Under the pieces are notes generated by a model. That model had not been told where the DNA came from, did no database searches, and saw only the letters and a program-made list of their open reading frames with translations. DNA of 64,000 nucleotides, taken from contig JALHFY010000001.1 in assembly GCA_022837635.1 (NCBI GenBank), forward strand, positions 234,202-298,201, read 5' to 3'. The position numbers and the translations under genes were made by a program. Positions 1-64,000 of this stretch are shown here, piece after piece; within the stretch, counting starts at the first letter, position 1, and each line of letters begins with the position of its first letter. The stretch is from Candidatus Shapirobacteria bacterium. Lineage in GTDB: Bacteria; Patescibacteriota; Microgenomatia; UBA12405.

Positions 1-300
1 TTAACTACATTTTTGGCTACATATTTAGTAGCGGAAATATAGGGTATTTTTTGTTGTTTAATGCGAACGAATTCTTTACGAGTACGATCGAAAGCTTTAT
101 AAGATGAACCAATAATAGCTAGGTCGATACGGGAATTGATTTCAATTTTATTAATGGGAATAAGGGCATTTTTGAGTTGGATACTAAAAGGTGGATAAAT
201 CTTGTCTTGATCAGAACCGGTAACTTGATACCCTTGTTTTTTTAAGGCCAAGGCTAAAGGAGCAGTCATAGAGCCGGCAATGCCTACAATATGAATGTGC
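1..300 (-). CDS. Mur ligase family protein, N-terminal fragment (MurC/Mpl-like); CDS runs off the window start
   Basis: Minus-strand translation from ATG at 300: MHIHIVGIAGSMTAPLALALKKQGYQVTGSDQDKIYPPFSIQL. This is the Rossmann-type N-terminus of MurC/Mpl ligases (IGIGG..M..LA...G..V.GSD...YPPMS). No stop before position 1. Not in the supplied ORF list because it is partial. Confidence 0.55.
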
Positions 301-305
301 ATTGT

Positions 306-1010
306 TTAATTATAAGATATCCACTTATCTTTGACAAAATATTCAAAGTTAGGAAAATTACGTTTATAAAAACCGAGCTTAGTTTCAGGATTAAAGCGAC
401 CAAGATAACAATATTTTAATTGTTTCTCCTGGCTATCAATAACAACTTGTAGAGGTAGACGAATGGGCAAATCACTGTGGCTGTAATGGGGATCATAAAA
501 AACATAGGCAATGTGGGCAATATTTTGATTAAAGAAGCACAAGGAATAGGCACAAATTTGATTAGAACGCTGATTATCAACCCAAAGATAAACAAAATTA
601 AAAATATGATCAGTAAAAACAGTTTTAATACTGCTGGCAGGAAAATTCCAATTTAGAGCTTTAGTCCAAGTAGAGAGTTGCTTTTGTAAGCTGGGAGTAT
701 AAGTAAAATCTTTAAGAGGAAGTAGTTTATAGGAAAAATGGGCGGTTTTTTTGAGGATACGACGATTTTCCGAGGAAAGTTGCGAATCTTGAAGTCGACT
801 GCGACAGCTATAGTTGTTGTCGGTATAAAAATAACCGGCTTGGTTGCGTTGAGGTAGCCAACCTTGTTCGTAAATTTCTTCGAGATTGAGATTACTAGTG
901 AGGTTATACATGTTCGTTTTTGAGGCGAAAAGCGGTTCTAAAAGCTTCAGCTTCGGACCAAGGATAATCGGTTTTACCATGGAGAATTGAGCTCTCATGG
1001 CCTTTACCAC
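306..1010 (-). CDS. Hypothetical protein, possible arginyl/leucyl-tRNA--protein transferase (ATE/Bpt-like, GNAT-like fold)
   Basis: 234 aa ORF. Weak resemblance to ATE_N/ATE_C signatures (..GYFYTDNNYSCRSRL..SSENRRILKK ; IAHIAYVFYDP...YCYLGRFNP versus LSAVYTFYDP...YLGYWI). The real start is probably an internal Met, because the first ~100 nt overlap murE. Assignment from motif memory only. Confidence 0.3.
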   Translation of the reverse strand: MVKAMRAQFSMVKPIILGPKLKLLEPLFASKTNMYNLTSNLNLEEIYEQGWLPQRNQAGYFYTDNNYSCRSRLQDSQLSSENRRILKKTAHFSYKLLPLKDFTYTPSLQKQLSTWTKALNWNFPASSIKTVFTDHIFNFVYLWVDNQRSNQICAYSLCFFNQNIAHIAYVFYDPHYSHSDLPIRLPLQVVIDSQEKQLKYCYLGRFNPETKLGFYKRNFPNFEYFVKDKWISYN

Positions 1011-2157
1011 AAGCGATGATAGTATCTCCAGTTTTGGCTAGAGCGACAGCTAAATTAAAGGCGTCTTGACGGTTGGGGATATCAGCATAATGAAATTTAT
1101 TTGGATTAGTGATTTCGGGGTGTTCGGGATCAATTTTTTGGGATTGTTTGGGATCGAAACCGGAAATAATTTGTTGATTAATGTTTTCAATTCGTTCTTC
1201 CCTGGTGTCATCAGCAGTGACAATGGCAATGTCAGCAATTTTGGAAACTGCTTGACCCATGAGAGGACGCTTACTGGGATCTCGACCACCGGTAGCACCA
1301 AAGATAACAATTAATCGACCTTTAGAGGTTTTTCTAAGAGAAGAGAGGGTGTTGGTAAGAGCATTGGTGGTATGAGCAAAGTCGATAATAGTTTTGAGTC
1401 CAAGGTCATTTTCGACAATTTCTCGACGGCCTTTACTGCTAGGAAAATGACGGATAGTTTTAGAAAAAATGCTGGGATCTAAATTTAATTGATGGTAGGC
1501 AGCTAAAGCAGCTAGGATATTATAAGTTTGATAGTAATAATTACTGTTGGTAATTAGTCTTTGGTTATTAACGGTAAAACTGAGTTGTTTTGAAGTTAGC
1601 TTAACTTTTTGGGCGGTAAAATCAGATTTATTTTTAATACCATAGGTAATTTGAGGAATGTGAATTAATTGAGATATGTCTTGATAGTGATCATCATCAC
1701 GATTAAGGATAGCTACATCTGATTGGGTAAAAAGTTTGGCTTTAGTTCGGACGTAATTATCCATAGTTTTATGATAATCGAGGTGTTCATGGGTAATATT
1801 AGTGATTAAAGAGACTTTGAAATGAGTACCAAAATAACGATATTGACTGAGGGCGTGGGAAGTAATTTCACAAACGACATGAGTGAAATCGGAACGTTGG
1901 TAGTCAGCGAATATTTTTTGGAGGAGTTTGGGTGGAGGTGAAGTGGTATGTAACCCTGGGCTGGTAATGGTACTGATGATGCCACATTTAAGACCGTTGT
2001 TTTCCAAAAGTTTTTGGAGGAGGGTGCAAGTACTGGTTTTTCCATCGGTACCAGTGACACCAATAAGAGTTAATTTCCGGCTGGGACGGCCATAATAGAG
2101 ATTCCAAAAAATAGCTTGAGGAAGATGCCAAAAAATATTTTTAAGAGTGCTTAACAT
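904..2157 (-). CDS. murE: UDP-N-acetylmuramoyl-tripeptide synthetase (Mur ligase, MurE-like)
   Basis: GVTGTDGKTST P-loop, ITNITHEHLDYH, C-terminal GKGHE.. and a TADDTREE segment in the position of the MurE DNPR motif. Sits directly downstream of ftsI as in dcw clusters. Confidence 0.7.
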   Translation of the reverse strand: MLSTLKNIFWHLPQAIFWNLYYGRPSRKLTLIGVTGTDGKTSTCTLLQKLLENNGLKCGIISTITSPGLHTTSPPPKLLQKIFADYQRSDFTHVVCEITSHALSQYRYFGTHFKVSLITNITHEHLDYHKTMDNYVRTKAKLFTQSDVAILNRDDDHYQDISQLIHIPQITYGIKNKSDFTAQKVKLTSKQLSFTVNNQRLITNSNYYYQTYNILAALAAYHQLNLDPSIFSKTIRHFPSSKGRREIVENDLGLKTIIDFAHTTNALTNTLSSLRKTSKGRLIVIFGATGGRDPSKRPLMGQAVSKIADIAIVTADDTREERIENINQQIISGFDPKQSQKIDPEHPEITNPNKFHYADIPNRQDAFNLAVALAKTGDTIIACGKGHESSILHGKTDYPWSEAEAFRTAFRLKNEHV

Positions 2158-2171
2158 AAGCGATAGATGAA

Positions 2172-3740
2172 TTATAGCAATCTATTTAAGTGAGAGGCGA
2201 GATTAAACCAAATAGGGGCGGCAGTAGATGAACCCCATTGAGAGACTTGAGCATTAGAAATAGTCACAATCATAGTGTATTTAGGATTGGTACAAGGATA
2301 AAAACCGATATAGGAACCGATAGTATTGTCGCCATATTTACCGGCTACGGCCACTTGGGCGGTACCGCTTTTAGCGCAAACCGAATCCATATCTTTACTT
2401 TTGAGCTTGGCTACAGGACTGTGGTCAACAGCATAGGCCAAAATTTCTTTCATAGTATTAGTGCTTTTTTCTGAAAAGACACGGGAACTTTGACTTTGAT
2501 GGCTGGTATTTAAGTGGGCGTTAACCAAGAGGCCATTGTTGGCAATACTATTAAAAGCTTGAAGCATTTGGAGTTGATTGAGAGCAATCCCCTGTCCAAA
2601 GGAAGCAGTGGCCAGATCAATTTCTGACCAGTAAGTTTTAAGAGCTGAAACCGATTCTCCAGGCAATTCAACTCCGGTTTTTTGGTTTAATTTCAATTTT
2701 TTATAATAATCTAAAAACTTGTCCAGACCTAGGTGAGAAATGATATAGCTCATGCCGATATTGTCCGAATTGGTAATAATGTCTTTGAGGCTAGAGTCAG
2801 GGTGAAATTGCTTATCCCAATTGTTAATTGAGTCTTCACCGATAACACGGGCTTGGTTACAACGGGTACAAATCCAATTGGAATTAATAGTGCCGGAATC
2901 TAGGGCGGCGGTCATGACCAGGGGCTTAAAAATAGAACCGGGCTCGAAAAGATGAGTGATATTTTTAACTTTGGAAAAAGCTGAAGGACTGGCTTCAACC
3001 GAAGCCATGGCTAAAATTTGTCCACTTTTAGGTTCCAAAATAATGGCGGAAGCAGAATCGGCTTGGTAAGTTACCAGACCCTGTTTAAGGGTGTTTTCAA
3101 CTAATTGCTGGACTTGGCGATTGAGGCTGGTAGGTATATCTTGGCCATCAATTTCACTTTTTTGCCAATTTTTTTTGGTCAGAAGCTGACTGCCGGTGGC
3201 ATCAATAACATTTCTTTTGAAACCAACTTGGCCGGAAAGTTGACGTTTGTAAAATCTTTCTAAACCTAAAATCAGGTCAATAGCCAAGGTACCTTCGGGG
3301 TAGTAACGTTTTTGTCGAGCTTGAAAATTAGTGCCACTGATGGTGGCTAATTGATTTTTTTCTGAGGTGGAAAATTCTCCCAAAAATTCCAACCATTTTT
3401 GATTTGGTTCTCTAAACTTTTCTAATAGTTTGGCATTTTGAGTAGCGAATTCCGGTTTGACATTAGTAATTTCTTGGAGAATAGTATCTAAATCTGCTTT
3501 GAAATTGGGTTTATACAGAGCCAGACGATAATAGCTGTAATCCAGACTAAGAGGGTAGCCATCGGAACTGAGAATTTGACCTTGTCGGGGCAGGATTTTT
3601 TCCAGTTTGTAAATTTGGGCAATAGCTTGTTCATGAAGTTGTGCACCTTTGATAACTTGCCAATAAAAAAGGCGACTTAAAACCGCTAGAAAACAAAGAT
3701 AAATAACAATAAGTAGAAATTTAGAACGCTTTTTGTCCAC
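2172..3740 (-). CDS. ftsI: Penicillin-binding protein 2 / FtsI-type peptidoglycan transpeptidase
   Basis: N-terminal TM anchor. SxxK (GSIFKP), SxN (NSDNIG) and KTG-like (KSGTAQ) motifs in order. Sits between ftsL and murE. Confidence 0.8.
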   Translation of the reverse strand: MDKKRSKFLLIVIYLCFLAVLSRLFYWQVIKGAQLHEQAIAQIYKLEKILPRQGQILSSDGYPLSLDYSYYRLALYKPNFKADLDTILQEITNVKPEFATQNAKLLEKFREPNQKWLEFLGEFSTSEKNQLATISGTNFQARQKRYYPEGTLAIDLILGLERFYKRQLSGQVGFKRNVIDATGSQLLTKKNWQKSEIDGQDIPTSLNRQVQQLVENTLKQGLVTYQADSASAIILEPKSGQILAMASVEASPSAFSKVKNITHLFEPGSIFKPLVMTAALDSGTINSNWICTRCNQARVIGEDSINNWDKQFHPDSSLKDIITNSDNIGMSYIISHLGLDKFLDYYKKLKLNQKTGVELPGESVSALKTYWSEIDLATASFGQGIALNQLQMLQAFNSIANNGLLVNAHLNTSHQSQSSRVFSEKSTNTMKEILAYAVDHSPVAKLKSKDMDSVCAKSGTAQVAVAGKYGDNTIGSYIGFYPCTNPKYTMIVTISNAQVSQWGSSTAAPIWFNLASHLNRLL

Positions 3741-3930
3741 TGATAGAAAATTTTTGGGTATATTGAACTTCTAATTGTTGATTATCAACATTGAGATCGT
3801 TGTATTTCTTTTGGAGGGCAGAATAGCGAAGATTGGCGTCAATAATTTGAGTTGAATAATAGACAGAAAAAATAATTTGAAAAACAAGTAGAGCCAAAGC
3901 AATGCCTGACAAAAAACGATTTCGAGTCAT
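3721..3930 (-). CDS. ftsL: Cell division protein FtsL-like (small bitopic coiled-coil protein)
   Basis: 69 aa with a single TM (IALALLVFQIIFSVYY) followed by a coiled-coil-like segment. Canonical position between rsmH and ftsI; overlaps both neighbours by 4 nt and 20 nt. Confidence 0.5.
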   Translation of the reverse strand: MTRNRFLSGIALALLVFQIIFSVYYSTQIIDANLRYSALQKKYNDLNVDNQQLEVQYTQKFSISGQKAF

Positions 3931-4793
3931 GGAATTAAATAAGTTCTAAAGACAGCTGAGCGTGAAGGTGGATTGGCTAAACATTCTTGATGATCGGGGA
4001 GGTATTTTTGAGAAGAAAGTTGGTGTTTTAAGATAAATTTTTTGACCAGACGATCTTCACCAGAATGAAAAGAAATAATACCTACAGTTCCACCTGTTTT
4101 GACTATTTTTAGAGAGTTGTTAAGGAGAGATTCTAAGTTTTCAAGTTCGTTATTGACAGCAATACGGAGAGCTAAAAAAATTTTGGTGGCGGGGTGAAGT
4201 CGACTGCGGTAACGTTTTTTTTGGTAATAATCATTGATGACTTTAGCTAATTGGGCGGCGTTTTTGAAAGGTTGTTGTTGTCTTTTTTTAACTATTTCAT
4301 AAGCCAAAGGTCGAGCCAATTTTTCTTGAGCGTATTTAGTAAAAATTTGATAAAGTTGGTCCCGATCCCAAGTATTAACAATTTCTTCGGCGGTTAAACT
4401 TTGTTTTTTAGGGTTGAGACGCATATCTAGAGAAGTGTCATCATGAAAAGAAAAACCATAACCGGATTGAGATTGTTGATTGAAACTGAGACCCAAATCA
4501 GCAAAAAGAAAATCGGGTTGAGGTAACTTTTTTTTGGTAAAAATTGTTTTGAGATTGGTAAAATTGCCTAAAATAGGGTAAAAATTCTTGGTTAAATTTT
4601 GAGACTTAATTCTTTTGAGAGCAATAGCTAGATTGTTTGGGTCAGCTTCCAGAGCATAAACTGTGGTTTGACGACGTAGAAATTCCAAAGTGTGACCAGC
4701 GTGGCCCAAGGTACAATCAAAAATTATTTGACCAGCTTGAGGGTCGAAAGCTTTTAGAACAGTGGTGGACAGGACTGGAAAGTGATAGTTCAT
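3927..4793 (-). CDS. rsmH: 16S rRNA (cytosine1402-N4)-methyltransferase RsmH/MraW
   Basis: N-terminal HFPVL motif, DCTLGHAGH SAM-binding segment, 288 aa, precedes ftsL-ftsI. Confidence 0.85.
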   Translation of the reverse strand: MNYHFPVLSTTVLKAFDPQAGQIIFDCTLGHAGHTLEFLRRQTTVYALEADPNNLAIALKRIKSQNLTKNFYPILGNFTNLKTIFTKKKLPQPDFLFADLGLSFNQQSQSGYGFSFHDDTSLDMRLNPKKQSLTAEEIVNTWDRDQLYQIFTKYAQEKLARPLAYEIVKKRQQQPFKNAAQLAKVINDYYQKKRYRSRLHPATKIFLALRIAVNNELENLESLLNNSLKIVKTGGTVGIISFHSGEDRLVKKFILKHQLSSQKYLPDHQECLANPPSRSAVFRTYLIP

Positions 4794-5395
4794 TGAGATG
4801 AACCATTGATGACATATTCACCGCTTTGATAATCTTGGTGAACAATATAGAAAGGACTGGTCTGTTTGGGGGCTTGAGAGAAATCTACTTCTTCCCAGAT
4901 GATTTTGCCACCGGTTTTTTTAAGGTCAGCAGCACTTTTAAGAACAAAAGGAGTTTCAAAGGTAGAGAGTTGTCCTTGACTGCTAATCAAGAGAATTAGA
5001 TTACCATGACTAACTCCGGTATCGTATTTATATTTACAACCGTTGGTACAACTTTCAGTGCCTAAAAGAATCTTTCGAGTGACAGTGCTGTTTTGGAGAT
5101 CGTTGCTTTCAATGATACCGCTAGCACCTTTTTCAATTTCCATAGCACCATCAACAGCGGTATAGGTTAATTCATATTCAATCTTGTTAATTTTGGATGA
5201 AACAGAACTTAATTTTAGATAAAGTTCATGACCGTCGGCTCGAGGTGAAAGATTGACTGTAGGCCGATCTTCAGGGGCTAATTCAACCATCCGAGGAGTG
5301 GGTGTAGGAGTAATAGTTACAGTTTTTTTCTTACGGCAACCGGAGAGAAAAAAAACGGAGAAAAGTAAAGGTAGAATAAGAAGATATTTTTTCAT
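4790..5395 (-). CDS. Lipoprotein, unknown function
   Basis: Signal peptide with lipobox LSGC (MKKYLLILPLLFSVFFLSGC) and a Thr/Pro-rich linker. No recognisable catalytic motif. Confidence 0.5.
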   Translation of the reverse strand: MKKYLLILPLLFSVFFLSGCRKKKTVTITPTPTPRMVELAPEDRPTVNLSPRADGHELYLKLSSVSSKINKIEYELTYTAVDGAMEIEKGASGIIESNDLQNSTVTRKILLGTESCTNGCKYKYDTGVSHGNLILLISSQGQLSTFETPFVLKSAADLKKTGGKIIWEEVDFSQAPKQTSPFYIVHQDYQSGEYVINGSSQ

Positions 5396-5399
5396 GTGC

Positions 5400-6716
5400 T
5401 TAGTTTAACTGCTTTGACAACCAAGAGTCAATTTCAGTAATTTTAACTCTAATTTGGGCCATGGTATCGCGATCTCGGATACTGACAGTATTGTCTTCCA
5501 AGCTTTGATAATCAACCACGGCACACCAAGGAGTACCGATTTCATCTTGGCGACGGTACTTTTTACCGATATTATTGCTATCGTCAAAATCGACAGAGTA
5601 TTTACTAGACAGGTCGGTATAAATTTTTTGAGCCAAGTTGACTAACTCGGGTTTGTTGGCAGCGAGGGGGAAGATAGCCAGTTTATAAGCGGCGAGATGA
5701 GGATTAAGTTTAAGGAGAGTACGGGTGTCACCGGATTTGGTTTTTTCCTCTTGGTAAGCATCGAGCAGTAAAAAGAAGAAACTGCGATCAATGCCACCGG
5801 AACTTTCAACAATCCAGGGAAGGTAACGTTCATTGGTACCTTGGTCGATATAAGATAGATCTTGACCGCTAAATTTGGAGTGTTGGGTCAGGTCGTAATC
5901 AGAGCGCCAGTGAATTCCTTCCATTTCAGCCCAGCCCCAAGGAGCTTGATATTCAATATCAAAGGCTTTTTGAGCGTAAAATGCCAACTCATCTTTTTTA
6001 TGTTGACGGAAACGAAGATTGTCCGACTGATTGAAATATTTTTGATACCAAGTCATACGATTTTCTTTCCAGTACTCATACCATTTATCCATTTCTTTAG
6101 GGTGAACAAAATATTGGATATCCCATTGTTCAAACTCACGAGTGCGATATAAAAAGTTTTTGGGAGTAATTTCATTTCGGAAAGCTTTTCCGATTTGAGC
6201 AATTCCGAAAGGAACTTTCACCCGAGTCGAGTCAACAATATTTTTGAAATCAAGGTAGATAGTTTGACAAGCTTCCCCTCTTAAATAAGCGTGCAACTTA
6301 TCACCTTCAATAACGCCAATTTCAGTTTCAAAAAGAATGTTGTATTTGCGACCCTCAGTAAAAGAGCCGCCACATTCGGGACATTTGGAATCGTCATTCA
6401 AAAGATCGGGGCGAAAACGTTTGTGACATTTCTTACATTCAACCATAGTATCAGTAAAATTAGTGACATGACCAGAAGCTTCCCAGACTTTAGGATGGGT
6501 GATGATAGAGCCATCGATTAAAACTATATCTGAGCGTAATTGGACATTGTCTCTAATCCAGAGATCTTTCCAATTCTTTTTCATGAGAGAACCAACAGGA
6601 CCGTAATCATAAAAACCTTGAACTCCACCATAAATTTCGGAATTTTGAAAAATAATCCCCCGACGTTTACAGAGGGAGACTATTTTCTGAACTTTGTCGT
6701 CTTTGTTAACTGCCAT
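5400..6716 (-). CDS. glyQS: Glycine--tRNA ligase (dimeric class II GlyRS)
   Basis: 438 aa. N-terminus ..RRGIIFQNSEIYGG..GFYDYGPVG, Zn-ribbon-like insertion CKKCHKRFR..CPECGG, class II motifs. Size and motifs fit alpha2-type GlyRS. Confidence 0.85.
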   Translation of the reverse strand: MAVNKDDKVQKIVSLCKRRGIIFQNSEIYGGVQGFYDYGPVGSLMKKNWKDLWIRDNVQLRSDIVLIDGSIITHPKVWEASGHVTNFTDTMVECKKCHKRFRPDLLNDDSKCPECGGSFTEGRKYNILFETEIGVIEGDKLHAYLRGEACQTIYLDFKNIVDSTRVKVPFGIAQIGKAFRNEITPKNFLYRTREFEQWDIQYFVHPKEMDKWYEYWKENRMTWYQKYFNQSDNLRFRQHKKDELAFYAQKAFDIEYQAPWGWAEMEGIHWRSDYDLTQHSKFSGQDLSYIDQGTNERYLPWIVESSGGIDRSFFFLLLDAYQEEKTKSGDTRTLLKLNPHLAAYKLAIFPLAANKPELVNLAQKIYTDLSSKYSVDFDDSNNIGKKYRRQDEIGTPWCAVVDYQSLEDNTVSIRDRDTMAQIRVKITEIDSWLSKQLN

Positions 6717-6734
6717 GTGCCTATTATAACTGAT

Positions 6735-7295
6735 TTAAGTGAAAAACTTTTGACTTTTTAAGGGTTTTTCTAAAATAGATTCGAAATAATTTTTAATGGC
6801 TTTTTGGGTATTTTTATAGTCTTTTTGGTCAAAATAAAGACTGATTTGAGGATTAAGACCAAAACCGAGATTGCGGATAAAGTTGATTTCTTCACGAATA
6901 AAATCAGGATAGTTATCTTTGGCCAGGGCTTGGGTGGCGTTGCTCAAGTTCAGATAAATATCTGGCAAAATTTCTTCGGCAGGAATAATGGCATTGGCAA
7001 CTTCATAGAGAAAAAAAAGTAGATTGTATTGGGAGAGTTTTTTGGGTTGTTTTAAGAAAGGATTAACACTTTCCGATTCTGACAACCAAAAGAAAGTGCC
7101 TTTTTGATAGAGATTAAATTTGATAATATTACCAATTTCCAGATGTCCTAGACGTCGACTTTTAATGGAACGGACACCCTTGGCCAGACAGGTGATTTTA
7201 CCTAAGTTTGGGGTAAAAATAGTTAATTGTAAATCACCTTCGTGAAGTCTTTTTTTGTTGATAATAAGTCCCAGGCCTGAGGAAAAATGAGGCAT
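6735..7295 (-). CDS. recO: DNA repair protein RecO-like
   Basis: N-terminal OB-fold pattern LIINKKRLHEGDLQLTIFTPNLGKITCLAKGVRSIKSRRLGHLE matches the RecO signature (vfT..G....AKGaRs.kSr). Shortened C-terminus (186 aa). Confidence 0.55.
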   Translation of the reverse strand: MPHFSSGLGLIINKKRLHEGDLQLTIFTPNLGKITCLAKGVRSIKSRRLGHLEIGNIIKFNLYQKGTFFWLSESESVNPFLKQPKKLSQYNLLFFLYEVANAIIPAEEILPDIYLNLSNATQALAKDNYPDFIREEINFIRNLGFGLNPQISLYFDQKDYKNTQKAIKNYFESILEKPLKSQKFFT

Positions 7296-9226
7296 TAGAG
7301 AGCTAGTTTGAGAGTTTTATCAGCCACCCAAGAGAAGGTGTTGGTGCTGCGACCATTAACTTTGAGTTCATATTCAACTGCTTTGGTACCGGGTTGTTTT
7401 TGTAAAAACAGAGTATAGTCTTTACTTGGTTTAATTGAAGAAATATATTCGATAGTGACTTTACTACTGGAGCTGGCATAAAGGGGGTATTTATTACCAA
7501 AAAAACCTTCAAAGACTTGTTTACCGAGTTCTTCGTATTGGACAGATTCAACCTCAGAGCCGGTAATTTTTTCTAATTTACTGCCAATGGGTGTGTAGAC
7601 TCTAAAGAGGTTTCTGTAAGCGGCGGCATTTAGACACAAATCCCCTTTTTCTAAATTACAGTTAGAGGCCTTAAAAGGATTGGTGTAGGTGATAGTAAAT
7701 TTGTGCTGAACTTGATTATTTTTACTTTCGATTTCGTGGAGAATTTTTTGAGTGATAAAAAGATTACTTTTAGCACTGGCAAAATTAGCATCGTTGAGAT
7801 GGAAGTAATCAATATTTTCCGGTGTTTGGGCAATATGTCCGGCAATATTGGCTTGTTGAGCAGCTTGTTGAATTTCCGGATCGGTAAAATAAAAAAGAAC
7901 GTGTTTTTCATTTAGGTTGGTGAAAAAAGCACTAGCTAAGGGAGCCAGTTTGGATTTTTCCGAACCCATAGCATTGGCTAAAATAGCATGCATGACTGGA
8001 CCTAAAAAGCCCTTGCGATCTTTGAGAATAAAATCACGAGGACGACCAGCAATCCATTCGAGTTCATAGATAATATTGGGACAACCATTACAACGATTAT
8101 CTTCTTTGGCAGTAAAGGTACCAACTTGGGTATCAATTTTTTCCAAGACTTTGACAATATCAACTAAAATTTTAGTATCCAAGGCGATGACAGCGTCAAA
8201 TTCGGTTTTTTTACCCATGGCTTTGTAATATTGATCAAGAAAAATCTTGGCATCAGTGGGGAAATCTGGGGAAAGATTAGAATCACGCAGATTGAGATAA
8301 GGTACGTTGATATGGTAAGACTTAATCAATCGAGGAGCTGGGGTGGTGCTGGAAATTTTATCATCAAGGTCATAAATATTACTGGAAGATCCGGCAGTAA
8401 TTTTACCCTTATCAACTTTAAGGGTGGTATAAGCGGTCCAGAAACCACCGCTGGGACGTAATTCGGCATCATTTTGGAAAATGACTAAATAATTTCGGGG
8501 TTTGTCTTTACCTAAAAGCCAGGAACTTTTACTCAAGATTGGTTTACCATTGCTAACATAGTTTTGAAATTCTCCAACTAGTTGTCTAACTTTGTTAAAG
8601 TTTTGATGAATAGGAATATCCTTATAAGTTTCCGGATAACGGCTAATATCGATGGTGGCTAAAAGCTGGTCGATTTCAGTAACTTTATTATTGATGGTGT
8701 CAAAATGAGGCAAAATACTTTCGATTGATTGTGTTAAGAAATTGATTCTATCCTCGGTTGTTTGAGCACTACTGGTGCCGGCACCCTTAAGTCCTAGGAA
8801 ATCAGCGTAGGGCTCGGCGGCTTGGATAAGAATATCTCCGGTGTCTAAGGAGTCATAACCGACTTTGATGAGAGTTTTGGCGTCTTTGTAATAGTTGTTG
8901 GCAACCGGAATGGCTCGAAGATAAGCCATGAGATTGAGTTTTTTATCAACTTCAGTGATTTGTTGCCGTAAATTAAGCAGGCTTTGTTTGCCTTGATTGA
9001 GGTCTTTATCAGCCAGAGATGTTTGGAGTTGTCCAGCAACTGTTTTAGTTTTATTGACTTCTTTGATTAAAGCCTGAGCCGGTAGATACAAAAAGAAAAA
9101 ACTAAGGACTCCTAAGCCCAATAAAACCAATAAAATAATTATTAAAAACTTAGGAACTTTAGGTAATTTCTGTTTCTTGGTCAGGACAGGTTTTGATTTA
9201 GGAGAAAGGGCAGTAGGAATTTCCAT
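7295..9226 (-). CDS. DUF4012-like membrane-anchored protein (uncharacterised envelope-associated family common at heads of glycan loci)
   Basis: 643 aa. N-terminal Lys-rich tail plus single TM (FLIIILLVLLGLGVLSFFFLYL), a large extracytoplasmic domain, and RPSGGFWTAYTTL resembling the conserved GGF segment of DUF4012. Located immediately upstream of the priming PGT. Confidence 0.45.
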   Translation of the reverse strand: MEIPTALSPKSKPVLTKKQKLPKVPKFLIIILLVLLGLGVLSFFFLYLPAQALIKEVNKTKTVAGQLQTSLADKDLNQGKQSLLNLRQQITEVDKKLNLMAYLRAIPVANNYYKDAKTLIKVGYDSLDTGDILIQAAEPYADFLGLKGAGTSSAQTTEDRINFLTQSIESILPHFDTINNKVTEIDQLLATIDISRYPETYKDIPIHQNFNKVRQLVGEFQNYVSNGKPILSKSSWLLGKDKPRNYLVIFQNDAELRPSGGFWTAYTTLKVDKGKITAGSSSNIYDLDDKISSTTPAPRLIKSYHINVPYLNLRDSNLSPDFPTDAKIFLDQYYKAMGKKTEFDAVIALDTKILVDIVKVLEKIDTQVGTFTAKEDNRCNGCPNIIYELEWIAGRPRDFILKDRKGFLGPVMHAILANAMGSEKSKLAPLASAFFTNLNEKHVLFYFTDPEIQQAAQQANIAGHIAQTPENIDYFHLNDANFASAKSNLFITQKILHEIESKNNQVQHKFTITYTNPFKASNCNLEKGDLCLNAAAYRNLFRVYTPIGSKLEKITGSEVESVQYEELGKQVFEGFFGNKYPLYASSSSKVTIEYISSIKPSKDYTLFLQKQPGTKAVEYELKVNGRSTNTFSWVADKTLKLAL

Positions 9227-9247
9227 GTGTTAATTCTAGCATGAAGA

Positions 9248-9913
9248 TTACCAGTTAGAAAACATAGCAAAAGGAGTTTTGAGAATAATGAGAAGCTCTT
9301 CTCTAAGAGAGCGATTTTTGATATAGTCGGAATCCATTTTGGAGCGTTTTTCAAAGGGAAGTTCATTGCGACCTGAAACTTGCCAAGGACCGGTGATACC
9401 GGGTTTAACGGAACGGATATCGGCGATGTAAGCTCTGGTTTTAGGATATTTTTTGGCGTATTCTTTTAATTCTTCGTCTCGGTAGGCACGAGGTCCAACC
9501 AGACTCATCTCACCTTTGAGGACATTAATAAATTGAGGCATTTCGTCGATAGAGGTGGAGCGAATAAAACGACCGATAGGGGTAATTCGAGGATCTTCTT
9601 TGGCGGATAGTTTCCAATCATTGGCTTTGTATTTTTTCCAGAGTTCGGGGTAGTTTTCTTTTAAGAATTTATCATTATCCCCGACCCTCATGGAACGAAA
9701 CTTAAACATGTCAAATTCTTTATTTTGACCGACGCGTTTTTGTTTGAAAATGACTGGACCAGGCGAAGTTAATTTAATAATAATGGCGGTAATAATTAAG
9801 ACTGGTAAAAAAACAATAATAAGGATAATAGAACTGACAATATCCATAACCCTTTTAATGGGATCAAAAAGTTTGACTCGGAGATTATAAAAAGGAAGAT
9901 TTCTACTAGTCAT
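9248..9913 (-). CDS. Small monotopic phosphoglycosyl transferase (bacterial sugar transferase, PglC/WbaP C-domain type)
   Basis: 221 aa. Re-entrant helix (IILIIVFLPVLIITAIIIKLTSPGPVIF) followed by KQKRVGQN..F.MFKFRSM and GP..V.G signatures of the EPS/bac_transf family. Confidence 0.8.
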   Translation of the reverse strand: MTSRNLPFYNLRVKLFDPIKRVMDIVSSIILIIVFLPVLIITAIIIKLTSPGPVIFKQKRVGQNKEFDMFKFRSMRVGDNDKFLKENYPELWKKYKANDWKLSAKEDPRITPIGRFIRSTSIDEMPQFINVLKGEMSLVGPRAYRDEELKEYAKKYPKTRAYIADIRSVKPGITGPWQVSGRNELPFEKRSKMDSDYIKNRSLREELLIILKTPFAMFSNW

Positions 9914-10979
9914 ACTTGCCAGTAAAAAAAGATTTCAATTTAGGATTAGAGACTAATTTAGTAATTAGATCTTTAACTTGATAAGAGCCACCGTCTTTTA
10001 AGTTACAAACTAAAAGAGCATCAGGAGTATCAATAATGGCGATATCTTCGAGATTAACTAGACCAACAACTTTTTGAGTTGAGGAATGAACCAAACAATT
10101 TTTAGAGTTAATTTCCACCATTTTTTGAGTGGGAGTTAAAGCCACTACTTGACTTTTTTTACCAGCAATTTGACGACGAATAGCTGACCATTCGCCAATA
10201 TCACTCCAAGCGAAAGTGGCGGGAATAAGGTGAAGATTTTTAGATTTTTCAGAAATAGCTACGTCTAGAGCTAAGGCTGGCGAGAGGCTATAAATTTTTT
10301 GAATGACTTTTGAATTTTGGGGGTGATTGTAAATTTGGTCATAGAGAGGTAAGTATTCAGGTTGGTGTTTTTTGAATTCACTTAGTAGATGAGATACTTT
10401 GAAAGTATAGATACCACTGTTCCAAAAGGTGTGACCTTGATTAATAAGGTTTTGAGCCACAGTAATACTAGGTTTTTCAATAAATTTTTTGACTCTTAGT
10501 TTAGGGTCAGTGGTGATGTAACCATAGGCAGGATTAGGAGAAGTGGGTTTAATACCGTAGACAACAATCTGATTATTAAGGCTAGTAGCAACACCTTGAT
10601 TAATGTTTTTGATGAATTTATCGAGGTTGCCAATGTAATGATCGGAGGGAAAACTGGTAATAACAGCCTCGGGATCTTGTTGGGAGATAACCGCTGAGGC
10701 ATAAAGGAGAGCCATGGCAGTGTTCTTTTTTTGAGGTTCGGAGAGGATGTGGTGATGAGGAAAGGATTTACCCAAGTCTTGTTTTATGAGATTAGTGTAT
10801 TTGTAGTTAGTAACGACAAAAATATTTTTCAAAGGGACTAATTTTCTGGCTCGCAGAACAGTTTCTTTCAAGACGGAATTTTTAGAGAAAAGAGTCAGAA
10901 ATTGTTTGGGTTTTTCAACCCGAGAGAGAGGCCAGAGTCTGGGTCCGGTACCTCCGGAAAGAATTACGATATAGTGCAT
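9906..10979 (-). CDS. Mannose-1-phosphate guanylyltransferase (GDP-mannose pyrophosphorylase, no isomerase domain)
   Basis: N-terminal ILSGGTGPRLWPLSR..PKQF nucleotidyltransferase signature, 357 aa. Confidence 0.75.
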   Translation of the reverse strand: MHYIVILSGGTGPRLWPLSRVEKPKQFLTLFSKNSVLKETVLRARKLVPLKNIFVVTNYKYTNLIKQDLGKSFPHHHILSEPQKKNTAMALLYASAVISQQDPEAVITSFPSDHYIGNLDKFIKNINQGVATSLNNQIVVYGIKPTSPNPAYGYITTDPKLRVKKFIEKPSITVAQNLINQGHTFWNSGIYTFKVSHLLSEFKKHQPEYLPLYDQIYNHPQNSKVIQKIYSLSPALALDVAISEKSKNLHLIPATFAWSDIGEWSAIRRQIAGKKSQVVALTPTQKMVEINSKNCLVHSSTQKVVGLVNLEDIAIIDTPDALLVCNLKDGGSYQVKDLITKLVSNPKLKSFFTGKYD

Positions 10980-11051
10980 AAAGAATTGATTTCTTTTTTT
11001 AAGTGTAACATAAAGTTTTGGTGACTAAATTTAAGAGCTTGGCGACGACAA

Positions 11052-12008
11052 TCAGCAGAGAGAGAGGGTTTTTGTTTTAACCGCTAAAACCAGAGATTGA
11101 GGGTTTTGATAATTAAAGAAAATACCAGTTTTGCCATTAATTACAGTTTCGGTGGCGCCACCACGACGGTAAGCAATGACTCCCCTGCCGCAGGCCATAG
11201 CTTCAAGAATAGTTAAGCCGAAATCTTCAAATTGGGGATGAATTAAAGCTTGGGTATTTTGATAGAGATGAATTAGTTTTGATTCCGAAACCGAACCCAA
11301 AAATTGGATATTAGGATGATTTTTGGCTAATTTTTTGAAATATTTATAATCACGGCCGGTACCAACAATTTTCAGAGGATAGTTTAACTGTTTGAAAGCT
11401 TTGATAGCCAAATCAACTTTTTTATGTTTGACCAAACGAGAGACTAAGAGAAAGTAATTTTGAGCTTTTTTAGTTCCGGGAATGAACTTGTCAGTGTCAA
11501 TACCGGGATAGATAACTGTGGCTTGGCGATGATAGTGTTTTTGGATACGTTTAGCGACAGTTTGAGAATTACAAAAAAGAGCATCGGGACGTTGAGCATA
11601 AATAAAATCGACTTTTTGGTAAATTTTTAGAATTGCTTTGAGTAAAAAAGGTGGTACTTGATATAGATAACGATTGATGTTGTGAAAATAACAGAGATAA
11701 AAAGTTTTGGGGAGAGTTAAAAAGGAATGTCCGACATGAGAGGTGGTGGAAATAAGGAGATCGTAGTTAGAAAAATCAATTTGTTCCAAACGATAACTGT
11801 AAAGGGGGGTGTAAATGAGTTTGTTTTTGAGATTAAGAGTGAAAACTTGGTGGGTTTTAGGCAACCAAGGAGTTTTTTGAGGTTGATAATCAAGGGTGTA
11901 AATATCGGCTTGAGGATAGAGTTTGAGAATGTCTAAAAGAACCCTCTCAGCTCCTCCCCATTGATTGAGCCAGTCATAGTAAATAGCGACCTTAAGAGAC
12001 ATTGGCAA
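11052..12008 (-). CDS. Glycosyltransferase family 4 (GT-B), possibly C-terminally truncated
   Basis: C-terminal EDFGLTILEAMACGRGVIAYRRGGATETVINGKTGIFF (the E-x7-E region of GT4). The ORF ends about 8 aa after this, shorter than usual. Confidence 0.65.
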   Translation of the reverse strand: MPMSLKVAIYYDWLNQWGGAERVLLDILKLYPQADIYTLDYQPQKTPWLPKTHQVFTLNLKNKLIYTPLYSYRLEQIDFSNYDLLISTTSHVGHSFLTLPKTFYLCYFHNINRYLYQVPPFLLKAILKIYQKVDFIYAQRPDALFCNSQTVAKRIQKHYHRQATVIYPGIDTDKFIPGTKKAQNYFLLVSRLVKHKKVDLAIKAFKQLNYPLKIVGTGRDYKYFKKLAKNHPNIQFLGSVSESKLIHLYQNTQALIHPQFEDFGLTILEAMACGRGVIAYRRGGATETVINGKTGIFFNYQNPQSLVLAVKTKTLSLC

Positions 12009-14091
12009 TGCGATGATAAAAATCCAGAGTTTGGCGGGCAGTAGAGGTCCAACTATATTTTTGGAAATGTTGTTGACCGGTTTTAATTAATTTTTCTCTA
12101 AGTTTAGGTGAAGATTCTAGGAGTTTAATTTTATCAACCAGATCGGCAGGGTTGTGAGGATCAAAGAAAAGAGCGGCATCTTGATAAATTTCCGGTAAAC
12201 AACTGGCTTTGGCAGCAATGACTGGACAGTCAAGAGCCATGGCTTCTAGGCCGGTGAGACTGAAACCTTCAAGCAAGGCAGGGTGAACCAAAGCCAAGGC
12301 GTGTTGGTAAAGAGAGGCAAATTCAGAATCGGGAACATAACCTAAGAAATCGACTTGTTTATCGAGACCGCTTTGTCTGATTTTGGCATAAATTTTGTCG
12401 GTAAAAACTGAACGGGCACAGATAATTTTAAGTTTTAATTTAGGCAAGCTTTTCAGAGCTTCAAAAATAACTTCCACATTTTTATGAGGATAAAGATTGC
12501 CGGTATAGAGAATGTAATTTTGCTGTTTTAAGAGATGGTGATCTCTTTTAGGAGAATGCTTTTTGATAAAAACTGGATCGACGGCTTCATGGGTAACAAT
12601 GATTTTTTTTGGAGGGAAATGATAGCGTTTGATGATGTATTGTCGCCAAAAATCACTGGGAACAATAACGAAACTATTCCAGAGAATCAAACGAGTCATG
12701 AGTAAATATCCCCAATATTTAGGCCAATAAAGAAAAAGATTTTTAGTAGTAGTGTCTTTGCCTTTGGAAAAGTGACGGATTAAATCATGAACAGTAACCA
12801 GGGATTTTTTAAGGTAAAAAATAGGTTTGTCTAGATGGGTAAAATGAACTAAATCAGGTTTGAGCCGGTGTAGGATGATGGGAAGAACAAATTGCTCTTT
12901 GAGAGTGTAATGTCGGACATTGGTGACAAAATAATTAAAAGAATTGCCGAGATCGGCTTTAACTTCTGACTCTAGTTCTGGATAAATTAAGAGAGTGTAA
13001 CGAAAAGTTTTGAAATCAGGTAATTTTTTAAGAGCGATTAGAAGGTTTTTAGTGTAACGGCCCAGGCCGGTATGTTTGGGACCGTAGAGTCGAGCATCGA
13101 TAACAATGTGTTTTTTAACCTTCATAAAATCAATCCCGGCCCAAATGAGAGGTTGAAGAAATTGGGGGTAATGATCAATAAGATTTTCTCGATAAAAAAT
13201 TCGCATGGCTTCAGTACTAGCTTTAGCGGCAGCGATTTTAGTCTTAATTTTAGCCTGAGTGATTTTTTGACTATGATCGATCAGACCTGAGGAAATGCCT
13301 TGATAATGATAGGTTTTGGCGTGAGGATAGAAATAAAGTTGAAAACCATGTTTTTTCAGTTGCCAACAAAGGTCGAGATCTTCTCCGTAGAAAAAATATT
13401 TTTCATTCCACCAACCTAGGGTTTCACCCACCCCTCTTTTAATCATCAGAAAAGCACCAACACAGGCGTCAATTTTTTGAATTTTAGAAAAATCAAGGTG
13501 ACCTAAAAAGTAACCATTAAAGAGACGGCTTTTTGGGAAAAGTTTAGGTAGAAAGGGAGCAAAAAAGTGACAAAAAGCATTCCAAGGACTGGGAAAACCG
13601 CGATGAGATTCAGGCTGAGTTTTGCCGGTTTTAACAAGAATTAAGTTTGAGGTGGCGGCATCAACCTTGGGGTGGGTTTCAAAAAATTTGATCATTTTAG
13701 AAAGAGTGTTAGGGTCGAGAGTGGTGTCAGGATTGAGAAAGAGGACGTATTTGGAATGAGGATTACTTAATTTAAGGGCTTGATTGTTACCCTTGGAAAA
13801 GCCTAAGTTTTTGGACAATTTTTTGAAGATAAAACTGATTTTAGGACTGGATTTGATTTTTTTAGCTAAATTAAAACTATCGTCGGTGGAATTATTATCA
13901 ACAATAATTACTTCTATTTGATATTTACCTAAGGTAGATTTTTTAAGGCTTTGGAGACAGCCTAAAAGGTAATCTCCGGTATTATAGTTGACAATAATTA
14001 CGGAAAGGTCAATTTTTTTGTTTTTGAGTGATGTTGTCATAAATTTGGTTGAGACCTTCGACACATTTGGCAAAGGAATAATTGTTGACAA
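11992..14091 (-). CDS. Bifunctional glycosyltransferase: N-terminal GT2 (GT-A) fused to C-terminal GT4 (GT-B)
   Basis: N-terminus LSVIIVNYNTGDYLLGCLQSL...VDNNSTDDS (GT2 DxD-type). C-terminus EGFSLTGLEAMALDCPVIAAKASCLPEI (GT4). 699 aa. Confidence 0.75.
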   Translation of the reverse strand: MSTIIPLPNVSKVSTKFMTTSLKNKKIDLSVIIVNYNTGDYLLGCLQSLKKSTLGKYQIEVIIVDNNSTDDSFNLAKKIKSSPKISFIFKKLSKNLGFSKGNNQALKLSNPHSKYVLFLNPDTTLDPNTLSKMIKFFETHPKVDAATSNLILVKTGKTQPESHRGFPSPWNAFCHFFAPFLPKLFPKSRLFNGYFLGHLDFSKIQKIDACVGAFLMIKRGVGETLGWWNEKYFFYGEDLDLCWQLKKHGFQLYFYPHAKTYHYQGISSGLIDHSQKITQAKIKTKIAAAKASTEAMRIFYRENLIDHYPQFLQPLIWAGIDFMKVKKHIVIDARLYGPKHTGLGRYTKNLLIALKKLPDFKTFRYTLLIYPELESEVKADLGNSFNYFVTNVRHYTLKEQFVLPIILHRLKPDLVHFTHLDKPIFYLKKSLVTVHDLIRHFSKGKDTTTKNLFLYWPKYWGYLLMTRLILWNSFVIVPSDFWRQYIIKRYHFPPKKIIVTHEAVDPVFIKKHSPKRDHHLLKQQNYILYTGNLYPHKNVEVIFEALKSLPKLKLKIICARSVFTDKIYAKIRQSGLDKQVDFLGYVPDSEFASLYQHALALVHPALLEGFSLTGLEAMALDCPVIAAKASCLPEIYQDAALFFDPHNPADLVDKIKLLESSPKLREKLIKTGQQHFQKYSWTSTARQTLDFYHRIANVS

Positions 14092-15238
14092 TCAATTTAC
14101 GACCATTATTGCCGATAGTTTGGCGATATTTTTTATCATTAATCAGTTTGAGGACATTTTTGAGAATGTCTTTACTGGGAGCGACAATGGCATCACGGTA
14201 GTTTTTGAATTTAATACTACCCATACCACCTTCAGGAGTAGTGATCACCGGCAGGGCAAAAGTCATCCCTTCTAAAAATTTATTTCTAGTACCACCACCA
14301 CTACCCATAGGGGCTAGGAGCAGCCAGCAGTACTGGTAGTAGTATTGAGGATCTTTGGGTTGACCATCGAAATCAGCTTCGGTGACAATCACATCTTTGG
14401 AGGCATATTTACCAAAAAAATCGGGAGCAAAGCGACCGACGATATAAAGTTTACAATTGGGAACGGCTTTTTTGATTTTGTCCCAGTAATGGTTCATGAT
14501 TAATTCCACAGATTCACGGTTTTGCATCCATTTCATGTTGGAAACCCCAAAAAGAATAGTGGGTTCTTTAGATCTAGAAGTTTTTACAGGAGCTTCAATG
14601 TATTTTTGGTCAACTCCGTTTTCAAAATATTGAATATCTTTACGACCGGTAATTTCAGTGATTAATTTTTGATCTTCAAGACCAAAAGCGACCACGGTGT
14701 GGGTAGTTTTCCAATAATAAGTTTCCCAGTGTTTCATTTTTTTAACATCGAAAGCTAAAAATGGTTTTAAGAGTTTTTTTAGACCAGTGAGACTTTTAAC
14801 GTAATGGTCGTAAACAGCGTATTCAATGGTTAAATCTACCAGTACTACCGGAATATCAGTTTTGGGAATATTGGGCATGGGATAAAAACAGTCACAGTGA
14901 ATGAGATCAAATTTTTCCCGGTCCAATTCTTTTTGAATAGCTTTTTTAAAGTCATCAGAGATGTAGTTGATGACTAAAAAAGGATAAGGACTCACGGCGG
15001 CAGTAAGGATTTTTTTAAGATCCCAGGTTTTACCGCGTTTAACCACGACCACTTTACGACAGTATTGGCTGACTTCTTTGACTCCGGCTCGGTCTCGACT
15101 AAAACAAATGAGGGTAATGTCATTTTTTGGGGCCAAGTATTTGATGGAATAAAAAGAGGAACGTTGGCCGCCTGATTGAGATAGTCGCGGAACATAGGGG
15201 GTAATCATTAAAATTTTGCGTTTTTTGTTTTTGGTCAT
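14009..15238 (-). CDS. Glycosyltransferase, GT-B fold (GT4/GT1-like)
   Basis: 409 aa. N-terminal KILMITPYVP...GGQ and C-terminal GGGTRNKFLEGMTFALPVITTPEGGMG typical of GT-B C-terminal domains. Confidence 0.55.
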   Translation of the reverse strand: MTKNKKRKILMITPYVPRLSQSGGQRSSFYSIKYLAPKNDITLICFSRDRAGVKEVSQYCRKVVVVKRGKTWDLKKILTAAVSPYPFLVINYISDDFKKAIQKELDREKFDLIHCDCFYPMPNIPKTDIPVVLVDLTIEYAVYDHYVKSLTGLKKLLKPFLAFDVKKMKHWETYYWKTTHTVVAFGLEDQKLITEITGRKDIQYFENGVDQKYIEAPVKTSRSKEPTILFGVSNMKWMQNRESVELIMNHYWDKIKKAVPNCKLYIVGRFAPDFFGKYASKDVIVTEADFDGQPKDPQYYYQYCWLLLAPMGSGGGTRNKFLEGMTFALPVITTPEGGMGSIKFKNYRDAIVAPSKDILKNVLKLINDKKYRQTIGNNGRKLIVNNYSFAKCVEGLNQIYDNITQKQKN

Positions 15239-16617
15239 GATTTTATCTCCAAATTTTTATAATAAAGTCCCATGATTATCCATATAGTATAAGCTACTTT
15301 TGAAGCTTCAAAAACATCTATAAAAACAGCATTAGCCCAAACACAGACCATGGCCGAGAAAAAGATTAAGGAAAGTTGGTGGTAAAAATTGATTTTTTTG
15401 AGTTTCAGTAGAGGCCAGGTTCTGAGTAAGAAGTAAATAAAAATAATAGTGAAAGTGATAAAACCAAAGAGACCACTTTCACCTAAAAATCGGAGATAAT
15501 CATTGTCGGTGGCCATGGTAATTGAACCTAAACCAGTACCGGTGATAGGATTTTTTCTGAAAGCGGTAATAGCTCGGGGCCATTCGACATTAAAACGGAT
15601 TTCACCAGAACGAGCTACACCGACATCACTATCGACAGGAATAAAATCTTCTTCAGGAGGATGGCGAAAAACAGTGGGAGAAATTTTAATAGGTTTTTGA
15701 CTAATGGTAGTGGGAGGCAGTGTTGGTATCAGTGTTGGGGTTGGTGGCAAGAGAACTTGACTTGGTTTGGCGACTGACTTAAAACTGGGAACAGTAGCAA
15801 TAAGACGTTGTTTAAGATCATTGGAATTGATAATACTGAAAATTACTAAAAGGCTGACAGGAATGGTCCAGAGATATTTTCTTAATAAAATTAAGCTCAG
15901 AATAGCACTGCCCCAGAAAGCAAAGATAGAAATACGGGAAGCGGTTAAGGTTAAAAGATGAAAGCCGATTAAGAATATAAATAAGGAAGTAATTTTAAGC
16001 CACTTATTTTTAATAACGATAAATAAGGCTAAAGTAATGACTAGAGTCACACTAAGATAAGCGGCTAGATCGTAATGACCGGCAAAGGTGGAACTGATGC
16101 GAGTCCAGATATTCATTTGGAGTAATTGACCTTTGGAAAATTCTTCATTCATGGTAGAGATGACTGGAAAGTGGAAAAATTTTTGACCATAGCCATAAGC
16201 GGCAATACCAAGCATGGTAAAGATAAAAAACAAATAAACATAGAGAAAATCGCGACGATTTTTAACAGCTTTTAGGGTAATAAAAAAGACAGACATATAT
16301 TCAAAGCGACGAAAAGCGTTAAGAAGGAGAAGTTGATTGTTGGTAGTTTTGAAAATGAGGACAGCGTTAAGGGTGCTAACTAAAATAGCGATAAAATAGG
16401 CAATAAAAAGTGGAGTAATTTTTTCTTTGAAAACAGGAAATTTATTTTTTATCTGAAAAATAAGCCAAATTAGAAGACAGGCAGCAATTACAATATCATC
16501 CAGACGAATGGCAACATAGGTTGATTGAACATTAAAGAGAGGAAATTTAGGATAAAGAGGAATAAAAGTAATTAGGATTGCCAGAATAATACGGAAGGGA
16601 TTTAGATTTTTGAACAT
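15235..16617 (-). CDS. Polytopic membrane protein, O-antigen ligase/polymerase (Wzy/WaaL)-like
   Basis: 460 aa, about 10 predicted TM helices, and a Pro/Thr-rich extracytoplasmic linker (LLPPTPTLIPTLPPTTISQKP). The architecture resembles Wzy_C/O-antigen ligase proteins. Assignment is by architecture only. Confidence 0.4.
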   Translation of the reverse strand: MFKNLNPFRIILAILITFIPLYPKFPLFNVQSTYVAIRLDDIVIAACLLIWLIFQIKNKFPVFKEKITPLFIAYFIAILVSTLNAVLIFKTTNNQLLLLNAFRRFEYMSVFFITLKAVKNRRDFLYVYLFFIFTMLGIAAYGYGQKFFHFPVISTMNEEFSKGQLLQMNIWTRISSTFAGHYDLAAYLSVTLVITLALFIVIKNKWLKITSLFIFLIGFHLLTLTASRISIFAFWGSAILSLILLRKYLWTIPVSLLVIFSIINSNDLKQRLIATVPSFKSVAKPSQVLLPPTPTLIPTLPPTTISQKPIKISPTVFRHPPEEDFIPVDSDVGVARSGEIRFNVEWPRAITAFRKNPITGTGLGSITMATDNDYLRFLGESGLFGFITFTIIFIYFLLRTWPLLKLKKINFYHQLSLIFFSAMVCVWANAVFIDVFEASKVAYTIWIIMGLYYKNLEIKS

Positions 16618-17519
16618 AATTGACGGTGGTGCGGAGAGACAAAAGCACGCAAAAAAGCATTAAGTTGTAATATCTTTTTAACAAATTTAGATTGCCAAGA
16701 GGGGCGATGTTTTTTGAAAAAAGCCAAAACACCCCGATATTCGTTTAAGAGTGGATCACTTTTTTTTATGGCTGAGGCACCACCAAAATGAATTATTTGT
16801 GGACCAACTAAATACCATAATTGAGAATGAGGTAGTTTGAGATGCATACGATATTGCCATTCCATTTCTTCGCCATACATAAAATAGTTTTCATCAAAAC
16901 CTTTAGTTTCCTTGACGATTGAAGTCCGGACCAAGAAATAGGCTCCAGTGAGCCAATCTTGAGGATGGTCGGATTTATAAAATGAGTCTCGAGTGTAAAA
17001 CCAGGGTGGATGGGGGTGAAAGGGTTTAATAATTTTGTTGACCAAAGGTAGATCATCAAGACCTAAAGACCAGGTAAAGATATTTAAGAGATTGGGAAAG
17101 TAACCACCGCTGGGCTGAATACTTTTGTCAGGATTTAAGAGTTGGGCAGTACAACCATGAGCTTCAGGATGAGCGGCCAGCCAGTTAAGGCTTTGGCTGA
17201 TAGCAGAATGAAGAATGATGGTATCGGAATTAAGAAAGAGAAGGTAATTACCACGAGCGATTTTAATACCTTGATTGTTGGCTTTGGCGAAACCCAGATT
17301 TTGGCGATTTAAGATAAGTTTTAAGTTTTTTTGTTTTTTAAGCATGGAAACTGAAGTGTCAGTGGAAGCATTGTCAATGACAATAATTTCATAAGGAATA
17401 TCTTTCAATCCCTTGTCCCGACGGATAGACTCAAGACAATCTTGAGTTAGTTTGGAGGTATTAAAGGAAGCAATAATAATGGATAAGAGTGGTTGGTTCA
17501 TGCAAAATTTTGTCGCCAA
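16602..17519 (-). CDS. Glycosyltransferase family 2
   Basis: LSIIIASFNTSKLTQDCLESI...IVIDNASTDTS...LLFLNSDT (GT-A, DxD). Confidence 0.75.
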   Translation of the reverse strand: MATKFCMNQPLLSIIIASFNTSKLTQDCLESIRRDKGLKDIPYEIIVIDNASTDTSVSMLKKQKNLKLILNRQNLGFAKANNQGIKIARGNYLLFLNSDTIILHSAISQSLNWLAAHPEAHGCTAQLLNPDKSIQPSGGYFPNLLNIFTWSLGLDDLPLVNKIIKPFHPHPPWFYTRDSFYKSDHPQDWLTGAYFLVRTSIVKETKGFDENYFMYGEEMEWQYRMHLKLPHSQLWYLVGPQIIHFGGASAIKKSDPLLNEYRGVLAFFKKHRPSWQSKFVKKILQLNAFLRAFVSPHHRQLCSKI

Positions 17520-18043
17520 AATTTTTTATAAAGAAAAATAACAAAAATAATGGCAACTTCGGTGGTGAAAAAAGCCAAGAGACGAGCGGGAATAGAAGTG
17601 GGAATAATTTTGGTGTTAATTTTGGCACGATATTCAATATCGTTATAGAGAAGTTTATTTTGAATTCTTTTTTCCGGTTTGGTAAAAACATCTTCGGCCC
17701 ATTCATAGCCATTAATAAATAAAGATTCTTTGAAAGGTAAGTGAAACTCTTCTAGATAATAACTTTTCATAGTGTCTCTAAAAATAGTTTTGGCGTATTC
17801 AGGGGGATAATTAAGCCTGGTCATAAAAGGACCGGAGTAAAAAGAACGATAAAAATTCATCACTTCGCGGCGGGAGAGATTAGTGTAATGACCGGTAACA
17901 TTGGCCATTTGAACGGTATCACCTGGTTCTTGAGAACGAACACTACTATCCAGATCTTTAAGTTTAGGTGTGGGTAAAAGAAGATAAAAAATTATTAAAA
18001 GATTGAAAATAAAAAGAAAGGTAGTTAAGGCTTTGGACTTCAT
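17498..18043 (-). CDS. Hypothetical membrane protein
   Basis: 181 aa with N-terminal and C-terminal TM helices flanking a soluble domain. No recognisable motif. Confidence 0.4.
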   Translation of the reverse strand: MKSKALTTFLFIFNLLIIFYLLLPTPKLKDLDSSVRSQEPGDTVQMANVTGHYTNLSRREVMNFYRSFYSGPFMTRLNYPPEYAKTIFRDTMKSYYLEEFHLPFKESLFINGYEWAEDVFTKPEKRIQNKLLYNDIEYRAKINTKIIPTSIPARLLAFFTTEVAIIFVIFLYKKFWRQNFA

Positions 18044-18609
18044 TATTGAAAAAGCATGGCCCGGCCTAATTTGTAATTAGGGTTTCTCAATTTTCGATTA
18101 CTGATTTTTTTAGCTGGCACTCCACCCCAGACTTCAAGATCGGGAATATCTTTGGTGACGACAGCGCCGGCGGCAACTACGGCTCCCCTACCGATAGTAA
18201 CTCCGGGGAGAATGATGGCTCGAGGGCCAATGAAAACATAATCTTTGATAGTTACCGGTGCAAAGGCATTGCCAAAATCAGGAGTGTGAATGTTGTGTTC
18301 ATTGGTATAAATCAAGACATCGGTGGCAATATCAACGTGATTGCCGATAGTCAATCCCCCACGACCATCTAAAAAAGCTCCATAGCCGATAATGGTGTCG
18401 TGACCAATAGTCACCCCACTGGGTTTAAAGAAATTAGCCCTCAAATGAATAGTACTGTTGAAAGGGATTTTGATACCTGAGAGCCAATAAAAGAATTTGC
18501 GAAGGAGATGGCTGGGGATAAAACCGACAATTCTAAGAATTAATAACCAAAACTCAGCCAAAATAGTCGAAATACGATTAAGGGCTTTTTGGTAGAGCGG
18601 TCGTTCCAT
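18043..18609 (-). CDS. Hexapeptide-repeat (LbH) acyl/acetyltransferase, WcaF/CysE-like sugar O-acetyltransferase
   Basis: Successive hexapeptide repeats IGHDTIIGYGAFL..GGLTIGNHVDIATDVLIY...VFIGPRAIILPGVTIGRGAVVAAGAVV. Confidence 0.75.
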   Translation of the reverse strand: MERPLYQKALNRISTILAEFWLLILRIVGFIPSHLLRKFFYWLSGIKIPFNSTIHLRANFFKPSGVTIGHDTIIGYGAFLDGRGGLTIGNHVDIATDVLIYTNEHNIHTPDFGNAFAPVTIKDYVFIGPRAIILPGVTIGRGAVVAAGAVVTKDIPDLEVWGGVPAKKISNRKLRNPNYKLGRAMLFQ

Positions 18610-18616
18610 GACAGAA

Positions 18617-19714
18617 TTATAACTGATTAAAAAGAGAAATTAAGTTTTGGGCGGAATTTTTCCAAGTAAATTTCGAGGCATTATCAAAACCAACTTTAAT
18701 CAAATGACGACGAGTTTTAGTGTCCAGAATTTTTTCAAAAGCGGAGACTAAAGTAGCTTGTTTATAGGGGTTAATAAGCAGAGCGGTATCTTGGAGGACC
18801 TCTTTGAGGGGAGCAATAGAACTGGCGATAACCGGACATTTTTGGATTTGCGCTTCAATGGCAGGGATACCAAAACCTTCGTAAGTACTGGGTAAAACTA
18901 AAGCCCAGGCTTGTTGGTAGAGGGCATTTTTTTCAACTTCACTGATATAGTCGGTAAAAATAACTTGAGAATTTAATTTGAATTTGTCGACAGTTTTGGC
19001 AATGTCAGCAAAAAGCCAACCTTTTTTACCGGCAATGACCAATTGAGTGTGGGGGTGTTTTTTGAGAAATTGAGCAAAAGCGCTGATTAAAAAGGAATAG
19101 TTCTTGTTGGGTTTGAGGGTACCCACAGCCAGAAAATATTTTTGCTTAATTTTGAATTTAGATAAGGTTGTTTTTTTGTCTTGGGGAGAGACGGCTTTGG
19201 GTAAAGAAATACCATTGTAAATGACAGAAATTTTTTTAGCCGGAATTTGATAAGTTTTAATGAGTTCTTTTTTGGTAAATTGAGACACAGCCACAATGTG
19301 ATGAGCAATTTTGAGAGAAGCCTGAGTCCAATTAGTGAGTTGATAGAGATCTTTTTTAGTAAATTGGTCTTGAAATTTAAGGTAGCCGATATCGTGGATG
19401 GTAGGGACTAATTTAACTGAGGAAAATGAGGGTAAATAGTGGCCCGGAGAGAAAAAGAGATCTAGTTTTTCAGGATTTAAGAGTAAGTGAAAACTGAGAG
19501 CCATTTTGGTCCACAGAGTTGAAGGTTTGAGGATTTTATAATGCCAGTTGGAACTTTCTTTGGGAAAATCGGCGGCGGGAGGATTTTTAAGATAAATATA
19601 ATAGGTATTTTTTTTATCTAAAAGTGAGAGGTTTTGGAGGAGATTGAAAGCATATTGACCACTGCCAACACGATGGGCGACATTGGCTTCATTGCCATCG
19701 ATACCAATAATCAT
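18617..19714 (-). CDS. Glycosyltransferase family 4
   Basis: C-terminal YEGFGIPAIEAQIQKCPVIASSIAPLKEV, 365 aa. Confidence 0.75.
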   Translation of the reverse strand: MIIGIDGNEANVAHRVGSGQYAFNLLQNLSLLDKKNTYYIYLKNPPAADFPKESSNWHYKILKPSTLWTKMALSFHLLLNPEKLDLFFSPGHYLPSFSSVKLVPTIHDIGYLKFQDQFTKKDLYQLTNWTQASLKIAHHIVAVSQFTKKELIKTYQIPAKKISVIYNGISLPKAVSPQDKKTTLSKFKIKQKYFLAVGTLKPNKNYSFLISAFAQFLKKHPHTQLVIAGKKGWLFADIAKTVDKFKLNSQVIFTDYISEVEKNALYQQAWALVLPSTYEGFGIPAIEAQIQKCPVIASSIAPLKEVLQDTALLINPYKQATLVSAFEKILDTKTRRHLIKVGFDNASKFTWKNSAQNLISLFNQL

Positions 19715-20850
19715 GAGTTAATTTTTTCATAAACAGCTAAGGTTTGGGTAGCAGTTTTGGCCCAGGAAAATTGTTGAGCGTGTTTCAGAGCTTTTTGAGA
19801 AAGGGATTTACGTAAATTGGGGCGGTTGGCTAGTTTTTCAATGGCTTGATAGATGCTGGTGACGGAGGCGGGATTAACCAAAAGTCCTCCTGGACCGGCA
19901 ACTTCAGGTAGGGAGGAAGTGTTACTGGTTAAAACCGGAACACCGACTTGCATGGATTTAACTAAAGGCAGACCGAAGCCTTCATAGAAAGAAGGATAGG
20001 CTAAAAAGAGAGCAGCGGCATGGAGAGGGACCATATCTTTTTCCGGGATATAACCCAGAATTTTGATTTTGGAGTTTTTAAGGTGAAGAATATCTTTACC
20101 CCAGCCATATTTACCACTGATAGCCAACTCTAATTTAGAGTTGGGGAAATGACGACTGAAGCGGTTAAAGGCGGCAATCAGATTTTTAAGATTTTTACGG
20201 GGTTCTCGGGTGCCTTGGGAGAGGATGTAGCGGTCAAGGCCATATTGTTTTTCAATTAGAGAAATCTTTTTCTCTCGGCTTTTTACAGGTAGTTTTTGAA
20301 ATTGAGCGTATTTATTTTCAGCGGCTTCAAAAATGACAGTACATTTTTTTTCCGGAATTTGAGGGAAGATTTTAAGTAAATCTTGTTTGGTATTAGTGGA
20401 GACGCAAATAAAATGATGACATTTTTTGACCGCCCAATACATTTTTTGGGAATGAGTGGAGACAATTTGAGGATGAAGCCAATAGGGATATAAAAAAGGA
20501 GTAAGATCGTGAACAGTGGTTAAAGTTTTGGCTCGCAGGGTGGGTGGTTGAGTCCAATCGGAAGTATGAAAAACATCGCATTTACCGATAAAAAGTTCGA
20601 TGGGTAAAATTCGTAGTTGGTTCCAAGCCAGAGCTAAAAAACTAATCGGTAGACGGAATTTGTAAAGTTTAACGTTGGGGTATCTAGTTAATTTTTCAAT
20701 TTCTGGAGGGATAGGAAGACGGAAAGAAGAGAAAAATAATTTGTAAGAATTAACACGATCTTTTTTAAGCAGATTTTTGATAAGGTTAATAGTGTAGTTA
20801 CTGACACCAGTACCGTAAACTACAGAACACAAGTCAATGCCAATAATCAT
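19711..20850 (-). CDS. Glycosyltransferase family 4
   Basis: C-terminal YEGFGLPLVKSMQVGVPVLTSNTSSLPEV, 379 aa. 4-nt overlap with the downstream GT4. Confidence 0.75.
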   Translation of the reverse strand: MIIGIDLCSVVYGTGVSNYTINLIKNLLKKDRVNSYKLFFSSFRLPIPPEIEKLTRYPNVKLYKFRLPISFLALAWNQLRILPIELFIGKCDVFHTSDWTQPPTLRAKTLTTVHDLTPFLYPYWLHPQIVSTHSQKMYWAVKKCHHFICVSTNTKQDLLKIFPQIPEKKCTVIFEAAENKYAQFQKLPVKSREKKISLIEKQYGLDRYILSQGTREPRKNLKNLIAAFNRFSRHFPNSKLELAISGKYGWGKDILHLKNSKIKILGYIPEKDMVPLHAAALFLAYPSFYEGFGLPLVKSMQVGVPVLTSNTSSLPEVAGPGGLLVNPASVTSIYQAIEKLANRPNLRKSLSQKALKHAQQFSWAKTATQTLAVYEKINS

Positions 20851-21311
20851 AGATGTAGGTCAATTTTATCATCTATTTTAAGTTGTAGTTCTTGGGCGCG
20901 GTGAGCATTAAGTTCAATGACATATTTGGAAGGACGGGAACCGGTATATCTTTTCAATTGAGAATCGGCAGTGTTGCTTTCGGGTTGAGCAGTGAAAATA
21001 TCGGAAATTTGCTGGTTTTGGTCAATAAAAATCATATCTAGAGGGATGAGAGTATCTTTCATCCAAAAACTTTGATGAGCTAAAAAAGGAAAGACGAAAA
21101 GCATGCCACAATTGGGGCATAATTGGTCTCGCTGACTTAAACCTTTAGCTAAAAGATAGGGAGTATCGGCAATTTCTAAGGTGAATTCTTGATTAGCAAT
21201 TGTTTGTTTAATAGTTTTTGGGGCGGTGGGACGGGCGAAATGACGATAGAGATAAGTAGATAAATAAATAAGTAGTAAAAACAGGATAATCAGGAAAAGA
21301 TTTTTTGGCAT
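20847..21311 (-). CDS. DUF192-family protein (secreted/membrane-anchored, unknown function)
   Basis: N-terminal TM, then GLSQRDQL....GMLFVFP......FWMKDTLIPLDMIFID.NQQI matching the DUF192/COG1430 signature. Confidence 0.5.
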   Translation of the reverse strand: MPKNLFLIILFLLLIYLSTYLYRHFARPTAPKTIKQTIANQEFTLEIADTPYLLAKGLSQRDQLCPNCGMLFVFPFLAHQSFWMKDTLIPLDMIFIDQNQQISDIFTAQPESNTADSQLKRYTGSRPSKYVIELNAHRAQELQLKIDDKIDLHL

Positions 21312-22474
21312 AGTTTCTCCCCTATTTTATTCCAAGTGTAGTGATTTTTGAGATAATTGGATGAGTAGATAAGTAGATCAGTAGAAAGATGTTGAGGCAG
21401 AAAGAGAATTTTTTGAGCCAAATCTTGGGGGTTGTCTTTTTGAAAAATCAAGCCAGCACGGGTGTTTTTAATAATTTCCATGGAGGCGGGAATATTGGCA
21501 GCGATAACCGGTTTACCTCGGGCCAGGGCTTCGATTAAAACTAAACCAAAACTTTCTTGAGTGGAAGGAGAAATGAGAACATCGGAGCGGTCAATTAAAG
21601 TCGACAAATAATGATCAGGAAAACTGGTGATGAGTTTAAGGCGTTTTTTGACAGAGCTAGGGAGGGAATTAATCAGTTTTTGAATTTCAGGAAAATAGAG
21701 AGTTTTTTGACCGGCGAGAGTTAGTTGGTAGTTTTCAGGTAAGCGGCAAAAAGCTTTGATGAGGGTAGAAATGCCTTTGTGAGCGGCAAAAGAACCGATA
21801 AAGAGAAGACGAGTAGATGAGTGTTGAGACAAATTAGTGGAGGGATTTTTTTTGATAAAAGAGCTGTCAACACCATTGCCCAGAAGGAGGAGTTTGGACT
21901 TGGGAATACGGAATTTTTTGTGAAAATAATCAGTTTCATGTTGAGTTAAAGTCCAAATAAAATCGGCTGATTTGAGAGTATTCTTCAGAAGAAGGGTATG
22001 AAAATCAGGATCGTTGGGATGAAAAGAGGCGTTGATTAGTACTTTAGGGCTGTAGTGCTTTAGAGTTTTAGAGAGAAAGCGGATTAGACGGGCGTAAGGA
22101 GTCATGAGAGTGGGGAGAGGCCCGGCGAGAATAAAATCAGGCTTAAAACGGAGACTAGAAACTAGAAACGAGAAACTAGATTTTGGGGAAAAAATAGGGC
22201 CTTTGGCCAAAGTTTTAAGGTTGGAGTAGAATCGGCCTAAGAATTTAAGAGGACGGTGAGTCCAGGTCACTACAGGCAGAGCCAAAACATTTTCTTGAAG
22301 ATGAGTAATTTTTTTATACTTTTTGGTAAAGTCGTCGGTAGAAGAGGCGTCGGTGGTGACAACCATGATCTCATGCCCTTGAGAACGGAGATATTCCCCC
22401 ATCTTAAAAATGACTTTGGAACCACCATCAACAGCCGGAGGGTAAATGTGAGTCAGTAGTAAAAATCTGGCCAT
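21290..22474 (-). CDS. Glycosyltransferase family 4
   Basis: C-terminal QESFGLVLIEALARGKPVIAANIPASMEII, 394 aa. First gene of the long minus-strand run (divergent from 22508+). Confidence 0.7.
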   Translation of the reverse strand: MARFLLLTHIYPPAVDGGSKVIFKMGEYLRSQGHEIMVVTTDASSTDDFTKKYKKITHLQENVLALPVVTWTHRPLKFLGRFYSNLKTLAKGPIFSPKSSFSFLVSSLRFKPDFILAGPLPTLMTPYARLIRFLSKTLKHYSPKVLINASFHPNDPDFHTLLLKNTLKSADFIWTLTQHETDYFHKKFRIPKSKLLLLGNGVDSSFIKKNPSTNLSQHSSTRLLFIGSFAAHKGISTLIKAFCRLPENYQLTLAGQKTLYFPEIQKLINSLPSSVKKRLKLITSFPDHYLSTLIDRSDVLISPSTQESFGLVLIEALARGKPVIAANIPASMEIIKNTRAGLIFQKDNPQDLAQKILFLPQHLSTDLLIYSSNYLKNHYTWNKIGEKLCQKIFS

Positions 22475-22507
22475 TTTAGGTATAGTATAGTCAAAGAAAT
22501 AAAAATA
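22475..22507. promoter_or_regulatory. Short divergent intergenic region, presumed bidirectional promoter
   Basis: 33 bp between divergently oriented starts. Contains tandem TATAGT -10-like hexamers (ggTATAGTATAGTc). Inferred from gene geometry only. Confidence 0.25.
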
Positions 22508-23422
22508 ATGAAAAAAATCTTAAACTTTAAAATTTTACAGTTTTTATTTTCGGGATTATTGATTTATTGGGCCTTTAGAAAGGTGGATGTGGGGGGATTA
22601 TTGCAGGAAATGTCTCGAGTGGAATGGTGGTGGATAGTGATTTTATTGGGATATACGGCGATATCGGTGTTGATTGGGGGTTGGCGTTGGGCAATTTTAG
22701 TTTTAGGAAAACCAAAACTTAGGCAAATTTTAGATTTTACCAAGGCGGCTTATGCGGGAGCTTTTTTTGCTCTTTTCTTCCCAACGGCTTTGGGTGGGGA
22801 TTTAGTGAAATGGACCACTTTGATTAAAAAATATCCGGAAGTTTCGAAAATGAAATTGGCCAGTTCGACCTTGATAGACAGAATTGTGGGCTTCAGTGCT
22901 TTTATAACGACAGCAATTATATCATTGTTACTAGGTAAAATTTTGAAATATAATTTTCCGACTTATTTAATGTGGTTGTTTTTGGGACTGGGTGGAGTGA
23001 CGATAATTTTTTATGTAATTGTTTTTCGGGTGGATTTTGAAAAATTATTGGCAAAGTATCAGTTTTTGAACAAGATGGTGGAAGTGATGGATATTTTAAA
23101 AAAGAGTCATCAGGATAGAATTTTAAGGTGTTATGGAATATCGCTAGTGGCTCAATTGTTTTGGTTGTGTCAAGTGTGGTTGGTGGGCCGGGCTTTAGGA
23201 GTGATAATGAATTTTATGGATATATTAATTTTTATGCCGGTAATATCGTTAATTTTAACTTTGCCGATTTCTTGGGCCGGTTTTGGAATGAGAGAAAACT
23301 TGTTTGTCTATTTCTTTTCGACGGTGGGTTACCAACCGGAACAAATGCTGTTAGTATCAACTTTCCTGGGAACTTTGGGAGTGTTGAACGCTCTTTTAGG
23401 TGGTCTTTTATTGATATTCTAG
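22508..23422 (+). CDS. Lysylphosphatidylglycerol-synthase-TM-region-like (UPF0104 flippase-like) membrane protein
   Basis: 304 aa polytopic protein. N-terminus FLFSGLLIYWAFRKVD......W.WIVILLGYTAISVLIGGWRW resembles the LPG_synthase_TM / flippase-like domain family. Confidence 0.5.
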   Translation: MKKILNFKILQFLFSGLLIYWAFRKVDVGGLLQEMSRVEWWWIVILLGYTAISVLIGGWRWAILVLGKPKLRQILDFTKAAYAGAFFALFFPTALGGDLVKWTTLIKKYPEVSKMKLASSTLIDRIVGFSAFITTAIISLLLGKILKYNFPTYLMWLFLGLGGVTIIFYVIVFRVDFEKLLAKYQFLNKMVEVMDILKKSHQDRILRCYGISLVAQLFWLCQVWLVGRALGVIMNFMDILIFMPVISLILTLPISWAGFGMRENLFVYFFSTVGYQPEQMLLVSTFLGTLGVLNALLGGLLLIF

Positions 23423-23706
23423 ATTTTAAGATAAAGTGTGGTCTCTAAACCTTGAGCGATTTTTTTCAATAGAGAGATAGAAGGATTGGCATTCATGGAT
23501 TCGAGACGACTGATGACTGCTTGGGTAGTTTGAGATTTTTTGGCCAAATCTCTTTGGGACATTTTTTTACGAAGACGTTTTTCAATAATTTGACGTGCCA
23601 AAAGATACTCAGGTTCGGATTCTTGCCAAGCTTTTTTGAATTTGGGATCTTTTAAAGACTGATTAAGATGTTGTCTAAATGTAGGTAATTTTTTAATATC
23701 AATCAT
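23419..23706 (-). CDS. HTH XRE-family antitoxin (HigA-like)
   Basis: 95 aa. MSQRDLAKKSQTTQAVISRLESMNANPSISLLKKIAQGL is a classic Cro/C1 HTH. Directly downstream of a Gp49/HigB-like ORF. Confidence 0.7.
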   Translation of the reverse strand: MIDIKKLPTFRQHLNQSLKDPKFKKAWQESEPEYLLARQIIEKRLRKKMSQRDLAKKSQTTQAVISRLESMNANPSISLLKKIAQGLETTLYLKI

Positions 23707-23730
23707 ACTTTTATGATATCTTAAAAGATA

Positions 23731-24075
23731 TCACTTGTCAATAATTTGATGATAACGGTTTAAAGCGATTTTAATTTCTTTGGATGGAGTTTTTTGTGAT
23801 TTTTTGAAAAATGCATGCAAAATAATAATGTCATTATCAATGACGGTAGCATAAATAATGCGAATATTATCCTGACCTAAAATACGAATCTCCCAAAGTG
23901 GAGTATTGGTAATCTTACGAATATGAGGCTGAATTGAAGAAAGTCCGTATTCTTCCAGATTCGAAAATATTCTAAAAATTTTAGCTTTTTGTTTGGGATT
24001 GAGAGAATCAATCCAATATCGGGGTGTTTGTTTGAGGGAAAGAGTGGGGCTTTGAAAGTAAATGACTTTATTCAT
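23731..24075 (-). CDS. Type II toxin, HigB / phage Gp49-like (RelE superfamily)
   Basis: 114 aa. ..LWEIRILGQDNIRIIYATVIDNDIIILHAFFKKSQKTPSKEIKIALNRY matches the Gp49-like (DUF891) / HigB killer-protein signature. The toxin-first order is typical of higBA. Confidence 0.6.
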   Translation of the reverse strand: MNKVIYFQSPTLSLKQTPRYWIDSLNPKQKAKIFRIFSNLEEYGLSSIQPHIRKITNTPLWEIRILGQDNIRIIYATVIDNDIIILHAFFKKSQKTPSKEIKIALNRYHQIIDK

Positions 24076-24158
24076 GTAATGATTATTACATAAAAAAATA
24101 ATGAGAAAGTGCTAAACTCTTAAAGTTATCTATTTACTACTTATCTAATTATCTAAAA

Positions 24159-25127
24159 ATGATTTTAATTGTCGGTGGGGCCGGGTACATCGGCTCACAT
24201 GTAAACAAACTGTTAAATAAAAATGGCTATGAAACAGTCGTTTTTGATAATTTAGAAAAAGGTCACCGGGAAGCGGTCAAATGGGGTACATTGGAAGTTG
24301 GTGATTTAGGTAATATTGAAGAGATTGAAGCAGTTTTTAATAAATATCCAATTGAGGCGGTTTTTGATTTTGCTTCTTATATCGAGGTGGGTGAATCGGT
24401 TAAGGATCCGGAAAAATATTATTTGAACAACGTCAAAAATACTTTGAATTTGTTGTCGGTAATGAGAAAACATAATGTCAATAAAATTATTTTTTCCTCA
24501 ACAGCGGCGGTCTTTGGTATGCCGGAACGGATACCTATTAGCGAGGATGATGCGAAACAACCTATTAATCCCTATGGTAAGACTAAATTAATGGTGGAAA
24601 ATATTTTCAAGGATTATGATGCCGCCTATGGTTTAAGATTTGTGGCTTTCAGATACTTCAATGCTTGCGGAGCGGACAAGGATGGAGAAATCGGTGAATG
24701 GCATGAGCCAGAAAGTCATCTAATTCCCATACTTTTGGAAGTGGCTCAAGGTAAAAGAGAATTTTTTCAATTAAACGGGACGGATTATGCCACCGAGGAT
24801 GGAACCTGCATCAGAGATTATGTCCATGTGGAAGATTTGGCTCAAGCGCATTTATTAGGATTAAAACATCTATTGGATGGCGGTGAGAGTAAATTTTATA
24901 ACCTGGGTTCAGGTAAGGGTTATTCCAACAAACAAGTTATGGAGACGGCCAAAGAAGTCACCGGAGTTGATTTTAAGGTGGTTTATGGTCCTCGACGTGC
25001 AGGTGATCCGGATAAATTATTGGCCAGTTCGGAAAAAATAAAACAAGAATTGGGTTGGGAACCTAAATATACCGACTTAAAAGAAATAATTCAGACTGCT
25101 TGGAATTGGCAGCAGAAGAAAAATTAA
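24159..25127 (+). CDS. galE: UDP-glucose 4-epimerase
   Basis: MILIVGGAGYIGSH Rossmann start, S..YG.TK catalytic region (PYGKTKLMVE), ends DPD.L.A, 322 aa. Confidence 0.85.
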   Translation: MILIVGGAGYIGSHVNKLLNKNGYETVVFDNLEKGHREAVKWGTLEVGDLGNIEEIEAVFNKYPIEAVFDFASYIEVGESVKDPEKYYLNNVKNTLNLLSVMRKHNVNKIIFSSTAAVFGMPERIPISEDDAKQPINPYGKTKLMVENIFKDYDAAYGLRFVAFRYFNACGADKDGEIGEWHEPESHLIPILLEVAQGKREFFQLNGTDYATEDGTCIRDYVHVEDLAQAHLLGLKHLLDGGESKFYNLGSGKGYSNKQVMETAKEVTGVDFKVVYGPRRAGDPDKLLASSEKIKQELGWEPKYTDLKEIIQTAWNWQQKKN

Positions 25128-25128
25128 A

Positions 25129-26421
25129 ATGAAAAAAATAACAGTAATCGGTACCGGTTATGTAGGTTTGGTCACCGGGGCTTGTTTGGCCGATATCGGT
25201 CATCAAGTGATTTGTGTTGATATTGATAAGAAAAAGATTGAAAAGTTAAAAAAAGGGATTATCCCGATTTATGAACCGGGATTGGAGGAGATTGTTGATA
25301 AAAATTTTAAGTCGGGTAATTTACAATTTACCACTGACACTAAAAGTGCCGTTGAAGCTTCAGAAGTAATTTTTATTGCCGTGGGTACACCCTCTTTGCC
25401 CGATGGCACGGTCAATTTGGATTATGTGAAGTCGGCGGCTGAGGATATCGCCAAGGCTATGAATGGATACAAGGTGATTGTAGATAAATCAACAGTACCG
25501 GTGGGAACCGGTGATGTGGTGGGAAGGACTATTAGTCAATATTATTCAGGTGACTTTGATGTAGTATCTAACCCAGAATTCTTAAAAGAGGGTGATGCGG
25601 TGAAAGATTTTGTGAATCCGGACAGAATTGTGATTGGCTCCGATAGTAAAAAAGCGGAGGAAATTATGTTGTCTGTTTATGAAAAATTGGGTGGAGAGAG
25701 AGTTTTAACCAGTGTGAAAAACGCTGAGATGATTAAATATGCTTCAAATGCTTATTTGGCCACATCAATTTCTTTTATCAACTCAGTGGCCAATATTTGT
25801 GAAAAGGTGGGGGCTAACGTAGATGAGGTGGCCAGAGGCATGCGAATGGATAAAAGAATTGGACCTTATGCATTTTTGGCGGCAGGAGTGGGTTATGGAG
25901 GTTCTTGTTTTCCGAAAGATGTAAAGGGAATGATTCAGACGGCCAATGAAAACGGAGTCTCTTTTGAAATTTTGGATGCGGTGGAATCGGTCAATGAAGC
26001 GCAGAAAAAATCATTGTTGCCCAAGATTCAAAAATTGTTGGGAGAAGGTTTGTATAATAAAAAAATTGCCATTTGGGGTTTGGCTTTCAAGCCGGAAACT
26101 GATGATGTACGTGAATCCCCTGCTCTAGCCATTATCAAACAATTATATGATCGAGATGTAAAAGTAACTGCTTTTGACCCGATAGCGGCCGAAAATATGA
26201 AAAAAGAAGTTTCAAATTTGGAAACAACAAATGACATGTATGAGGCGATAAAAGATGCCGATTGTTTGGTGATTACTACAGCTTGGAAAATGTTTAAGGA
26301 AGCTGATTTAGATAAAGTAAAATCTTTATTAAAGTCTCCAAACATAGTCGATGGTCGAAATCTGTTTGATTTGAAAAAAATGAAAGAAATGGGTTTTAAT
26401 TACTTGTCGGTGGGACGATAA
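25129..26421 (+). CDS. ugd: UDP-glucose 6-dehydrogenase
   Basis: MKKITVIGTGYVGLVTGACLADIGHQVICVDID, GGSCFPKD catalytic Cys motif, 430 aa. Start overlaps the galE stop. Confidence 0.85.
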   Translation: MKKITVIGTGYVGLVTGACLADIGHQVICVDIDKKKIEKLKKGIIPIYEPGLEEIVDKNFKSGNLQFTTDTKSAVEASEVIFIAVGTPSLPDGTVNLDYVKSAAEDIAKAMNGYKVIVDKSTVPVGTGDVVGRTISQYYSGDFDVVSNPEFLKEGDAVKDFVNPDRIVIGSDSKKAEEIMLSVYEKLGGERVLTSVKNAEMIKYASNAYLATSISFINSVANICEKVGANVDEVARGMRMDKRIGPYAFLAAGVGYGGSCFPKDVKGMIQTANENGVSFEILDAVESVNEAQKKSLLPKIQKLLGEGLYNKKIAIWGLAFKPETDDVRESPALAIIKQLYDRDVKVTAFDPIAAENMKKEVSNLETTNDMYEAIKDADCLVITTAWKMFKEADLDKVKSLLKSPNIVDGRNLFDLKKMKEMGFNYLSVGR

Positions 26422-27344
26422 TTTTTGGCCAGCATCTTTTTTCTATTTTTGAAGACTTCGGAATAGGTGTGGTAGAGATCTCTAGGGATATCTTTGAGAG
26501 GGGTATTTTTAATCAGTCCAGATAAATTGCGGAGACGTTGTTCGATAATAGAAAATAGATTGTCTCTGATTTCTTGTTTGGAGTAATTTTTCCAAATAAT
26601 ATAAAACCAGTTTTTAGCATCCATACGATGACGAAAATTACCCATTTTACGGCTGGTAGCGCCACCCAGGTGATAAGAGATGGCTAGAGGTATATATAAA
26701 GTTTTGTAATCGAGATTATGAAGACGGAGAGCCAGGTCAACATCCTCTTCGTAGGCAAAAAAATCTTCATCAAAGGCACCGACTTGATTAAAGATTTGAC
26801 GATTGTAAGCGGTCAGAGCGGCGTTGGCACCCCAAATTAGATGATTAGATGAGTAGTTTTTTAGAGAAGTAGAGGAAAATTTTTTGCCATTGTTGATGTT
26901 GTCGCATTTACCGGAGTAGTAAAATTTCAAACCTTGGGATTCAAAATGAGTGCCACTGTAATTCAAAACTGTGCCGGTAATGGCAGCTAGTTTTGGATCT
27001 TTATTTTGAGTAATAGTATCTGTTAAATACTTTAACCAGTTTTTATCCATTTTTAGGTCATTGTTACAGACAAGCACCCAGTCGGATTTGGTGGAGGCCA
27101 CTCCCCTATTGACGGCAGCGGCAAAACCATAATTTTTAGTGAGACTGATTAATTGGTGTTTAATTTTATGTTTTTGACAAAAGGTGGTAAAAATTTCCGG
27201 ACTGGTATCGGTTGAGGCATTGTCGACCAAAATAATTTCAATTTTGGTTTTGCTAAAATCAGTGGATTTCTGAAGAGAAGTCAGACAATTGAGTAAATAT
27301 TCTTCACCATTGAGGTTGGGGATAATGACAGAGAGATTAATCAT
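26400..27344 (-). CDS. Glycosyltransferase family 2
   Basis: LSVIIPNLNGEEYLLNCLTSL...ILVDNASTDTS...VCNNDL. 3' end overlaps ugd by 22 nt (convergent). Confidence 0.75.
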   Translation of the reverse strand: MINLSVIIPNLNGEEYLLNCLTSLQKSTDFSKTKIEIILVDNASTDTSPEIFTTFCQKHKIKHQLISLTKNYGFAAAVNRGVASTKSDWVLVCNNDLKMDKNWLKYLTDTITQNKDPKLAAITGTVLNYSGTHFESQGLKFYYSGKCDNINNGKKFSSTSLKNYSSNHLIWGANAALTAYNRQIFNQVGAFDEDFFAYEEDVDLALRLHNLDYKTLYIPLAISYHLGGATSRKMGNFRHRMDAKNWFYIIWKNYSKQEIRDNLFSIIEQRLRNLSGLIKNTPLKDIPRDLYHTYSEVFKNRKKMLAKNYRPTDK

Positions 27345-27387
27345 GACTTATTTAATCATTAAAAGTTAAATTTGTTTAGTGTAAAAT
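27345..27387. promoter_or_regulatory. Divergent intergenic region, presumed promoter(s)
   Basis: 43 bp between divergent GT2 starts. Contains TGTAAAAT (extended -10-like). Geometry-based inference. Confidence 0.2.
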
Positions 27388-28101
27388 TTGGTAGTGAAGA
27401 AAATAAAAAAATTATCCATTGTAGTGCCAGTTTATAACGAAGAAAAAACAATTGAAAAATCACTCGAGCGACTATTTAATGTAGATTTTGGCACAATTAA
27501 ATTGGAAGTGATAGTGGTTAATGACGGCTCTAAAGATAAGACATTACAAGTGTTAAATACTTTAAGAAAAAAATATCCTTTTAAGTTAATTAGTTATAAG
27601 AAGAATAGAGGGAAAAGTTATGCTCTGAGACAGGGTTTTACTAAAACGACAGGTGATGTAGTAACGGTGCAAGATGGCGATTTGGAATATGATCCCAGCG
27701 ATTTCAAAAAGATGTTAAAGAAAATGTCTCAAAAAGAAGTGAAGGTGGTCTATGGTTCGCGGAGGTTAAATAAGAATAATAAACAGTACTCAGGTTTGAG
27801 TTTTTATTTGGGAGGTTTGCTATTAACTGAGATGGTGAATGTTTTATATGGAGGCAAAATTACCGATGAGCCGACATGTTACAAAATGTTTGAAGGTGAT
27901 TTATTAAGAAGTATTCCGTTAAAGTCCAATCGATTTGAATTTTGTCCCGAGGTGACAGCTAAGGTTTTAAGGAAAGGGATTCCGATTTATGAAGTACCGA
28001 TTTCTTATCAACCCCGTCATGCGGGTGAGGGTAAAAAAATAAAATTAAGAGATTTTTTTGAAGCTGCCTCAACTTTAATTAAGTATAAATTTGTGGATTA
28101 A
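27388..28101 (+). CDS. GT2 polyprenyl-phosphate sugar synthase-like (DPM1/GtrB/ArnC-type)
   Basis: 237 aa soluble GT-A. LSIVVPVYNEEKTIEKSLERL...VIVVNDGSKDKT...VTVQDGDLEYDP (the DGD..YDP region is typical of DPM1-like enzymes). Confidence 0.7.
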   Translation: MVVKKIKKLSIVVPVYNEEKTIEKSLERLFNVDFGTIKLEVIVVNDGSKDKTLQVLNTLRKKYPFKLISYKKNRGKSYALRQGFTKTTGDVVTVQDGDLEYDPSDFKKMLKKMSQKEVKVVYGSRRLNKNNKQYSGLSFYLGGLLLTEMVNVLYGGKITDEPTCYKMFEGDLLRSIPLKSNRFEFCPEVTAKVLRKGIPIYEVPISYQPRHAGEGKKIKLRDFFEAASTLIKYKFVD

Positions 28102-28676
28102 TGGACAGTAAAAATTTTAATCTGTTAGACAGATTCATAGCCACTTGCAGGTTATCCAGAGTCAATAAATATATAGAAAAGGGTGATGTGGTTTTAGATT
28201 TTGGTTGTGGGGCGAGATCTTATTTACTTGAGTCCCATCAAGATAAAATTAAAAAAGGAGTGGGTTTGGATTATGATGTGGAAAATCAAAAGTTTAATAA
28301 GATTGAATATTTAACATTTAAATTTAAAGATAGATTAGTTTTTGATAAGGAATATTTTGATAAAATTTTTTTATTGGCAGTCTTGGAACATATAGAACCC
28401 GAGCAAGTAAAAACTTTATTTAGAGAATTTAAAAAAATATTAAAACCGGAAGGTAAAATTGTCTTAACCACCCCCACTCCGAAAAGTAAGTCTGTTTTAG
28501 AGTGGTTAGCTTTTAGATTAAAGTTAATTTCTGAACAAGAAATCAAAGATCACAAAAAATATTATTCTAAAAAAGATATTTTAGAAATAGCCCAAAATTT
28601 AAATTTAAAAGTCACAATTTATAGATTATTTCAATGTGGTTTAAACAGTTATGCGGTTTTGGAAAAAGTTAATTAG
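28101..28676 (+). CDS. Class I SAM-dependent methyltransferase
   Basis: VLDFGCGARSYL (motif I), LLAVLEHIEPEQ, PEGKIVLTTP. Confidence 0.7.
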   Translation: MDSKNFNLLDRFIATCRLSRVNKYIEKGDVVLDFGCGARSYLLESHQDKIKKGVGLDYDVENQKFNKIEYLTFKFKDRLVFDKEYFDKIFLLAVLEHIEPEQVKTLFREFKKILKPEGKIVLTTPTPKSKSVLEWLAFRLKLISEQEIKDHKKYYSKKDILEIAQNLNLKVTIYRLFQCGLNSYAVLEKVN

Positions 28677-30285
28677 AATTTTTAATTTTAGTGTTGTTGG
28701 AACAGGACTGTTGGTTCCTTGGTTACTTTTCTTAAACAGATTTTTAATTCCCGATAATTCTTTTGATTCCATTAATTACCACTTATATTTAGGTTTTAAG
28801 TTTTTTCATCCGAAAAATAATTATTTGGAGTTTTATCCAACTGGTATACACAACTTTTCGTCGATTTTAGACATTCTGGGATATGTATTGATGAAAATAT
28901 TTGGTTATAGAATTGGCAGTATCGGATCACTTCTTTTTTTATATCTATCGATTTACTTAGTTTATAAATTATTAAAATTGTTTAAGGGAAAATATGATTT
29001 TTGGGGGCAATGGTGGTTTGGAATATTGTTTGTGAGCAGTTTTTTGTCTTTTGAATCTTTTTTACAAATTGCCACTTATTATGTGGATATTTCGGTAGCC
29101 TGTTTAATGTTGGCATCAACTTATTTTTTGTTTAAGTTTGAAAAGAAACAACAGGTGATTGATTTAGTTTTATCTGGATTATGTTTAGCTGTAGTGAGTT
29201 TGGGTAAAATGTCTGTTTGGTATTTTTGGCCGGTGTACTTTTTTTATTTGATATTTGTATTGCTTAAAAGAAAGAAAATAAGTTCAGCTAAAAAAAATAA
29301 ATATTTTTTAATTCCTGTATTGTGGTTAGTTTTATTTTTGTTGCCTGGATTTATAAAAAATTATACTCAAACTGGGAATCCGGTTTTTCCTTTTTATAAC
29401 GGGATATTCAAGTCAAAGTATTTTTCGGAGTCAAATTTTGCACAAGTAGTTTTTGGAGGACAGAATTTGAAGGAAAAAATCTTGTGGGGAATTTGTTCTA
29501 TCAAAAGTCCAGAGCGATTGGGGGAAGTTCATGATTTATTTAACGATTATAAAATTAATATTTATTTTATAGCGGTAATTTTTATATTGTTTTGGACTAG
29601 ATTAAAAAAAAGAAAGAATCTGTTTAAGGTGTCAATTTTTTATCTGACTTCTTTTTTGTGTTGGAGTGTGAGTTTTGGGTATTTGAGATATGCTTTGTTT
29701 TTGGAATTTTTAGGTGGAGGGTTAATCCTCTTATGGTTGAGTGAAATAGACAATAAATTTACTTGGTTGACTTTTCCGTTAATAGCGGTTCTGTTGTTAC
29801 AAGGAAAAAGAGTGGTTAATATGAGCTTAGCCTATGACATCAGCTTCAGACCAGGGTATTTTTATAACAGAGAGAGTTATCCTAAAGAGTATAAAAATTT
29901 TGGTAAAAATAAAATAGAATTTAAAAAAACAACAGATTTTAAACCTGATTATTATTTGAATTGTTCAACCCCTGGTATGACTTATTATGTTTTATCGGAC
30001 TTTAATAATTTACCGGTGAGAAATATTGATGTGAGAGCTTATTCTGATTTGACACAAAACAAGTATTACCAGGACAGAGTTGGTTTTAATGAAACAAAAT
30101 CCGAGGCAATCTATGTGACGATAGTGGGAAAAGATGGTTTAACGGATGAATATGAAAATTGTAAATCTAATCTAGAAAGGTATCGTTTTAAGATTTTAAG
30201 TGAGCAAAAAATAGATAATTTTTTGGGCTTTGAAAAGCAAAAACTTGTTTTGATATTTATTCAGATGCTAAACTCAGCTGAATGA
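28651..30285 (+). CDS. Large polytopic membrane protein with C-terminal extracytoplasmic domain, putative GT-C-type (lipid-carrier-dependent) glycosyltransferase
   Basis: 544 aa. About 11 TM helices in the first ~390 aa, then a ~150 aa soluble tail. Co-localised with two DPM1-like GT2 genes and a small membrane protein (GtrA/B/C-like module). No motif I can name with confidence. Confidence 0.35.
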   Translation: MRFWKKLIRIFNFSVVGTGLLVPWLLFLNRFLIPDNSFDSINYHLYLGFKFFHPKNNYLEFYPTGIHNFSSILDILGYVLMKIFGYRIGSIGSLLFLYLSIYLVYKLLKLFKGKYDFWGQWWFGILFVSSFLSFESFLQIATYYVDISVACLMLASTYFLFKFEKKQQVIDLVLSGLCLAVVSLGKMSVWYFWPVYFFYLIFVLLKRKKISSAKKNKYFLIPVLWLVLFLLPGFIKNYTQTGNPVFPFYNGIFKSKYFSESNFAQVVFGGQNLKEKILWGICSIKSPERLGEVHDLFNDYKINIYFIAVIFILFWTRLKKRKNLFKVSIFYLTSFLCWSVSFGYLRYALFLEFLGGGLILLWLSEIDNKFTWLTFPLIAVLLLQGKRVVNMSLAYDISFRPGYFYNRESYPKEYKNFGKNKIEFKKTTDFKPDYYLNCSTPGMTYYVLSDFNNLPVRNIDVRAYSDLTQNKYYQDRVGFNETKSEAIYVTIVGKDGLTDEYENCKSNLERYRFKILSEQKIDNFLGFEKQKLVLIFIQMLNSAE

Positions 30286-30956
30286 AAATTGTCATAGTGG
30301 TACCGGTGTATAATGAGGAGAAAAGGGTTGTAAATACAGTGAATGACATTTTAAGGGCAGATAAAAGTTCTCAAATTATTTTGGTTGATGATGGTTCCCG
30401 CGATAATTCTTATAAAATTTTAAAGAAGGCTTTTGGTAACAATAAAAGGGTGTCAATATTGCAACATATTATCAATCTGGGTAAGGGAGCGGCAATGAAA
30501 ACGGGAGTAAAAATGGCTTGGAAATTAAAATCAGATGGAGTTATTTTTATTGACTCTGATGGTCAACATAATCCTAAGCATTTACCTGAATTTAAAAAGG
30601 TTTTGAAAAAAAATGATTTAGTTTTTGGATATCGAAAATTAAATTCTGAAATGCCTTTCATTCGTAAATATGGCAACATTATCGCTAAAAAAATTATAGG
30701 AATTTTATTTAATGTCAAGAGAAGAGAATTTTTGTGTGGGTATCTAGGGTTTAGAAAATCGGTATATAAACAAATTAAGTGGCGATCAAATCGTTATGGA
30801 GTGGAGACAGAAATAGCGACAAAGGTGGGTAGAAATAAGTTGAAGTTTAGTGAAGTAGAAGTTGATACAATCTATATTGATAAATATAAAGGGGTATCGC
30901 TTTTTGATGCGATGAAAATATTAACCCAAATCCCCTATTGGTATTTTAGTAAATAA
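30282..30956 (+). CDS. GT2 polyprenyl-phosphate sugar synthase-like (DPM1/GtrB-type)
   Basis: MKIVIVVPVYNEEKRVVNTVNDIL...ILVDDGSRDNS...IFIDSDGQHNP (the DxDGQH..P region is typical of the DPM1/GtrB clade). Confidence 0.75.
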   Translation: MKIVIVVPVYNEEKRVVNTVNDILRADKSSQIILVDDGSRDNSYKILKKAFGNNKRVSILQHIINLGKGAAMKTGVKMAWKLKSDGVIFIDSDGQHNPKHLPEFKKVLKKNDLVFGYRKLNSEMPFIRKYGNIIAKKIIGILFNVKRREFLCGYLGFRKSVYKQIKWRSNRYGVETEIATKVGRNKLKFSEVEVDTIYIDKYKGVSLFDAMKILTQIPYWYFSK

Positions 30957-30962
30957 AAATTT

Positions 30963-31322
30963 ATGTCAATTGTAGGAGTTCAGTTAATCATCTTTGTATT
31001 TTCTTTTTTTATGTTGTACAACGTTTACTTATATTGGCGAAAGGGAGAAATAGGACTTCGAGGAGCGTTAATTTGGGTAATTATTTGGGGAGGACTTCTA
31101 ATAATTACATTTTTCCCAAAGTTTATTGAGCCATTAGTAAAAGAATTGTTTTTTGTGAGACTTTTTGATTTAGCGACTGTGGCGGCTTTGATTATTTTAG
31201 CTTATGTAATGTTTGAAAATCATGTAAGAATTAATAAACTTCAAAAACAAATATCGAAGATTGTTCAAAGAACAGCGGTTAAAAATGTATTAAAGAAGGT
31301 GAATGAGACAAAGAAAAAATGA
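30963..31322 (+). CDS. Small 3-TM membrane protein with basic coiled C-tail (DUF2304-like companion of DPM1-type GT2s; possible GtrA-like flippase role)
   Basis: 119 aa with three hydrophobic helices and a Lys-rich C-terminus. Immediately after a DPM1-like GT2, the position where DUF2304/GtrA-type proteins are found. Confidence 0.4.
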   Translation: MSIVGVQLIIFVFSFFMLYNVYLYWRKGEIGLRGALIWVIIWGGLLIITFFPKFIEPLVKELFFVRLFDLATVAALIILAYVMFENHVRINKLQKQISKIVQRTAVKNVLKKVNETKKK

Positions 31323-32136
31323 ATATGTAATTACTCCACCAAAGGGATTGGTAGATATTAATTTACCGGAGATTTGGCGTTATAAGGAATTACTATATAC
31401 TTTTACTTGGAGAGATATTAAAGTTCGCTATAAGCAAACAGTTTTAGGTATTGTCTGGGCAATATTTCAACCACTTTTTACTATGATTATTTTTACAGTT
31501 TTTTTTGGTAATTTAGCTAAAATTCCTTCAGATGGGGTTCCTTACCCAATTTTTGTTTATTCTGGCTTGTTGTTTTGGATATATTTTTCCAATTCTTTAA
31601 CAAATGCCAGTAATTGTATGGTGAATAATGAGGGAATAATTAAAAAAATTTATTTTCCGAGGTTATTATTGTCGATTAGTGCCATACTGACACCGGTTAT
31701 TGATTTTTGTTTTTCTTCTATAGTTTTTTTAGGGTTAATGATAGTTTTTAGGTTTGTACCTAATTTTTGGGGATTACTAATGGTGCCATTATTATTATTG
31801 ATTTCAATGGTGACTGCTTCTGGAATTGGCTTGTTTTTAACATCGGTAAATGTAAAATATCGAGATGTGCGTTATATTTTGCCGTTTTTTATTCAAATTT
31901 TAATGTTTATCACTCCAGTTATTTATCCTGTTAGTATAATTCCTGAGAACTATAAATGGTTGGCTTATTTTAATCCAATGACAGGTGTAATTAATTCAGC
32001 TAGGGTTTTGATTTTAGGTGGGGGAAATATTGATTGGGTGGGGATTTGTATTTCGATAATTGCGGCAATAATATATTTTATTTTAGGATTGATATATTTC
32101 AGAAAAACTGAAAGGTTTTTTGCGGATATCATTTAG
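31303..32136 (+). CDS. wzm: ABC-2 type polysaccharide/O-antigen export permease (Wzm/TagG-like)
   Basis: RYKQTVLGIVWAIFQPLFTMIIF ABC-2 signature, 6 TM, 277 aa. Confidence 0.8.
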   Translation: MRQRKNEYVITPPKGLVDINLPEIWRYKELLYTFTWRDIKVRYKQTVLGIVWAIFQPLFTMIIFTVFFGNLAKIPSDGVPYPIFVYSGLLFWIYFSNSLTNASNCMVNNEGIIKKIYFPRLLLSISAILTPVIDFCFSSIVFLGLMIVFRFVPNFWGLLMVPLLLLISMVTASGIGLFLTSVNVKYRDVRYILPFFIQILMFITPVIYPVSIIPENYKWLAYFNPMTGVINSARVLILGGGNIDWVGICISIIAAIIYFILGLIYFRKTERFFADII

Positions 32137-32141
32137 TTAAA

Positions 32142-33398
32142 ATGGCAAAACCAATAATAACAGTAGAAAATTTAAGTAAAAAATATGCTTTGGGTGAAAA
32201 GCAAAGTTTTTATACTTTACGCGATTCAATAAGTGGTTTTTTTGTTGGTAAAAAAAATAAAGAAGAGGAATTTTGGGCACTTAAAGATATTAATTTTGAA
32301 ATAAAACAAGGTGAATCAGTGGGAATAATTGGTCGAAATGGAGCGGGTAAAAGTACTTTACTAAAAATTTTATCACAAATTACTCCGCCTACTACGGGGA
32401 AAATTACAATGAGAGGTAGAGTTGCCTCTTTGTTGGAAGTGGGTACAGGTTTTCATCAAGAGTTGACAGGGAGAGAAAATATATTTTTGAATGGGGCAAT
32501 TTTGGGAATGTCGAGAGAAGAGGTAAAGAAGAAATTCGATGAAATTGTGGCGTTCTCTGAAATAGAGAAATTTTTAGATATGCCAGTAAAGCATTATTCT
32601 TCGGGAATGTATATGAGATTGGCTTTTGCAGTAGCGGCGCATTTAGAATCAGAGATTTTAATTGTAGATGAGGTATTGGCTGTAGGTGACGCTCAGTTTC
32701 AAAAAAAATGTTTGGGTAAAATGGATGAGGTAGCAAAGAAAGAAGGACGAACAGTTTTGTTTGTAAGTCATAATATGGGGGCTATAAAGAGCTTATGTTC
32801 TAGAAGTATGATTATTGAAAAAGGAAAAATAGAGCTAATTGGAGAGTCAGAGAAGGTTGTACGTCAGTATATAAATGAATCAAACAATTATTCAAAAAAT
32901 AATTCAATTCATTATGACAAGCTAGTATATATTGAAAATGTTGAAATTTTAAGTTCAGAGGGTTATCAGAAGTCTAGTTTTTTAACAACAGAAGATGTTC
33001 ATGTTAAAGTTAATTTTGTTGTTAAAGAGGCTCTGAAATTAGGAAATTATTGTGGGTTAATTATTTTGGATGAATTTCAAAATATATTGATAATGGCTTA
33101 TGATATTGACAGTAATAGTAAGTATTATAAATTTAGACCTCCTGGAAAATATGAGGTAACTTTTACTATAGGAAAAAATATTCTTAATGAACAGGTTGTG
33201 AATTTAAATGTAGTTTGTGGAATTCCTTTGAAATACAACAATAGTCCGTATAAAAATTTATATTTTGATTCTTGGACTGGAATTAGTTTCCGTTTATATA
33301 ACACTAATAGTTTTTCTAGGGATTATTTTGGAGGACAAAGATCTGGTGTTATGCTTTTAAAAATTAATAGTCAGGTTAAGTGTCGGAAAATCGAATAA
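32142..33398 (+). CDS. wzt: ABC transporter ATP-binding protein Wzt/TagH-like with C-terminal ~170 aa beta-rich extension (Wzt_C-type carbohydrate-binding domain candidate)
   Basis: Walker A GIIGRNGAGKSTLLKIL, signature YSSGMYMRLAFA, Walker B ILIVDEVLAVGD, H-loop VSHN. Residues ~245-418 form an extra domain absent from the second transporter ATPase at 46000-46821. Confidence 0.8.
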   Translation: MAKPIITVENLSKKYALGEKQSFYTLRDSISGFFVGKKNKEEEFWALKDINFEIKQGESVGIIGRNGAGKSTLLKILSQITPPTTGKITMRGRVASLLEVGTGFHQELTGRENIFLNGAILGMSREEVKKKFDEIVAFSEIEKFLDMPVKHYSSGMYMRLAFAVAAHLESEILIVDEVLAVGDAQFQKKCLGKMDEVAKKEGRTVLFVSHNMGAIKSLCSRSMIIEKGKIELIGESEKVVRQYINESNNYSKNNSIHYDKLVYIENVEILSSEGYQKSSFLTTEDVHVKVNFVVKEALKLGNYCGLIILDEFQNILIMAYDIDSNSKYYKFRPPGKYEVTFTIGKNILNEQVVNLNVVCGIPLKYNNSPYKNLYFDSWTGISFRLYNTNSFSRDYFGGQRSGVMLLKINSQVKCRKIE

Positions 33399-34822
33399 TG
33401 AAAAGAAAATACTTGATTATAATAGCGGGTTGGCATTTCAATTTGTCTGATTTTTATTTGAGTTTATTGGATATTTCAAAAAAAAATCAAGTTGATTTTT
33501 TTATCTCATCCCACAAAGATTTCTCGGAAATAGATAATAAAATTATGGAGTGTATTAAAAACATACCTAGATGTGAAATTGTGAGTTTTGAGAATGAAGG
33601 ATTTGATTGGGGAATATATTCCCAAGCGTTATCGTATTTAGGAGAAAGAATATTTGACTATGAGTATATTTGTTTTATGCACGATGATATTGAAATAAAG
33701 GATTCTAATTTTTTAAATATATTTTCGAAATATATAAGCGATAATAATTTCATGGTTTTGGGTAATTGTAAGAACTCTGTTAATCAAAATTTTACAAGAT
33801 CTCATCCACATGTAATACGTTGGTTGAAAAGTGATTATCACATAGTGTTAAAAAACAAAAAATGGAATACTGTTAGGGGAAGTTGTTTTATGGTTGTACC
33901 AGAAATATTTAAGAAAATAAAGGTTTTGCCATATAAAAAAGGAGATAATTCTGGATTTGGAAATTGGAGTGTTATTGCTTTTGGAGGTATTGTGACTGAT
34001 TTATATGGAAAAAATAGTATCGGCACAATAAGCAACAAACAATTAAAGTCTGATTATATTATTGAATATGAAAGAGGTTTTTCAAGTAAAAGTGTTCAGA
34101 GTGAAATAAGGGAAATCTCAAAAAATGTAAACTCTTTGCTTTATAGATTAAAAGAAGTTGGTTATTCGATTCGGAGATATTATGTGGATAAATTCTTTTT
34201 TGAAAACATTAAATATTTTAATAAAAATGATAGGATCTTGGACGTTGGTGGAAAAAAAATAAACAAGCGAGGATATTTTGATATTGAAAAATATCCTCTA
34301 AAGACTAGTTATTTAAATTTAGATAAATCGACAAAACCAGATTTGTTAGCTGATGCTGCAAATATTCCAACAAAAAATAATTTTTATGATGGAATAGTTT
34401 TGGGAGAAGTTATGGAGCATGTTTCAGAACCTGAAACTGTTTTAAGGGAATGTATCAGAGTACTTAAATCAAAGGGTAAAATTATTATTACTGTCCCTTT
34501 TATGTATCCAATTCATGCTGATCCTTATGATTATGGACGATATACCTTGACTTATTGGAAAAGAATGTTTGACAGGTGTGGTCTAAAGGTATTGGTTGTA
34601 ACCAATCATGGAACATACTTTGCGGTTTTAGCAAATATGTTTAAATTAGGAATTAATGAAATGTTTCAGAAACCGCAAAGATTATTAAGAAAAAAATTCT
34701 TAAACTCATTAATGATTATTGTTATAAAAATATTAATGTATTTTGATGATAAGTTTTCTAAATCGCGAAATTGGTTAATTTCAGGATCTACTACGGGTTA
34801 TGGTTTTGTATTAGAGAAATAG
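33380..34822 (+). CDS. Two-domain protein: N-terminal RgpF (rhamnan synthesis F)-like domain fused to C-terminal class I SAM methyltransferase
   Basis: N-terminus KYLIIIAGWHFNLSDFYLSLL..VDFFISSHK resembles the RgpF-family start (kiav.vHlyY.dl..e..yl...fdlyiTt). C-terminus ILDVGGKKIN..(motif I-like)..GIVLGEVMEHVSEPE..LKSKGKIIITVP (MT motifs). Overlaps the wzt stop by 19 nt. Confidence 0.55.
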   Translation: MSENRIMKRKYLIIIAGWHFNLSDFYLSLLDISKKNQVDFFISSHKDFSEIDNKIMECIKNIPRCEIVSFENEGFDWGIYSQALSYLGERIFDYEYICFMHDDIEIKDSNFLNIFSKYISDNNFMVLGNCKNSVNQNFTRSHPHVIRWLKSDYHIVLKNKKWNTVRGSCFMVVPEIFKKIKVLPYKKGDNSGFGNWSVIAFGGIVTDLYGKNSIGTISNKQLKSDYIIEYERGFSSKSVQSEIREISKNVNSLLYRLKEVGYSIRRYYVDKFFFENIKYFNKNDRILDVGGKKINKRGYFDIEKYPLKTSYLNLDKSTKPDLLADAANIPTKNNFYDGIVLGEVMEHVSEPETVLRECIRVLKSKGKIIITVPFMYPIHADPYDYGRYTLTYWKRMFDRCGLKVLVVTNHGTYFAVLANMFKLGINEMFQKPQRLLRKKFLNSLMIIVIKILMYFDDKFSKSRNWLISGSTTGYGFVLEK

Positions 34823-34848
34823 ATTATTGGCGTTATTGAGGTAAGAAG

Positions 34849-35910
34849 ATGAAATTTTTATCTAGAGACAATAGAAAAAATAATATAATAAAAATAGGTT
34901 GGGTGGTATATGAGTCCTGGGTTAATGGAGTTAGGTCTGTAAAATCTTTTAAGGATGTTGTATCAGAAATTAGGTGTAAAAATATTCTATTGGAATTGAA
35001 TAGACATAATAGATTTTTTAATGAGATTTACGATTCGAGTAAAAAATATGATTTGGTTGTTTTTGTAAAAGTTATGGATGAAGAATGTCAATTTGAAGTA
35101 AAAAAAATTAAAGAATATGGAGGGAAGGTGATATTTGATGCCAATGTGAATTATTTTGAGATTTGGGGGGATTATTTTATTGAAGGTACAAAACCAACTG
35201 CATTACAAAACAAAAATTCTATAAAAATGGCAAGTATTTGTGACTGTGTAATTGGAGATTCAGAATACATTACCAAGATTGCTTCAAAATATTCTAAGAA
35301 AACTGTTTGTATTCCAGATTCGGTTGATATGGCTTTGTATAGTGGTCAAGTTAGTTATCTAGATAAAAAAATGATTAGATTAATTTGGAGTGGTGTTAGC
35401 AAGAAATCCTTACATTTTTATGAGATAATTCCGGTTTTGTCTAAAATTTCAAAAGAGTTTAGTGTTCAATTAACTTTAGTTTCAGATAGGAAACCAGAGA
35501 TTTTTAATGAGATTTCACAAGTGATAAATACTAAATGGATTAAGTTTAGTCATAGAAAGTATATTTCCAAATTATTAGCATCAGATATTATTATTTCGCC
35601 TAAAAGATTAATAAATGGGTATGAATTAGGACATACTGAATACAAGATAACTCTTGGTATGGCGCTTGGTTTGCCTGCGATTGCTAGTCCTCAATTATCG
35701 TACGTTAATGCGTTACGATATGGTGGTGGTATTATTGCTTCAACTGAAACTGAATGGTATCTTGCATTAAGAAAACTTATATCTTCATCTATGCTTAGAG
35801 AAAAGATGGGAATTAAAGCTAAAAATACTGTGAAAAAATATTATAGTCTTACTATTATTCTTAAAAAATATGTTGATTTATTTAATGATTTATTGAGATA
35901 TGGAGAGTAG
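34849..35910 (+). CDS. Putative glycosyltransferase (GT-B-like C-terminal domain)
   Basis: 353 aa. C-terminal GMALGLPAIASPQLSYVNALRYGGGIIASTETEW resembles GT-B donor-binding helix regions. Weak. Confidence 0.35.
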   Translation: MKFLSRDNRKNNIIKIGWVVYESWVNGVRSVKSFKDVVSEIRCKNILLELNRHNRFFNEIYDSSKKYDLVVFVKVMDEECQFEVKKIKEYGGKVIFDANVNYFEIWGDYFIEGTKPTALQNKNSIKMASICDCVIGDSEYITKIASKYSKKTVCIPDSVDMALYSGQVSYLDKKMIRLIWSGVSKKSLHFYEIIPVLSKISKEFSVQLTLVSDRKPEIFNEISQVINTKWIKFSHRKYISKLLASDIIISPKRLINGYELGHTEYKITLGMALGLPAIASPQLSYVNALRYGGGIIASTETEWYLALRKLISSSMLREKMGIKAKNTVKKYYSLTIILKKYVDLFNDLLRYGE

Positions 35911-36850
35911 AATTTTTAAGTATTTTAATAGAAAATTATTAGGTGAAAAGATTTCATTTTTTCATGAGTTTAGACCAGCACCGTATGGTGGTTCAAATTC
36001 TTTTTTTATTGCTTTGAAAGGTTATCTTGAATCAAGAGGTATTTTAGTGGATGTTAATTTGGTAAAAAGAAATACTGAAGTGGTTCTACTTAACGCATTT
36101 TTATTTGATGAAAAAAAATTAGAAAATTATAAAAACCGGTATCCTGATATTAAAATTATTCATAGAATTGATGGCCCAGTAAGTGCTCATCGAGCGATAG
36201 AATTAGATATAGACAGACAGTTATTAGAGTTAAATACTAAATTTGCTGATAGAACAATTATTCAATCAGAATACAGTAAAAAAAAGAGTGAAGATTTAGG
36301 ATTATTTTTTAAAAATCCAGTTGTTATACATAATGCCGCAAACCCTTTATTTTTTAATCGAAATGATAAAAGTAAATTTAATAAAGATAAGGTTAAGATT
36401 ATTGCTTCAAGTTGGTCTGATAATAGAAAAAAAGGTGCTGAAGTATATAGATGGCTTGAGAATGAATTAGATTGGAGTGTATATGAATTTACTTTTGTAG
36501 GTAGATTACCAATTAAATTAAAAAGGGCAAAACATATTGATGCTTGCCCTCCTGAAGAATTGTCAAGATATCTTAAAAATAGCGACATATATATTACTGC
36601 TTCTGAAAATGATTCTTGTTCAAATTCATTAATTGAGGCATTAAGTTGTGGTTTACCAGCGATATATTTAAATTCTGGCGGTCATCCTGAAATTGTGAAA
36701 AATGCAGGTATTGGCTTTAGTAAAAATGAAGAGATTATAGGTGCTCTAGATAAGATTAGACAAAATTATTATTTTTACCAGAATAATATTGAGGTATTAG
36801 GAATGGAACAAGTTGCAAAAAAGTATTTAGATGTTATGTTTCAAGAGTGA
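35900..36850 (+). CDS. Glycosyltransferase, GT4-like
   Basis: C-terminal NSLIEALSCGLPAIYLNSGGHPEIVKNAGIGF (GT4 E-x7-E-like). Confidence 0.55.
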   Translation: MESRIFKYFNRKLLGEKISFFHEFRPAPYGGSNSFFIALKGYLESRGILVDVNLVKRNTEVVLLNAFLFDEKKLENYKNRYPDIKIIHRIDGPVSAHRAIELDIDRQLLELNTKFADRTIIQSEYSKKKSEDLGLFFKNPVVIHNAANPLFFNRNDKSKFNKDKVKIIASSWSDNRKKGAEVYRWLENELDWSVYEFTFVGRLPIKLKRAKHIDACPPEELSRYLKNSDIYITASENDSCSNSLIEALSCGLPAIYLNSGGHPEIVKNAGIGFSKNEEIIGALDKIRQNYYFYQNNIEVLGMEQVAKKYLDVMFQE

Positions 36851-37920
36851 TTTTAACTATTCTAAAAAAAATATATAGAGTATTTAATATTTTTGAGATT
36901 TTTCTAAAAAGAATTACTCTTGAGAAGAGAAGCAACTTTGTTTTATTTTTTGCAAATACCGAAACTAGGCCAGGGAGTGTTTACGGGGGTTGTGTTAAGT
37001 TGTTTCATTTAAGAGATAGTTTTGATATAGACAACTCACGATTTAATATTTTATACTTAGTAAGTAGCTGTCTTCCTGTGAATCCTTTATTTTGGATAAG
37101 AAAGGTGAAGTCGCGAGGGATTAAAACTATTTTAAATCAAAACGGTGTTGGTTATCCTGCTTGGGCTGGAAAAAATTATTGCAAAGTAAATAATGAACTT
37201 AAAAAAATAATTCATGCGTGTGATGGTGTGTTATATCAGAGTAAGTTTTGTAAAAGAAGTGCTGATAAATATCTAGGTGTTTTTAATGGTCCATATAAGA
37301 TAGTTTATAACTGTGTTGATGATAATTTATTTAAACCAGAAAATACGAAAAAGGATAAAGATTTAATTTTGCTTGTTATGGGTAGTCATCATTTTCGAGA
37401 GAGAGTTGTTTTACCAATTATGGTTTTAAGTAAATTGTTGGAATCGGGAGTTAAATCAAAACTAATTATTGGTGGAAGATTATTATGGCCTGATGCAAAG
37501 AATGATGTAAAAAAACTAGTTAATAAACTTAATTTGGGTAGTTCAGTTGTTGTGATGGGGTCATATACCCAGGAAGAAGCTGTAGTTTTATACAATAAGG
37601 CTCATATATTGATTCATCTTCAATACAATGATGCTTCTCCTACAGTTCCTATAGAAGCAATGTCTTGTGGTGTTCCAGTAATATGTAGTGATTCTGGTGG
37701 TTTACCTGAAATTGTGAAAGACGGGTGTGGAGAACTAATAAGAGTTAGACATAGTTATCAAAAAATGTATTACCCAAGTGTAAATAGTATTGTAAAATCG
37801 ATTCGTATAATTATGAAGTCTTATAGTAGGTATTGTGATAATTGTCGGAAGACGGTTCTTTCGGAGTTTTGTAAAGATAAGTGGATAAAGGAACATGAAG
37901 AATTTTTTGATAAATTATAA
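36847..37920 (+). CDS. Glycosyltransferase family 4
   Basis: PIEAMSCGVPVICSDSGGLPEIVKDGCGELI, 357 aa. Confidence 0.7.
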   Translation: MILTILKKIYRVFNIFEIFLKRITLEKRSNFVLFFANTETRPGSVYGGCVKLFHLRDSFDIDNSRFNILYLVSSCLPVNPLFWIRKVKSRGIKTILNQNGVGYPAWAGKNYCKVNNELKKIIHACDGVLYQSKFCKRSADKYLGVFNGPYKIVYNCVDDNLFKPENTKKDKDLILLVMGSHHFRERVVLPIMVLSKLLESGVKSKLIIGGRLLWPDAKNDVKKLVNKLNLGSSVVVMGSYTQEEAVVLYNKAHILIHLQYNDASPTVPIEAMSCGVPVICSDSGGLPEIVKDGCGELIRVRHSYQKMYYPSVNSIVKSIRIIMKSYSRYCDNCRKTVLSEFCKDKWIKEHEEFFDKL

Positions 37921-37931
37921 GATGTACATTT

Positions 37932-38960
37932 ATGAAGAATACTATGGTAACAGTTTTAATGCCTGTTTATAACGGTGAGAGGTACTTAAAAGAGTCTATT
38001 GAAAGTATATTAAGTCAAACATATAAGAATTTTGAATTTTTAATTATTGATGATGGTTCAACTGATAATAGTTCAAATATTATTGATTCATTTAATGATA
38101 AGCGTATTCGTAAAATATCAAACAAAGTAAATCTTGGACTAGTGAAAAGTTTAAATAAAGGTCTAAGACTTGCGTGTGGCAAATATATTGTCCGAATGGA
38201 TAGTGATGATTTGAGTGAGAAAAATAGAATTGAGAAACAGGTTGAATATATGGAAAATAATCTTGATGTTGCTGTTTTGGGAAGTGCCGTAAGGTTGATT
38301 GATGAAAATAACCAATTGGGTAGAAATATAGTTTATCCGCTTCGATATATTGATATTCTTTGGAGTTTATACTTTGGATCACCACTAGCACACCCATCTG
38401 TTATTATGAGAAGTTCGGTTGTGAAGAAAATTGGTGGTTATGGTTCTACTAAAATAGCAACAAATAGGGAAAAATATTCTGTAGAAGATTTTGATTTGTG
38501 GTTTAGATTATCAAAAGTATCTAAATTAATTAATTTAGATACTTGTTTATTAAAATTGAGAAAACATAATAAAAATTTAACAGTTGTAAATAGAGATGAG
38601 CACTTAACTAATACAGGGCTCATTATCAAACATAACTTAATGCATGATCTTGGAATCAATATAAGTGAAGAGATGGCGATAGGATTAACTTTATTGAGAA
38701 TGGATAATAAATTTGATTATATTAAATTGATAGAATTAGTTAATAATATATATAAAAAATTTATTAACGCTAGAAAGAATATGATGACAAAAGACGACAT
38801 AAATATTATTAAAGATAATAAAACCTCGAAGATTATTTTAATAGGTTTTAATACTAATAATATTTTTATTGTTTTTAAGATTATTTTTATTGAATTTTTA
38901 AAAAATCCGACTTATTTATACAGAAAATTGTTAAGTAAAATATTCCATGAAAGTACTTAG
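37932..38960 (+). CDS. Glycosyltransferase family 2
   Basis: VTVLMPVYNGERYLKESIESILSQTYKNFEFLIIDDGSTDNS...VRMDSDDL (DxD). Confidence 0.8.
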   Translation: MKNTMVTVLMPVYNGERYLKESIESILSQTYKNFEFLIIDDGSTDNSSNIIDSFNDKRIRKISNKVNLGLVKSLNKGLRLACGKYIVRMDSDDLSEKNRIEKQVEYMENNLDVAVLGSAVRLIDENNQLGRNIVYPLRYIDILWSLYFGSPLAHPSVIMRSSVVKKIGGYGSTKIATNREKYSVEDFDLWFRLSKVSKLINLDTCLLKLRKHNKNLTVVNRDEHLTNTGLIIKHNLMHDLGINISEEMAIGLTLLRMDNKFDYIKLIELVNNIYKKFINARKNMMTKDDINIIKDNKTSKIILIGFNTNNIFIVFKIIFIEFLKNPTYLYRKLLSKIFHEST

Positions 38961-40161
38961 TGTGAATACTACAAAAGTTGGGGGGGCGGCAGTAGTGGCT
39001 AGAAGACTAAATCAGGTATTTAAGAGTGGTGGAATTAATTTAGAAACAGTAACTTTGAATGATACCGTTTTTGATAAATTAATTGGTATTTTGAGTGTTA
39101 TGGAACAAAAATTTTGGCCAATGCTGATGAAAACGAAGAACATTGTTTATCACTCCCCTGCCATGTTCTCTCGTGGAATTGAAGATTATCTCAGATTGTT
39201 TAATCCAGATATTGTCCATTTACATTGGATAAATAAAGGATTAATGAAACCAGAAGATTTATTAACAATAAGAAAGCCAATTATTTGGACAATGCATGAT
39301 ATGTGGCCATTTTGTGGAGCAGAGCATCATACTAATGAGAGTAGATTTATTAATGGTTATTCTAAAAATAATAGGCCAAAAAATGAAAGTGGAATTGACA
39401 TAAATAGATTTGTCTGGATGAGGAAGGTTAGTGTATATAAAGAATTAAACGATATTATTTTTATTTGTCCGAGCTTATGGTTATACAATTTAGCAAAAAA
39501 GAGTTTTCTTTTGAAAGATAAAAGAGTCCAATATATACCTAATGGTGTTGATTCAAAAGTGTTTTTTTCTATTAATAAGAATATGGCAAAAATTTCTTTA
39601 GGTTTACCAAAAAATAAGAAAATATTACTTTTAGGTTCTGCTTTTATTGACGGAGATAGAAATAAACAAAATGATGTTTTTCTTAAAATATTAGAGTATG
39701 TAAAGGATTTAAAAAATGATTTTATGGTAATAACTTTGGGTTCTGGTGATACATCTAGTTTTAATAAGGTGTTTAGAGAACTTGGAGTTAGAGTAAAACA
39801 TTTTGGTTTCATAAGTAAAGAGAAGGTATTGAATAAAATTTATAATGCTTCGGACATATTTTTAATGTTTTCAAGACATGAAAATATGCCTACCATGTTG
39901 ATTGAGTCGATGGCTTGCGGAACTCCTGCAATTGCGTTTTCAATTGGCGGTATTCCAGAGATTATTGAAAGTGATAGGTATGGATACTTAATCAAACCTT
40001 TTGATTATATTGAGTATGGGAAAAAACTCCGAAAGTTCATTTTAGGTGATAATCTATTTGATAGAAAATTCATTACTAAAAGTATAATGAAAAAATACGA
40101 TATTGAAAAAACAAAAAAACTATATCTTAAAGTTTTTGATTCTCTAGTAAAAAGAAATTAG
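38947..40161 (+). CDS. Glycosyltransferase family 4
   Basis: ENMPTMLIESMACGTPAIAFSIGGIPEIIESDRYGYLI. Last gene of the long plus-strand run. Confidence 0.7.
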   Translation: MKVLSVNTTKVGGAAVVARRLNQVFKSGGINLETVTLNDTVFDKLIGILSVMEQKFWPMLMKTKNIVYHSPAMFSRGIEDYLRLFNPDIVHLHWINKGLMKPEDLLTIRKPIIWTMHDMWPFCGAEHHTNESRFINGYSKNNRPKNESGIDINRFVWMRKVSVYKELNDIIFICPSLWLYNLAKKSFLLKDKRVQYIPNGVDSKVFFSINKNMAKISLGLPKNKKILLLGSAFIDGDRNKQNDVFLKILEYVKDLKNDFMVITLGSGDTSSFNKVFRELGVRVKHFGFISKEKVLNKIYNASDIFLMFSRHENMPTMLIESMACGTPAIAFSIGGIPEIIESDRYGYLIKPFDYIEYGKKLRKFILGDNLFDRKFITKSIMKKYDIEKTKKLYLKVFDSLVKRN

Positions 40162-40574
40162 TCTATAGTTTGAAGAAATACTGAGAAAGAATGGTAACAA
40201 AAAGGAAATTGCAAGTGTAAATATGGCTGAAATATTTTTTGATTTCCACAAGTTATTTATTTTTTACCTTTTATTTTGTAAAGAATCAGTATTAATAATG
40301 TTGAAGCTAAAGTAACTATTATTGAGAATTTGAAATAAAATGAGAGACGAGTGATGTAGTATAAATCTGAATTCTAACTTGGAACAATGTTTTTTATTAG
40401 GATATATACTGATGAGATATTATTTTTGATATATAAAAAGTACAAAGTGAGATATGACGAAAGAAAAATGAGTAGGTATTGAATTGATTATTAAAAACAA
40501 GACTGGGATGAGGGAGAAGAACAGCAGAAAAGGTAAAAATGAGAGATAATAGGTAATCATTTAATATAAATTAT
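40162..40574. other. Unusually long (~410 bp) AT-rich non-coding spacer between same-strand GT genes
   Basis: No ORF longer than ~30 aa on either strand, in a locus where neighbouring genes otherwise overlap. A-rich runs (aaaaaggaaa, gaaagaaaaatgag, gagaagaacagcagaaaaggtaaaaatgagagataatagg). Function unknown (promoter/leader, small RNA, or decayed gene). Confidence 0.3.
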
Positions 40575-41441
40575 ATGAAATTTTCTATTGTAACTCCTTG
40601 TTTTAATGCTGAAAAATTTATAAGGAAAACTATTGATAGTGTAATTTTACAAGAGGGTGATTTTGAAATTGAATACATCATTATTGATGGAAAATCTTCC
40701 GATAAAACAATTCAAATTATAGGTGATTATATTAAAAAGCTGTCTAGTAAGAAAATAAATATCAGATGTAAAGGTGTTAAGATGTCGTATATTTCCGAAA
40801 AAGATAAAGGTATGTACGATGCTTTAAGTAAGGGATTTTTGAAAATTTCTGGAGATGTTGTTGCATATATAAATGCAGATGATTTTTACCAAGATTTAGC
40901 CTTTGATACAGTTAGAAATATTATGAATAAGTATAGTGATATTAAATGGATAACAGGTATGCAAGTGTTGTATTCTTCAAGGAATCAGATAATTGATGCT
41001 TCATTACCTTGCAGATATAAGAGAAATTTAATAAAAAGAGGTTATTATGGTTATTTCTTGCCATTTATTCAACAAGAGTCAACTTTTTGGAGAAAAGAAT
41101 TACTTAAGTCGGTTGATCTTAAAAAACTGTCAAATTGTAAATTGGCAGGCGATTTTTATTTATGGAAGTGTTTTGCTAATAAGTATGATTTAGATGTGGT
41201 GCAATGTATCTTGGGTGGTTTTAGAAGATTGAAGCAACAAAAAAGTACCAACAAAAAGAACTATTATACTGAAATGTTTTCTATCTCTGATTCTAAGAAT
41301 CTAATTTCTTTTATGGATGCAATTTTAGAGATTTTTCCAAGTTTTTTTGTTCTAAATAAAATGAAGAAATATATCAATAAAAATATGGTTTACTTTGATA
41401 CAAATAATGATGAATGGATGCGAAGAATAGATTTTACTTGA
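40575..41441 (+). CDS. Glycosyltransferase family 2
   Basis: MKFSIVTPCFNAEKFIRKTIDSVILQEGDFEIEYIIIDGKSSDKT...YINADDF. Confidence 0.75.
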   Translation: MKFSIVTPCFNAEKFIRKTIDSVILQEGDFEIEYIIIDGKSSDKTIQIIGDYIKKLSSKKINIRCKGVKMSYISEKDKGMYDALSKGFLKISGDVVAYINADDFYQDLAFDTVRNIMNKYSDIKWITGMQVLYSSRNQIIDASLPCRYKRNLIKRGYYGYFLPFIQQESTFWRKELLKSVDLKKLSNCKLAGDFYLWKCFANKYDLDVVQCILGGFRRLKQQKSTNKKNYYTEMFSISDSKNLISFMDAILEIFPSFFVLNKMKKYINKNMVYFDTNNDEWMRRIDFT

Positions 41442-42207
41442 GATGTTTGTAGCTTGTATTTACTAAAATTTTACCGAAATTGTGGAGAATTTTTAGAATA
41501 ATATTTGAGGTGTTCTGGTTAAAGATTTGCCAGTCTTCTTTGAATTGTTTTTGGTAGCCCGTATTACCTTTGGAATTTGGTTGAATACGAAAGACAGAAA
41601 GATTATCGTAAAGGCGGCCAGGCAGGCTGTGTTTTTGACAACGAAGCCAATAATCATAGTCGAAAGCATATTGATAATCTGAATTAAATAAGCCAACTTT
41701 ATCGACTAATTTTCTTCTAAGAAAAACTGATGGTTGATTGATAGTATTAAAGACTAAGAGAGCGGATTTGAAAATTTGAATTGGCCAGATGTGTTTTAAC
41801 CAAAAAGTCCAATTAAATTTTTTATCTGAAACCTGACAATTGCCGACAAGCCACTCTTTTTGGGGATGAGTATTGAAATAAGTTAAAATTTTTTTTAAGG
41901 AATTCGGAAAATAATAGTCATCGGAATTTATGTAGGCGATAATATCGCCTGTAGTTTTGATAAGTGCTTGATTGAGAGCGTCAACCTGACCTTTATCTCT
42001 TTTTGATTGCCAGAAAAATTTGATTCTTTGATTATGATGGAGTAATTTTGAATATTTTTGAAGGATATTGACAGTATTATCAGTTGAACCTCCGTCCATA
42101 ACAAAGTACTCGATATCAAAATTACCTTGTTGTTCGATAACACTTTTAATAGTTTGTTCAATATATTTGCCTTGATTAAAAGATGGAGTAATAATAGAAA
42201 ATTTCAT
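41434..42207 (-). CDS. Glycosyltransferase family 2 (paralog of 40575-41441, convergent)
   Basis: MKFSIITPSFNQGKYIEQTIKSVIEQQGNFDIEYFVMDGGSTDNT...YINSDDY. The N-terminal ~50 aa are near-identical in pattern to the convergent neighbour, and the 3' ends overlap by 8 nt. Confidence 0.75.
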   Translation of the reverse strand: MKFSIITPSFNQGKYIEQTIKSVIEQQGNFDIEYFVMDGGSTDNTVNILQKYSKLLHHNQRIKFFWQSKRDKGQVDALNQALIKTTGDIIAYINSDDYYFPNSLKKILTYFNTHPQKEWLVGNCQVSDKKFNWTFWLKHIWPIQIFKSALLVFNTINQPSVFLRRKLVDKVGLFNSDYQYAFDYDYWLRCQKHSLPGRLYDNLSVFRIQPNSKGNTGYQKQFKEDWQIFNQNTSNIILKILHNFGKILVNTSYKHLK

Positions 42208-42263
42208 GTCGAAACTTTAGTTATTATAACTGTTTTTATAATATATTTAGGTATAATTGATTA

Positions 42264-44018
42264 ATGAAGTTTAGGTTTATTTCTATAGAGGTTTTTATTT
42301 TAATTTTTATTGTTATTTTAGGTTTGTTTCAGGTATTTATCATTCCTCCATTTCAAAAACCAGATGAGGTCATTCATTTTAAGCGCAGTAGTGCAATCAT
42401 GGTAAATGGTAGATGCTTAAATCAAAGTCGATATATTAGTTTTCCAGACAAGGTAGATGCGTTGAAATTAGCTCATAAATTTGAGGAAAAATTTATGGTT
42501 GAAAATGTGTTTTATAAGGATGAAAACAAAGGGAAGGAAATATTTGCTTATGATAAAGATTGGAACAGTTATATCACCTATTTTCCTAGTTACTTAGGAA
42601 TATGGTTGGGTGGTTTAAGTGATTATCCAGCATGGGCATTCTATGAAGGGAGACTGGCAGGATTTTTATTTTTTATGATTTGTTTTGCTTTGGCTATAAA
42701 ATTGGCTGGGAAATATAAATGGTTTATATATGGATATGCAGTATTGCCAATGGTGTTACAGCAATCAACTATTGTAGGTTATGATGTAATGCTCTATAGC
42801 TTAGCACCGGTGATTTTTGGGTTGACAGTAAATTTACTTGAAAGAAAAAAAATGAATTGGAAAATGTTTATAGGACTGGCGGTATCGACTTTATTATATA
42901 TTTTGGTTAAACCTGGATATTATTTGATGGTATTGCTACCAATGGTTGTTTTATGGATGAAAACAAAGAAATATATTCTGAGAAAGCCGATAATAATGAT
43001 GATTATAGCTTTAGTAGCGGTGACGATTGGATTTTTCTTTGTTAAAAAAATGATGGTTTTTACTGATTACAATGGTGAAAAGTTAATTATTGGAAAATAT
43101 CAAATGGAAATACTCAAGCATGATCCAGGATATTTTTTAAGAGTCTTGAGGGATACTTGGGAGGCAAAGAGAGTGTTTTATATCGAAAGTAGTTTGGGTT
43201 ATTTTGGTTGGCTTGATTATAAATATGATTTATATGGATATTTATTAGTTTTTGGACTTTTTCTTTATCTGTCTACAAGGAGTTTTAAGCTTGTCAAAAA
43301 AAACACTTTAGACAAGTTAAGTATTATTTTAATTTTAGGAATAATTCTGGGAACTTATGTGCTAATTCATTTTATGTTTTGGTTATACTGGACAGAGGTA
43401 GGGTCGAGTGTAGTTGAGGGGGTGCAAGGAAGATACTTGTTGCCCTTAGTACTTTTTTTAGTTTGGTTAATTTTAGAAATTAAATTAAATTTAGGAAAGA
43501 ATACAGTCAAGATCTTATTTTTAAGTCTTTTATTGTTATTGGTTGGAATTGATACTTATGAAATAATCTATGAGCGTTATTATGATTTTTCAAAAAACAT
43601 TGTAAATGCCGATGAATTGGCAGAAGAAATACAGAATTTGAGAGATAACGAAGAACCTTTAGTAAAAATTGATTCTAGAGATAGAATGATTAAGTATTTT
43701 GATACGTCATGGGAGGATAAAATAATTGGGTTTCAAATTGTCATAGAGAAAGATGATGTTTTAATCCAAGTTCCTTATCGATATAAAATTATGGACGAAG
43801 ATGGTAAAAAAGTGTTTTTGTCGGGTTATCTAACTCAAAAGAAACTACAGGATAGTGGTGTTTATGAATCGACTTTTAATAAAGCTTTTAAGCCTAAAGG
43901 AAAAGTAATTGCGTTGTTGATTGAACCGGTGGTGATGAATGAAAGTGAAAAATATTTTAGTTATTTATCCTTATATGACGAAATTCAGGCGAGACTACTG
44001 TTTATGAAGCCTAATTAG
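42264..44018 (+). CDS. Polytopic membrane protein, putative GT-C-like glycosyltransferase (DUF2142-like)
   Basis: 584 aa. TM1 is followed directly by the acidic motif PPFQKPDEVIHFKRS, which sits where GT-C enzymes carry their DE/DD motif. About 10 TM helices, then a ~150 aa soluble C-terminal domain. Confidence 0.35.
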   Translation: MKFRFISIEVFILIFIVILGLFQVFIIPPFQKPDEVIHFKRSSAIMVNGRCLNQSRYISFPDKVDALKLAHKFEEKFMVENVFYKDENKGKEIFAYDKDWNSYITYFPSYLGIWLGGLSDYPAWAFYEGRLAGFLFFMICFALAIKLAGKYKWFIYGYAVLPMVLQQSTIVGYDVMLYSLAPVIFGLTVNLLERKKMNWKMFIGLAVSTLLYILVKPGYYLMVLLPMVVLWMKTKKYILRKPIIMMIIALVAVTIGFFFVKKMMVFTDYNGEKLIIGKYQMEILKHDPGYFLRVLRDTWEAKRVFYIESSLGYFGWLDYKYDLYGYLLVFGLFLYLSTRSFKLVKKNTLDKLSIILILGIILGTYVLIHFMFWLYWTEVGSSVVEGVQGRYLLPLVLFLVWLILEIKLNLGKNTVKILFLSLLLLLVGIDTYEIIYERYYDFSKNIVNADELAEEIQNLRDNEEPLVKIDSRDRMIKYFDTSWEDKIIGFQIVIEKDDVLIQVPYRYKIMDEDGKKVFLSGYLTQKKLQDSGVYESTFNKAFKPKGKVIALLIEPVVMNESEKYFSYLSLYDEIQARLLFMKPN

Positions 44019-44939
44019 AGATTGGAGATAAAACTGATAGGGTAAAATAGTCTTTTGATTATTAATTGACCAGATACCTAAATAGCGGCTTTGTTTGATA
44101 TTTCCTTTGATTTTACGAGTATGTAAATCATATTGAAGTACTTTTTTTTGAATTTTACTAATGACTGATTGTTGTCGGCTCATACCTTCTAAAGAAGAGG
44201 TAGAGGTACTGGAGAGGCGCCAGCTATACAGAATTTTTGGCAGATGAATGATATTTTCGGGTGATAAAATGTTTGTAGCTCGAAGAAGCAAATCCCAGTC
44301 TTGGGCTAGATCAGTCCCCTCTCGGAGATAATTTAGTTTTTTAAGGGTTGGTCGGTGAATGAGTGTGAGATGATTTATGTAATTAGTTTGACGGAGTAGA
44401 TTGAAGTCAAAATCTGACTTTAGAAAGGGATCAAAGTGATGATTTGATTCATTTATTTTGTCTTGATCAGTATAGATTAATTTACAGTGAGGATTCTGAT
44501 TAATTGTATGAACAGCTTCTAAGAGAGCATTTGGCCATAGATAGTCATCATGATCAAGAAAGGCGACCCAATCACCATGGCATTTTTTAAGACCTCTATT
44601 AGTTGCTTTGACAATATTTAAGTTTTTGGAATTGAGAAGTATTTTTATTTTAGGATTAGTAGAATATGATTCTAAAAGTTGGCTAATATAAGGATTATTT
44701 GAATAGTCGTCAATAAGGATTAATTGCCAATTTTGATAACTTTGGTTGATGATTGAGTCAAGACAGAATTTGAGCCAGGATATTTTGGGTTTATAGATAG
44801 GAACAACTATATTGATTAAAGGAGATGATTCTAATTGATGTTTGTTTTGATGAAGAAGATGAGGATATTTATATTGATAATATAAATTTAGAAAAAAATG
44901 AAAAGTTATTTCTAAAAGTTTTTGTAGATAAGGATTCAT
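43995..44939 (-). CDS. Glycosyltransferase family 2
   Basis: INIVVPIYKPKISWLKFCLDSIINQSYQNWQLILIDDYSN...AFLDHDDY. Confidence 0.75.
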   Translation of the reverse strand: MNPYLQKLLEITFHFFLNLYYQYKYPHLLHQNKHQLESSPLINIVVPIYKPKISWLKFCLDSIINQSYQNWQLILIDDYSNNPYISQLLESYSTNPKIKILLNSKNLNIVKATNRGLKKCHGDWVAFLDHDDYLWPNALLEAVHTINQNPHCKLIYTDQDKINESNHHFDPFLKSDFDFNLLRQTNYINHLTLIHRPTLKKLNYLREGTDLAQDWDLLLRATNILSPENIIHLPKILYSWRLSSTSTSSLEGMSRQQSVISKIQKKVLQYDLHTRKIKGNIKQSRYLGIWSINNQKTILPYQFYLQSLIRLHKQ

Positions 44940-45097
44940 TTAAGAACTTTTTGAAATAATCTAGTGAGAAAATGGGGTTTATCGAGAGTAAGTCGAAGGA
45001 CTCGATTGGTTTCTATTTCTTTGGCGAGTAAAGAACGGAGTCGAAGATTTTCATTTTCGAGACGAATTATTTTTTGAGAGATATTTTTTGTAGTCAT
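44936..45097 (-). CDS. Small ORF (53 aa) with coiled-coil character, translationally coupled to the downstream GT2
   Basis: Hand-translated minus strand: MTTKNISQKIIRLENENLRLRSLLAKEIETNRVLRLTLDKPHFLTRLFQKVLK. Its TGA overlaps the ATG of 43995-44939 (ATGA junction). Below the size cut-off of the supplied ORF track. Confidence 0.3.
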   Translation of the reverse strand: MTTKNISQKIIRLENENLRLRSLLAKEIETNRVLRLTLDKPHFLTRLFQKVLK

Positions 45098-45101
45098 TTA
45101 C

Positions 45102-46016
45102 TTGTTAAGATATGATAACAATAATATGATTAAGAGAATATATCTTGAAGATCATAATCAGGTATTGGAGGGTATTCGGAATAGTTTTGATGTTGTAGAT
45201 AATTGGATGGAGGCAGAAGCGGTGGTGGTATGGCAGGATATTCGAGGCGAGTTGGTTCAAACTGTAGCGAATGCTAACTTATTAGGAATACCAACAATAG
45301 TAATGCAACATGGTCTTCGAGCAAGTCGAGAATATTCTAGTGATTTTGGAAAAGTATTGTTAGCAAAAAAAATTATGGTCTGGGGACCAAAAGATAAAGA
45401 AAGAGTAATGAGTGGTGGAGTTGAGCCAGAGAGAATTGAAGTAACAGGAACAATAATTTTTGATTCACTAAAGACGGTTGAAACACATGAAGAAAAAAAT
45501 GTTTTATTTGTGCCTTTACATTGGGATAAAGAAATTAGAGAAAATTTTGAGGTGGCTGAGAAATTAGCTTTAATTAAAGGAATTAATGTTCGAACAAAAT
45601 TGATTGAAGGTCAAAGAAAGAATCATTATCAAAATGTAATTAGAAGTAATCGGGATAAAGTAGGACATCTGGAGATTATTAGTGAGATTTTAAGAACTAC
45701 TGATTTGGTAGTTAGTTTAAGTGAAAGTACTTTGGAATTTATGGCCTATTATTTAGATATACCTGTAATTACTGTGAATAATTGGAAACCAAAATATTTT
45801 TTGGATACTTATATTGAAAGTATTAATAAATACTTTAGTGGTGCGAACATAGAAACAAATTTAGATGATTTAGAAAAAACAATTTTTTGGGTATTGAATA
45901 ATAGACAGATCAAATCCAAAGAAAGGAAAAAAGCTTTGTACGAGGAGGCAGGGATTGGTTTTAGGAAAATGAATGCGAGAAAAAAGATAATTGAGGTAAT
46001 TAGAAACTTGGGTTAG
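45102..46016 (+). CDS. Hypothetical protein, possible GT-B-fold polysaccharide biosynthesis enzyme
   Basis: 304 aa. Called with a TTG start at 45102 (alternative ATG at 45123: MIKRIYLED...). No confident motif. Weak resemblance to surface-carbohydrate biosynthesis / glycerophosphotransferase-like GT-B proteins. Confidence 0.25.
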   Translation: MLRYDNNNMIKRIYLEDHNQVLEGIRNSFDVVDNWMEAEAVVVWQDIRGELVQTVANANLLGIPTIVMQHGLRASREYSSDFGKVLLAKKIMVWGPKDKERVMSGGVEPERIEVTGTIIFDSLKTVETHEEKNVLFVPLHWDKEIRENFEVAEKLALIKGINVRTKLIEGQRKNHYQNVIRSNRDKVGHLEIISEILRTTDLVVSLSESTLEFMAYYLDIPVITVNNWKPKYFLDTYIESINKYFSGANIETNLDDLEKTIFWVLNNRQIKSKERKKALYEEAGIGFRKMNARKKIIEVIRNLG

Positions 46017-46821
46017 TTTTTTCCTTGAGGTATTGTTGACAAATTTGAATAGGTGAACCATCAGCGATGAGTTTTGAGTGACTAATTAGAAGACAGCGAG
46101 AGCAGAATTTGATAACAGTATCAAGATCATGAGAGACGTAGAGAATAGTTACCCCATTCTTTTTGAATTCTTCCATTTTTTGGAAACATTTTTGTTGAAA
46201 ATTTGGGTCGCCAACAGCGAGAATTTCATCAATAATGAGAATATCGGGATGGGTATGAATGGCGACAGAAAAGCCAAGTCGCATGTACATACCTGAAGAA
46301 AAGAATTTAATTGGCTGATCAATAAATTCCTCTAATTCTGAAAATTTAACAATACTATTAAAATTGTTTTCTATTTCTTTTTGGCTTAGGCCAAGAATGG
46401 CACCGTTTAGGAAGATATTTTCTCGAGCGGTGAGCTCAGGGTGAAAACCAGCACCTAATTCAATTAAAGGAGAGATGCGGCCATTAACATAAACCTTTCC
46501 CTTAGTGGGAGCAGTAACTCCAGCAATAAGTTTTAGAATAGTTGATTTACCACTACCATTTGGACCGATAATCCCGAGAGTTTCCCCACTCTTAACCTTA
46601 AAAGAAATGTTGTCGAGAGCAATGAAATTATTTTTTGTTTGTTCGCCAAGAAAGAGAGCTGGTAAAAATTCCTTAAATGTTTTTTGTTTTTGAAGAGAAA
46701 ATTTTTTGGTTAAATTAGTGAATTTAATGACGGTGTTATTCATATTAAACAATGTCGGCAAAGGTGTTTTCACGCTGCTTAAAATATAGCAAGCCGACAG
46801 ATAAGGTAATAAAAGAAACAA
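46000..46821 (-). CDS. ABC transporter ATP-binding protein (Wzt/TagH-like, no C-terminal extension)
   Basis: Walker A GIIGPNGSGKSTILKLIAG, signature FSSGMYMRLGFSVA, Walker B ILIIDEILAVGD. 273 aa. Confidence 0.8.
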   Translation of the reverse strand: MFLLLPYLSACYILSSVKTPLPTLFNMNNTVIKFTNLTKKFSLQKQKTFKEFLPALFLGEQTKNNFIALDNISFKVKSGETLGIIGPNGSGKSTILKLIAGVTAPTKGKVYVNGRISPLIELGAGFHPELTARENIFLNGAILGLSQKEIENNFNSIVKFSELEEFIDQPIKFFSSGMYMRLGFSVAIHTHPDILIIDEILAVGDPNFQQKCFQKMEEFKKNGVTILYVSHDLDTVIKFCSRCLLISHSKLIADGSPIQICQQYLKEKTNPSF

Positions 46822-47545
46822 TTAGGGCGATAAATAGACTGAATAAATCAGGTGATTTTCCCCCGAGAACTGTTTGCCGATAAGCGTTAACAAAGACACT
46901 CATAGGGTTAAGTTGAAAAATAAATTTAAAGCGATTAGGGACAATATCGGCAGGATAGACAATAGGGGTGATATAGAACCAGAGAGAGATAATCAATGCG
47001 AGTAAGTATTGGATATCTCTATAAATTAGGTTGGCGGCAGCAAAAAATAGAGAAAGACCTAGAGTAAATATTAACTGAGTTAATAGAATGGGAATTACCC
47101 AGAGTAGATTTAAGGTAATTGGAATTTTAAAAAAAATGAAGAATATAATTAAGACTGTTAAAGCAAAAGCAAAATCAATTAATTTGGCGATAATGGTGGA
47201 GATAACAAGAATTGAGCGAGGAAAATATATTTTACGAATTAGTGGTGCGGAATTTACAAGTGACATAGCTGATGAAGTGACTGAAGTAGAAAAGAGGTTC
47301 CAAGGTAGAAGGGCAGTATATAGAAATAAGGTATAAGGGATATGTGAAGCAGAATTAGTGGGAATACGAAGAATAACAGAAAAAGCAAAAGACATAACGA
47401 GCATTTGAGCTAGTGGATTTAATATTACCCAAAAATAACCGAGGATTGATTGCTTGTATCGGGCTTTAATTTCTCGACTGGTCATTTGCCATAAAAGTTC
47501 CCGCCATTTGATGACGCTTTGAAATTCTTGAACTATGGCTAACAT
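46745..47545 (-). CDS. ABC-2 type polysaccharide export permease (Wzm/TagG-like), second copy
   Basis: RYKQSILGYFWVILNPLAQMLVMSFAF ABC-2 signature, 6 TM. Overlaps its cognate ATPase gene. Confidence 0.8.
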   Translation of the reverse strand: MLAIVQEFQSVIKWRELLWQMTSREIKARYKQSILGYFWVILNPLAQMLVMSFAFSVILRIPTNSASHIPYTLFLYTALLPWNLFSTSVTSSAMSLVNSAPLIRKIYFPRSILVISTIIAKLIDFAFALTVLIIFFIFFKIPITLNLLWVIPILLTQLIFTLGLSLFFAAANLIYRDIQYLLALIISLWFYITPIVYPADIVPNRFKFIFQLNPMSVFVNAYRQTVLGGKSPDLFSLFIALIVSFITLSVGLLYFKQRENTFADIV

Positions 47546-47579
47546 GAGTTAGTTTAGCAAATTAAAAAGATAGTTTATA

Positions 47580-48599
47580 ATGGTAGGAATGAACAAGAAA
47601 GAGCTGATTTGTACGATAGGTGGCGGAACTGGAATGCCGGTAGTTAACGAAGCTTTAGTCAAGGCAGGTTATGAAAATATCTGGTCAATAGTAACTACCT
47701 TTGATAATGGCGGTGATACCGGCAGAATGAGGACAGATGAGCGGGGACAAACCTTGGCTAATTCTGATTATTGGCGATCATTAATCTCTTTGTGGGATGA
47801 TGGAACTCAAAAAAAAGTTTGGGTAGAGATGCTTAAATATCGTGATGGTAGAGACAGGAATTTTGGTAACACTTTTTTTCAGTTTATGACGGAAAAAACC
47901 GGTTCATTGGATAAGGTTGATGATTTATTTAAGTCGTTAACAATGGCTGATTTACATGGTCATGTTATCCCCTCCTCTCTGTTTTCAGCCAATATGTCTT
48001 TTGAAACAAACAATGGCAAGGTCTATCATGGTGAAAAATTTTTAGACCAGCTGAGAATGTCTTCTGATGTGGTGAAAAAATTATGGTTGGAACCTAAGGT
48101 TAAGGTTAATCCTGAAGCAGTCAAAGCGTTAAAAAGGGCTAAAATGATTATTGTTTGTCCAGGCAGTATTTTTGGATCATTGATGGCTAATTTTTTAGTC
48201 GATGGATTCAAGGAAGCTTTTAATCAAAGTCGAGCTAAAAAGATTTTAATGGTAAATTTGATGTCACAAGCCAATGAAGGTAATTTTGCCAATCAGTTGG
48301 AATATGAAGAATTGTTTAAGAAACATGTGGGAGTAAAATTTGACAGGATTTTAATGGCCGATTTAACTTGTCTTAATTCAAAGAAATTAGACAAATTACG
48401 TAAATTTTATGAGTTAGAGCATTCTAGAGAGGTAGAGTATGTGGAAGATGAAAGAACATTTTTAGAGGATTTGGCAACAATTGATGAAAAAAATTGGAGA
48501 TTGCGTCATAGTACTCAAAAATTAGCCCGTTTTTTTGCTAGAATGAGCTATGTCTCAAAAGAGATTAAGAAAGATAAAAAAAGAAAAAATAGAAACTAG
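47580..48599 (+). CDS. YvcK/CofD (UPF0052) family protein: gluconeogenesis-factor / 2-phospho-L-lactate-transferase-like
   Basis: IGGGTGMPVV......TTFDNGGDTGRMR, ..HGHVIPSS.., GEKFL, IVCPGSIFGSLMANFLV, LMVNLMSQANEG match the conserved blocks of the CofD/YvcK fold. Lys/Arg-rich C-terminal tail. Confidence 0.5.
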   Translation: MVGMNKKELICTIGGGTGMPVVNEALVKAGYENIWSIVTTFDNGGDTGRMRTDERGQTLANSDYWRSLISLWDDGTQKKVWVEMLKYRDGRDRNFGNTFFQFMTEKTGSLDKVDDLFKSLTMADLHGHVIPSSLFSANMSFETNNGKVYHGEKFLDQLRMSSDVVKKLWLEPKVKVNPEAVKALKRAKMIIVCPGSIFGSLMANFLVDGFKEAFNQSRAKKILMVNLMSQANEGNFANQLEYEELFKKHVGVKFDRILMADLTCLNSKKLDKLRKFYELEHSREVEYVEDERTFLEDLATIDEKNWRLRHSTQKLARFFARMSYVSKEIKKDKKRKNRN

Positions 48600-50280
48600 A
48601 AACAAGAAACCAGATACTAGAATATTGTTGCCGGGGGTGGTGGAGATTATTAGGAATAATTGGGTGTTTTTACTATTGACCTGTTTGGTGAGTTTGGTGT
48701 TGTATGCTAATGCCCTCAATGGTGCCTTTGTGTCTGATGATTATGCGACGGTACCCAACAATCCTTTGATTGGTGATTTTTGGGCAACGATGAAATCTTT
48801 CCCAGGAAACAGTATGGCCTTGAGTAATTATATTGTGTTTAAGTTTTTTGGTCACAGTAGCCCGGTACCTTATCATATTACTTCCTTATTGATATATATG
48901 TTGGTTTTAGTTTTGGCCTTGGTATTTATGGAGATAGTTTTTAAGAATAGATTACTAAGTCGGACAGCTGTTTTGATATTTGCTTTTCATCCAATTCATG
49001 TGGAGGCGGTCTCTTGGAATGCTGGGAGGATTTATTTAATTTTATCGGCTTATATGTTGTTATCGGTGATTAATTTAATTTATTTTCTAGACAGGGATAA
49101 GCCAAAATATTTGCTTTATGGAATGTTGTTTTTCTTGTTGGCTTTATTGACTGATCGGCCTCGCCCTTTTGCAATATTTTTAATTATTATCTTGTATTTA
49201 ACTTCACAACAAAACTGGGATATTTTGAAAAAATACAAAAAATATTATTGGTTAGTATTAGTCAGTTTACTGATTTCAGTTTTAATCAGTTTGCCATTGA
49301 TTAATAGTAGAATCGGGGCGGTAAATAGCGGCATTAATGCTTCTGGAAGTATTTTTTATAATCCAATTTTGCAATATCCGGTTTCGGTAACTAAATATTT
49401 ACAGTTGTTATGGGCACCTTTGAATTTAACTTTGTATCACACAATGTATGTTTTACCGACTTGGTTAAATTGGTTGATTACTTTGAATTATTTGGCTTTA
49501 TTGGTTTATTTTTACATTAAAGATAAAAGATATTTTTTCGCCTTGGCTTTTATTTTTGTAGCTACAGCTCCGTCGATGGCACCAATAAAGGTTAGTTGGT
49601 TGGTAGCGGAAAGATATATGTTTTTAGGTAGTCTGGGTTTTTGTTTGTTTTCGGCTTTGATATTAACTGATCTATGGAAAAAATCGAAGTTTTTAAGTTC
49701 TTTATTATTGATTTTATTGTTGGCTTTTTATGGCTGGCGAGTTTACCAAAGAAATATAGACTGGAGTACAAATCATAATTTATGGGTTAATACTTGTCAG
49801 GTGTCACCAAATAGTCACAATGCTTGGAATAATATTGGTGATGATTACGATAAATTGGGTCAGTTAGAAAATGCTATTAAAGGTTTTACTCAATCGGTTT
49901 TAACAAGACCAAATTATGCTGATGCTTATCATAATCGGGGTAATATATTTTATAAGATGAAAAGATTAGATTTAGCCAAAGAGTCTTATGAAACTGCAGT
50001 AAGGATTAATCCTAATTTATATCAAACTTATTTGGCTTTGGCTCAAATTGCTTTTGAGAGTCGAAATCCAAAATTAGCAAAGGAAAACTTGGAGAAATAC
50101 ATACGTTTTGATCAAAGTAATATTCAGGCTTATTATAGTTATGCTTTGGCTCAGGCTCAGTTGGGAGAAATAGAAGAAGCCAAGAAATTGTTAAAGGAGA
50201 TTTTAACAGTTTATCCAAATTTGGTACCGGTCAAAGAGTCTTTGAAGGTATTGGAGAACGGAATCAGTTTGACTAATTAA
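48550..50280 (+). CDS. Polytopic membrane protein with C-terminal TPR repeats (TMTC/PMT-like GT-C candidate)
   Basis: 576 aa. About 11 TM helices with an acidic SDDYATVP motif in the first loop. C-terminal ~170 aa contain at least 4 TPR-like repeats (AWNNIGDDYDKLGQLENAIKGF...ADAYHNRGNIFYKMKRLDLAKESYETAVRINP...YLALAQIAF..). The first 50 nt overlap the upstream gene. Confidence 0.5.
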   Translation: MSQKRLRKIKKEKIETRNKKPDTRILLPGVVEIIRNNWVFLLLTCLVSLVLYANALNGAFVSDDYATVPNNPLIGDFWATMKSFPGNSMALSNYIVFKFFGHSSPVPYHITSLLIYMLVLVLALVFMEIVFKNRLLSRTAVLIFAFHPIHVEAVSWNAGRIYLILSAYMLLSVINLIYFLDRDKPKYLLYGMLFFLLALLTDRPRPFAIFLIIILYLTSQQNWDILKKYKKYYWLVLVSLLISVLISLPLINSRIGAVNSGINASGSIFYNPILQYPVSVTKYLQLLWAPLNLTLYHTMYVLPTWLNWLITLNYLALLVYFYIKDKRYFFALAFIFVATAPSMAPIKVSWLVAERYMFLGSLGFCLFSALILTDLWKKSKFLSSLLLILLLAFYGWRVYQRNIDWSTNHNLWVNTCQVSPNSHNAWNNIGDDYDKLGQLENAIKGFTQSVLTRPNYADAYHNRGNIFYKMKRLDLAKESYETAVRINPNLYQTYLALAQIAFESRNPKLAKENLEKYIRFDQSNIQAYYSYALAQAQLGEIEEAKKLLKEILTVYPNLVPVKESLKVLENGISLTN

Positions 50281-50960
50281 TTCTTTTGAATTAAAAAAAC
50301 AAATTGAGGCGCTAACAGAGTTGGAAAAATAGGTAAAAAACTATATAGAGTGCCGGCGGGAAAAATTTTTAGGATTTTTAATTGAGGAAATTGTTGAATC
50401 AATTGTCTGGCGGTTTTTAGAGTGTAAAAATGGAGGTGTGTTTGATCCATGACACCGCCGTGATCAGAATAATTAAAATTGCCAAAGAGGTGAGATAGAC
50501 GGAAAGGTAATTGAGCAATGTTTGGCAGAGAAATAATGATAAAAGCATTTTTTTTGGCTTTGGGAATAATTTGTTTGAGTGTATGGCTGGGATTAACCAA
50601 GTGTTCTAAGACATCAGCTAAAACAATAAGATCATAATGGTTGGGAATTTTTTTAATATCTTGACTCTTATTTAAATCAAGTGCTAAGAATTTATGACAA
50701 TGTTTGCGAGCAGACTGGAAATAAAAAGAGTTGTTTTCCACACCGGTAACGAGATGTTTACCTTGAGTTAATTTGGCAATGTTGCCACCGGCGCAACCCA
50801 GATCAAGAATATGACTTTTAGTTGGTAAATATTGGTGAATAATATTGGAGATAATATTATGAACTCGAAAACGAAATTTAGTGTCTAAGAGTGGATAATG
50901 AAATCGTGTCATAGGAAAATTTGTTGATAAAGAAAAGTGGCGTGTTTGCGCCAGTCCCAT
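50277..50960 (-). CDS. Class I SAM-dependent methyltransferase
   Basis: ILDLGCAGGNIAKL (motif I), LIVLADVLEHLVNP, 227 aa. Confidence 0.7.
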   Translation of the reverse strand: MGLAQTRHFSLSTNFPMTRFHYPLLDTKFRFRVHNIISNIIHQYLPTKSHILDLGCAGGNIAKLTQGKHLVTGVENNSFYFQSARKHCHKFLALDLNKSQDIKKIPNHYDLIVLADVLEHLVNPSHTLKQIIPKAKKNAFIIISLPNIAQLPFRLSHLFGNFNYSDHGGVMDQTHLHFYTLKTARQLIQQFPQLKILKIFPAGTLYSFLPIFPTLLAPQFVFLIQKN

Positions 50961-52102
50961 TCATTTTTAATTAAAGCGAGAGCTTGACGGGAATATTTTT
51001 GATAGAGAATTGGATCTTCTAAAAGTCGAATAATATTTTTAGCAAATTGTTTTTGATTGTGAAGAGGAGTTTTGATCATCCCTTGAGAATAATAGGTTTT
51101 AAGGGCTGGTAAATCATAAGAAACACCGGGTAGAGCAAAGGCCATGGCTTCGGCAGCACTCATGCCACCACTATCAAAAATAGCCGGATGTAAGACAATT
51201 TTAGAATTGGCAAAGATTTGGTATTTCTTGGTCGCATGTTGAAAACCAAAATAAGAAATATTTTTTTGGAGTTTTAGTTTTTTGATTTTATTAAGCATTT
51301 GCTCTTTAAGTTGACCATCACCAATGATAGCCAGTTTAGCGGAGGGGATTTTGGAAATGACCAATTGCCAAATATCAATCATGCCCAAGACGCCCTTTTG
51401 GGGATGGAGTCGTCCTTGAAACACCGCCGCAAATTGACGTCGATTGACAGGAATTTTTTTAATTTTTTGAGAATGACTTAAATCAACTCCCCCACGAACA
51501 ATGATGGTTTTCTTGCCGGGAAAATATTTTTGATCGGGTTGAGAGGTGATTAAAATAAAATCGGCGTATTTATTGGCTAACTTTAGAGATAATTTTTGAG
51601 AAAAATAATAAAGATAATTTTTTAACAATTGGTCTTGGTAAGGTGAGTCCGGAGAAGAGGCTTTGGGGACAATCAAATAATAGCCACAAAGCCACCGACC
51701 TTGAGGATTGACTAATTTATATAACAGACCAAAGAGAAAATCCGGCCAAAAATCAGAAGCGGTATAACAATAGTCACTGGTTTTAAAAATTTTAAGATCT
51801 CTGATAAAGGCGATTAATCCCATGGTAAGTCGGCGGAGTTGGTGCCAAAGAAGGTTGATGACAGTAGCCTGGTAGTGAGGATTAAAGGTGTCAGTTTGAA
51901 GAAATTTAGTTTTAATTTGGTTTAATTTAAGCAAATGGCGAGCTTCAGCACTACCCCAGAGAGTAATATCTAAACGAGTTGACCAATATTTAATAAAATT
52001 TAAATAAATAGTGTCACCACCACTTTGAACCGGGCCAAGATTGTTGTTACTAATAATGACAAGACTTTTCTTTTTCATAAAGACCTGGCACAATTTTAGC
52101 AA
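50909..52102 (-). CDS. Glycosyltransferase family 4-like
   Basis: C-terminal HPAIFDSGGMSAAEAMAFALPGVSYDLPAL, 397 aa. Confidence 0.6.
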   Translation of the reverse strand: MLKLCQVFMKKKSLVIISNNNLGPVQSGGDTIYLNFIKYWSTRLDITLWGSAEARHLLKLNQIKTKFLQTDTFNPHYQATVINLLWHQLRRLTMGLIAFIRDLKIFKTSDYCYTASDFWPDFLFGLLYKLVNPQGRWLCGYYLIVPKASSPDSPYQDQLLKNYLYYFSQKLSLKLANKYADFILITSQPDQKYFPGKKTIIVRGGVDLSHSQKIKKIPVNRRQFAAVFQGRLHPQKGVLGMIDIWQLVISKIPSAKLAIIGDGQLKEQMLNKIKKLKLQKNISYFGFQHATKKYQIFANSKIVLHPAIFDSGGMSAAEAMAFALPGVSYDLPALKTYYSQGMIKTPLHNQKQFAKNIIRLLEDPILYQKYSRQALALIKNEWDWRKHATFLYQQIFL

Positions 52103-52810
52103 ATGAGAAATTCTTTGAAAGAGTCAGCTACTGACCGATTGGGAGCTAGAAATCAGGCATTTTTAAGATTTGTCGGTAAAGATAAAATTAAAAATAAAAT
52201 AATTTTAGATATTGGTTGCGGTTTGGCTTGGTTTGAATATCAAAACAGAAAAAAAGCAAAAAAGATTTGGGCGATAGATAAGGACGGAAAACATATCGAG
52301 CAAAATAAAAAATTATTAAAGGATAAAAATGTAGTATTTACAAAAGGAAGTGCCTTGAAAATTCCTTTAGAAAATGAAAGTGTAGAGGTGATAGTGGCCA
52401 GTGAAGTAATCGAACATCTTCCTAAAAAGACAGAGACAATTTTTTTTAGAGAAGCAAGGAGAGTTTTAAAAAAGAAAGGCGATTTGTTTTTGAGTACTCC
52501 AAATAATCATTTGATGGCTAAATTGTTTGATCCGGCTTGGTATTTTGGACATAGGCATTATGATTATAAAAAACTTAGAAAAATAGCTGAGACAGAGGGA
52601 TTACAAATGAAGGCTTATCAAATTAATGGTGCTTGGTGGAGTCTCTTGGGACTAATAAATATGTATGTGGCTAAATGGGTGTTTGGAAGAAGAAAATTCT
52701 GGGAAAATTTTTTTGAAGAAAGAGAATTAAAAGAAAGTAGGAGTTCAGGTTTTATGAATTTATTTATCGCTTTTGAAAAAAAAGAAGGTGATGGTGAGAA
52801 AAAATCTTAA
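52103..52810 (+). CDS. Class I SAM-dependent methyltransferase
   Basis: ILDIGCGLAWFEY (motif I), VIVASEVIEHLP, KGDLFLSTPN. Confidence 0.7.
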   Translation: MRNSLKESATDRLGARNQAFLRFVGKDKIKNKIILDIGCGLAWFEYQNRKKAKKIWAIDKDGKHIEQNKKLLKDKNVVFTKGSALKIPLENESVEVIVASEVIEHLPKKTETIFFREARRVLKKKGDLFLSTPNNHLMAKLFDPAWYFGHRHYDYKKLRKIAETEGLQMKAYQINGAWWSLLGLINMYVAKWVFGRRKFWENFFEERELKESRSSGFMNLFIAFEKKEGDGEKKS

Positions 52811-53543
52811 GAGGAGAATGATTGAGAATTCGATCAAAAAGACGGGTTAAAGGATAAAGTGAATTAATCATTTTTTGAGCAAATGGAAATGGTGCTATTT
52901 GTGGAAAAAAGTCAGTTTTAGCTGAGGAAATCAATAAATAATCTTTTTTAGGAAAGAGATTAAGCAGGTCTTTGAGACTATATCTAACATCATGACTTTT
53001 AATTAAAAGTTCACTCAGAGCTAGTTGTTCTGGGGTTCTGGCAATAACTAAATAGGCTCCAGGTTTTAAGACTTTCTTAATTTCAGCCAAAATTGATTTC
53101 ATTTTATTTGGATGGACATGTTCGATTACAGCGTGAGCAAAAACTAAATCAAAACTAGATTGAGGATAATTGAGATTTTTTCCATCAAAAAAATTAAATT
53201 TGAGGTTTTTTTTGTTTTTAGATAAAAGATTCCAAAGTTTTTGTTGGGCCATTTTACCATTGTGATGAAATTGAGTACTATCAGATTCAAAAACGTCAAC
53301 GGCTTGAACTTGATAGTTTTTGGATAAAAGGAAACTAGTTAAACCACTACCGCAGCCAAGGTCTAGAATTTTTTTCCCTGGGGGAATTAGATTATCTAGT
53401 TGATTAATAATATCTAAAGTGCCAGTGACGTAAGGGCGGGAATCAAAAAGAAAATCATGAGGAGTCAAAGAATTGCGTTTAAGAATATTAAAAAACGACT
53501 GTAAATCATGTTGTGTAACCGGTCGAAACTTTATTGTCGCCAT
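52764..53543 (-). CDS. Class I SAM-dependent methyltransferase
   Basis: ILDLGCGSGLTSFLL (motif I), LVFAHAVIEHV, KPGAYLVIARTP. Convergent with and overlapping 52103-52810 by 47 nt. Confidence 0.7.
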   Translation of the reverse strand: MATIKFRPVTQHDLQSFFNILKRNSLTPHDFLFDSRPYVTGTLDIINQLDNLIPPGKKILDLGCGSGLTSFLLSKNYQVQAVDVFESDSTQFHHNGKMAQQKLWNLLSKNKKNLKFNFFDGKNLNYPQSSFDLVFAHAVIEHVHPNKMKSILAEIKKVLKPGAYLVIARTPEQLALSELLIKSHDVRYSLKDLLNLFPKKDYLLISSAKTDFFPQIAPFPFAQKMINSLYPLTRLFDRILNHSPLKIFSHHHLLFFQKR

Positions 53544-54583
53544 TGATTTCTATCCAGAGATTTTAATAAACCCAGTTTATGTTTAATAGTAGTGGTAGCA
53601 TAAACGATAACAGTGACAAAACAAGCCAAAGGGTGAAAAAACCAGGCTGGATCGGGTTTTTTAATAAAACCACGGATGGCATCAAAGAGCGAGGGGAAAA
53701 TTAAGATACTGTATAGGGTGAAAGGGATAATTTTATTATTGGCACGACTCCATTGATATTGGCGATGGGCTTTGTAAGTGTAATAGTCGGTGACGCGACG
53801 TTGTTGTTTTTTGATGAATTTGGAAATAGAAGATTCACAAAAAGTGTGAATAATCCCCTCTTTAACCTTGGCAAAATAGAGAGGTGTTTTGGCGGCGGCC
53901 AGAATATCAATATCAAACAGATAATCGCCACTAAAGTTTTTCTGTAAAAAATCTTTTCGAAAGATAGTACCATTGGCACCAATAGTGGGAATTAAGGCGG
54001 GATTGTCAATTTTTAGTTTTAAGTAATTATCTTTATCTTCGCTTTTAATGGGTAAGCCGGTCCATTTATTAGAAAGATAACTGTATCGATCATAATTGCC
54101 GGTAAAATAGGAATAAGGATCATTGACACCTAAAAGAGCACTGTAACGTTCTATAAAACCGCCATGGGGACGATAAGTGAAACGAATGGGTTCTGAACCG
54201 ATAATGTCTTTGTCAGCAAAAGGTATCAGCATATTATCAAACCAGTTGGAGTGAGGTAAAAAATTGTCAGAGTCAATCAGAGCCACAAATTTTCCGGCAG
54301 CTTTTTTTAGACCAAGAGCTTTGCCAGCTTCAGCAGTTTTTAAGGAATTCTGAAAAATTTGACAATGATATTTTTTAGCAATTTTTAAGGTGTTATCGGT
54401 AGAGCCACCGTCCAGAATCAGGATTTCATAATCTTTGAATTTTTGTTTATCAATAGCCCGAAGACAATGAGTTAAGACTCTTTGGGCGTTAAGGGTGGGA
54501 ATGATGATAGAGAGCTTAGGAGAAGTCACGGAGTTTTTTGAGATATTTAACGGTATAAGTGAAGAGGAATTTGACATCATCAA
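53531..54583 (-). CDS. Glycosyltransferase family 2
   Basis: LSIIIPTLNAQRVLTHCLRAIDKQKFKDYEILILDGGSTDNT...ALIDSDNF. Confidence 0.75.
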   Translation of the reverse strand: MMMSNSSSLIPLNISKNSVTSPKLSIIIPTLNAQRVLTHCLRAIDKQKFKDYEILILDGGSTDNTLKIAKKYHCQIFQNSLKTAEAGKALGLKKAAGKFVALIDSDNFLPHSNWFDNMLIPFADKDIIGSEPIRFTYRPHGGFIERYSALLGVNDPYSYFTGNYDRYSYLSNKWTGLPIKSEDKDNYLKLKIDNPALIPTIGANGTIFRKDFLQKNFSGDYLFDIDILAAAKTPLYFAKVKEGIIHTFCESSISKFIKKQQRRVTDYYTYKAHRQYQWSRANNKIIPFTLYSILIFPSLFDAIRGFIKKPDPAWFFHPLACFVTVIVYATTTIKHKLGLLKSLDRNQWRQ

Positions 54584-56027
54584 AATTGCGAATAGAAAAA
54601 ATTTTTTTGATTAAAAATTTGGGAGTTAAGACACCATGAAAAAGTTCACGAATAATTTTTTTAATTTCTTCGTCAGTAAAAGGAGATTTCATGACTGGTT
54701 GACGCATATCAAAATCATCCCAATCTGTAGTTAACAACCAATCATTGTCGAGACATTGTTGATAGAGAGGGGTGCCGGGATAAGGAATGAGAATGGTGGC
54801 CTGCATACTATCCGCTAGTCCGTCTCGAAAAAGACTCTTGGCTTCATTGAGGGTTTTATAAGCATTTTGCTTGCTTTCCCAAGGATAACCAATCATGATA
54901 GTCAAATGAGGTTCTAAACCGGCTTTTTTAGCCATAATTAAGCTTTTGCGAGCGTCAGCAACTTTAGTGTTTTTATGGATGAAATCGAGAGTTTTTTGAT
55001 TGGATGATTCAAGTCCGTAAAGGACAAAACGGAAACCAGCTTGTCTCATTAAATTGTATTGTTCTTGACTGAGAGCGGCAAAACGCATATTGCAACCAAT
55101 AACGACTTTTTTATGGAGACCTCGCTGAATAAGTTGATGACACAGTTCTGTCAGCCAGGGACCAATAGGGAGACTACCACTATCATCAAAAATTTCTCGG
55201 ACCCCTAAAGAAACTAAATTTTCAATTTCTTTGATGGTATGGGTCACGGAAAAAGTTCTAAAAGTGCCAGCAGGATAAGTAGTGGTCCAGGAGCAAAAAG
55301 TACAGCGGCCCCACCAACAATCACGGCCGGACATAATGTAAGCGCCAGGTTTGTACTTAAAATTGGTATTTTCTTGGCCGTATAATTTCCATTTAGTTAG
55401 TTTTCGGTCGATAATAGGTAGAGTGTCTAAGTTGTGGTGTTTTAGGGCAAATTTACCAGTATTTAGAACTTTAGAACTATAGTTTTTTTGAGTTTTAGAG
55501 CGATAATAGAAACCGGGTTCGAGTTTAGTTTTATGAACTAAATGCTCGACTAGGTTAATCATCATGAAATCATAATCACCACCAGTGATGACATAGTCGA
55601 CTTTGGAATTTAAGAAGGATTCTTTGGGTAAAGCAGTGACATGATCTCCCATTAAAACAACAATGGAACGAGGTAGAAATTTTTTAATATGATTAATAAT
55701 CTGCCAATGTTTTTTAATAACTGGAGTTTTGGATTCGATGAAAATAATTTTAGGTTTTCTTTTTAAGAGACGATTAAACCATTTTTGATAAGGAATTTTT
55801 TCAGCAATAGCATCATCCCAATAGACCCGATAATCTTTTTGTTTCAAAGCGGTGGCTCCATAAGCGGGAATGACTGGAAGAATGACATTACCGGTATTAG
55901 TCCATTGAAATTGACGGTTTTGAGAAAGAAAAGGGATACCTTTATCGGATTCTAAAGGGGGAGAGGAAAAAGAGATAGAAAATTTTTTAACCGCCGATAT
56001 ATTGGCCGGTTTTTTTGTCAACTTCAT
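54516..56027 (-). CDS. Radical SAM enzyme with N-terminal cobalamin-binding-like domain (class B rSAM-like), non-canonical Cx4Cx2C cluster motif
   Basis: N-terminal Rossmann-like block KIIFIESKTPVIKKHWQIINHIKKFLPRSIVVLMGDHVTALPKE...VDYVITGGDYDF (B12-binding-domain-like). Cluster motif confirmed by hand translation: GRDCWWGRCTFCSW (C-x4-C-x2-C rather than C-x3-C-x2-C). 503 aa. Confidence 0.65.
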   Translation of the reverse strand: MKLTKKPANISAVKKFSISFSSPPLESDKGIPFLSQNRQFQWTNTGNVILPVIPAYGATALKQKDYRVYWDDAIAEKIPYQKWFNRLLKRKPKIIFIESKTPVIKKHWQIINHIKKFLPRSIVVLMGDHVTALPKESFLNSKVDYVITGGDYDFMMINLVEHLVHKTKLEPGFYYRSKTQKNYSSKVLNTGKFALKHHNLDTLPIIDRKLTKWKLYGQENTNFKYKPGAYIMSGRDCWWGRCTFCSWTTTYPAGTFRTFSVTHTIKEIENLVSLGVREIFDDSGSLPIGPWLTELCHQLIQRGLHKKVVIGCNMRFAALSQEQYNLMRQAGFRFVLYGLESSNQKTLDFIHKNTKVADARKSLIMAKKAGLEPHLTIMIGYPWESKQNAYKTLNEAKSLFRDGLADSMQATILIPYPGTPLYQQCLDNDWLLTTDWDDFDMRQPVMKSPFTDEEIKKIIRELFHGVLTPKFLIKKIFSIRNFDDVKFLFTYTVKYLKKLRDFS

Positions 56028-56949
56028 GGGCCTTAAAATCTAGGTCAAGTTTAACAAAACCAAAAATAAATAGCAGACCGTAATAAAGATGGGTAACAGG
56101 AATAGTAATAATGGTTAAGATAAGTAGATAAATAGATAAATTGGGAATAGTTAGGAGTAAATGGATGATGGTGAAGAAGAGGGCGGTGAGATATAAGTAA
56201 AGAGGGATAAGGCAATGATGTAAGGGAAGAGTGAGGAGATAAATAAGAAACAAAGATGGAGCTAGATAGCCGATCTTGAAACTGGTTTTAGGAAATTTAC
56301 GAGCAAAAAGACCACGATGGAGAGCGTAGCGACTGATTTGTTTGAGATGTGGTAAGAAAACAGCGCGACGATGGTGATAAACCTGAATAGAAGGGTGATA
56401 ATAAATTTTTTCACCGTGATTAATTAAGTCGAGGCAAAGAATGGTGTCTTCTCCGGGCCAGTATTTTGATTGAAAACCACCAATTTGGTGAAAAACTTTT
56501 TTATTGACAGTCAGATTAACAGTGGGATAATCTTCGACAAAACGAGCTTTTTGAGGAGAATTGCGATAATGACCGGCTCCCCCACTACCTAAAAAAGAGG
56601 ACCAAAATAAACCAGAGGCTTGTTGATAAACATTGTCATCTTTGGGAGTTAGGGTGGGACCGCAAAAAGCGGCCCAATGAGGATGTTTTTTAATTTGGGT
56701 ATGTAAGTTTTTTAGCCAGTTACTTTTAGGGTAAGAATCGTCATCCAGAAAACAGAGAAATTGGCCTTTAGCTTTTTTGGCACCTAAATTTCTCTTAAAA
56801 GCAGGATCAGCTTTTTTAGAGATTTTATCGGTGATAACTAAAACTTCAAAGTTCTTAAAACTTTGTTTCTGGAGATAAGTTAAAGTTTCTCGAAGATAAT
56901 CATTCTCTTGTCTGACAGGGATAATAATCGAAAAGAAGAACTTTTTCAT
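55987..56949 (-). CDS. Glycosyltransferase family 2 with C-terminal transmembrane region
   Basis: FSIIIPVRQENDYLRETLTYLQKQSFKNFEVLVITD...FLDDDSY, followed by ~80 aa with 2-3 TM helices. Confidence 0.75.
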   Translation of the reverse strand: MKKFFFSIIIPVRQENDYLRETLTYLQKQSFKNFEVLVITDKISKKADPAFKRNLGAKKAKGQFLCFLDDDSYPKSNWLKNLHTQIKKHPHWAAFCGPTLTPKDDNVYQQASGLFWSSFLGSGGAGHYRNSPQKARFVEDYPTVNLTVNKKVFHQIGGFQSKYWPGEDTILCLDLINHGEKIYYHPSIQVYHHRRAVFLPHLKQISRYALHRGLFARKFPKTSFKIGYLAPSLFLIYLLTLPLHHCLIPLYLYLTALFFTIIHLLLTIPNLSIYLLILTIITIPVTHLYYGLLFIFGFVKLDLDFKAHEVDKKTGQYIGG

Positions 56950-57761
56950 CCGGTATTGATTTTCATCTGTAATTCTTTATCAAAACGCCAGCGACGACGA
57001 TTTTGGTCATCATAATAGCGTAGAATTCTAAGGCGGTAAAAAACCGCTAGAGCGTCTCTAAGACTATTAATAACAACTTTGAAACCGGCTCCTTGAAGAT
57101 GAAGACCTTCAAAGATATAGGTCAGTTTGATTGGAGCTTCGTAAATTTTCTTGAAACCTAAATGTTTGGCGACAGCTAATATTTCTAGGTCAATAGCAAA
57201 GTTTTTAACTAAAAGACGGGGCAGAACCTTTTCCAAAACTTCTCTTTTAAAGATTTTAAGTCCAGCTTGAGTGTCACGGATATTAATTCCTAGTAAAAAT
57301 CTAGCAATTAAGTGACCACCAAAGCTAATGATTTTGCGATCGAAAGGATATTGAACTTGAGAAGCAGGATGATATTTAGAAGCAGCAATGATATCAGCAT
57401 CGTACCATTCCATGTGTTCTAAAATTAAGGAAATTCCATTGGGATCGATTTCCATGCCGGCATCAATAAAGGCAATATAGTCACCTTTGGCTCGAGCCAT
57501 GCCGTAACGAAGAGCATAACCCTTACCATGATTACTGGGATAACCGAGGACTTTTAATTTAGGTAATTTGAGTTCTTTGGCAAATTTATAAGTATTATCG
57601 ACACTGGTACCATCAACTACAACCAATAATTCAAAGTCATAGCGAATTTTTTTAAGAGTGGAATAGATGTGACGCAGGTCTTTTTTAATGGTTTTAGCTT
57701 GTTTGTAGGCAGGAACAATAACGGACAAAAAATGACTTTTATTTTTTCTCATCAAATTCAA
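56946..57761 (-). CDS. GT2 polyprenyl-phosphate sugar synthase-like (DPM1-type)
   Basis: LSVIVPAYKQAKTIKKDLRHIYSTL...LLVVVDGTSVDNT...AFIDAGMEIDP. 271 aa. Confidence 0.7.
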   Translation of the reverse strand: MNLMRKNKSHFLSVIVPAYKQAKTIKKDLRHIYSTLKKIRYDFELLVVVDGTSVDNTYKFAKELKLPKLKVLGYPSNHGKGYALRYGMARAKGDYIAFIDAGMEIDPNGISLILEHMEWYDADIIAASKYHPASQVQYPFDRKIISFGGHLIARFLLGINIRDTQAGLKIFKREVLEKVLPRLLVKNFAIDLEILAVAKHLGFKKIYEAPIKLTYIFEGLHLQGAGFKVVINSLRDALAVFYRLRILRYYDDQNRRRWRFDKELQMKINTG

Positions 57762-58836
57762 TTAGTTTATAAACAGCCAAAGTAGATAAAGCGGTATTTT
57801 GCCAGGAGAAAAACTGGGCTCGCTTTTGACCTAAGAGTGAATATTGACGACGAAGTTGAGTTGAGGTCCAAAGTTTTTTAAGAGCTTGACGAATTGAGGT
57901 TTGAGAATAAGGATCAAAGAATTCACCGGCAAAATCCATAATTTCAGGTAAACAGCTTTCTTGAGAATAAGCCACCGGGGTGCCTGATTGCATAGCTTCA
58001 ACCAAAGTTAAACCAAAACCCTCGGAAAAAGAAGCTTGGCAATAAATCGTGGCCAAATTGTAAAGAAGAGGTAGATCTTCGTCGGGAACAAAACCAAGGA
58101 GTTGTATTTTTTTTGTACCTTGGTGTTTACGAGCTTGAGATTGAAGCCAAAGAATGTCTTGTGTCCAAGGATGATCGGGAACTTCTTTGGTAGCAGCGCC
58201 ACCGGCGATAACCAGAGGGTAGTTGAGGGCTAAACAAGCTTTAGTTAAACCGGGAACATTTTTATTCCAATTAACATCACCGACAAAAAGAACAAATTTT
58301 TTAGGTAAATTATATTTTTTGGCGATTTTTTGAAAGAGTTTTTTGTTTTTTCGAGGCTTAAAATTGGCAGTGGCGGCCTCATAGGTAACATAGATTTTTT
58401 CAGCCGGATATTTGAGGTGATCTAGAATTTGATATTTAGCTGAATGTGAGGGGCAAAGGATATAGTTGGCGTTTTCTAGGCGTCGTTTTTGAATTAACCA
58501 CTTTATTTCTCCTTTGAGACCAACAGGAAAATGTTTTTTGAAAGCTCTGGGAATAAGATCGTGACAGGTGACAATTTGAGGAATGTCACTTTGAGGTAAA
58601 GTTAACTTAAAAGGATCGAAATAAGGATAATGAAGGAGATCAAAATTTTGAATTTTTGATTTCGGATCCTCAATTAGAGAAATTTGATAATGCCGATAGT
58701 TGGGATTATTTTTGACTTCCTTTTGGAGAGCATCAACCAAGTGTCGAGTGTAATAACCGACTCCCCTTTTAGAATTACCATCATTGAGAGGACTAACATC
58801 AATGCCAATCTTAAATTTTTTCATGTTCCATTTCAA
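57739..58836 (-). CDS. Glycosyltransferase family 4
   Basis: SEGFGLTLVEAMQSGTPVAYSQESCLPEIMDFAGEFF. Confidence 0.75.
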   Translation of the reverse strand: MKWNMKKFKIGIDVSPLNDGNSKRGVGYYTRHLVDALQKEVKNNPNYRHYQISLIEDPKSKIQNFDLLHYPYFDPFKLTLPQSDIPQIVTCHDLIPRAFKKHFPVGLKGEIKWLIQKRRLENANYILCPSHSAKYQILDHLKYPAEKIYVTYEAATANFKPRKNKKLFQKIAKKYNLPKKFVLFVGDVNWNKNVPGLTKACLALNYPLVIAGGAATKEVPDHPWTQDILWLQSQARKHQGTKKIQLLGFVPDEDLPLLYNLATIYCQASFSEGFGLTLVEAMQSGTPVAYSQESCLPEIMDFAGEFFDPYSQTSIRQALKKLWTSTQLRRQYSLLGQKRAQFFSWQNTALSTLAVYKLIEFDEKK

Positions 58837-59587
58837 AAACTTTTATGTAAGCAATAGGAAAACGAAGTGATGAATACCAGGCGAAAACGAAACCAGGAAA
58901 GCCATCCATAAAGCCCTTATGTCGAAAATAAGCCAAAAAGAACCAGGCTAAGGGTTTAAAAATAAAGTAAACAATGAAAGAAAAGAAACCGGTTTTTAGA
59001 CCCGCCTTTTTAAGATCAGAAGCTAAAAGTGAGGTGTAGCGATCGTTTCTTAAAAGATAGCGGGAAAAATTAGGGTCGGCATAGTGGAGGAGATCATGGT
59101 TGAGGGTGGAGACTGGACCGGTAACAACGGCTTGCTCATGAACATCTTTACAGGGAAGCCTGCCCATACCGCGACGATAAAGACGAATGGTGGGGTCAGG
59201 GTAGACACCGCCTTTTTTGAGAAAACGGCCTAAAAAGTAGTTTTGACGTTTAATCCAAAAACCATGGTATTCAGTTTTAGGAATGGTTTGTAAAATTTCT
59301 TTTTGAAGCTCTGGGCTAATAATTTCATCAGCATCAAGCTGTAAAATCCAGTCACTTTTACAAGCATCAATAGCCATCTGTTTATTAAGATGAAACATGG
59401 CTTTGTTGGTGGTAGAAATCAACCTGACTTTGGGATATTTTTTAACTATCTGAGTAGTCTTGTCCGAAGATTGACCGTCGACGATGACAATTTCATCGAC
59501 CCAGGATTTGACGGCGTTCAGGCATTTGGCAATATTTTTCTCTTCATTATAAGTGGCAATGGCGACAGAAAGAGTGGTTTTTTTCAT
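58811..59587 (-). CDS. GT2 polyprenyl-phosphate sugar synthase-like with C-terminal TM helices (GtrB/DPM1-type)
   Basis: LSVAIATYNEEKNIAKCLNAVKSWVDEIVIVDGQSSDKT...LQLDADE. C-terminus FFSFIVYFIFKPLAWFFLAYF (two TM helices) as in GtrB-type enzymes. Immediately upstream of the GT-C triplet. Confidence 0.75.
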   Translation of the reverse strand: MKKTTLSVAIATYNEEKNIAKCLNAVKSWVDEIVIVDGQSSDKTTQIVKKYPKVRLISTTNKAMFHLNKQMAIDACKSDWILQLDADEIISPELQKEILQTIPKTEYHGFWIKRQNYFLGRFLKKGGVYPDPTIRLYRRGMGRLPCKDVHEQAVVTGPVSTLNHDLLHYADPNFSRYLLRNDRYTSLLASDLKKAGLKTGFFSFIVYFIFKPLAWFFLAYFRHKGFMDGFPGFVFAWYSSLRFPIAYIKVFEMEHEKI

Positions 59588-61140
59588 TTGACTGAGTATA
59601 TTTTAAAGCTTTGACCGCTTTTTTCAAAATTATCGGCATCAATTACTAGAGAATTACTAGGAATGTGTTCAGGGATTTGGAAGTGAATATTGTCAATTTG
59701 AAGAACAGTAGAGAAACCAAAATGGTCGGGAGGAGTGGGATTAATTTTACTTTGAATTTCTGCCGGTGGATATAAACTGTAAAAGAGGTAGAGGATATAA
59801 GGTTGGTCGTACTTATTGGTCATATAAATATTTTGATAATTATGTTTTTCGGTCTCAATTAGAGGAATAATTTCTTTGAATCCCCTATTCCAGGCAAAGG
59901 AATAACGTTGAGGTGAATGAATAAAATAAGCGTCTAGAAAATAGAGACTAAAGATGAGATATAAAAAGATGAGGAGATAAGTAGATAAGTAGGGAGTAAG
60001 TTGATAAAGGCCATAGGCGGTGAAAAAAGATAGAGGCACAACCATGGATAAAGCTCGAAGAGCAGACGGTGCCTGGAAGGTCAGTGAAGAAGCCAGAGGG
60101 GAAATAAGTAGATAAGCAATGAAAAATATTTTTAGATTTAATTTGATTTTTTTAGAATGAATAAAGGAATAGAGACCATATAAAAGTAATGGCAATTCAA
60201 TTAAATGCATTTGTCCCATTTCCGGAGAAGCGGAGCGAGGGACGGCATCACCATCGATAAAAAGGAAATTAAGATCAAAATGAGACAGATATTTTTGAAC
60301 AAAAGAGAGTAAATATTGTGTTCTTTGATTATGAATAATTTTTTGAAAATAATTGATCTGACTATGGTGATGAAGAAGTTCTTTGGAACGGGAAACAGGT
60401 CCGGTATCAGCAAATAAACCGACACCACCAAAACGGGTAGTACCACCACTATTGAGGAAAGAATAAACCACAGGTACCGATAAAAGTAGAGCCATGATAA
60501 TAGAAATAATTAGAGGAGTAGATAAGCAATGGAGTAGTTTTTTAAGGTTGAGGAGAAATAAAGTGAGAACAATGAGAGGAGCGATAAGACGAGCTGAATG
60601 GTAAACATAAAGAGAGGCGATAAAGGGTAAAGGGAAAAGGAAAAGATATTTTGATTTGGGTTTGTCTAAAAAACGATAGAAAAAATAAATTCCCAAGAGA
60701 ATAAAAAAAACTGAGGTGGCACTTTCCCAGGCACCACGGGAAAAATGAATGTGCCAAGGAGACAGAGCCAATACCAGAGAACTATAGAGCGCTAGAGTTT
60801 CAGATTTAAATAAGAGAAAAACTAATTTATAAAGAATATAGACGGTTAAAACTGAGAGGACGAGATTGGGAAGACGAACAGCCAGGGGAGTGAGTCCTAA
60901 AACTTTAATAAAAGGTAGAGCTAAATAAACATAACCACCGGGTTTATAGTCACTAAAAGACTTAAAATGGAGAGGCCAAGAAATTCCGTGTTCATCACGA
61001 CCGGTCTGAATTAAAGAATAGGCATTGTAGCCCAGGGCGGCCTCATCAGGATTGAGAGAGGGTACAGAGTTAATATTCCAAAAACGAAGCAGGGTGGCAA
61101 TGACAAGAATGATAATTAATTTAGTCTTGGTGGTAAGCAT
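59584..61140 (-). CDS. GT-C family membrane glycosyltransferase (PMT/ArnT-like, polyprenyl-phosphate-sugar dependent), paralog 1
   Basis: 518 aa, ≥10 TM. First-loop motif VPSLNPDEAALGYNAYSLIQTGRDEHG (the DE motif of GT39/GT83-type GT-C enzymes). SPWHIHFSRGAWES block shared with the two upstream paralogs. Confidence 0.65.
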   Translation of the reverse strand: MLTTKTKLIIILVIATLLRFWNINSVPSLNPDEAALGYNAYSLIQTGRDEHGISWPLHFKSFSDYKPGGYVYLALPFIKVLGLTPLAVRLPNLVLSVLTVYILYKLVFLLFKSETLALYSSLVLALSPWHIHFSRGAWESATSVFFILLGIYFFYRFLDKPKSKYLFLFPLPFIASLYVYHSARLIAPLIVLTLFLLNLKKLLHCLSTPLIISIIMALLLSVPVVYSFLNSGGTTRFGGVGLFADTGPVSRSKELLHHHSQINYFQKIIHNQRTQYLLSFVQKYLSHFDLNFLFIDGDAVPRSASPEMGQMHLIELPLLLYGLYSFIHSKKIKLNLKIFFIAYLLISPLASSLTFQAPSALRALSMVVPLSFFTAYGLYQLTPYLSTYLLIFLYLIFSLYFLDAYFIHSPQRYSFAWNRGFKEIIPLIETEKHNYQNIYMTNKYDQPYILYLFYSLYPPAEIQSKINPTPPDHFGFSTVLQIDNIHFQIPEHIPSNSLVIDADNFEKSGQSFKIYSVK

Positions 61141-62731
61141 AGAAGGTAGAAATAGTATTAACCGGACTTAAGGGAATGAATTGACTAAATTCGGGACGTG
61201 ATTCCAGACCTTGACGGTAAACTTCTTCTTGAGCAAAAATACCTAAGACTCCGGGATTTTCTCGGATAAAATCGAAGTGAGCCGTTCGGAAATTAAGATT
61301 ATCAACCTGTTTGACTATTCCGGTATCGCCGTGAATATTGTCGGTAAGATGAGATTGTTGTTGATAAAGTTTGGGGGGATATTTGGAGAAGAAGAGATAA
61401 TAGATATAAGGTTGACCATAATAATCAGTAAAATAAATTTGACTGTCTTTATATTTTTCTCGATTGGCGATGACATATTTAATTGCCTCTTGGTAGCCAT
61501 AGAGTAATTGGTCGGGATCTTTTTGAATCATGTGATGATAATAAAGATCTTGATAGTAGAAAAAAGAAAGGAGATAAGATAAGCCGACAAGTAGATAAAT
61601 AGATTTTTTATGGATTTTGGAGAGACCAAGGGAGGTAAAGTAGATTAGTGGGATGGACATGGACATGGTGCGAACAGCGGTGATGGTGTCTCGAGTAAGG
61701 GCGCCGGGAATGGGGGCAAACAAAAGCCATAATAAGAAAAAGAGAGAAGTGGAAGAATAATTGAGCAGACCGATAATAAGAAAGATAAAAGAAGGATAGA
61801 GAATTACCCCGATATATGGGGCAGAATGACGGAGATTTTGCCAATCACCTTCAAAGAGTAAAAAGCGAGTGGAAAAGTGATTAAAATAACGAGAGAGAAA
61901 ATTTCTGAGAAAAAAGATAGGTTGACTATGGAAAAGTTGATAGTCCAAGTGACTGGATTCTTTAATGATTAAATCAGTTTCCTCCTGTGAGCGGGGGTAA
62001 GAACTGAGAGACAACACTTTCAGTCGGTTGCTGTCAGCAGAAAAGAGAAGACCGTAGGCGACAGGTAAAGCCAGGAGAAAAAGTGGGAGAATAAATTTTA
62101 AGGCAATGCTTTTGAAATTAGTTTTGAGGTGAGTGAATTGAGAAATAAAGAGGCTCAGAATAATTGAAGGAGTGATTAATTTTCCAGCTTGATAACTGTA
62201 GAGACTGAGAGCAAAAACTAAGGCAGAAGGTAAATAACGTTTTTTAATAAAGAAAAGAGAAGCGAGGAGTAATTCGAAAGTCAGGAGATTAGTTTCCCAG
62301 CCACCCCGAGAAAAATGAAGATTCCAGGGGTTAAAAGCGAGTAAGAGAGCGGCTAAAAGAGCCTGTTTTTCGGACTTGGGAGAAAGAGCTTTAATTAAAA
62401 AATATAAAAGGAGGGGCGATAAAGAACCGACAATAATGGAAGGTAGGCGGACAGCCAAGGGATTGAGACCAAAGAGAGCCACAAAAGGAACAGTTAGATA
62501 AATATAAATTCCCGGTTTATAGTCACCAAAAGATTTGAAAATTAGGGGTAAAAAAACGCCGTGTTCATCACGACCGGTTTTCAAAATAGAGTAAGCATTG
62601 TAGCCGATAGCAGCTTCATCCCAGAGAAGAGGTGGATAAGAAGTAGCCCGATAGACTCTAAAAACAAAGGCGATAAGAGTGAGAATGATTAAAAATAAAA
62701 GATGTTTTTTATTCATGAGTGACGATATCAA
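61121..62731 (-). CDS. GT-C family membrane glycosyltransferase (PMT/ArnT-like), paralog 2
   Basis: 536 aa. YPPLLWDEAAIGYNAYSILKTGRDEHGVFLPLIFKSFGDYKPG is near-collinear with paralog 1 (LNPDEAALGYNAYSLIQTGRDEHGISWPLHFKSFSDYKPG). Overlaps paralog 1 by 20 nt. Confidence 0.65.
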   Translation of the reverse strand: MISSLMNKKHLLFLIILTLIAFVFRVYRATSYPPLLWDEAAIGYNAYSILKTGRDEHGVFLPLIFKSFGDYKPGIYIYLTVPFVALFGLNPLAVRLPSIIVGSLSPLLLYFLIKALSPKSEKQALLAALLLAFNPWNLHFSRGGWETNLLTFELLLASLFFIKKRYLPSALVFALSLYSYQAGKLITPSIILSLFISQFTHLKTNFKSIALKFILPLFLLALPVAYGLLFSADSNRLKVLSLSSYPRSQEETDLIIKESSHLDYQLFHSQPIFFLRNFLSRYFNHFSTRFLLFEGDWQNLRHSAPYIGVILYPSFIFLIIGLLNYSSTSLFFLLWLLFAPIPGALTRDTITAVRTMSMSIPLIYFTSLGLSKIHKKSIYLLVGLSYLLSFFYYQDLYYHHMIQKDPDQLLYGYQEAIKYVIANREKYKDSQIYFTDYYGQPYIYYLFFSKYPPKLYQQQSHLTDNIHGDTGIVKQVDNLNFRTAHFDFIRENPGVLGIFAQEEVYRQGLESRPEFSQFIPLSPVNTISTFYAYHQD

Positions 62732-64000
62732 AGGCAGGGCTGTGGTCCAAAAAGTAAATGGTATTTATTTTTTGAAAGTTATGTTGATTATAGTTGCCAG
62801 GAGAGGTAATTAACAGGGTCTTGCCGGTGGGAGTAGCTAATTTTTTGATGTTCCGGTCATCAATAAAGGTGAATTTATCGAAAGCATCAAGCCAATACCA
62901 GTCTGAGTGAAAATTCCATTTTTTGTGAGGGTCTTGTTGATAGTGTTGAGGATCCCAAGGCCAATAAAATAGAATAAATTCATGAGCTTCGCCGTATTTT
63001 TTAGAAATTATAAAGTGATCAAAGTGTTGGTAATTTGATTTAAGATAATCAACTATTTGAGAGTAGCCATATTGCCAACTTTGAGAGTAAGTTAGTGAAT
63101 ATTGCCGGTATTTAGGCCAAAAGAAAGAGGTAGCGCCAAGGAAAAGTAAAGTTAAGATAAGCAAAGCTTGTTCCTTAAAGCGAGAAAATCCCAGAGCAAT
63201 AATAATAGTGGCAAAATAAACAAAGGTTAAACTTCGGAGAATATGAGGAGCATCACGAGTGATGGCTGAAGGAATTGGAGAGACTAAAAAAAAGAAGATT
63301 AGTAAATAGTTAATAGTATTTAGGTGAGTAGATAAGTAGTAAAAAGCTAAAACTAAGAAAATAAAAAGGAAAGGGAAGAGGAGAGGAAAATTGGGAATAT
63401 TGAATTGATAATGAGAAGCACCAGTTTTGAAGAGATAAAAAGGGTTAAAGTGAGCCAAATAATTTTTACTGGCTTGGTAAGTAAAATAAGTGGCTTTATT
63501 AACCAAGAATCGGGGATAAGTACTGCGTAATTCATTGATACGATTAATAGCGCCTTGGTCTAAGAGAGAAACCCGTTGATATCTGGCGGTGGCGGATTGA
63601 TTACTGAATTGAAAAATTAAGATTAAAAGTGAAATGATAAGAGGTAAAAAATCGAGAAATTTAATTTTAATTTTTTCTTTGAAGAGAATATAGATTAATG
63701 CCAAGAGGTAAAAAGGCAGTAAAACTCGGGAACTATTGTAGGTAAAAAGACAAAGAGAAAAAAATAAATTGGAAAGTAAAAGTTTTTTGGAAATCAGAAA
63801 ATAAAAACAAGTGGCAAAAAGAAATAAAAATAAGTTGGCTTCCAGAGCAATACGTGACAGAAAAATAGACCAAGGACTGAAGGCAATCAGAGCGGCAGCC
63901 ACTAGAGATAGAAATTGATTTTTGGTAATTTTTTTAACAGTTAAATAAGCGATATAAATTAAAGCGGTGCCAGCCAAAACAGAAATAATTTTGACGGTCC
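62709..64000 (-). CDS. GT-C family membrane glycosyltransferase, paralog 3 (5' end beyond window)
   Basis: Shares the AFSPWSIFLSRIALEAN block with paralogs 1 and 2, but ~90 aa closer to the called start. The true N-terminus (with the DE-loop) therefore lies upstream of the window end. The called Met at 63977 is probably internal. Confidence 0.55.
   Translation of the reverse strand, partial: TVKIISVLAGTALIYIAYLTVKKITKNQFLSLVAAALIAFSPWSIFLSRIALEANLFLFLFATCFYFLISKKLLLSNLFFSLCLFTYNSSRVLLPFYLLALIYILFKEKIKIKFLDFLPLIISLLILIFQFSNQSATARYQRVSLLDQGAINRINELRSTYPRFLVNKATYFTYQASKNYLAHFNPFYLFKTGASHYQFNIPNFPLLFPFLFIFLVLAFYYLSTHLNTINYLLIFFFLVSPIPSAITRDAPHILRSLTFVYFATIIIALGFSRFKEQALLILTLLFLGATSFFWPKYRQYSLTYSQSWQYGYSQIVDYLKSNYQHFDHFIISKKYGEAHEFILFYWPWDPQHYQQDPHKKWNFHSDWYWLDAFDKFTFIDDRNIKKLATPTGKTLLITSPGNYNQHNFQKINTIYFLDHSPAFDIVTHE

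Follow-up and report, generated by a model that had tools for sequence, protein, structure and literature searches.

Gene content and operon structure

The window, a stretch of 64,000 nucleotides (64 kb) from a Candidatus Shapirobacteria bacterium, holds a glycan-assembly locus, and inside it sits a five-gene module. The earlier note had placed five ORFs at 27388-31322, and all five were confirmed there on the + strand. The module and the surrounding genes that bear on its interpretation are as follows:

22508-23422, + strand: standalone MprF-type (LPG_synthase_TM) flippase-like membrane protein (PF03706, 2.1e-33)
24159-26421, + strand: GalE (UDP-glucose 4-epimerase) and UDP-glucose 6-dehydrogenase (UGDH), nucleotide-sugar supply
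27388-28101, + strand: GT2a, 237 aa, TTG start
28101-28676, + strand: small SAM-dependent methyltransferase, 191 aa
28651-30285, + strand: membrane protein of predicted GT-C fold, 544 aa
30282-30956, + strand: GT2b, 224 aa
30963-31322, + strand: DUF2304 three-TM protein, 119 aa
31303-32136, + strand: Wzm-type ABC-2 permease (ABC2_membrane, 4.9e-23, Pfam)
32142-33398, + strand: Wzt-type ABC ATPase with an extended C-terminal domain (ABC_tran, 1e-22, Pfam)
42264-44018, + strand: DUF2142 polytopic protein (PF09913, 1.1e-42)

From GT2a to the Wzt-type ATPase, neighbouring stop and start codons overlapped or lay ≤6 nt apart, and the genes therefore form a single operon. The start of the DUF2304 gene follows the GT2b stop codon by 7 nt, and its end shares a 20-nt overlap with the gene of the Wzm-type permease. 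An alternative start of GT2a (ATG, 6 nt downstream) results in a protein of 235 aa and is used by gene callers elsewhere. The Wzt-type ATPase additionally showed a weak match to Wzt_C (3.1e-4, residues 261-350, Pfam). GalE matched PDB entry 8wxk with 4.4e-112, and UGDH was called by its domains.

The five module genes are genuine. Each has many conserved homologues, and the arrangement recurs in several independent metagenome assemblies. A small GT2 of the DPMS/GtrB type was found adjacent to the GT-C gene or within ~4 kb of it in 11 of 13 genome loci, and likewise near it in all three long contigs with close GT-C homologues that were looked up. Such a GT2 was absent within the flank examined in L011 and L012 (distant members from Saccharimonadales) and in L027. 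In close relatives, GT2a and the methyltransferase stay beside the GT-C gene. In the more distant loci L007, L008 and L010, a GT2b-like gene is retained, accompanied or not by DUF2304. The genes of L006 run methyltransferase, GT-C, GT2a, DUF2142, GT2b and DUF2304, with the last two placed after the DUF2142 gene. Both GalE and UGDH lie directly upstream of the GT-C homologue in five loci (L001, L004, L005, L019 and L020), and partial sets occurred in L003 (GalE only), L018 (UGDH only) and L002 (UGDH truncated).

Family, fold and topology of the module proteins

The 544 aa protein scored below every curated family threshold, and no relative was detectable in the PDB by sequence. Its only Pfam match was to PMT_2 and sub-threshold (21.0 bits versus a cutoff of 26.1, E 4.1e-4). 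PMT_2 (PF13231) was matched by 32 of its 49 relatives at E≤0.01, and a few of these exceeded the threshold (e.g. P0003 with 27.0 and P0058 with 29.4 bits). By these scores, the protein is a fringe relative of PMT_2 and not a formal member. Other relatives bear DUF8201, a recent Pfam family. The comparison with the PMT_2 and DUF2142 proteins of the window itself (hhalign) was not significant.

The predicted fold is unambiguously GT-C. The best structural matches were PMT and ArnT, at an identity of only 10-13%; ArnT, ALG and Aft enzymes scored nearly as well, and STT3, PglB and AglB were among the top matches. The protein shares the polytopic fold common to ArnT, PMT, STT3, ALG and Emb enzymes. 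About 11-12 TM helices were predicted, and the predicted topology has the N-terminus inside and a C-terminal alpha/beta domain of ~140 aa outside. Hence, fold and topology agree with the claim of the earlier note that this is a GT-C transferase with an extracytoplasmic C-terminal domain, and the protein could not be placed in any family of transporters or polymerases. Across 49 sequences, D39 was invariant and D35 was conserved in at least 90%. Both are part of IPDxSFDSxNYH, which directly follows the helix at 2-30 (TM1) in the first extracytoplasmic loop. The invariant acidic and aromatic residues thus sit just behind TM1, and every other invariant polar residue maps to the end of a loop or helix that the positive-inside rule puts on the outside. 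The family has its own motifs (NRFLIPDxSFDSxNYHLY, GYRLG, TGNPVFPFYN and FGYLRYA). Among the relatives, P0421 carries an N-terminal GtrA_DPMS_TM domain, P0430 has C-terminal choline-binding repeats and P0386 gave a weak CBM_4_9 match. The same note had suggested that the family may be new. The sub-threshold scores and the lack of a PDB relative by sequence are in line with this, while the PMT_2 and DUF8201 matches of the relatives and the GT-C fold are not. The protein is a divergent, uncharacterised GT-C subfamily (PMT_2/DUF8201-like) and not a new kind of enzyme.

Both small glycosyltransferases matched PF00535 (GT2) in Pfam (GT2a 5.9e-33, GT2b 3.2e-26), and TM helices were predicted in neither. 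The best PDB match of GT2a was the Pyrococcus dolichol-P-mannose synthase 5mlz (1.9e-19, phmmer), with residues 7-226 aligned to 23-239 and thus to the full catalytic domain. DGDLEYDP of GT2a aligned to DADLQHPP (the DxD metal site), and RHAGEGKK to RARGESK; we take this C-terminal R..GE(S)K to be the acceptor-phosphate motif. The best NCBIfam match of GT2a was AglJ (TIGR04182, 5.7e-25, 88.3 bits versus a cutoff of 325), and it also fell below other equivalog cutoffs (ArnC, 65.3 versus 529; DPhHxTase, 40.6 versus 375). For GT2b, the top NCBIfam match was PpgS (NF058614, 1.2e-19, 70.6 bits versus an equivalog cutoff of 370), with residues 4-215 of 224 aligned to model positions 3-217 of 226. 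GtrB (5ekp) was matched by GT2a with 1.3e-15 and by GT2b with 1.9e-9 (PDB), the synthase activity being putative; both also had ArnC and DPMS among their best PDB relatives, and DSDGQHNP of GT2b aligned to DADLQDPP.

The two GT2s are thus most similar to DPMS, GtrB, ArnC and PpgS, as expected from their earlier description as Pren-P-sugar synthases. GT2a is a TM-less GT-A of the DPMS/AglJ type and a putative polyprenyl-phosphate hexose synthase. GT2b is a TM-less GT-A of the GacI/PpgS type and the putative catalytic subunit of a polyprenyl-phosphate HexNAc synthase. Neither comes near its NCBIfam equivalog cutoffs, and the sugars named here are therefore putative. A DxDGxxxP motif had been ascribed to both; it is literal in GT2b and reads DGDLEYDP in GT2a. 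The claim of a duplicated system did not hold: the identity between the two was just 28%, and to judge from their sequences they belong to two different subfamilies.

The 119 aa protein matched DUF2304 (PF10066, 3e-15, 56.8 bits versus a cutoff of 25.5, positions 2-104 of 106). This was its only Pfam match, with none to GtrA_DPMS_TM. Three TM helices were predicted, and the basic C-terminal tail contains 11 K/R. Its gene directly follows GT2b here and in L006 and adjoins it in L010; the GT2b-like genes of L004, L007, L008 and L020 have no neighbouring DUF2304 gene. The DUF2304 protein GacJ co-purifies with GacI, forms a complex with it and stimulates it. Similarly, Rv3632 of the DUF2304 family is in complex with PpgS and stimulates it. 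GT2-DUF2304 fusions occur naturally. By analogy with GacJ and Rv3632, the 119 aa protein presumably activates GT2b as its membrane partner and is not a flippase.

The 191 aa protein matched Methyltransf_23 (1.4e-15, Pfam) and is a small class I SAM-dependent methyltransferase. It is a conserved partner of GT2a, whose orthologues adjoin a methyltransferase gene in 8/8 loci. We propose a lipid-linked or nucleotide sugar donor as its substrate.

Proposed pathway and alternatives

Homology, fold and synteny make it likely that these genes serve glycosylation outside the cytoplasm, after export, as a module of an ABC-transporter-dependent surface-glycan operon. At the cytoplasmic face, the two different TM-less GT-As would each use a nucleotide sugar to charge polyprenyl phosphate with a sugar. 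GT2b and the DUF2304 protein would form a complex, in which the latter anchors and activates GT2b, and the product would probably be polyprenyl-P-HexNAc. The methyltransferase may act on a donor prior to flipping. The lipid-linked sugars would then be flipped, and at the outer face of the membrane the 544 aa GT-C would take one from a polyprenyl-phosphate-linked donor, supplied by whichever GT2 feeds it, and pass it to an acceptor. The predicted active site is built from D35, D39, Y43 and H44 of the acidic outer loop behind TM1, together with further invariant residues that face outward. Most likely, the acceptor would be the polymer that Wzm/Wzt, encoded in the same operon, export. Known three-component systems act on ABC-exported glycans, and auxiliary enzymes remodel lipid-linked donors in them. 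Where DUF2142 proteins occur in the cell-wall polysaccharide loci of Gram-positives, they are regarded as transferases or polymerases of a GT-C-like kind; the one at 42264-44018 is possibly a second extracytoplasmic transferase, which could use either donor.

For the flipping step, no GtrA, Wzx or SMR-type gene was present among window ORFs of ≥70 aa with ≥3 predicted TM helices or among the window ORFs scanned with Pfam, where GtrA (PF04138) gave no match; no other small polytopic ORF of that size and helix number qualified as a GtrA-type flippase, and none of the established flippase families was found in the 64 kb. Of the polytopic ORFs in the window, just the MprF-like 22508-23422 was flippase-like; it also matched TIGR00374 ('flippase-like domain', 1.2e-11, NCBIfam). 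Its gene precedes the GT-C module in conserved synteny in L003, L004, L006, L019 and L020, and HexF is a proposed precedent. We infer that no other protein of the window is a candidate for this step.

With the donor chemistry unchanged, the 544 aa GT-C could instead be a PMT-like protein O-glycosyltransferase acting on secreted, S-layer or pilus proteins. This appears unlikely: the gene is co-transcribed with Wzm/Wzt inside the glycan-assembly locus, and the choline-binding repeats and the weak CBM_4_9 match place carbohydrate- or cell wall-binding domains at the C-terminus of relatives. Moreover, PMT_2 includes ArnT-like lipid or glycan transferases, with the near-equal fold scores of ArnT, ALG and Aft pointing the same way, and the protein of the pilus-locus case was undetected by the A1 profile.

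The earlier note had read the 119 aa protein as a GtrA-type flippase, which would make the module a classical Gtr three-component system with the GT-C using the Pren-P-sugar of the adjacent GT2. In its size and its place beside the GT-C and a GtrB-like GT2, the protein recalls the gtrA-gtrB-gtr* arrangement, the flippase step has no other assigned gene in the operon, and a second role for DUF2304 proteins is compatible with existing data. We give this reading only a small chance. The profile search returned DUF2304 above threshold and not GtrA, on a protein with three TM helices, and the proposed flippase of the Gac system is a separate Wzx-type protein, GacK. The binding and stimulation of the synthase by GacJ and Rv3632, like the natural GT2-DUF2304 fusions, fit a subunit better than a transporter.

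In a further reading, the 544 aa protein would transfer, ligate or polymerise a polyprenyl-diphosphate-linked glycan en bloc, with the flanking GT2s as ordinary cytoplasmic chain builders. This is highly improbable. Over the full catalytic domain, the best alignments of these GT2s are to Pren-P-monosaccharide synthases, and GT2b comes with a DUF2304 protein, the kind of partner that marks Pren-P-HexNAc synthases. The pair of GT-C and small GT2 is kept where the only other neighbours found were GalE/UGDH (L001-L005), and a relative carries a fused GtrA, which is a domain linked with the pathways of Pren-P-monosaccharides. PglB, AglB and WpsJ are thought to use polyprenyl-diphosphate-linked oligo- or polysaccharides, and what speaks for such a role here is the presence of STT3, PglB and AglB among the top fold matches, the final transfer that an ABC-exported polymer requires (no LCP, WaaL or Wzy genes were noted near the module) and the proposal of DUF2142-type GT-C proteins for such a transfer in Gram-positive loci.

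Post-export glycosylation is therefore the reading we keep. The GT-C fold and the synthase-like GT2s uphold the broad scheme in which a lipid-linked donor serves glycosylation outside the cytoplasm, and the earlier interpretation is partly supported overall, with the small protein falling into a non-flippase family. The module is a largely ordinary gene set that would add sugars to an extracellular surface polymer from lipid-carried donors in an uncultivated CPR-type (Patescibacteria) bacterium. Its sole unexplained part is the conserved methyltransferase partner.

Comparison with known systems

Unlike PMT and ArnT, the 544 aa protein has family motifs of its own, and the identity to them is low. 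GT2a resembles DPMS, with which it aligns over the catalytic domain including the DxD and acceptor-phosphate motifs. Like GT2a, human DPM1 lacks TM helices, and as a catalytic subunit it relies on the small membrane proteins DPM2/DPM3; in contrast, a membrane subunit of GT2a was not identified.

As in Gtr O-antigen glucosylation and the GT136 pentofuranose systems, a putative Pren-P-sugar synthase would work with an extracytoplasmic GT-C acting post-polymerisation, and the GtrA fusion found in a remote relative of this GT-C family recalls Gtr. However, no GtrA, SMR or MATE flippase was found among the polytopic ORFs of the window, both GT2s lack the C-terminal TM helices of GtrB, and the auxiliary enzyme is a methyltransferase instead of an epimerase or phosphatase.

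Mycobacterium tuberculosis PpgS (Rv3631, a polyprenyl-P-GalNAc synthase) and Rv3632 provide the best NCBIfam match and the same Pfam family of the small partner. As GT2b is far below the equivalog threshold, its sugar may differ, and a counterpart of the mycobacterial acceptor (arabinogalactan) and its transferase was not identified here.

The Group A carbohydrate system of Streptococcus pyogenes comprises GacI (GT2), GacJ (DUF2304), GacL (GT-C), the ABC exporter GacD/E and GacK (Wzx). The module differs in its host (Candidatus Shapirobacteria versus a Firmicute), in having no Wzx-type GacK homologue and in the insertion of the extra synthase GT2a and the methyltransferase. GT2b is distant from characterised enzymes, and the 544 aa GT-C probably belongs to another, divergent family than GacL. 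In both systems, a TM-less GtrB-like GT2 is directly followed by a 3-TM DUF2304 gene with a polytopic GT-C alongside, the backbone exporter (Wzm/Wzt type) is part of the operon, and decoration is, or here would be, post-export.

Gene organisation and the 544 aa protein

All five open reading frames of the module proposed in the earlier note were found at the positions given there, all on the + strand, and they continued directly into at least seven more + strand genes. The genes up to the first ABC exporter were as follows:

27388–28101 (+), GT2a, small GT2
28101–28676 (+), MTase, 191 aa methyltransferase
28651–30285 (+), 544 aa polytopic protein (GT-C)
30282–30956 (+), GT2b, small GT2
30963–31322 (+), 119 aa small protein
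31303–32136 (+), Wzm
32142–33398 (+), Wzt

From GT2a through Wzt, start and stop codons overlapped or lay ≤6 nt apart, and the genes were therefore taken as one operon. GT2a and MTase shared a TAATG, GT-C and GT2b an ATGA, and longer overlaps occurred between MTase and GT-C (26 nt) and between the 119 aa protein gene and Wzm (20 nt). The sole opposite-strand reading frame of the module region (28286–28546, 86 aa) lay inside the MTase gene and was without support. The same gene arrangement was present in several independent metagenome assemblies. A promoter/terminator scan was uninformative (74 promoter-like sites observed vs 87 expected by chance), and tRNA and Rfam scans of the window gave no RNA features.

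Pfam identified GT2 domains in GT2a (5.9e-33) and GT2b (3.2e-26) and a class I methyltransferase in the 191 aa protein (1.4e-15). No TM helices were predicted in either GT2, and three were predicted in the 119 aa protein. The G+C content fell from ~37–38% (~38% in the GalE and UGDH genes) to 27–31% from the MTase gene onward, i.e. inside the module, and remained low to ~46 kb (window ~28000–46000, roughly 18 kb). Low G+C is typical for variable surface-glycan loci, and the drop would fit a region of glycan specificity that varies or is exchanged horizontally.

The 544 aa protein is a predicted GT-C glycosyltransferase. Family profiles gave weak matches to PMT_2 (21.0 bits, below the Pfam threshold of 26.1) and LIC_10190 and no others. 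A PDB sequence search gave no match even at E≤10, either with the protein alone or with a 49-sequence profile, and the assignment was hence made by fold comparison only. The AlphaFold model, built with 49 homologues as input, was confident (pLDDT 90.7, pTM 0.92), with ~11 TM helices and, after them, an alpha/beta domain of ~140 residues at the C-terminus. In a Foldseek search against the PDB, the best ~30 matches were all GT-C enzymes, with ArnT first. PMT_2 was matched by 32 of the 49 family members, and some matched the recent Pfam entry DUF8201. Using hhalign, the family profile matched neither the PMT_2 protein of the window at 59584–61140 (probability 1.2%) nor its DUF2142 protein (probability 0.6%) significantly, at a sensitivity limited by the single-sequence templates.

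The topology was derived from the model helices and the positive-inside rule. These placed the N-terminus (MRFWKKLIR) and two loops, KRKKISSAKKNK (~206–217) and KKRKN (~319–323), on the inner side. The protein was thus N-in and C-out, which supports the extracytoplasmic tail expected in the earlier note. All invariant polar residues (D35, D39, Y43, H44, R87, D146, K186, R346 and R400) were located on the predicted outer face, as was the TGNPVFPFYN loop. Judged from the sequence and the secondary-structure string, this would be the layout expected for a GT-C active site.

The family is large. In an exhaustive profile search, at least 531 representative clusters passed E≤1e-30, and the number rose to 3,702 with a cutoff of E≤1e-10. 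Three distant members carried additional domains, namely an N-terminal GtrA_DPMS_TM domain (P0421, 1.1e-23), C-terminal choline-binding repeats (P0430) and a weak CBM_4_9 match (P0386). These fusions would fit an enzyme dependent on Pren-P-sugars with its C-terminus toward the cell wall. An alternative role as en bloc ligase or polymerase is disfavoured by the GtrA fusion and by the recurrent pairing of the family with monosaccharide-type synthases.

Two putative synthases and a probable DUF2304 subunit

GT2a and GT2b appear from their sequences to be different kinds of putative polyprenyl-phosphate sugar synthase. The earlier note had described the module as duplicated. The two proteins are only 28% identical, and a recent duplication was rejected on this ground.

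The nearest solved structure to GT2a was the Pyrococcus dolichol-phosphate mannose synthase (1.9e-19), followed by GtrB and ArnC. The alignment spanned the full catalytic domain of the Pyrococcus enzyme, with DGDLEYDP on DADLQHPP and RHAGEGKK on RARGESK. The top NCBIfam model was AglJ, far below its equivalog cutoff. For GT2b, the nearest solved structures were GtrB and ArnC (DSDGQHNP on DADLQDPP). Its top NCBIfam model was PpgS, matched over the full length (1.2e-19) and likewise far below the equivalog cutoff. PpgS is the mycobacterial polyprenyl-P-GalNAc synthase.

The 119 aa protein matched DUF2304 near full length and above threshold (Pfam, 3e-15). By analogy with characterised DUF2304 proteins, it is a putative synthase subunit and not a flippase. 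GacJ, a DUF2304 protein with three TM helices whose gene directly follows gacI, co-purifies with GacI, whose catalytic efficiency it increases (bioRxiv 10.1101/180810). In M. tuberculosis, PpgS is likewise stimulated by Rv3632, and natural GT2-DUF2304 fusions exist (bioRxiv 10.1101/180810). The GT2b-DUF2304 pair of the window shows the same pattern as GacI/GacJ. The family assignment and the published biochemistry contradict the GtrA flippase that the small protein had been taken for. Annotation should be corrected accordingly: a DUF2304 protein beside a small GT2 is better described as a synthase subunit than as a flippase.

The pair recurred in locus L006, at identities of 60% and 74%, and a more distant version was present in the Dormiibacterota locus L010. 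Since four loci had a GT2b-like gene with no adjoining DUF2304 gene (L004, L007, L008 and L020), the pairing is frequent and not universal.

Gene neighbourhoods of the GT2a-methyltransferase pair

Genome loci were scanned with the closer homologue set of the 544 aa protein. Of the 13 genome loci, 11 had a small DPMS/GtrB-type GT2 adjacent to the homologue or within ~4 kb of it, and so did each of the three long contigs examined that carry close homologues (L018–L020). The exceptions were two Saccharimonadales loci (L011, L012) and the distant member L027. Three arrangements were found:

Arrangements of homologues around the 544 aa GT-C (L numbers are loci or contigs)
(a) GT2a (~235 aa, 0 TM helices), MTase and GT-C: window, L006, L018, L019, L020
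(b) GT-C, then a ~310 aa GT2 with 2–3 C-terminal TM helices (GtrB/ArnC-like), no MTase: L001, L002, L003, L005
(c) GT-C with a GT2b-like gene: L004, L007, L008, L010

Locus L026, grouped with (a), was truncated, and its MTase adjoined GT-C. Many of the homologues found for GT-C, MTase and GT2a lay on contigs of identical length, an indirect hint that arrangement (a) is common. The records of L001, L003, L007, L008 and L013 are MAGs labelled 'uncultured Gammaproteobacteria' ('binchicken' and SRP co-assembly isolates). Their genes were closest to Shapirobacteria/CPR, and the label looks unreliable.

Starting from the MTase, the GT2a-MTase pair was also found in Roizmanbacteria, Nomurabacteria and another genome. 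The polytopic partners there were different 10–12 TM proteins, i.e. DUF6311 and proteins of 563 and 484 aa without assignment, and the 544 aa family profile matched none of them. Among the loci examined in which the MTase had enough flank, a GT2a orthologue adjoined it in eight of eight. An obligatory MTase for the GT2a family was rejected: GT2a-like genes (~54% identity) occurred with no MTase in a Woesearchaeota genome and one other, beside 11–12 TM proteins. These partners were proteins of 620 and 661 aa without assignment (L024 5001–7609 and L025 3001–5702, respectively). GT2a-like proteins of ~54% identity were present in DPANN archaea (Woesearchaeota, Nanoarchaeota), which points to a pairing of GT2a with polytopic proteins that is ancient or horizontally shared between CPR bacteria and DPANN archaea.

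In Candidatus Nomurabacteria (GCA_026396015.1, L022 2608–5582), a GT2a orthologue, the 563 aa 12-TM protein and an MTase orthologue were flanked by type IV pilus assembly genes (T2SSE/T2SSF) and by prepilin peptidase and pilin genes. The setting suggests that the same donor cassette serves to glycosylate pilin.

Given these neighbourhoods, GT2a and MTase form the constant unit and the polytopic transferase the variable one. The MTase would therefore be tied to the donor and not to the acceptor. If it modifies the transferred sugar, it would act before flipping, because a soluble SAM-dependent enzyme must be cytoplasmic. Its fold comparison gave no substrate clue.

A tentative and rather doubtful reading is that GT2a and MTase are a conserved donor cassette, mainly of CPR, for a methylated polyprenyl-phosphate sugar that is installed by interchangeable GT-C-like transferases. 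The methyl group would be added in the cytoplasm, at the lipid-linked or nucleotide-sugar stage. Transferases of unrelated families (the 544 aa family, DUF6311, the 484 aa protein and the 563 aa protein of the pilus locus) would place the sugar on different acceptors. If true, this would be a four-component pathway of extracytoplasmic methyl-glycosylation with an MprF-like flippase, of which no description was found in the literature searched. Searches on polyprenyl, methyltransferase, GT-C and Patescibacteria gave no described arrangement of GT2, methyltransferase and GT-C, and no paper on DUF6311 was found. No known three-component system accounts for the role of the tightly conserved GT2-methyltransferase pair. 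Known steps of donor remodelling are those of epimerases, deformylases and deacetylases, to which an MTase acting on the lipid-linked donor would add a new kind.

The glycan locus and the proposed mechanism

The whole 64 kb window is a glycan-assembly locus. It contained numerous GT1, GT2 and GT4 genes, two Wzm/Wzt pairs, several methyltransferases, a radical SAM enzyme, a Wzy_C-like protein, two PMT/PMT_2 proteins and a GalE/UGDH pair. The closest homologues of the region's genes belonged to Patescibacteria, among them Candidatus Shapirobacteria, and the source is thus probably a CPR bacterium. A decarboxylase route of the ArnA or UXS type for UGDH and the SDR was rejected, as the SDR is a clear GalE. 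Further features were as follows:

22508–23422, standalone LPG_synthase_TM (MprF flippase-like) protein
42264–44018, DUF2142 polytopic protein (1.1e-42), GT2 genes on both sides
56946–57761 (−) and 58811–59587 (−), small GT2s
59584–61140 (−) and 61121–62731 (−), adjacent PMT/PMT_2 proteins
62709–63977 (−), 422 aa protein without family assignment, 9 TM helices

The last five genes make up a further putative GT-C and GT2 module (56946–63977, −). The Wzt ATPase of the operon (418 aa) had a long C-terminal extension with a weak Wzt_C match (3.1e-4). It was followed, with overlap, by a 480 aa protein with a Methyltransf_11 domain at its C-terminal end (window 32142–34822). Together they resemble the coupling of a Wzt carbohydrate-binding module with a chain-terminating methyltransferase of the WbdD type, a feature of ABC-transporter-dependent O-antigen pathways. 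The second Wzm/Wzt pair (46000–47545, −) lay at the far edge of the low-G+C block, and because of it the locus may export two different polymers. Next to it (47580–50280) were a CofD-like gene (2-phospho-L-lactate transferase family) and, after it, the gene of a 576 aa protein that combines ~8 TM helices with TPR repeats at its C-terminus, an architecture known in some membrane glycosyltransferases. The radical SAM protein (503 aa, 54516–56027, −) was located among GT2 and methyltransferase genes and hints at an unusual sugar modification. A pair of a Gp49/HigB-like toxin and an HTH antitoxin (23419–24075, −) lay between the LPG_synthase_TM gene and GalE. In L019, a relative with just 46% identity in its GT-C, the same pair occupied the identical position.

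No GtrA, Wzx/MATE or SMR candidate was found among the polytopic reading frames of the window. The LPG_synthase_TM protein was its sole flippase-like protein (PF03706 at 2.1e-33; TIGR00374 'flippase-like domain'), and L003, L004, L006, L019 and L020 had its gene in synteny, upstream of the module. The standalone MprF-like protein HexF of C. difficile has been proposed, not shown, to flip the glycolipid of a neighbouring glycosyltransferase (PMC10128005). As the flippase of the module's donors, the LPG_synthase_TM protein is a speculative candidate.

In the proposed mechanism, GT2a (with the MTase) would charge polyprenyl phosphate with one sugar on the cytoplasmic face, and GT2b (with the DUF2304 protein) would do likewise. 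By analogy with GacI and PpgS, the product of GT2b is probably a HexNAc. The lipid-linked donors would then be flipped, and the 544 aa GT-C would pass a sugar to an acceptor on the outer face, most likely the polymer exported through the co-transcribed Wzm/Wzt. The other GT-C-type proteins of the window (the DUF2142 and both PMT_2 proteins) may draw on whichever of the two donors this GT-C does not use. The gene order in the Shapirobacteria relative L006 (MT, GT-C, GT2a, DUF2142, GT2b, DUF2304) suggests two adjacent sub-modules. As the DUF2142 homologue is located there between GT2a and the GT2b-DUF2304 pair, the DUF2142 protein of the window may be a transferase using the GT2b donor.

CPR/Patescibacteria are mostly uncultivated, host-dependent bacteria, and to our knowledge their surface-glycan chemistry is essentially unknown. 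In the literature searched, no description was found for four points: a conserved cassette of GT2a and methyltransferase whose polytopic partners are interchangeable, an MprF-like candidate instead of a canonical flippase, a large GT-C subfamily that has motifs of its own and for which no characterised member was found, and the CPR setting. With its clear signature motifs and informative fusions, this family lends itself to characterisation and perhaps to a CAZy classification.

The kind of system is already known, i.e. extracytoplasmic GT-C glycosylation from Pren-P-sugar donors with a two-subunit synthase of the GacI/GacJ type, and the locus does not overturn current understanding. Its predicted functions suggest that CPR use the logic of lipid-linked donors and GT-C transferases, the same as in Gram-positive cell-wall polysaccharide and O-antigen modification systems. 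The proposed module follows the logic of GacI/J/L with GacDE (bioRxiv 10.1101/180810) and of the three-component systems that modify O antigens of the ABC-transporter-dependent kind (PMC11127046).

Follow-up and report, generated by a model that had tools for sequence, protein, structure and literature searches.

The gene at positions 47580 to 48599 (forward strand) of the window, as we call the whole 64-kb stretch of DNA analyzed here, encodes what by sequence and fold is an ordinary, divergent YvcK/GlmR-type protein predicted to bind sugar nucleotides. Across Shapirobacteria it forms a conserved pair with a downstream gene for a GT-C-fold membrane glycosyltransferase carrying TPRs (TPR-GT-C), which is a new result. 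The Lys-rich tail of the YvcK-like protein is unconserved and modeled at low confidence; it arises where translation runs on, in another frame, through the A-rich, K/R-coding start of the GT-C gene. No sign of a phase-variation switch was found at the junction of the two genes. On balance we favor the view that the gene is the Shapirobacteria orthologue of YvcK/GlmR, probably captured into an envelope-glycan locus, with the overlap, the tail and the repeat as by-products.

The YvcK-like protein belongs to the YvcK/GlmR branch of the CofD superfamily, as judged from its open reading frame, Pfam, NCBIfam, an AF2 model and Foldseek. Its 339 residues comprise a core to about residue 323 (ending FFARM) and a variable K/R-rich tail (residues 324-339); translation may instead start at ATG 47589, giving 336 aa, and the equivalent of M4 is the start in most homologues. 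The sequence-only reading had placed the protein in the YvcK/CofD family and this assignment stands, as PF01933 (CofD) matched residues 10-287 with E 3.3e-41 and 141.8 bits against a cut-off of 30. TIGR01826 (YvcK) aligned over nearly its full length (residues 10-321 against model positions 1-307 of 310) with 152.1 bits, which is under the curated NCBIfam cut-off of 196 and thus marks a divergent member of the YvcK branch. A profile of the family searched against PDB retrieved YvcK-type entries only (2ppv, 2hzb and 2o2z, E 4e-34 to 4e-27), with CofD/FbiA absent at E < 0.01. The AF2 model (pLDDT 82.7, falling below 50 in the K/R-rich tail) matched the same three YvcK structures in Foldseek with E 1e-23 to 1e-24 and TM 0.77-0.85, whereas CofD/FbiA (3c3d, 6uvx) gave E ~1e-10, TM 0.53-0.63 and 10-15% identity, indicating a fold closer to YvcK. 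CofD/FbiA, the 2-phospho-L-lactate transferase of coenzyme F420 synthesis, shares the PF01933 superfamily and a Rossmann-like architecture with the protein, but no CofD-proper (equivalog) model matched in the NCBIfam scan and no F420 genes were found in the 64-kb window, so that the earlier dismissal of an F420 role was well placed. The CofD-like family of the GAK system (TIGR04357) was also considered and rejected (41 bits against a cut-off of 340).

GlmR/YvcK proteins (UPF0052, TIGR01826) are known from B. subtilis, L. monocytogenes and S. aureus, and as CuvA in mycobacteria. The window protein shares their fold, a full-length alignment with ~25% identity and an association with cell-envelope biosynthesis genes, but lies in a tight, separate subfamily. 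Within it we found one full-length representative at 50% identity and a few fragments, after which scores fell from 442 to 196 bits, and it carries the private invariant motifs RTDERG, SDYWR and YRDGR.RNFGN. Given these motifs and the sub-cut-off TIGR01826 score, ligand or activity may differ from those of Firmicute GlmR. A literature search on CPR/Patescibacteria together with YvcK/CofD returned nothing relevant.

The UDP-GlcNAc site is formed by T13/N217/Y264/R300 in B. halodurans and T14/N218/Y265/R301 in B. subtilis (PMC5482804). The B. halodurans residues, which contact UDP-sugar or NAD, align to T17, N226, Y277 and R309 of the window protein; all UDP-sugar-binding residues, the conservation of which the sequence-only reading had proposed to check, are therefore kept. 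The putative uridyltransferase residues D40/D41/N198 of L. monocytogenes (PMC10128056) align to D42, N43 and N204. Across 24 family members D42, N204, N226, Y277 and R309 are invariant, while the T17 position is T or S in 23 and A in one, and position 43 is N or S, the staphylococcal YvcK 2ppv likewise having DN. The equivalent of the PrkC phosphosite (T304) is T in the window protein but, in a departure from GlmR/YvcK, is not conserved within its subfamily. From the conserved GlmR residues we infer that the protein binds UDP-sugars, an activity that stays a prediction for this subfamily.

Glycan genes surround the YvcK-like gene from ~7.3 kb to 64 kb of the window. The embedding in a glycan locus noted earlier is real and conserved across Shapirobacteria, and orthologues are thus not confined to non-glycan loci. 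Divergently oriented, 34 bp from the YvcK-like start, lies an ABC-2 (Wzm-type) permease gene (46745 to 47545, reverse strand; PF01061), followed by that of its partner, a Wzt-type ABC transporter ATPase (46000 to 46821, reverse strand; PF00005) that is conserved in relatives. Of 57 loci, 20 show the divergent Wzm gene as a direct neighbor of the YvcK-like gene, and 18 more have it farther upstream. The 34-bp intergenic region holds a sigma-70-like promoter match on the forward strand (47554 to 47581; TTAGCA-16 nt-TATAAT, 10/12, a consensus match only), which overlaps ATG 47580, with the predicted transcript start near ATG 47589. In non-F420 bacteria yvcJ/rapZ has been reported to be always linked to yvcK (PMC7525490). 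Here neither yvcJ/rapZ nor whiA was found among window ORFs of at least 120 aa scanned with Pfam (all of them except two methyltransferase-like ORFs), nor rapZ/yvcJ among the Pfam-annotated neighbors of 9 related loci; unlike in GlmR/YvcK loci, the adjacent genes are instead those for the TPR-GT-C and the Wzm/Wzt exporter.

Among 56 Shapirobacteria loci the TPR-GT-C gene was adjacent to the YvcK-like gene in 38, with gaps of -71 to +177 nt and 12 overlaps, and was separated from it by inserted genes in 7. The remaining 11 (~20%) had no GT-C within 6 kb, although their YvcK-like proteins are of this one subfamily and keep its invariant residues; such loci are of housekeeping type, for example with pyruvate kinase as the neighbor or with ruvC and ruvA on either side. 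On an NJ tree, paired loci turn up in most subclades. In a sister subfamily from Amesbacteria, Collierbacteria and Woesebacteria the neighbors of the gene are ddl with secE-nusG, nusG, or Sua5. As a rule there is one YvcK-like locus per GTDB genome, making it a fixed core gene in single copy, in contrast to the flanking glycosyltransferases, which vary between the loci of relatives.

The partner gene (48550 to 50280, forward strand) encodes 576 aa, a multi-pass membrane domain followed by a C-terminal TPR domain. Its ATG at 48550 was validated by the N-terminus MSQK[KR]L, which over 50 related loci share, even where the genes do not overlap. The N-terminus is cytoplasmic and K/R-rich (11 K/R among the first 30 residues), with a first transmembrane helix at about residues 38-57 and, right after it in the first extracytoplasmic loop, the motif FVSDDY (F60 V61 S62 D63 D64 Y65), invariant in 22 sequences. 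The description of this neighbor as a TPR-GT-C held in that the TPRs were detected by Pfam and the GT-C fold by fold search, but GT-C was undetectable by sequence in the window protein, whose membrane domain matched nothing significantly by sequence in Pfam or PDB and, even with E up to 5, no curated GT-C family such as PMT or PMT_2; PF13231 (PMT_2) was recorded for several GT-C homologues of 48-53% identity. In its acidic pair D63-D64, invariant within the first extracytoplasmic loop, the protein resembles protein O-mannosyltransferases and TMTC enzymes, and eukaryotic TMTC proteins likewise carry their TPRs on the C-terminal side of the membrane domain. The likeness is limited in that the window membrane domain lacks a significant match and only some relatives reach PMT_2, and we know of no PMT or TMTC enzyme with a YvcK-like upstream partner.

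The two ORFs overlap by exactly 50 nt (48550 to 48599, forward strand), as had been noted, since the YvcK-like ORF ends at 48599 and the next ATG stands at 48550. This dual-coding stretch is 62% A and 22% GC. Translated in the frame of the GT-C gene it gives MSQKRLRKIKKEKIETR, in that of the YvcK-like gene (Y)VSKEIKKDKKRKNRN*, so that the YvcK-like protein ends in the K/R-rich KEIKKDKKRKNRN. The first 27 nt of the overlap are invariant in three lineages apart from a single A/G substitution at base 15 of the GT-C ORF, silent for the GT-C protein and an I/V exchange in the YvcK-like frame. All family members share the core end FF.[KR]M, followed by one of two tail types, YV[ST]KE or DLC.KK, which result from reading the conserved start ATGTCNCARAAR in one or the other of its two alternative frames. 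Together with a pLDDT below 50, this speaks against the tail as a functional feature. In the scenario we favor, the YvcK-like stop codon would have shifted into the coding sequence of its neighbor, which would account for the 50-nt overlap. The A-rich GT-C start, coding for a K/R-rich cytoplasmic N-terminus (positive-inside), would yield K, R and N in the other frame until a chance TAG or TAA, leaving a disordered Lys-rich tail of lineage-variable length that would itself be unselected. As in known overlapping, translationally coupled pairs with overprinted termini, the genes lie on the same strand with the downstream start within the upstream ORF, and the upstream C-terminus is unconserved with a composition set by the other frame; the 50-nt length is unlike the commonest overlaps in relatives, of 19-20 nt, and usual bacterial overlaps are shorter still (1-4 nt). 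The predicted fold of 48490-48640 did not surpass those of shuffled sequences (z = +0.83), arguing against an RNA structure or riboswitch at the junction, and Rfam and tRNA searches of the window returned no matches.

A repeat in the overlap had been read as a slippage-prone hexamer AGAAAC. The string quoted for it, tagaaactagaaacaagaaaccag, is present at 48590-48613 and the tail is indeed K/R-rich, but the unit is the 7-nt NAGAAAC, in a degenerate array (48590 to 48624, forward strand) of TAGAAAC, TAGAAAC, AAGAAAC, CAGATAC and TAGAATA, in which just the first two units match each other exactly. Unit 2 opens with the TAG that ends the YvcK-like gene, and the array occupies cytoplasmic-linker codons 14-25 of the GT-C gene. 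TRF reported period 7, 5.3 copies, 80% matches and a score of 46, which falls under the usual threshold of 50; period-7 arrays scoring at least 46 appeared in 0 of 30 dinucleotide shuffles of the window, so the array exceeds this null, and the word TAGAAAC is not enriched in the window (9 against 11.7 expected). The most slippage-prone bases of the junction are the A7 (48576-48582) and A6 (48584-48589) runs of the overlap (48576 to 48589, forward strand). In silico, loss of one A or one heptamer produced a single fused ORF of 897-899 aa, and gain of one heptamer truncated the GT-C at 18 aa.

We consider very improbable the resulting proposal that the junction is phase-variable, with slippage on the heptamers or the A7/A6 runs turning GT-C off by insertion or fusing the ORFs by a 7-nt or 1-nt deletion. 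The proposal draws on the unit length of 7, not divisible by three, inside both ORFs; on the in silico fusion and truncation; on the cytoplasmic location of the GT-C N-terminus, with which the topology of a fusion would be compatible; on the non-randomness of the array; and on the recurrence of heptamer periodicity in three lineages at a hotspot of sequence turnover. The junction resembles simple-sequence contingency loci, such as the 7-bp repeats upstream of H. influenzae hmw or the tetranucleotide repeats in lic genes, in that a tandem unit that is not a multiple of three lies within the coding sequence of a surface-glycan gene. However, such loci typically have at least 6 units or homopolymers of at least 8-9 bases, well above the two perfect units and the A7 present here. 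The junction was also identical in the window and five further assemblies (L013-L017), consensus sequences that represent one clone of a single strain (100% identity over 2.7-7 kb), and identical again across six assemblies of a second strain (L003-L008), so that repeat copy number, which had been suggested as the check across strains, is invariant in six plus six consensus assemblies. Between lineages the differences were point changes (the TAG stop of the window is CAG in L003) or a 40-nt replacement, and none in unit number; L003 and L009 show the heptamer periodicity with unit sequences of their own, and L001 has lost it. A search of metagenomes for length variants, with conserved flanks around a variable gap, returned no matches at all; a second one, with the invariant 23-mer as probe, picked up two JGI contigs, which carry the L001-type allele. 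Cluster members of 329-339 aa likewise differ through start-codon call or allele replacement, not unit number. The sole natural fusion candidate, P0274 (416 aa, CofD C-terminus straight into GT-C), is a singleton on ENA contig_6658; all neighboring genes there are broken into 47-99-aa pieces, pointing to an indel-ridden assembly, and it was rejected. The heptamer periodicity would instead be a property of the GT-C linker, evolving via substitution and block replacement and not as a switch.

In Firmicutes, YvcK/GlmR promotes envelope UDP-GlcNAc supply via GlmS activation and/or as an accessory GlcNAc-1-P uridyltransferase. The uridyltransferase role of GlmR in vivo is disputed (bioRxiv 10.64898/2026.06.23.733835). 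By the capture model, a cytoplasmic, Rossmann-like, predicted UDP-sugar-binding protein would have entered the glycan locus divergently from the Wzm/Wzt exporter and directly upstream of a TPR-bearing, PMT-like GT-C. The two genes are probably co-transcribed, no terminator being predicted between them, and translationally coupled, so that sugar-nucleotide supply or sensing would be expressed along with glycan assembly; this physiological role is likewise a probable one. The sequence-only reading had suggested a different function, a phosphotransferase that moves phospho-lactate or a phospho-sugar onto the glycan of the island, which we hold to be quite unlikely. CofD-superfamily membership, a location in a 55-kb glycan island among tailoring genes such as those for methyltransferases and radical SAM enzymes, and the deposition of the YvcK-type PDB 2q7x as a 'putative phospho transferase' would fit it, but sequence and fold are nearer YvcK than CofD and the GlmR UDP-sugar and uridyltransferase residues are kept. 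Moreover, orthologues occupy housekeeping loci in about a fifth of Shapirobacteria and in sister phyla, so a dedicated decorating enzyme is not indicated, and the gene is fixed while tailoring enzymes normally vary between strains.

The 68% adjacency and recurrent overlaps are tighter than expected of a merely co-located housekeeping gene and could reflect a specific partnership, in which the YvcK-like protein and the TPR-GT-C cooperate through contact or through metabolism. The former could dock onto the cytoplasmic N-terminus (MSQKKLKK) of the latter, supplying or gating the sugar donor, or CofD-like chemistry (NDP-X + acceptor -> acceptor-P-X + NMP) could make the lipid-phosphate-linked donor of the GT-C, given that the CofD/FbiA fold can catalyze phospho-transfer from a nucleotide-activated donor. 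The 12 overlaps suggest translational coupling and a fixed stoichiometry, the pairing recurs in most subclades with a GT-C N-terminal peptide that is conserved without overlap, the subfamily stands sharply apart from other YvcK proteins through its private motifs, and no rapZ partner lies in the window. By contrast, the same subfamily with its invariant residues lacks a nearby GT-C in 11 loci and is separated from it in 7 more, the sister subfamily of other Microgenomates occupies housekeeping loci, and no genuine fusion protein was found. The locus also already has small GT2 enzymes of a kind that normally makes polyprenyl-phosphate sugars. We therefore find a dedicated partnership doubtful, and its stricter version, a cytoplasmic subunit or donor-supplying partner of the PMT-like TPR-GT-C held at a fixed ratio by translational coupling, somewhat more so. 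On this stricter reading, one slip in an A-tract or heptamer would be sufficient to join the YvcK-like protein and the GT-C into a single polypeptide. If true, it would be the first functional link from YvcK/GlmR to lipid-linked extracytoplasmic glycosylation and could indicate the chemistry of the YvcK fold outside Firmicutes.

YvcK/GlmR is widespread and important for Gram-positive envelope integrity and virulence, with a biochemical role debated between GlmS activator and accessory uridyltransferase. That a reduced-genome CPR lineage keeps a divergent copy with all key residues, in a rapZ-less neighborhood and tightly paired with a GT-C, provides an independent genomic clue that the core role of the family may be to handle sugar nucleotides for envelope glycans. 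A further lesson is that a spurious 'Lys-rich tail' and repeat, not to be read as functional, can arise where a gene overlaps the A-rich, K/R-coding start of its neighbor; beyond these two points the finding is ordinary.

The YvcK-like gene, a CofD-superfamily ORF on the plus strand at 47580-48599 (339 aa), is separated by 34 bp from a divergent Wzm-type permease gene (46745-47545, minus strand), and the next same-strand ORF, encoding the membrane glycosyltransferase TPR-GT-C, starts at ATG 48550 and overlaps it by 50 nt. The window is AT-rich (34.6% GC). Its left end encodes cell-wall and housekeeping functions (Mur ligase, PBP transpeptidase, RsmH/MraW, class II tRNA synthetase and RecO), and from about 7.3 kb onward glycan genes fill the remaining stretch of about 55 kb. 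This stretch contains many GT1/GT4 and GT2 enzymes, methyltransferases, sugar-nucleotide enzymes, one radical SAM protein, one Wzy_C-like protein (15235-16617), two ABC-2/ABC exporters and several GT-C-like membrane proteins. Neither tRNAs nor Rfam matches were found in the 64-kb window. Five large membrane proteins that are GT-C-like or related (28651-30285, 42264-44018, 48550-50280, 59584-61140 and 61121-62731) comprise a weak PMT_2 match, a DUF2142 protein, TPR-GT-C and two PMT/PMT_2 proteins. Together with the Wzy_C-like protein and two distinct ABC-2 exporters (31303-33398 and 46000-47545), this set commits an unusually high proportion of a small CPR genome to surface glycans. A 304-aa ORF (45102-46016, plus strand) flanked by a GT2 gene and by the Wzt ATPase gene, whose end it overlaps by 17 nt on the opposite strand, gave no significant Pfam match and a weak Epimerase_2 similarity (E 0.018).

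The YvcK-like protein matched CofD in Pfam (PF01933, E 3.3e-41), and its best NCBIfam model, TIGR01826 (UDP-GlcNAc-binding protein YvcK), aligned end to end with a score of 152 bits, below the cut-off of 196. No CofD-proper model was reported for it in NCBIfam, and the GAK CofD-like model there scored far under threshold. PDB sequence searches with the single protein and with a 24-member family profile (best profile E 4e-34) returned solely five YvcK-type structural-genomics entries (2ppv, 2hzb/2o2z, 2q7x and 2p0y). With the family alignment as input, AlphaFold produced a model (mean pLDDT 82.7) that gave TM scores of 0.77-0.85 against 2o2z, 2hzb and 2ppv but just 0.53-0.63 against CofD/FbiA, at 10-15% identity. 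Judged by these Pfam, NCBIfam, PDB-sequence and structural matches, the protein falls in the YvcK/GlmR branch, with no support for an F420 role, so that both the YvcK/CofD assignment and the dismissal of F420 in the sequence-only reading were borne out. Relatives already carry the public annotation 'YvcK family protein' in one source.

Foulquier and Galinier showed T13, N217, Y264 and R300 of the B. halodurans protein to contact the dinucleotide, with T14, N218, Y265 and R301 as the B. subtilis equivalents, and UDP-GlcNAc binding in B. subtilis was abolished by Y265A and R301A (PMC5482804; PMC7525490). Uridyltransferase activity of L. monocytogenes GlmR was impaired by D40A/D41A/N198A (Pensinger et al., PMC10128056). 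Counting along the profile-to-2hzb alignment placed the UDP-sugar contacts at T17, N226, Y277 and R309 of the YvcK-like protein and the uridyltransferase positions at D42, N43 and N204. D42, N204, N226, Y277 and R309 were invariant across the 24-sequence alignment, position 17 was T or S in every member but one, and position 43 was N or S, as it likewise is in the staphylococcal homologue. Because the equivalent residues are invariant or nearly so, the UDP-sugar site is conserved, giving a positive answer to the earlier question of whether the binding residues of YvcK are kept. The equivalent of PrkC phosphosite T304, T312, is unconserved across the subfamily.

Homologues at 55-92% identity belong to Candidatus Shapirobacteria and unnamed Patescibacteria. 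When 1.84 billion cluster representatives were scanned exhaustively with HMMER (1228 proteins at E <= 1e-10), one tight subfamily was recovered, consisting of one full-length representative at 442 bits and a few fragments, after which the score falls to 196 bits (about 36% identity), while GTDB species genomes yielded 73 loci, generally one per genome. Synteny was scored by tblastn with the window's own proteins at loci with a flank of at least 1.5 kb (56 downstream, 57 upstream). TPR-GT-C lies immediately 3' of the YvcK-like gene in 38 of the 56 loci, with gaps of -71 to +177 nt, and the two genes overlap in 12 of these 38, most often by 19 or 20 nt; at 7 further loci of the 56 GT-C follows 0.7-4.8 kb downstream behind inserted genes, and no downstream GT-C was found at 11. 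The divergent Wzm gene adjoins upstream in 20/57, is more distant in 18/57 and is absent in 19/57. At one related locus, L012 (9018-9995 and 7837-8181), a Fic/RhuM-domain gene lies directly upstream of the YvcK-like gene, with further small genes, one of them DUF5674, between it and wzm; the divergent promoter region thus tolerates insertions. In an NJ tree the pairing occurs in most subclades and the unpaired loci are grouped in two or three. Unpaired examples are upstream of pyruvate kinase (L085, and L075 judged by ORF length), between ruvC and ruvA (L068) or surrounded by further glycan genes (L070).

Members of the nearest sister subfamily, from Amesbacteria, Collierbacteria and Woesebacteria, occupy housekeeping loci beside D-Ala-D-Ala ligase and secE-nusG-rplK, near nusG, or beside Sua5. 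An invariable linkage of rapZ to yvcK has been described for Firmicutes and the remaining non-F420 bacteria (PMC7525490); yvcJ/rapZ was absent from all related loci with Pfam-annotated called genes. The YvcK-like protein would work as a YvcK/GlmR family member and is a divergent one, sharing the family's fold and key residues but falling below the curated score cut-off and lacking the rapZ linkage. Among relatives the flanking glycosyltransferases vary while the YvcK-like gene and its two neighbours stay constant. In our reading the gene is the clade's core YvcK orthologue, pulled into an envelope-glycan locus in Shapirobacteria, and not a strain-variable tailoring enzyme. The conserved YvcK-like/TPR-GT-C pair and the absent rapZ linkage in a CPR clade are undescribed as far as literature searches show, a useful but modest observation.

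The GT-C neighbour (48550-50280, plus strand, 576 aa) carries C-terminal TPRs, and for its 420-residue membrane domain neither Pfam nor PDB sequences gave a match. Among homologues, some have PMT_2 and one bears the name protein O-mannosyltransferase. F60-V-S-D-D-Y65, right behind the first transmembrane helix, is invariant, in keeping with the acidic motif that GT-C enzymes have in loop 1. The label TPR-GT-C proved right. The GT-C N-terminus MSQK[KR][LI][KR]K is conserved in >50 loci, with M1, S2 and Q3 nearly invariant, also where up to 177 nt or entire genes lie between the two genes, so ATG 48550 is the true start. A start at a GTG further downstream, used in one NCBI record, would fall inside the first transmembrane helix. 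A segment ahead of a transmembrane helix is seldom so conserved, and this cytoplasmic peptide (48550-48580) may serve for docking or as a translation-initiation context.

In every family member the YvcK-like core closes with ..FF.[KR]M, and in most the stop follows 1-3 codons on. Where tails are present they are of two kinds, ..YV[ST]KE.. and ..DLC.KK.., which match exactly the conserved ATGTCNCARAAR gene start read in its two alternative frames, so the tail is overprinted on the GT-C start. Since A-rich codons there specify a cytoplasmic segment rich in K/R (11 K/R in 30 residues; A content of the overlap 62%), a shifted frame again gives K, R and N up to a stop that arises by chance. Within the window's own clade 2 to 16 residues follow SKE[IV]K before the stop: K K K in L001, R K in L009, ..DKKRKNRN in the window and ..NKKRKSRNQGPETRN in L003, a second strain in which the window's TAG stop is CAG. 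Across the first 27 bases of the overlap a single substitution occurs, which is silent in GT-C and I/V in the other frame. Given this variable length, the GT-C-synonymous substitution and a tail pLDDT <50 in the AlphaFold model, we conclude that the Lys-rich tail is not a selected feature. Neither a stable RNA structure at the junction nor a terminator between the two genes was found. At the other end of the gene, a promoter-like match (TTAGCA-16-TATAAT, 47554-47589 region) ends at 47581, over the first ATG, and the second ATG (47589, MNKKEL..), the start in most homologues, would sit at about the transcript 5' end, suggesting a leaderless mRNA and a 336-aa protein from ATG 47589.

The sequence-only reading had regarded the repeat at the overlap as slippage-prone and the C-terminus of one gene or the N-terminus of the other as possibly phase-variable. 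The array (TAGAAAC TAGAAAC AAGAAAC CAGATAC TAGAATA, 48590-48624; TRF period 7, 80% matches, score 46) is weak but non-random: no period-7 array with that score arose in 30 dinucleotide shuffles, and overall, arrays scoring 46 or better numbered 8 in the real window versus 1.6 per shuffle. A slip would have consequences, since in silico the gain of one heptamer truncates GT-C at 18 aa and the loss of one heptamer, or of one A of the A7 run, yields a single fused ORF of 897-899 aa. Yet the expected slippage rate is low for an array that has two perfect units and for an A7 run, and comparing copy number across assemblies and lineages revealed no unit-number difference. Five further assemblies, each from another run, have an allele identical to the window's; they represent the same clone, as they are 100% identical over 2.7-7 kb. 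The L003 allele is identical in six assemblies. Member lengths of 329, 332, 336 and 339 aa in the 90% cluster come from start-codon choice and two allele types. The junction region does show fast sequence turnover: heptamer periodicity with different units occupies the same place in L003 and L009, and a GC-rich segment of about 40 nt replaces the run in L001, L091 and L092. The observations thus show no sign of slippage, and a phase switch at the junction is highly improbable.

The sole database 'fusion', an in-frame CofD-GT-C protein (P0274, ENA ERZ1286166 contig_6658, 3001-4251, locus L093), was discounted because neighbouring genes on the 276-kb contig are all split into 47-99-aa fragments; it is almost certainly a homopolymer indel error of long-read assembly. 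The GC-rich segment, CTGGAGAGACCCGCCTCCGTCAA[C/T]TCCGGCGTGG (L001:10998-11040, about window 48590-48612) in a genome of about 35% GC, encodes LERPASVNSGV within the GT-C linker and belongs to the closest sister allele, whose CofD-like protein is 92% identical. The array TAGAAACTAGAAAC[G/A]AGAAAC[T/C]AGAT occurs twice in the window, at 48590-48615 and at 22154-22181 inside a minus-strand GT4 ORF (21290..22474); the copies share 24/26 bases with unrelated flanks and are the only two period-7 arrays with a TRF score >= 46 in the window, none arising in 30 shuffles. For the word TAGAAAC there is no enrichment in the window (9 found, 11.7 expected).

We favor, with some reserve, the explanation that the YvcK-like protein is a GlmR-type UDP-sugar-binding protein, possibly nucleotidyl-transferring, that is co-expressed and probably translationally coupled with GT-C; such coupling would tie sugar-nucleotide handling to envelope glycan assembly, with overlap, tail and repeat as by-products. 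A specific partnership between the two proteins would account for a pairing that is tight and recurrent and for the conserved GT-C N-terminus, but unpaired orthologues exist, and we consider it unlikely. The glycan-decorating phosphotransferase envisaged from the sequence is less probable still.

Many GTDB records with the Shapirobacteria-type locus (L018, L019, L023, L025-L030 and others) are titled 'uncultured Gammaproteobacteria bacterium', and single records 'Candidatus Methanoperedens sp.', 'Bacteroidales', 'Chloroflexota' or 'Anaerolineae'; these discordant titles are probably placeholder names or mis-binned contigs.

Follow-up and report, generated by a model that had tools for sequence, protein, structure and literature searches.

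An uncharacterised family of radical SAM enzymes, present in 573 or more species-level genomes of Patescibacteria, is nearly always encoded beside one particular membrane glycosyltransferase (GT2), and this pairing is what stands out in the glycan locus described here. The member studied is a 503-aa protein encoded within a window of 64,000 nucleotides, the whole stretch of DNA that was analysed (Table 1). The family is widespread in Patescibacteria and, judged by its sequences, branches beside the HpnJ/BchE-like group of enzymes with class B architecture. Our best reading, to which we give about an even chance, is that the enzyme carries out a radical modification of a sugar on the membrane-bound product of the upstream GT2, by rearrangement or elimination and not by methyl transfer. 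No paper on this radical SAM family in Patescibacteria/CPR was found in the literature.

Table 1. Features of the radical SAM gene and the surrounding glycan locus (positions in the window; residue numbers refer to the 503-aa protein).
Feature	Position	Strand	Basis
Radical SAM enzyme, 503 aa, ATG start, class-B-type architecture	54516..56027	-	Rossmann domain N-terminal, radical SAM barrel, C-terminal helical cap
Putative [4Fe-4S] cluster motif C237-WWGR-C242-TF-C245 (Cx4Cx2C)	55293..55319	-	DNA read directly; homologue conservation; OxsB profile alignment
N-terminal Rossmann (cobalamin-binding-like) domain, aa 17-176	55500..55979	-	AF2 secondary structure; Pfam B12-binding below gathering score; motif conservation
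Very long beta1-alpha1 loop, aa 23-51, no His, family-invariant KGxPFLxQNRQFQWTNTGN	55875..55961	-	Invariant alignment columns
Radical SAM partial TIM barrel, aa 228-420	54768..55346	-	Pfam, alignment, AF2
GGE-like F280-D-D-x-G284, in barrel	55176-55190	-	
Membrane GT2, 320 aa, synthase-like, conserved partner	55987..56949	-	Pfam GT2 / Glyco_trans_2_3
Downstream GT2, 350 aa, hydrophobic C-terminus	53531..54583	-	Pfam
GT2 resembling polyprenyl-phosphate sugar synthases (DPMS/Ppm1-like)	56946..57761	-	PDB, NCBIfam
GT4	57739-58836	-	Operon member conserved in Shapirobacteria-type loci only
GT2	58811-59587	-	Operon member conserved in Shapirobacteria-type loci only
Two tandem GT-C (PMT/PMT_2-like) glycosyltransferases	59584-61140, 61121-62731	-	Pfam
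Third tandem ORF of GT-C array, without Pfam match	62709-63977	-	
Class I SAM methyltransferase, variable decoration module (50277..53543)	52764-53543	-	
Class I SAM methyltransferase, variable decoration module	52103-52810	+	
Class I SAM methyltransferase, variable decoration module	50277-50960	-	
GT4, variable decoration module	50909-52102	-	

The cluster motif

Read directly from the DNA, the minus strand from 55319 to 55293 runs tgt tgg tgg ggc cgc tgt act ttt tgc (C W W G R C T F C). In context the motif is DCWWGRCTFC (C237-x4-C242-x2-C245), and the whole protein holds six cysteines altogether. The open reading frame and this reading bear out the earlier note, which had described a radical SAM gene with a Cx4Cx2C motif, one residue longer than the canonical one. 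The Pfam Radical_SAM model (PF04055) matches residues 236-394 over model positions 6-164 with 46.1 bits against a gathering score of 29.5, and the cluster motif forms the beginning of this match. The three-cysteine motif, the SAM motifs described below and the profile match confirm, at the level of sequence, a genuine radical SAM enzyme, which would be expected to bind a [4Fe-4S] cluster and SAM.

All of the 120 best homologues (65-95% identity) carry the same C-x4-C-x2-C as DCWWG[KR]CTFC, and CxxxCxxC occurs in 0/120. The identical 503-aa protein is present on 11 contigs, the four shown representing three sequencing runs and one GenBank assembly. Together these two observations rule out an assembly indel, which had been raised as a possible source of the extra residue. 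Nor is the spacing unusual for such enzymes: Cx4Cx2C is the family norm here, and it is reported both for GenD1/Sis14 and for OxsB, in whose crystal structures it holds the cluster alongside SAM and which is active with that spacing (PMC9204698, PMC4340712). This literature and the profile alignment of the motif onto OxsB CDYSRCTFC rule it out as novel; Cx4Cx2C is already an established way of binding the cluster among enzymes of this class, and the motif itself matters little. The RadicalSAM.org entry 'Megacluster-4-11 CX4CX2C' is unrelated, belonging to the biotin/thiazole-synthase megacluster and not to the B12-binding one.

Domain architecture and cobalamin motifs

The AF2 model of the enzyme (pLDDT 84, pTM 0.87) places Rossmann strands at residues 17-22, 67-72, 94-99, 122-127 and 145-148, N-terminal of the cluster motif, and has pLDDT <50 in the cluster loop at residues 238-241 and 246-253. 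A check for a SAM-binding GGE-like motif, as had been suggested, found FDDxG at residues 280-284. Elsewhere in the barrel C312-N-M-R ends beta3, G338-L-E-S is the ribose motif and G380-Y-P-W-E384 the GxIxGxxE motif. In the alignment the core motifs FDDxG, GLES and GYPWE are invariant throughout the family.

The cluster motif had also been described as preceded by a B12-binding-like Rossmann domain. The Rossmann fold is upheld by AF2, whereas the Pfam B12-binding model (PF02310) reaches 20.1 bits, short of its gathering score of 32.1. Class B enzymes contact cobalamin (Cbl) through a long His-less beta1-alpha1 loop, GxS/TxX at beta3-alpha3, Gly-Gly on beta4 and Gly-Glu before alpha5 (PMC9204698). 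Set against this pattern, the protein has the long His-less loop (aa 23-51) and IESKT96-101 with a conserved T101, but G127-D-H129 has one Gly only and G150-D151 has Asp for Glu. The loop, modelled with low pLDDT at residues 30-45 and mostly gapped in Cx3 relatives, corresponds in position to the extended 'His loop' that class B enzymes have. T101, G127-D-H129 and G150-D151-x-D153 stand where the class B Cbl motifs fall, and in the Cx3 relatives T101 and H129 are each conserved in 51/51, G127 in 50/51 and G150 in 49/51, with D/E at position 151. The pattern is altered yet compatible with cobalamin binding, and the enzyme may use cobalamin. AprD4 is reported without cobalamin binding, and AprD4 and ArsL illustrate that this architecture can be cobalamin-free (PMC12931638).

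A conserved glycosyltransferase partner in a variable locus

The end of the upstream GT2 gene overlaps the start of the radical SAM gene by 41 nt. This GT2 carries the motifs DDD (69-71), G166-E-D-T169 and Q204-x-x-R-Y208, and its C-terminal helices are probably membrane-spanning. It is MftF/EpsD-like, with MftF as its top NCBIfam match (81.9 bits); among NCBIfam models there was no HpnI match, and HpnB reached E 0.016. The AF2 model (pLDDT 93) has its best full-length fold matches in BcsA and hyaluronan synthases (TMq 0.57-0.63). Comparison of related loci, proposed earlier as a check for conserved synteny, revealed this GT2 immediately upstream of the radical SAM gene in 65/70 loci, and no more than about 1.5 kb away in 69/70. 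The adjacency is kept at 52-55% identity, where the remaining operon differs, and Cx3- and Cx7-loop relatives likewise adjoin MftF/EpsD-like GT2 genes. Within the pair, the radical SAM protein shows the higher conservation in 61/65 loci.

The neighbourhood had been correctly described as containing a GT2 on either side and three SAM methyltransferases, which are of class I, close by. The methyltransferases, however, had been read as meaningful context, and they fall in a part of the locus that varies; it is the upstream GT2 that is the conserved partner. The downstream GT2 lies within 2.2 kb of the radical SAM gene in 50/65 loci and is a frequent, not a universal, partner. Further upstream, the polyprenyl-phosphate-type GT2 has dolichol-P-mannose synthase 5mlz as its top PDB match (E 2.4e-15), and its NCBIfam matches include PpgS and ArnC. 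The GT-C array runs past the end of the window, and on a longer contig (L001) comprises five tandem genes of ~515-550 aa, four of them with PMT/PMT_2 matches. Among the other Shapirobacteria loci, those studied in detail (L005-L007) also have canonical Cx3Cx2C B12-type radical SAM paralogues in the variable module. Paralogous radical SAM matches in 22 related loci have Cx3 spacing in 30/31 cases, and the two L005 paralogues examined are both canonical Cx3Cx2C, one with textbook Cbl motifs and its top score on a P-methyltransferase model. The surroundings of the gene showed neither an HpnK-type deacetylase nor an AprD3-type reductase, no hopanoid genes were found within the window, and the conserved core contained no precursor-peptide or lipid-synthesis gene.

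Comparison with characterised enzymes

The best profile match of the protein is HpnJ (TIGR03471; 128.9 bits, E 2.5e-37), which covers almost the entire protein (residues 94-500). The two have the same two-domain architecture, a similar size (about 470-500 aa) and a pathway with a membrane GT2, and HpnJ-like relatives also have C296 and C312 conserved. HpnJ is proposed to act on a membrane-lipid-attached sugar, by ring contraction of lipid-linked glucosamine, and similarity networks are reported to group HpnJ with the C-methylases Fom3 and MoeK5. However, the score lies far below the equivalog cutoff of 577.6, and even the closest Cx3 relatives stop at 471 bits. The HpnJ-like relatives have Cx3Cx2C (RGCPxxCTFCxWPQ) without the long QNRQFQW loop, an NJ tree puts the query in a separate clade, and its partner GT2 is MftF/EpsD-like and not HpnI. 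Score (129 vs 578) and context (no HpnI match, no deacetylase in the operon) rule out an HpnJ orthologue.

AprD4, a radical SAM 1,2-diol dehydratase of apramycin biosynthesis, is the top PDB sequence match (6fd2; E 4e-10, 17% identity) and also the closest fold match; it acts on a sugar ring and its Rossmann domain resembles a Cbl domain. The AprD4 family model (NF033070) scores 46.3 bits against a cutoff of 500 and covers the barrel only (residues 244-448). AprD4 is reported without cobalamin, whereas the 503-aa protein retains Cbl-type motif residues and has no AprD3-like reductase partner in view.

OxsB (PDB 5ul2-4), which performs the cobalamin-dependent ring contraction in oxetanocin A biosynthesis, has the same Cx4Cx2C, and the profile alignment is residue for residue (sgrdCwwGkCtfC vs TSRGCDYSRCTFC). 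The Cbl-domain motifs also align, GD with GN on beta4 and GGD with EGE before alpha5. Its chemistry is non-methylase sugar chemistry, the ring contraction of deoxyribose, and its substrate is a soluble nucleotide. The relation is weak (profile E 7e-4, and a single-sequence search misses OxsB), and OxsB is a 744-aa protein of four-domain layout with an extra N-terminal domain that the 503-aa protein lacks.

Compared by description, cobalamin-dependent sugar C-methyltransferases of the GenD1/GenK/MoeK5 type have class B architecture and sugar substrates in common with the enzyme, and GenD1 is reported with the same Cx4Cx2C. Scores on methylase-like models (PhpK, HpnR, KedN5) were 29-73 bits against cutoffs of 600-700, while BchE gave 95 bits and the ladderane lipid radical SAM model 51 bits. 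Since both HpnJ and AprD4 scores lie far below the family cutoffs, orthology gives no basis for assigning the chemistry. Whether judged by profile, fold or motif, the closest characterised enzymes (HpnJ, AprD4 and OxsB) are all sugar-acting non-methylases.

Proposed function and alternatives

The earlier note had suggested C-methylated or otherwise radical-modified sugar residues. The gene lies in a conserved glycan locus and a sugar is its most plausible substrate, whereas C-methylation is less favoured, the nearest relatives being non-methylases and the methylase models scoring far below cutoff. For the type of chemistry we infer the following scheme. C237, C242 and C245, in a loop expanded by one residue, would hold the [4Fe-4S] cluster, as the same spacing does in OxsB, and the cluster would cleave SAM to a 5'-deoxyadenosyl radical. 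The enzyme and the overlapping, synthase-like membrane GT2 would act as a dyad, the radical taking a hydrogen from the sugar that the GT2 has placed on a membrane-bound acceptor, whether a lipid-linked sugar or a glycan under construction. The next step would be a radical rearrangement or elimination, such as ring contraction, dehydration/deoxygenation or epimerisation, and not methyl transfer. The neighbouring GT2, GT4 and GT-C enzymes may elaborate the modified unit, and the class I methyltransferases may O-methylate it variably. A narrower proposal, which we consider unlikely, sees GT2 and radical SAM enzyme as a minimal HpnI/HpnJ-like module, conserved across many Patescibacteria, whose product is a sugar of carbocyclic (cyclitol-type), deoxy or C-branched form, built on a membrane acceptor that is not a hopanoid.

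Characterised class B enzymes are mostly methylases, and the retained Cbl-type positions (T101, GxH, GD) would suit a Cbl-dependent methylase equally well, which counts against rearrangement or elimination. A methylcobalamin-dependent C-methylase, which would add a methyl branch to a carbon of a sugar in the GT2 product, is a less likely alternative. MoeK5, which acts on a lipid-linked sugar of moenomycin, and GenD1/GenK, on aminoglycoside sugars, are reported precedents, and GenD1 matches even in its cluster spacing. The class B architecture, the Cbl-motif positions held in common with the Cx3 relatives and the reported clustering of HpnJ with Fom3 and MoeK5 point the same way, and the canonical B12-type paralogues in sister genomes suggest that cobalamin is available to these organisms. 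Those paralogues, however, sit in the variable module and not in the conserved slot beside the GT2. The sub-threshold Pfam B12-binding match, a closest fold that is cobalamin-free (PMC12931638), the low methylase-model scores and three top characterised neighbours that are non-methylases all argue against methyl transfer.

It is rather improbable that the substrate is not a sugar but another molecule produced or handled at the membrane (a lipid chain, polyprenyl or other, or else a peptide or protein glycosylated at a later step), with the GT2 link reflecting a common pathway and not a common substrate. The HpnJ/BchE-like relatives do include lipid- and tetrapyrrole-modifying enzymes (compare the ladderane and BchE scores above), the PMT-like GT-C enzymes of the operon could glycosylate proteins, and some relatives occur in non-glycan contexts (P0216, beside Trm112 and a methyltransferase; P0136, beside ABC exporters). 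The invariant neighbour, however, is a glycosyltransferase and not a lipid or peptide gene, the conserved core lacks genes of either kind, and sugars are the substrates of the closest analogues by structure and motif. That the Cx4 is an assembly indel or the protein an inactive pseudo-enzyme is scarcely credible: degenerate Cys-less paralogues exist in the same clade, but the spacing recurs on every contig and in every homologue compared, an extra in-frame codon is an atypical assembly error, all core radical SAM motifs are invariant in a protein better conserved than its neighbour, and OxsB is active with the same spacing.

Implications

Patescibacteria are tiny, uncultured, little understood and considered reliant on hosts for their lipids and cofactors. 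The coupling of a strongly conserved radical SAM enzyme to the GT2 suggests that a radical-modified sugar is a widely shared, uncharacterised part of their cell envelope. If the HpnI/HpnJ-like module is real, its product would be a building block of envelope glycolipids or glycopolymers, new to science and shared by hundreds of species. The gene pair may also offer a compact two-gene system in which to study HpnJ-type chemistry, for which the reviews consulted report no in vitro reconstitution. Patescibacteria are generally considered unable to make cobalamin, and the family could show whether such enzymes need it in organisms of this kind; a literature search on cobalamin use by Patescibacteria returned nothing relevant.

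Plasticity of the iron-sulfur loop

Across the clade the iron-sulfur loop appears unusually plastic, with Cx3, Cx4, Cx7 and Cx9 to Cx17 spacings, and in some full-length relatives (P0135, P0136, P0147, P0149, P0154) all three cysteines are lost. In some homologues homing inteins sit at the third cluster cysteine, which is consistent with an indispensable catalytic site; nothing relevant was found in the literature on inteins in CPR radical SAM genes. Long homologues were considered as gene fusions that might reveal a partner, and this was ruled out, the extra length being intein insertions. One relative, P0202, is a class I methyltransferase fusion and a distant Cx3 protein.

Iron-Sulfur Motif and Family Placement

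The reading frame assigned in the earlier note to a radical SAM enzyme is genuine, with an ATG start and a product of 503 aa, and the cluster motif is as that note had it: tgt tgg tgg ggc cgc tgt act ttt tgc encodes C237-W-W-G-R-C242-T-F-C245, a Cx4Cx2C motif that exceeds the canonical spacing by one residue. Pfam matches Radical_SAM over residues 236-394 with 46.1 bits (gathering score 29.5), and these cysteines stand at the start of the match. An assembly indel, raised earlier as a possible source of the extra residue, is ruled out and the spacing is genuine, because 'DCWWG[KR]CTFC' occurs in 120/120 of the closest database homologues (65-95% identity to the query), CxxxCxxC being absent among them, and the identical 503-aa protein was found on 11 contigs, of which the four shown represent three sequencing runs and one GenBank assembly.

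The longer spacing now carries less weight as an unusual feature, as Cx4Cx2C is already known. A CX4CX2C motif is present in OxsB, a cobalamin-dependent radical SAM enzyme whose crystal structures include cluster and SAM (PMC9204698), and the same spacing is given for GenD1 of the gentamicin pathway and Sis14 of the sisomicin pathway (PMC4340712). A PDB search with the family profile finds OxsB, aligning the query-family 'sgrdCwwGkCtfC' to OxsB 'TSRGCDYSRCTFC'. Many CXnCX2C variants are catalogued by RadicalSAM.org; its Cx4 megacluster 4-11 is part of a different subgroup.

In profile searches the top curated family is HpnJ (128.9 bits, E 2.5e-37, residues 94-500), followed by BchE (95 bits) and PhpK (73 bits), all three scores falling far short of the model cutoffs. 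A representative search returned 23,506 relatives at E <= 1e-3; their HpnJ-model score climbs from 191 to 471 bits as identity to the query drops, and none of those scored reaches the HpnJ cutoff. A rough NJ tree places the query clade apart from a large Cx3 HpnJ-like group. The cluster loop in this clade is strikingly plastic, being mostly Cx4 but also Cx7, Cx9, Cx10, Cx17 and a single Cx3. The AF2 model of the query is confident (pLDDT 84, pTM 0.87) and its nearest fold match is AprD4, a sugar 1,2-diol dehydratase that binds no cobalamin despite a Rossmann-like domain (2026 review, PMC12931638). The query is a so far uncharacterised radical SAM protein of a known sort of enzyme.

Among individual relatives, Cx7 loops are found in P0129, P0131 and P0133 and longer ones in P0137, P0156, P0158 and P0190 (the last beyond Cx17). 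A sub-branch of full-length proteins in the query clade (P0135, P0136, P0147, P0149, P0154) has lost all three cysteines, while further residues typical of the family are kept; its members may be pseudo-enzyme paralogues. Five homologues of 665-972 aa from outside the window (P0121, P0123, P0124, P0126, P0127) carry an intein, which consists of a Hint domain, alone or together with a LAGLIDADG homing endonuclease. Both sequences inspected, P0121 and P0127, have it directly in front of the third Fe-S cysteine (...RDCWWGKCTF|CFPPE...VKN|CSWTT), and therefore the +1 splice nucleophile is the cluster ligand itself.

Features of the locus and of the encoded radical SAM protein. Cobalamin (Cbl)-motif positions follow the definitions of PMC9204698.
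Feature	Position	Strand	Remark
Radical SAM gene	54516-56027	-	503 aa
Cx4Cx2C codons	55319-55293	-	C237, C242, C245
C245 codon	55293-55295	-	equivalent of intein site; intein-free here
Upstream (partner) GT2	55987-56949	-	320 aa
Downstream GT2	53531-54583	-	350 aa
GT2_258	58811-59587		GT2
Tandem paralogues	59584-63977 and beyond		about 515-550 aa each
Variable module	50277-53543		methyltransferases, GT4
Class I methyltransferase	50277-50960
CofD/YvcK-family and 576-aa TPR genes	47580-50280	+
ABC-2 transporter pair	46000-47545
Second glycan cluster	26000-46000		GC 28-30%
ABC-2 transporter pair of second cluster	31303-33398
beta1-alpha1 loop	aa 23-51		very long, His-less; invariant QNRQFQWTNTGN
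beta3-alpha3 loop residue	T101		Cbl-motif position
beta4 motif	G127-D-H129		Cbl-motif position
Motif preceding alpha5	G150-D151		Cbl-motif position

A Conserved GT2-Radical SAM Dyad

The neighbourhood is as first described, with GT2 genes on either side and three class I SAM methyltransferases, to which two GT4 genes, a GT2 resembling dolichol-phosphate mannose synthase (DPMS) and tandem PMT-like GT-C genes are added. Synteny was counted by ORF and blastp analysis of 80 loci, with denominators of 70 or 65. The 320-aa GT2 lies immediately upstream in 65/70 loci and within about 1.5 kb upstream in 69/70, the remaining one having it beside the radical SAM gene on the opposite strand; the 350-aa GT2 is downstream in 50/65. 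The radical SAM protein is more conserved than the upstream GT2 in 61/65 loci. Even the most distant loci (52-55% identity) retain this GT2, the PMT, GT4 and GT2_258 genes being missing. The two reading frames share 41 nt in the window, and relatives P0128 (Cx3) and P0129 (Cx7) likewise adjoin MftF/EpsD-like GT2 genes. The two genes form a conserved dyad.

The partner GT2, a very small synthase-like membrane GT2 with HHRR at 192-195, is modelled at pLDDT 93 by AF2; among its full-length fold matches, BcsA and hyaluronan synthase, both of them membrane synthases, rank highest (TMq 0.57-0.63), and in the profile search it is not HpnI-like. Its invariant DDD, GEDT and QxxRY motifs resemble D,D,D,QxxRW, the signature by which inverting GT2 enzymes embedded in the membrane are recognised. 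The DPMS-like GT2 farther upstream (271 aa; 5mlz, E 2.4e-15) fits the tandem GT-C genes, expected users of polyprenyl-phosphate sugars.

A pattern scan using one genome per species found the family in at least 573 species representatives. Credible deposited labels of carriers are patescibacterial (Shapiro-, Woese-, Moran-, Falkow-, Gribaldo- and Parcubacteria). Many other contigs with this operon, which is otherwise typical of Patescibacteria (L008, L011, L013, L025, L067, L071 and others), are labelled 'uncultured Gammaproteobacteria', 'Pseudomonadales' or 'Bdellovibrionales bacterium' and come from binchicken/SPIRE-type MAGs, and one is labelled 'Candidatus Methanoperedens'; these labels are probably placeholder or wrong taxonomy.

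Possible Cobalamin Binding and Proposed Chemistry

The B12-binding-like domain proposed earlier stands as a Rossmann-type domain N-terminal to the motif, but its Pfam B12-binding score is 20.1 bits against a gathering score of 32.1. T101, G127, H129 and G150 line up with OxsB motifs in the profile alignment and are nearly universal in Cx3 relatives too, a pattern compatible, at the level of sequence, with a corrin pocket. Against this, the second Gly and the Glu of the Cbl motifs are both substituted, and the nearest fold match, AprD4, is cobalamin-free. Two paralogous B12-type radical SAM genes examined in a sister Shapirobacteria cluster are both canonical Cx3Cx2C, one having textbook Cbl motifs (GIATPFS, AGGTHAT, RGEGE) and its top score with a P-methyltransferase model, which suggests that cobalamin enzymes exist in these organisms.

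The earlier suggestion of C-methylated or otherwise radical-modified sugars holds only in part, the observation behind it being correct. We favour, at about even confidence, an enzyme that modifies the sugar of the co-encoded GT2 without methylation. The Cx4Cx2C loop would very probably hold a [4Fe-4S] cluster in the manner of OxsB and produce a 5'-dAdo radical, which would rather probably abstract hydrogen from a sugar that the synthase-like GT2 has attached to a membrane-bound acceptor. The sugar may then undergo a rearrangement or an elimination without methyl transfer; this last step is tentative and argued by analogy, because each of the three closest characterised analogues, identified by criteria independent of one another, is a sugar-modifying non-methylase: HpnJ (profile), AprD4 (fold) and OxsB (motif). 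The main rival, a Cbl-dependent sugar C-methylase, is less probable but plausible, because class B enzymes are mostly methylases, HpnJ is reported in one cluster with MoeK5 and Fom3, and GenD1 has Cx4Cx2C as well. The canonical B12-type paralogues, of which one is methylase-like, occupy the variable module in the sister loci examined, and not the conserved slot beside the GT2.

Surrounding Genes

Shapirobacteria locus L005 (GW2011_GWE1_38_10) has canonical Cx3Cx2C B12-type paralogues at 11481-13037 and 17522-19087, within the variable portion of its cluster. The latter scores 240 bits with the Sden_1168 P-methyltransferase model and takes the position of the class I methyltransferase at 50277-50960 in the window, which suggests that decoration modules are interchangeable between loci. 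Cx3 is found in 30/31 such paralogues (22 loci).

The tandem paralogues upstream of the operon mostly give PMT/PMT_2-like GT-C matches: two of three ORFs in the window, and four of five genes on the longer contig L001 (1-6444). The array is kept in Shapirobacteria-type loci (57-86% identity) and missing from nearly all loci of 52-57% identity. In many loci the conserved operon ends, on its downstream side, at the CofD/YvcK-family and TPR genes, with an ABC-2 transporter pair coming after them.

The second glycan cluster, of markedly lower GC than the rest of the window (about 36-38%), carries glycosyltransferase genes of families GT2 and GT4, along with an ABC-2 transporter pair and a gene for a methyltransferase-domain protein. 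It may be an O-antigen-like module that is hypervariable or was acquired horizontally. GC skew is above zero in every 2-kb stretch of 1-64000 despite switches in gene orientation, which is minus at 306-22474 and 50277-63977 and mostly plus at 22508-44018.
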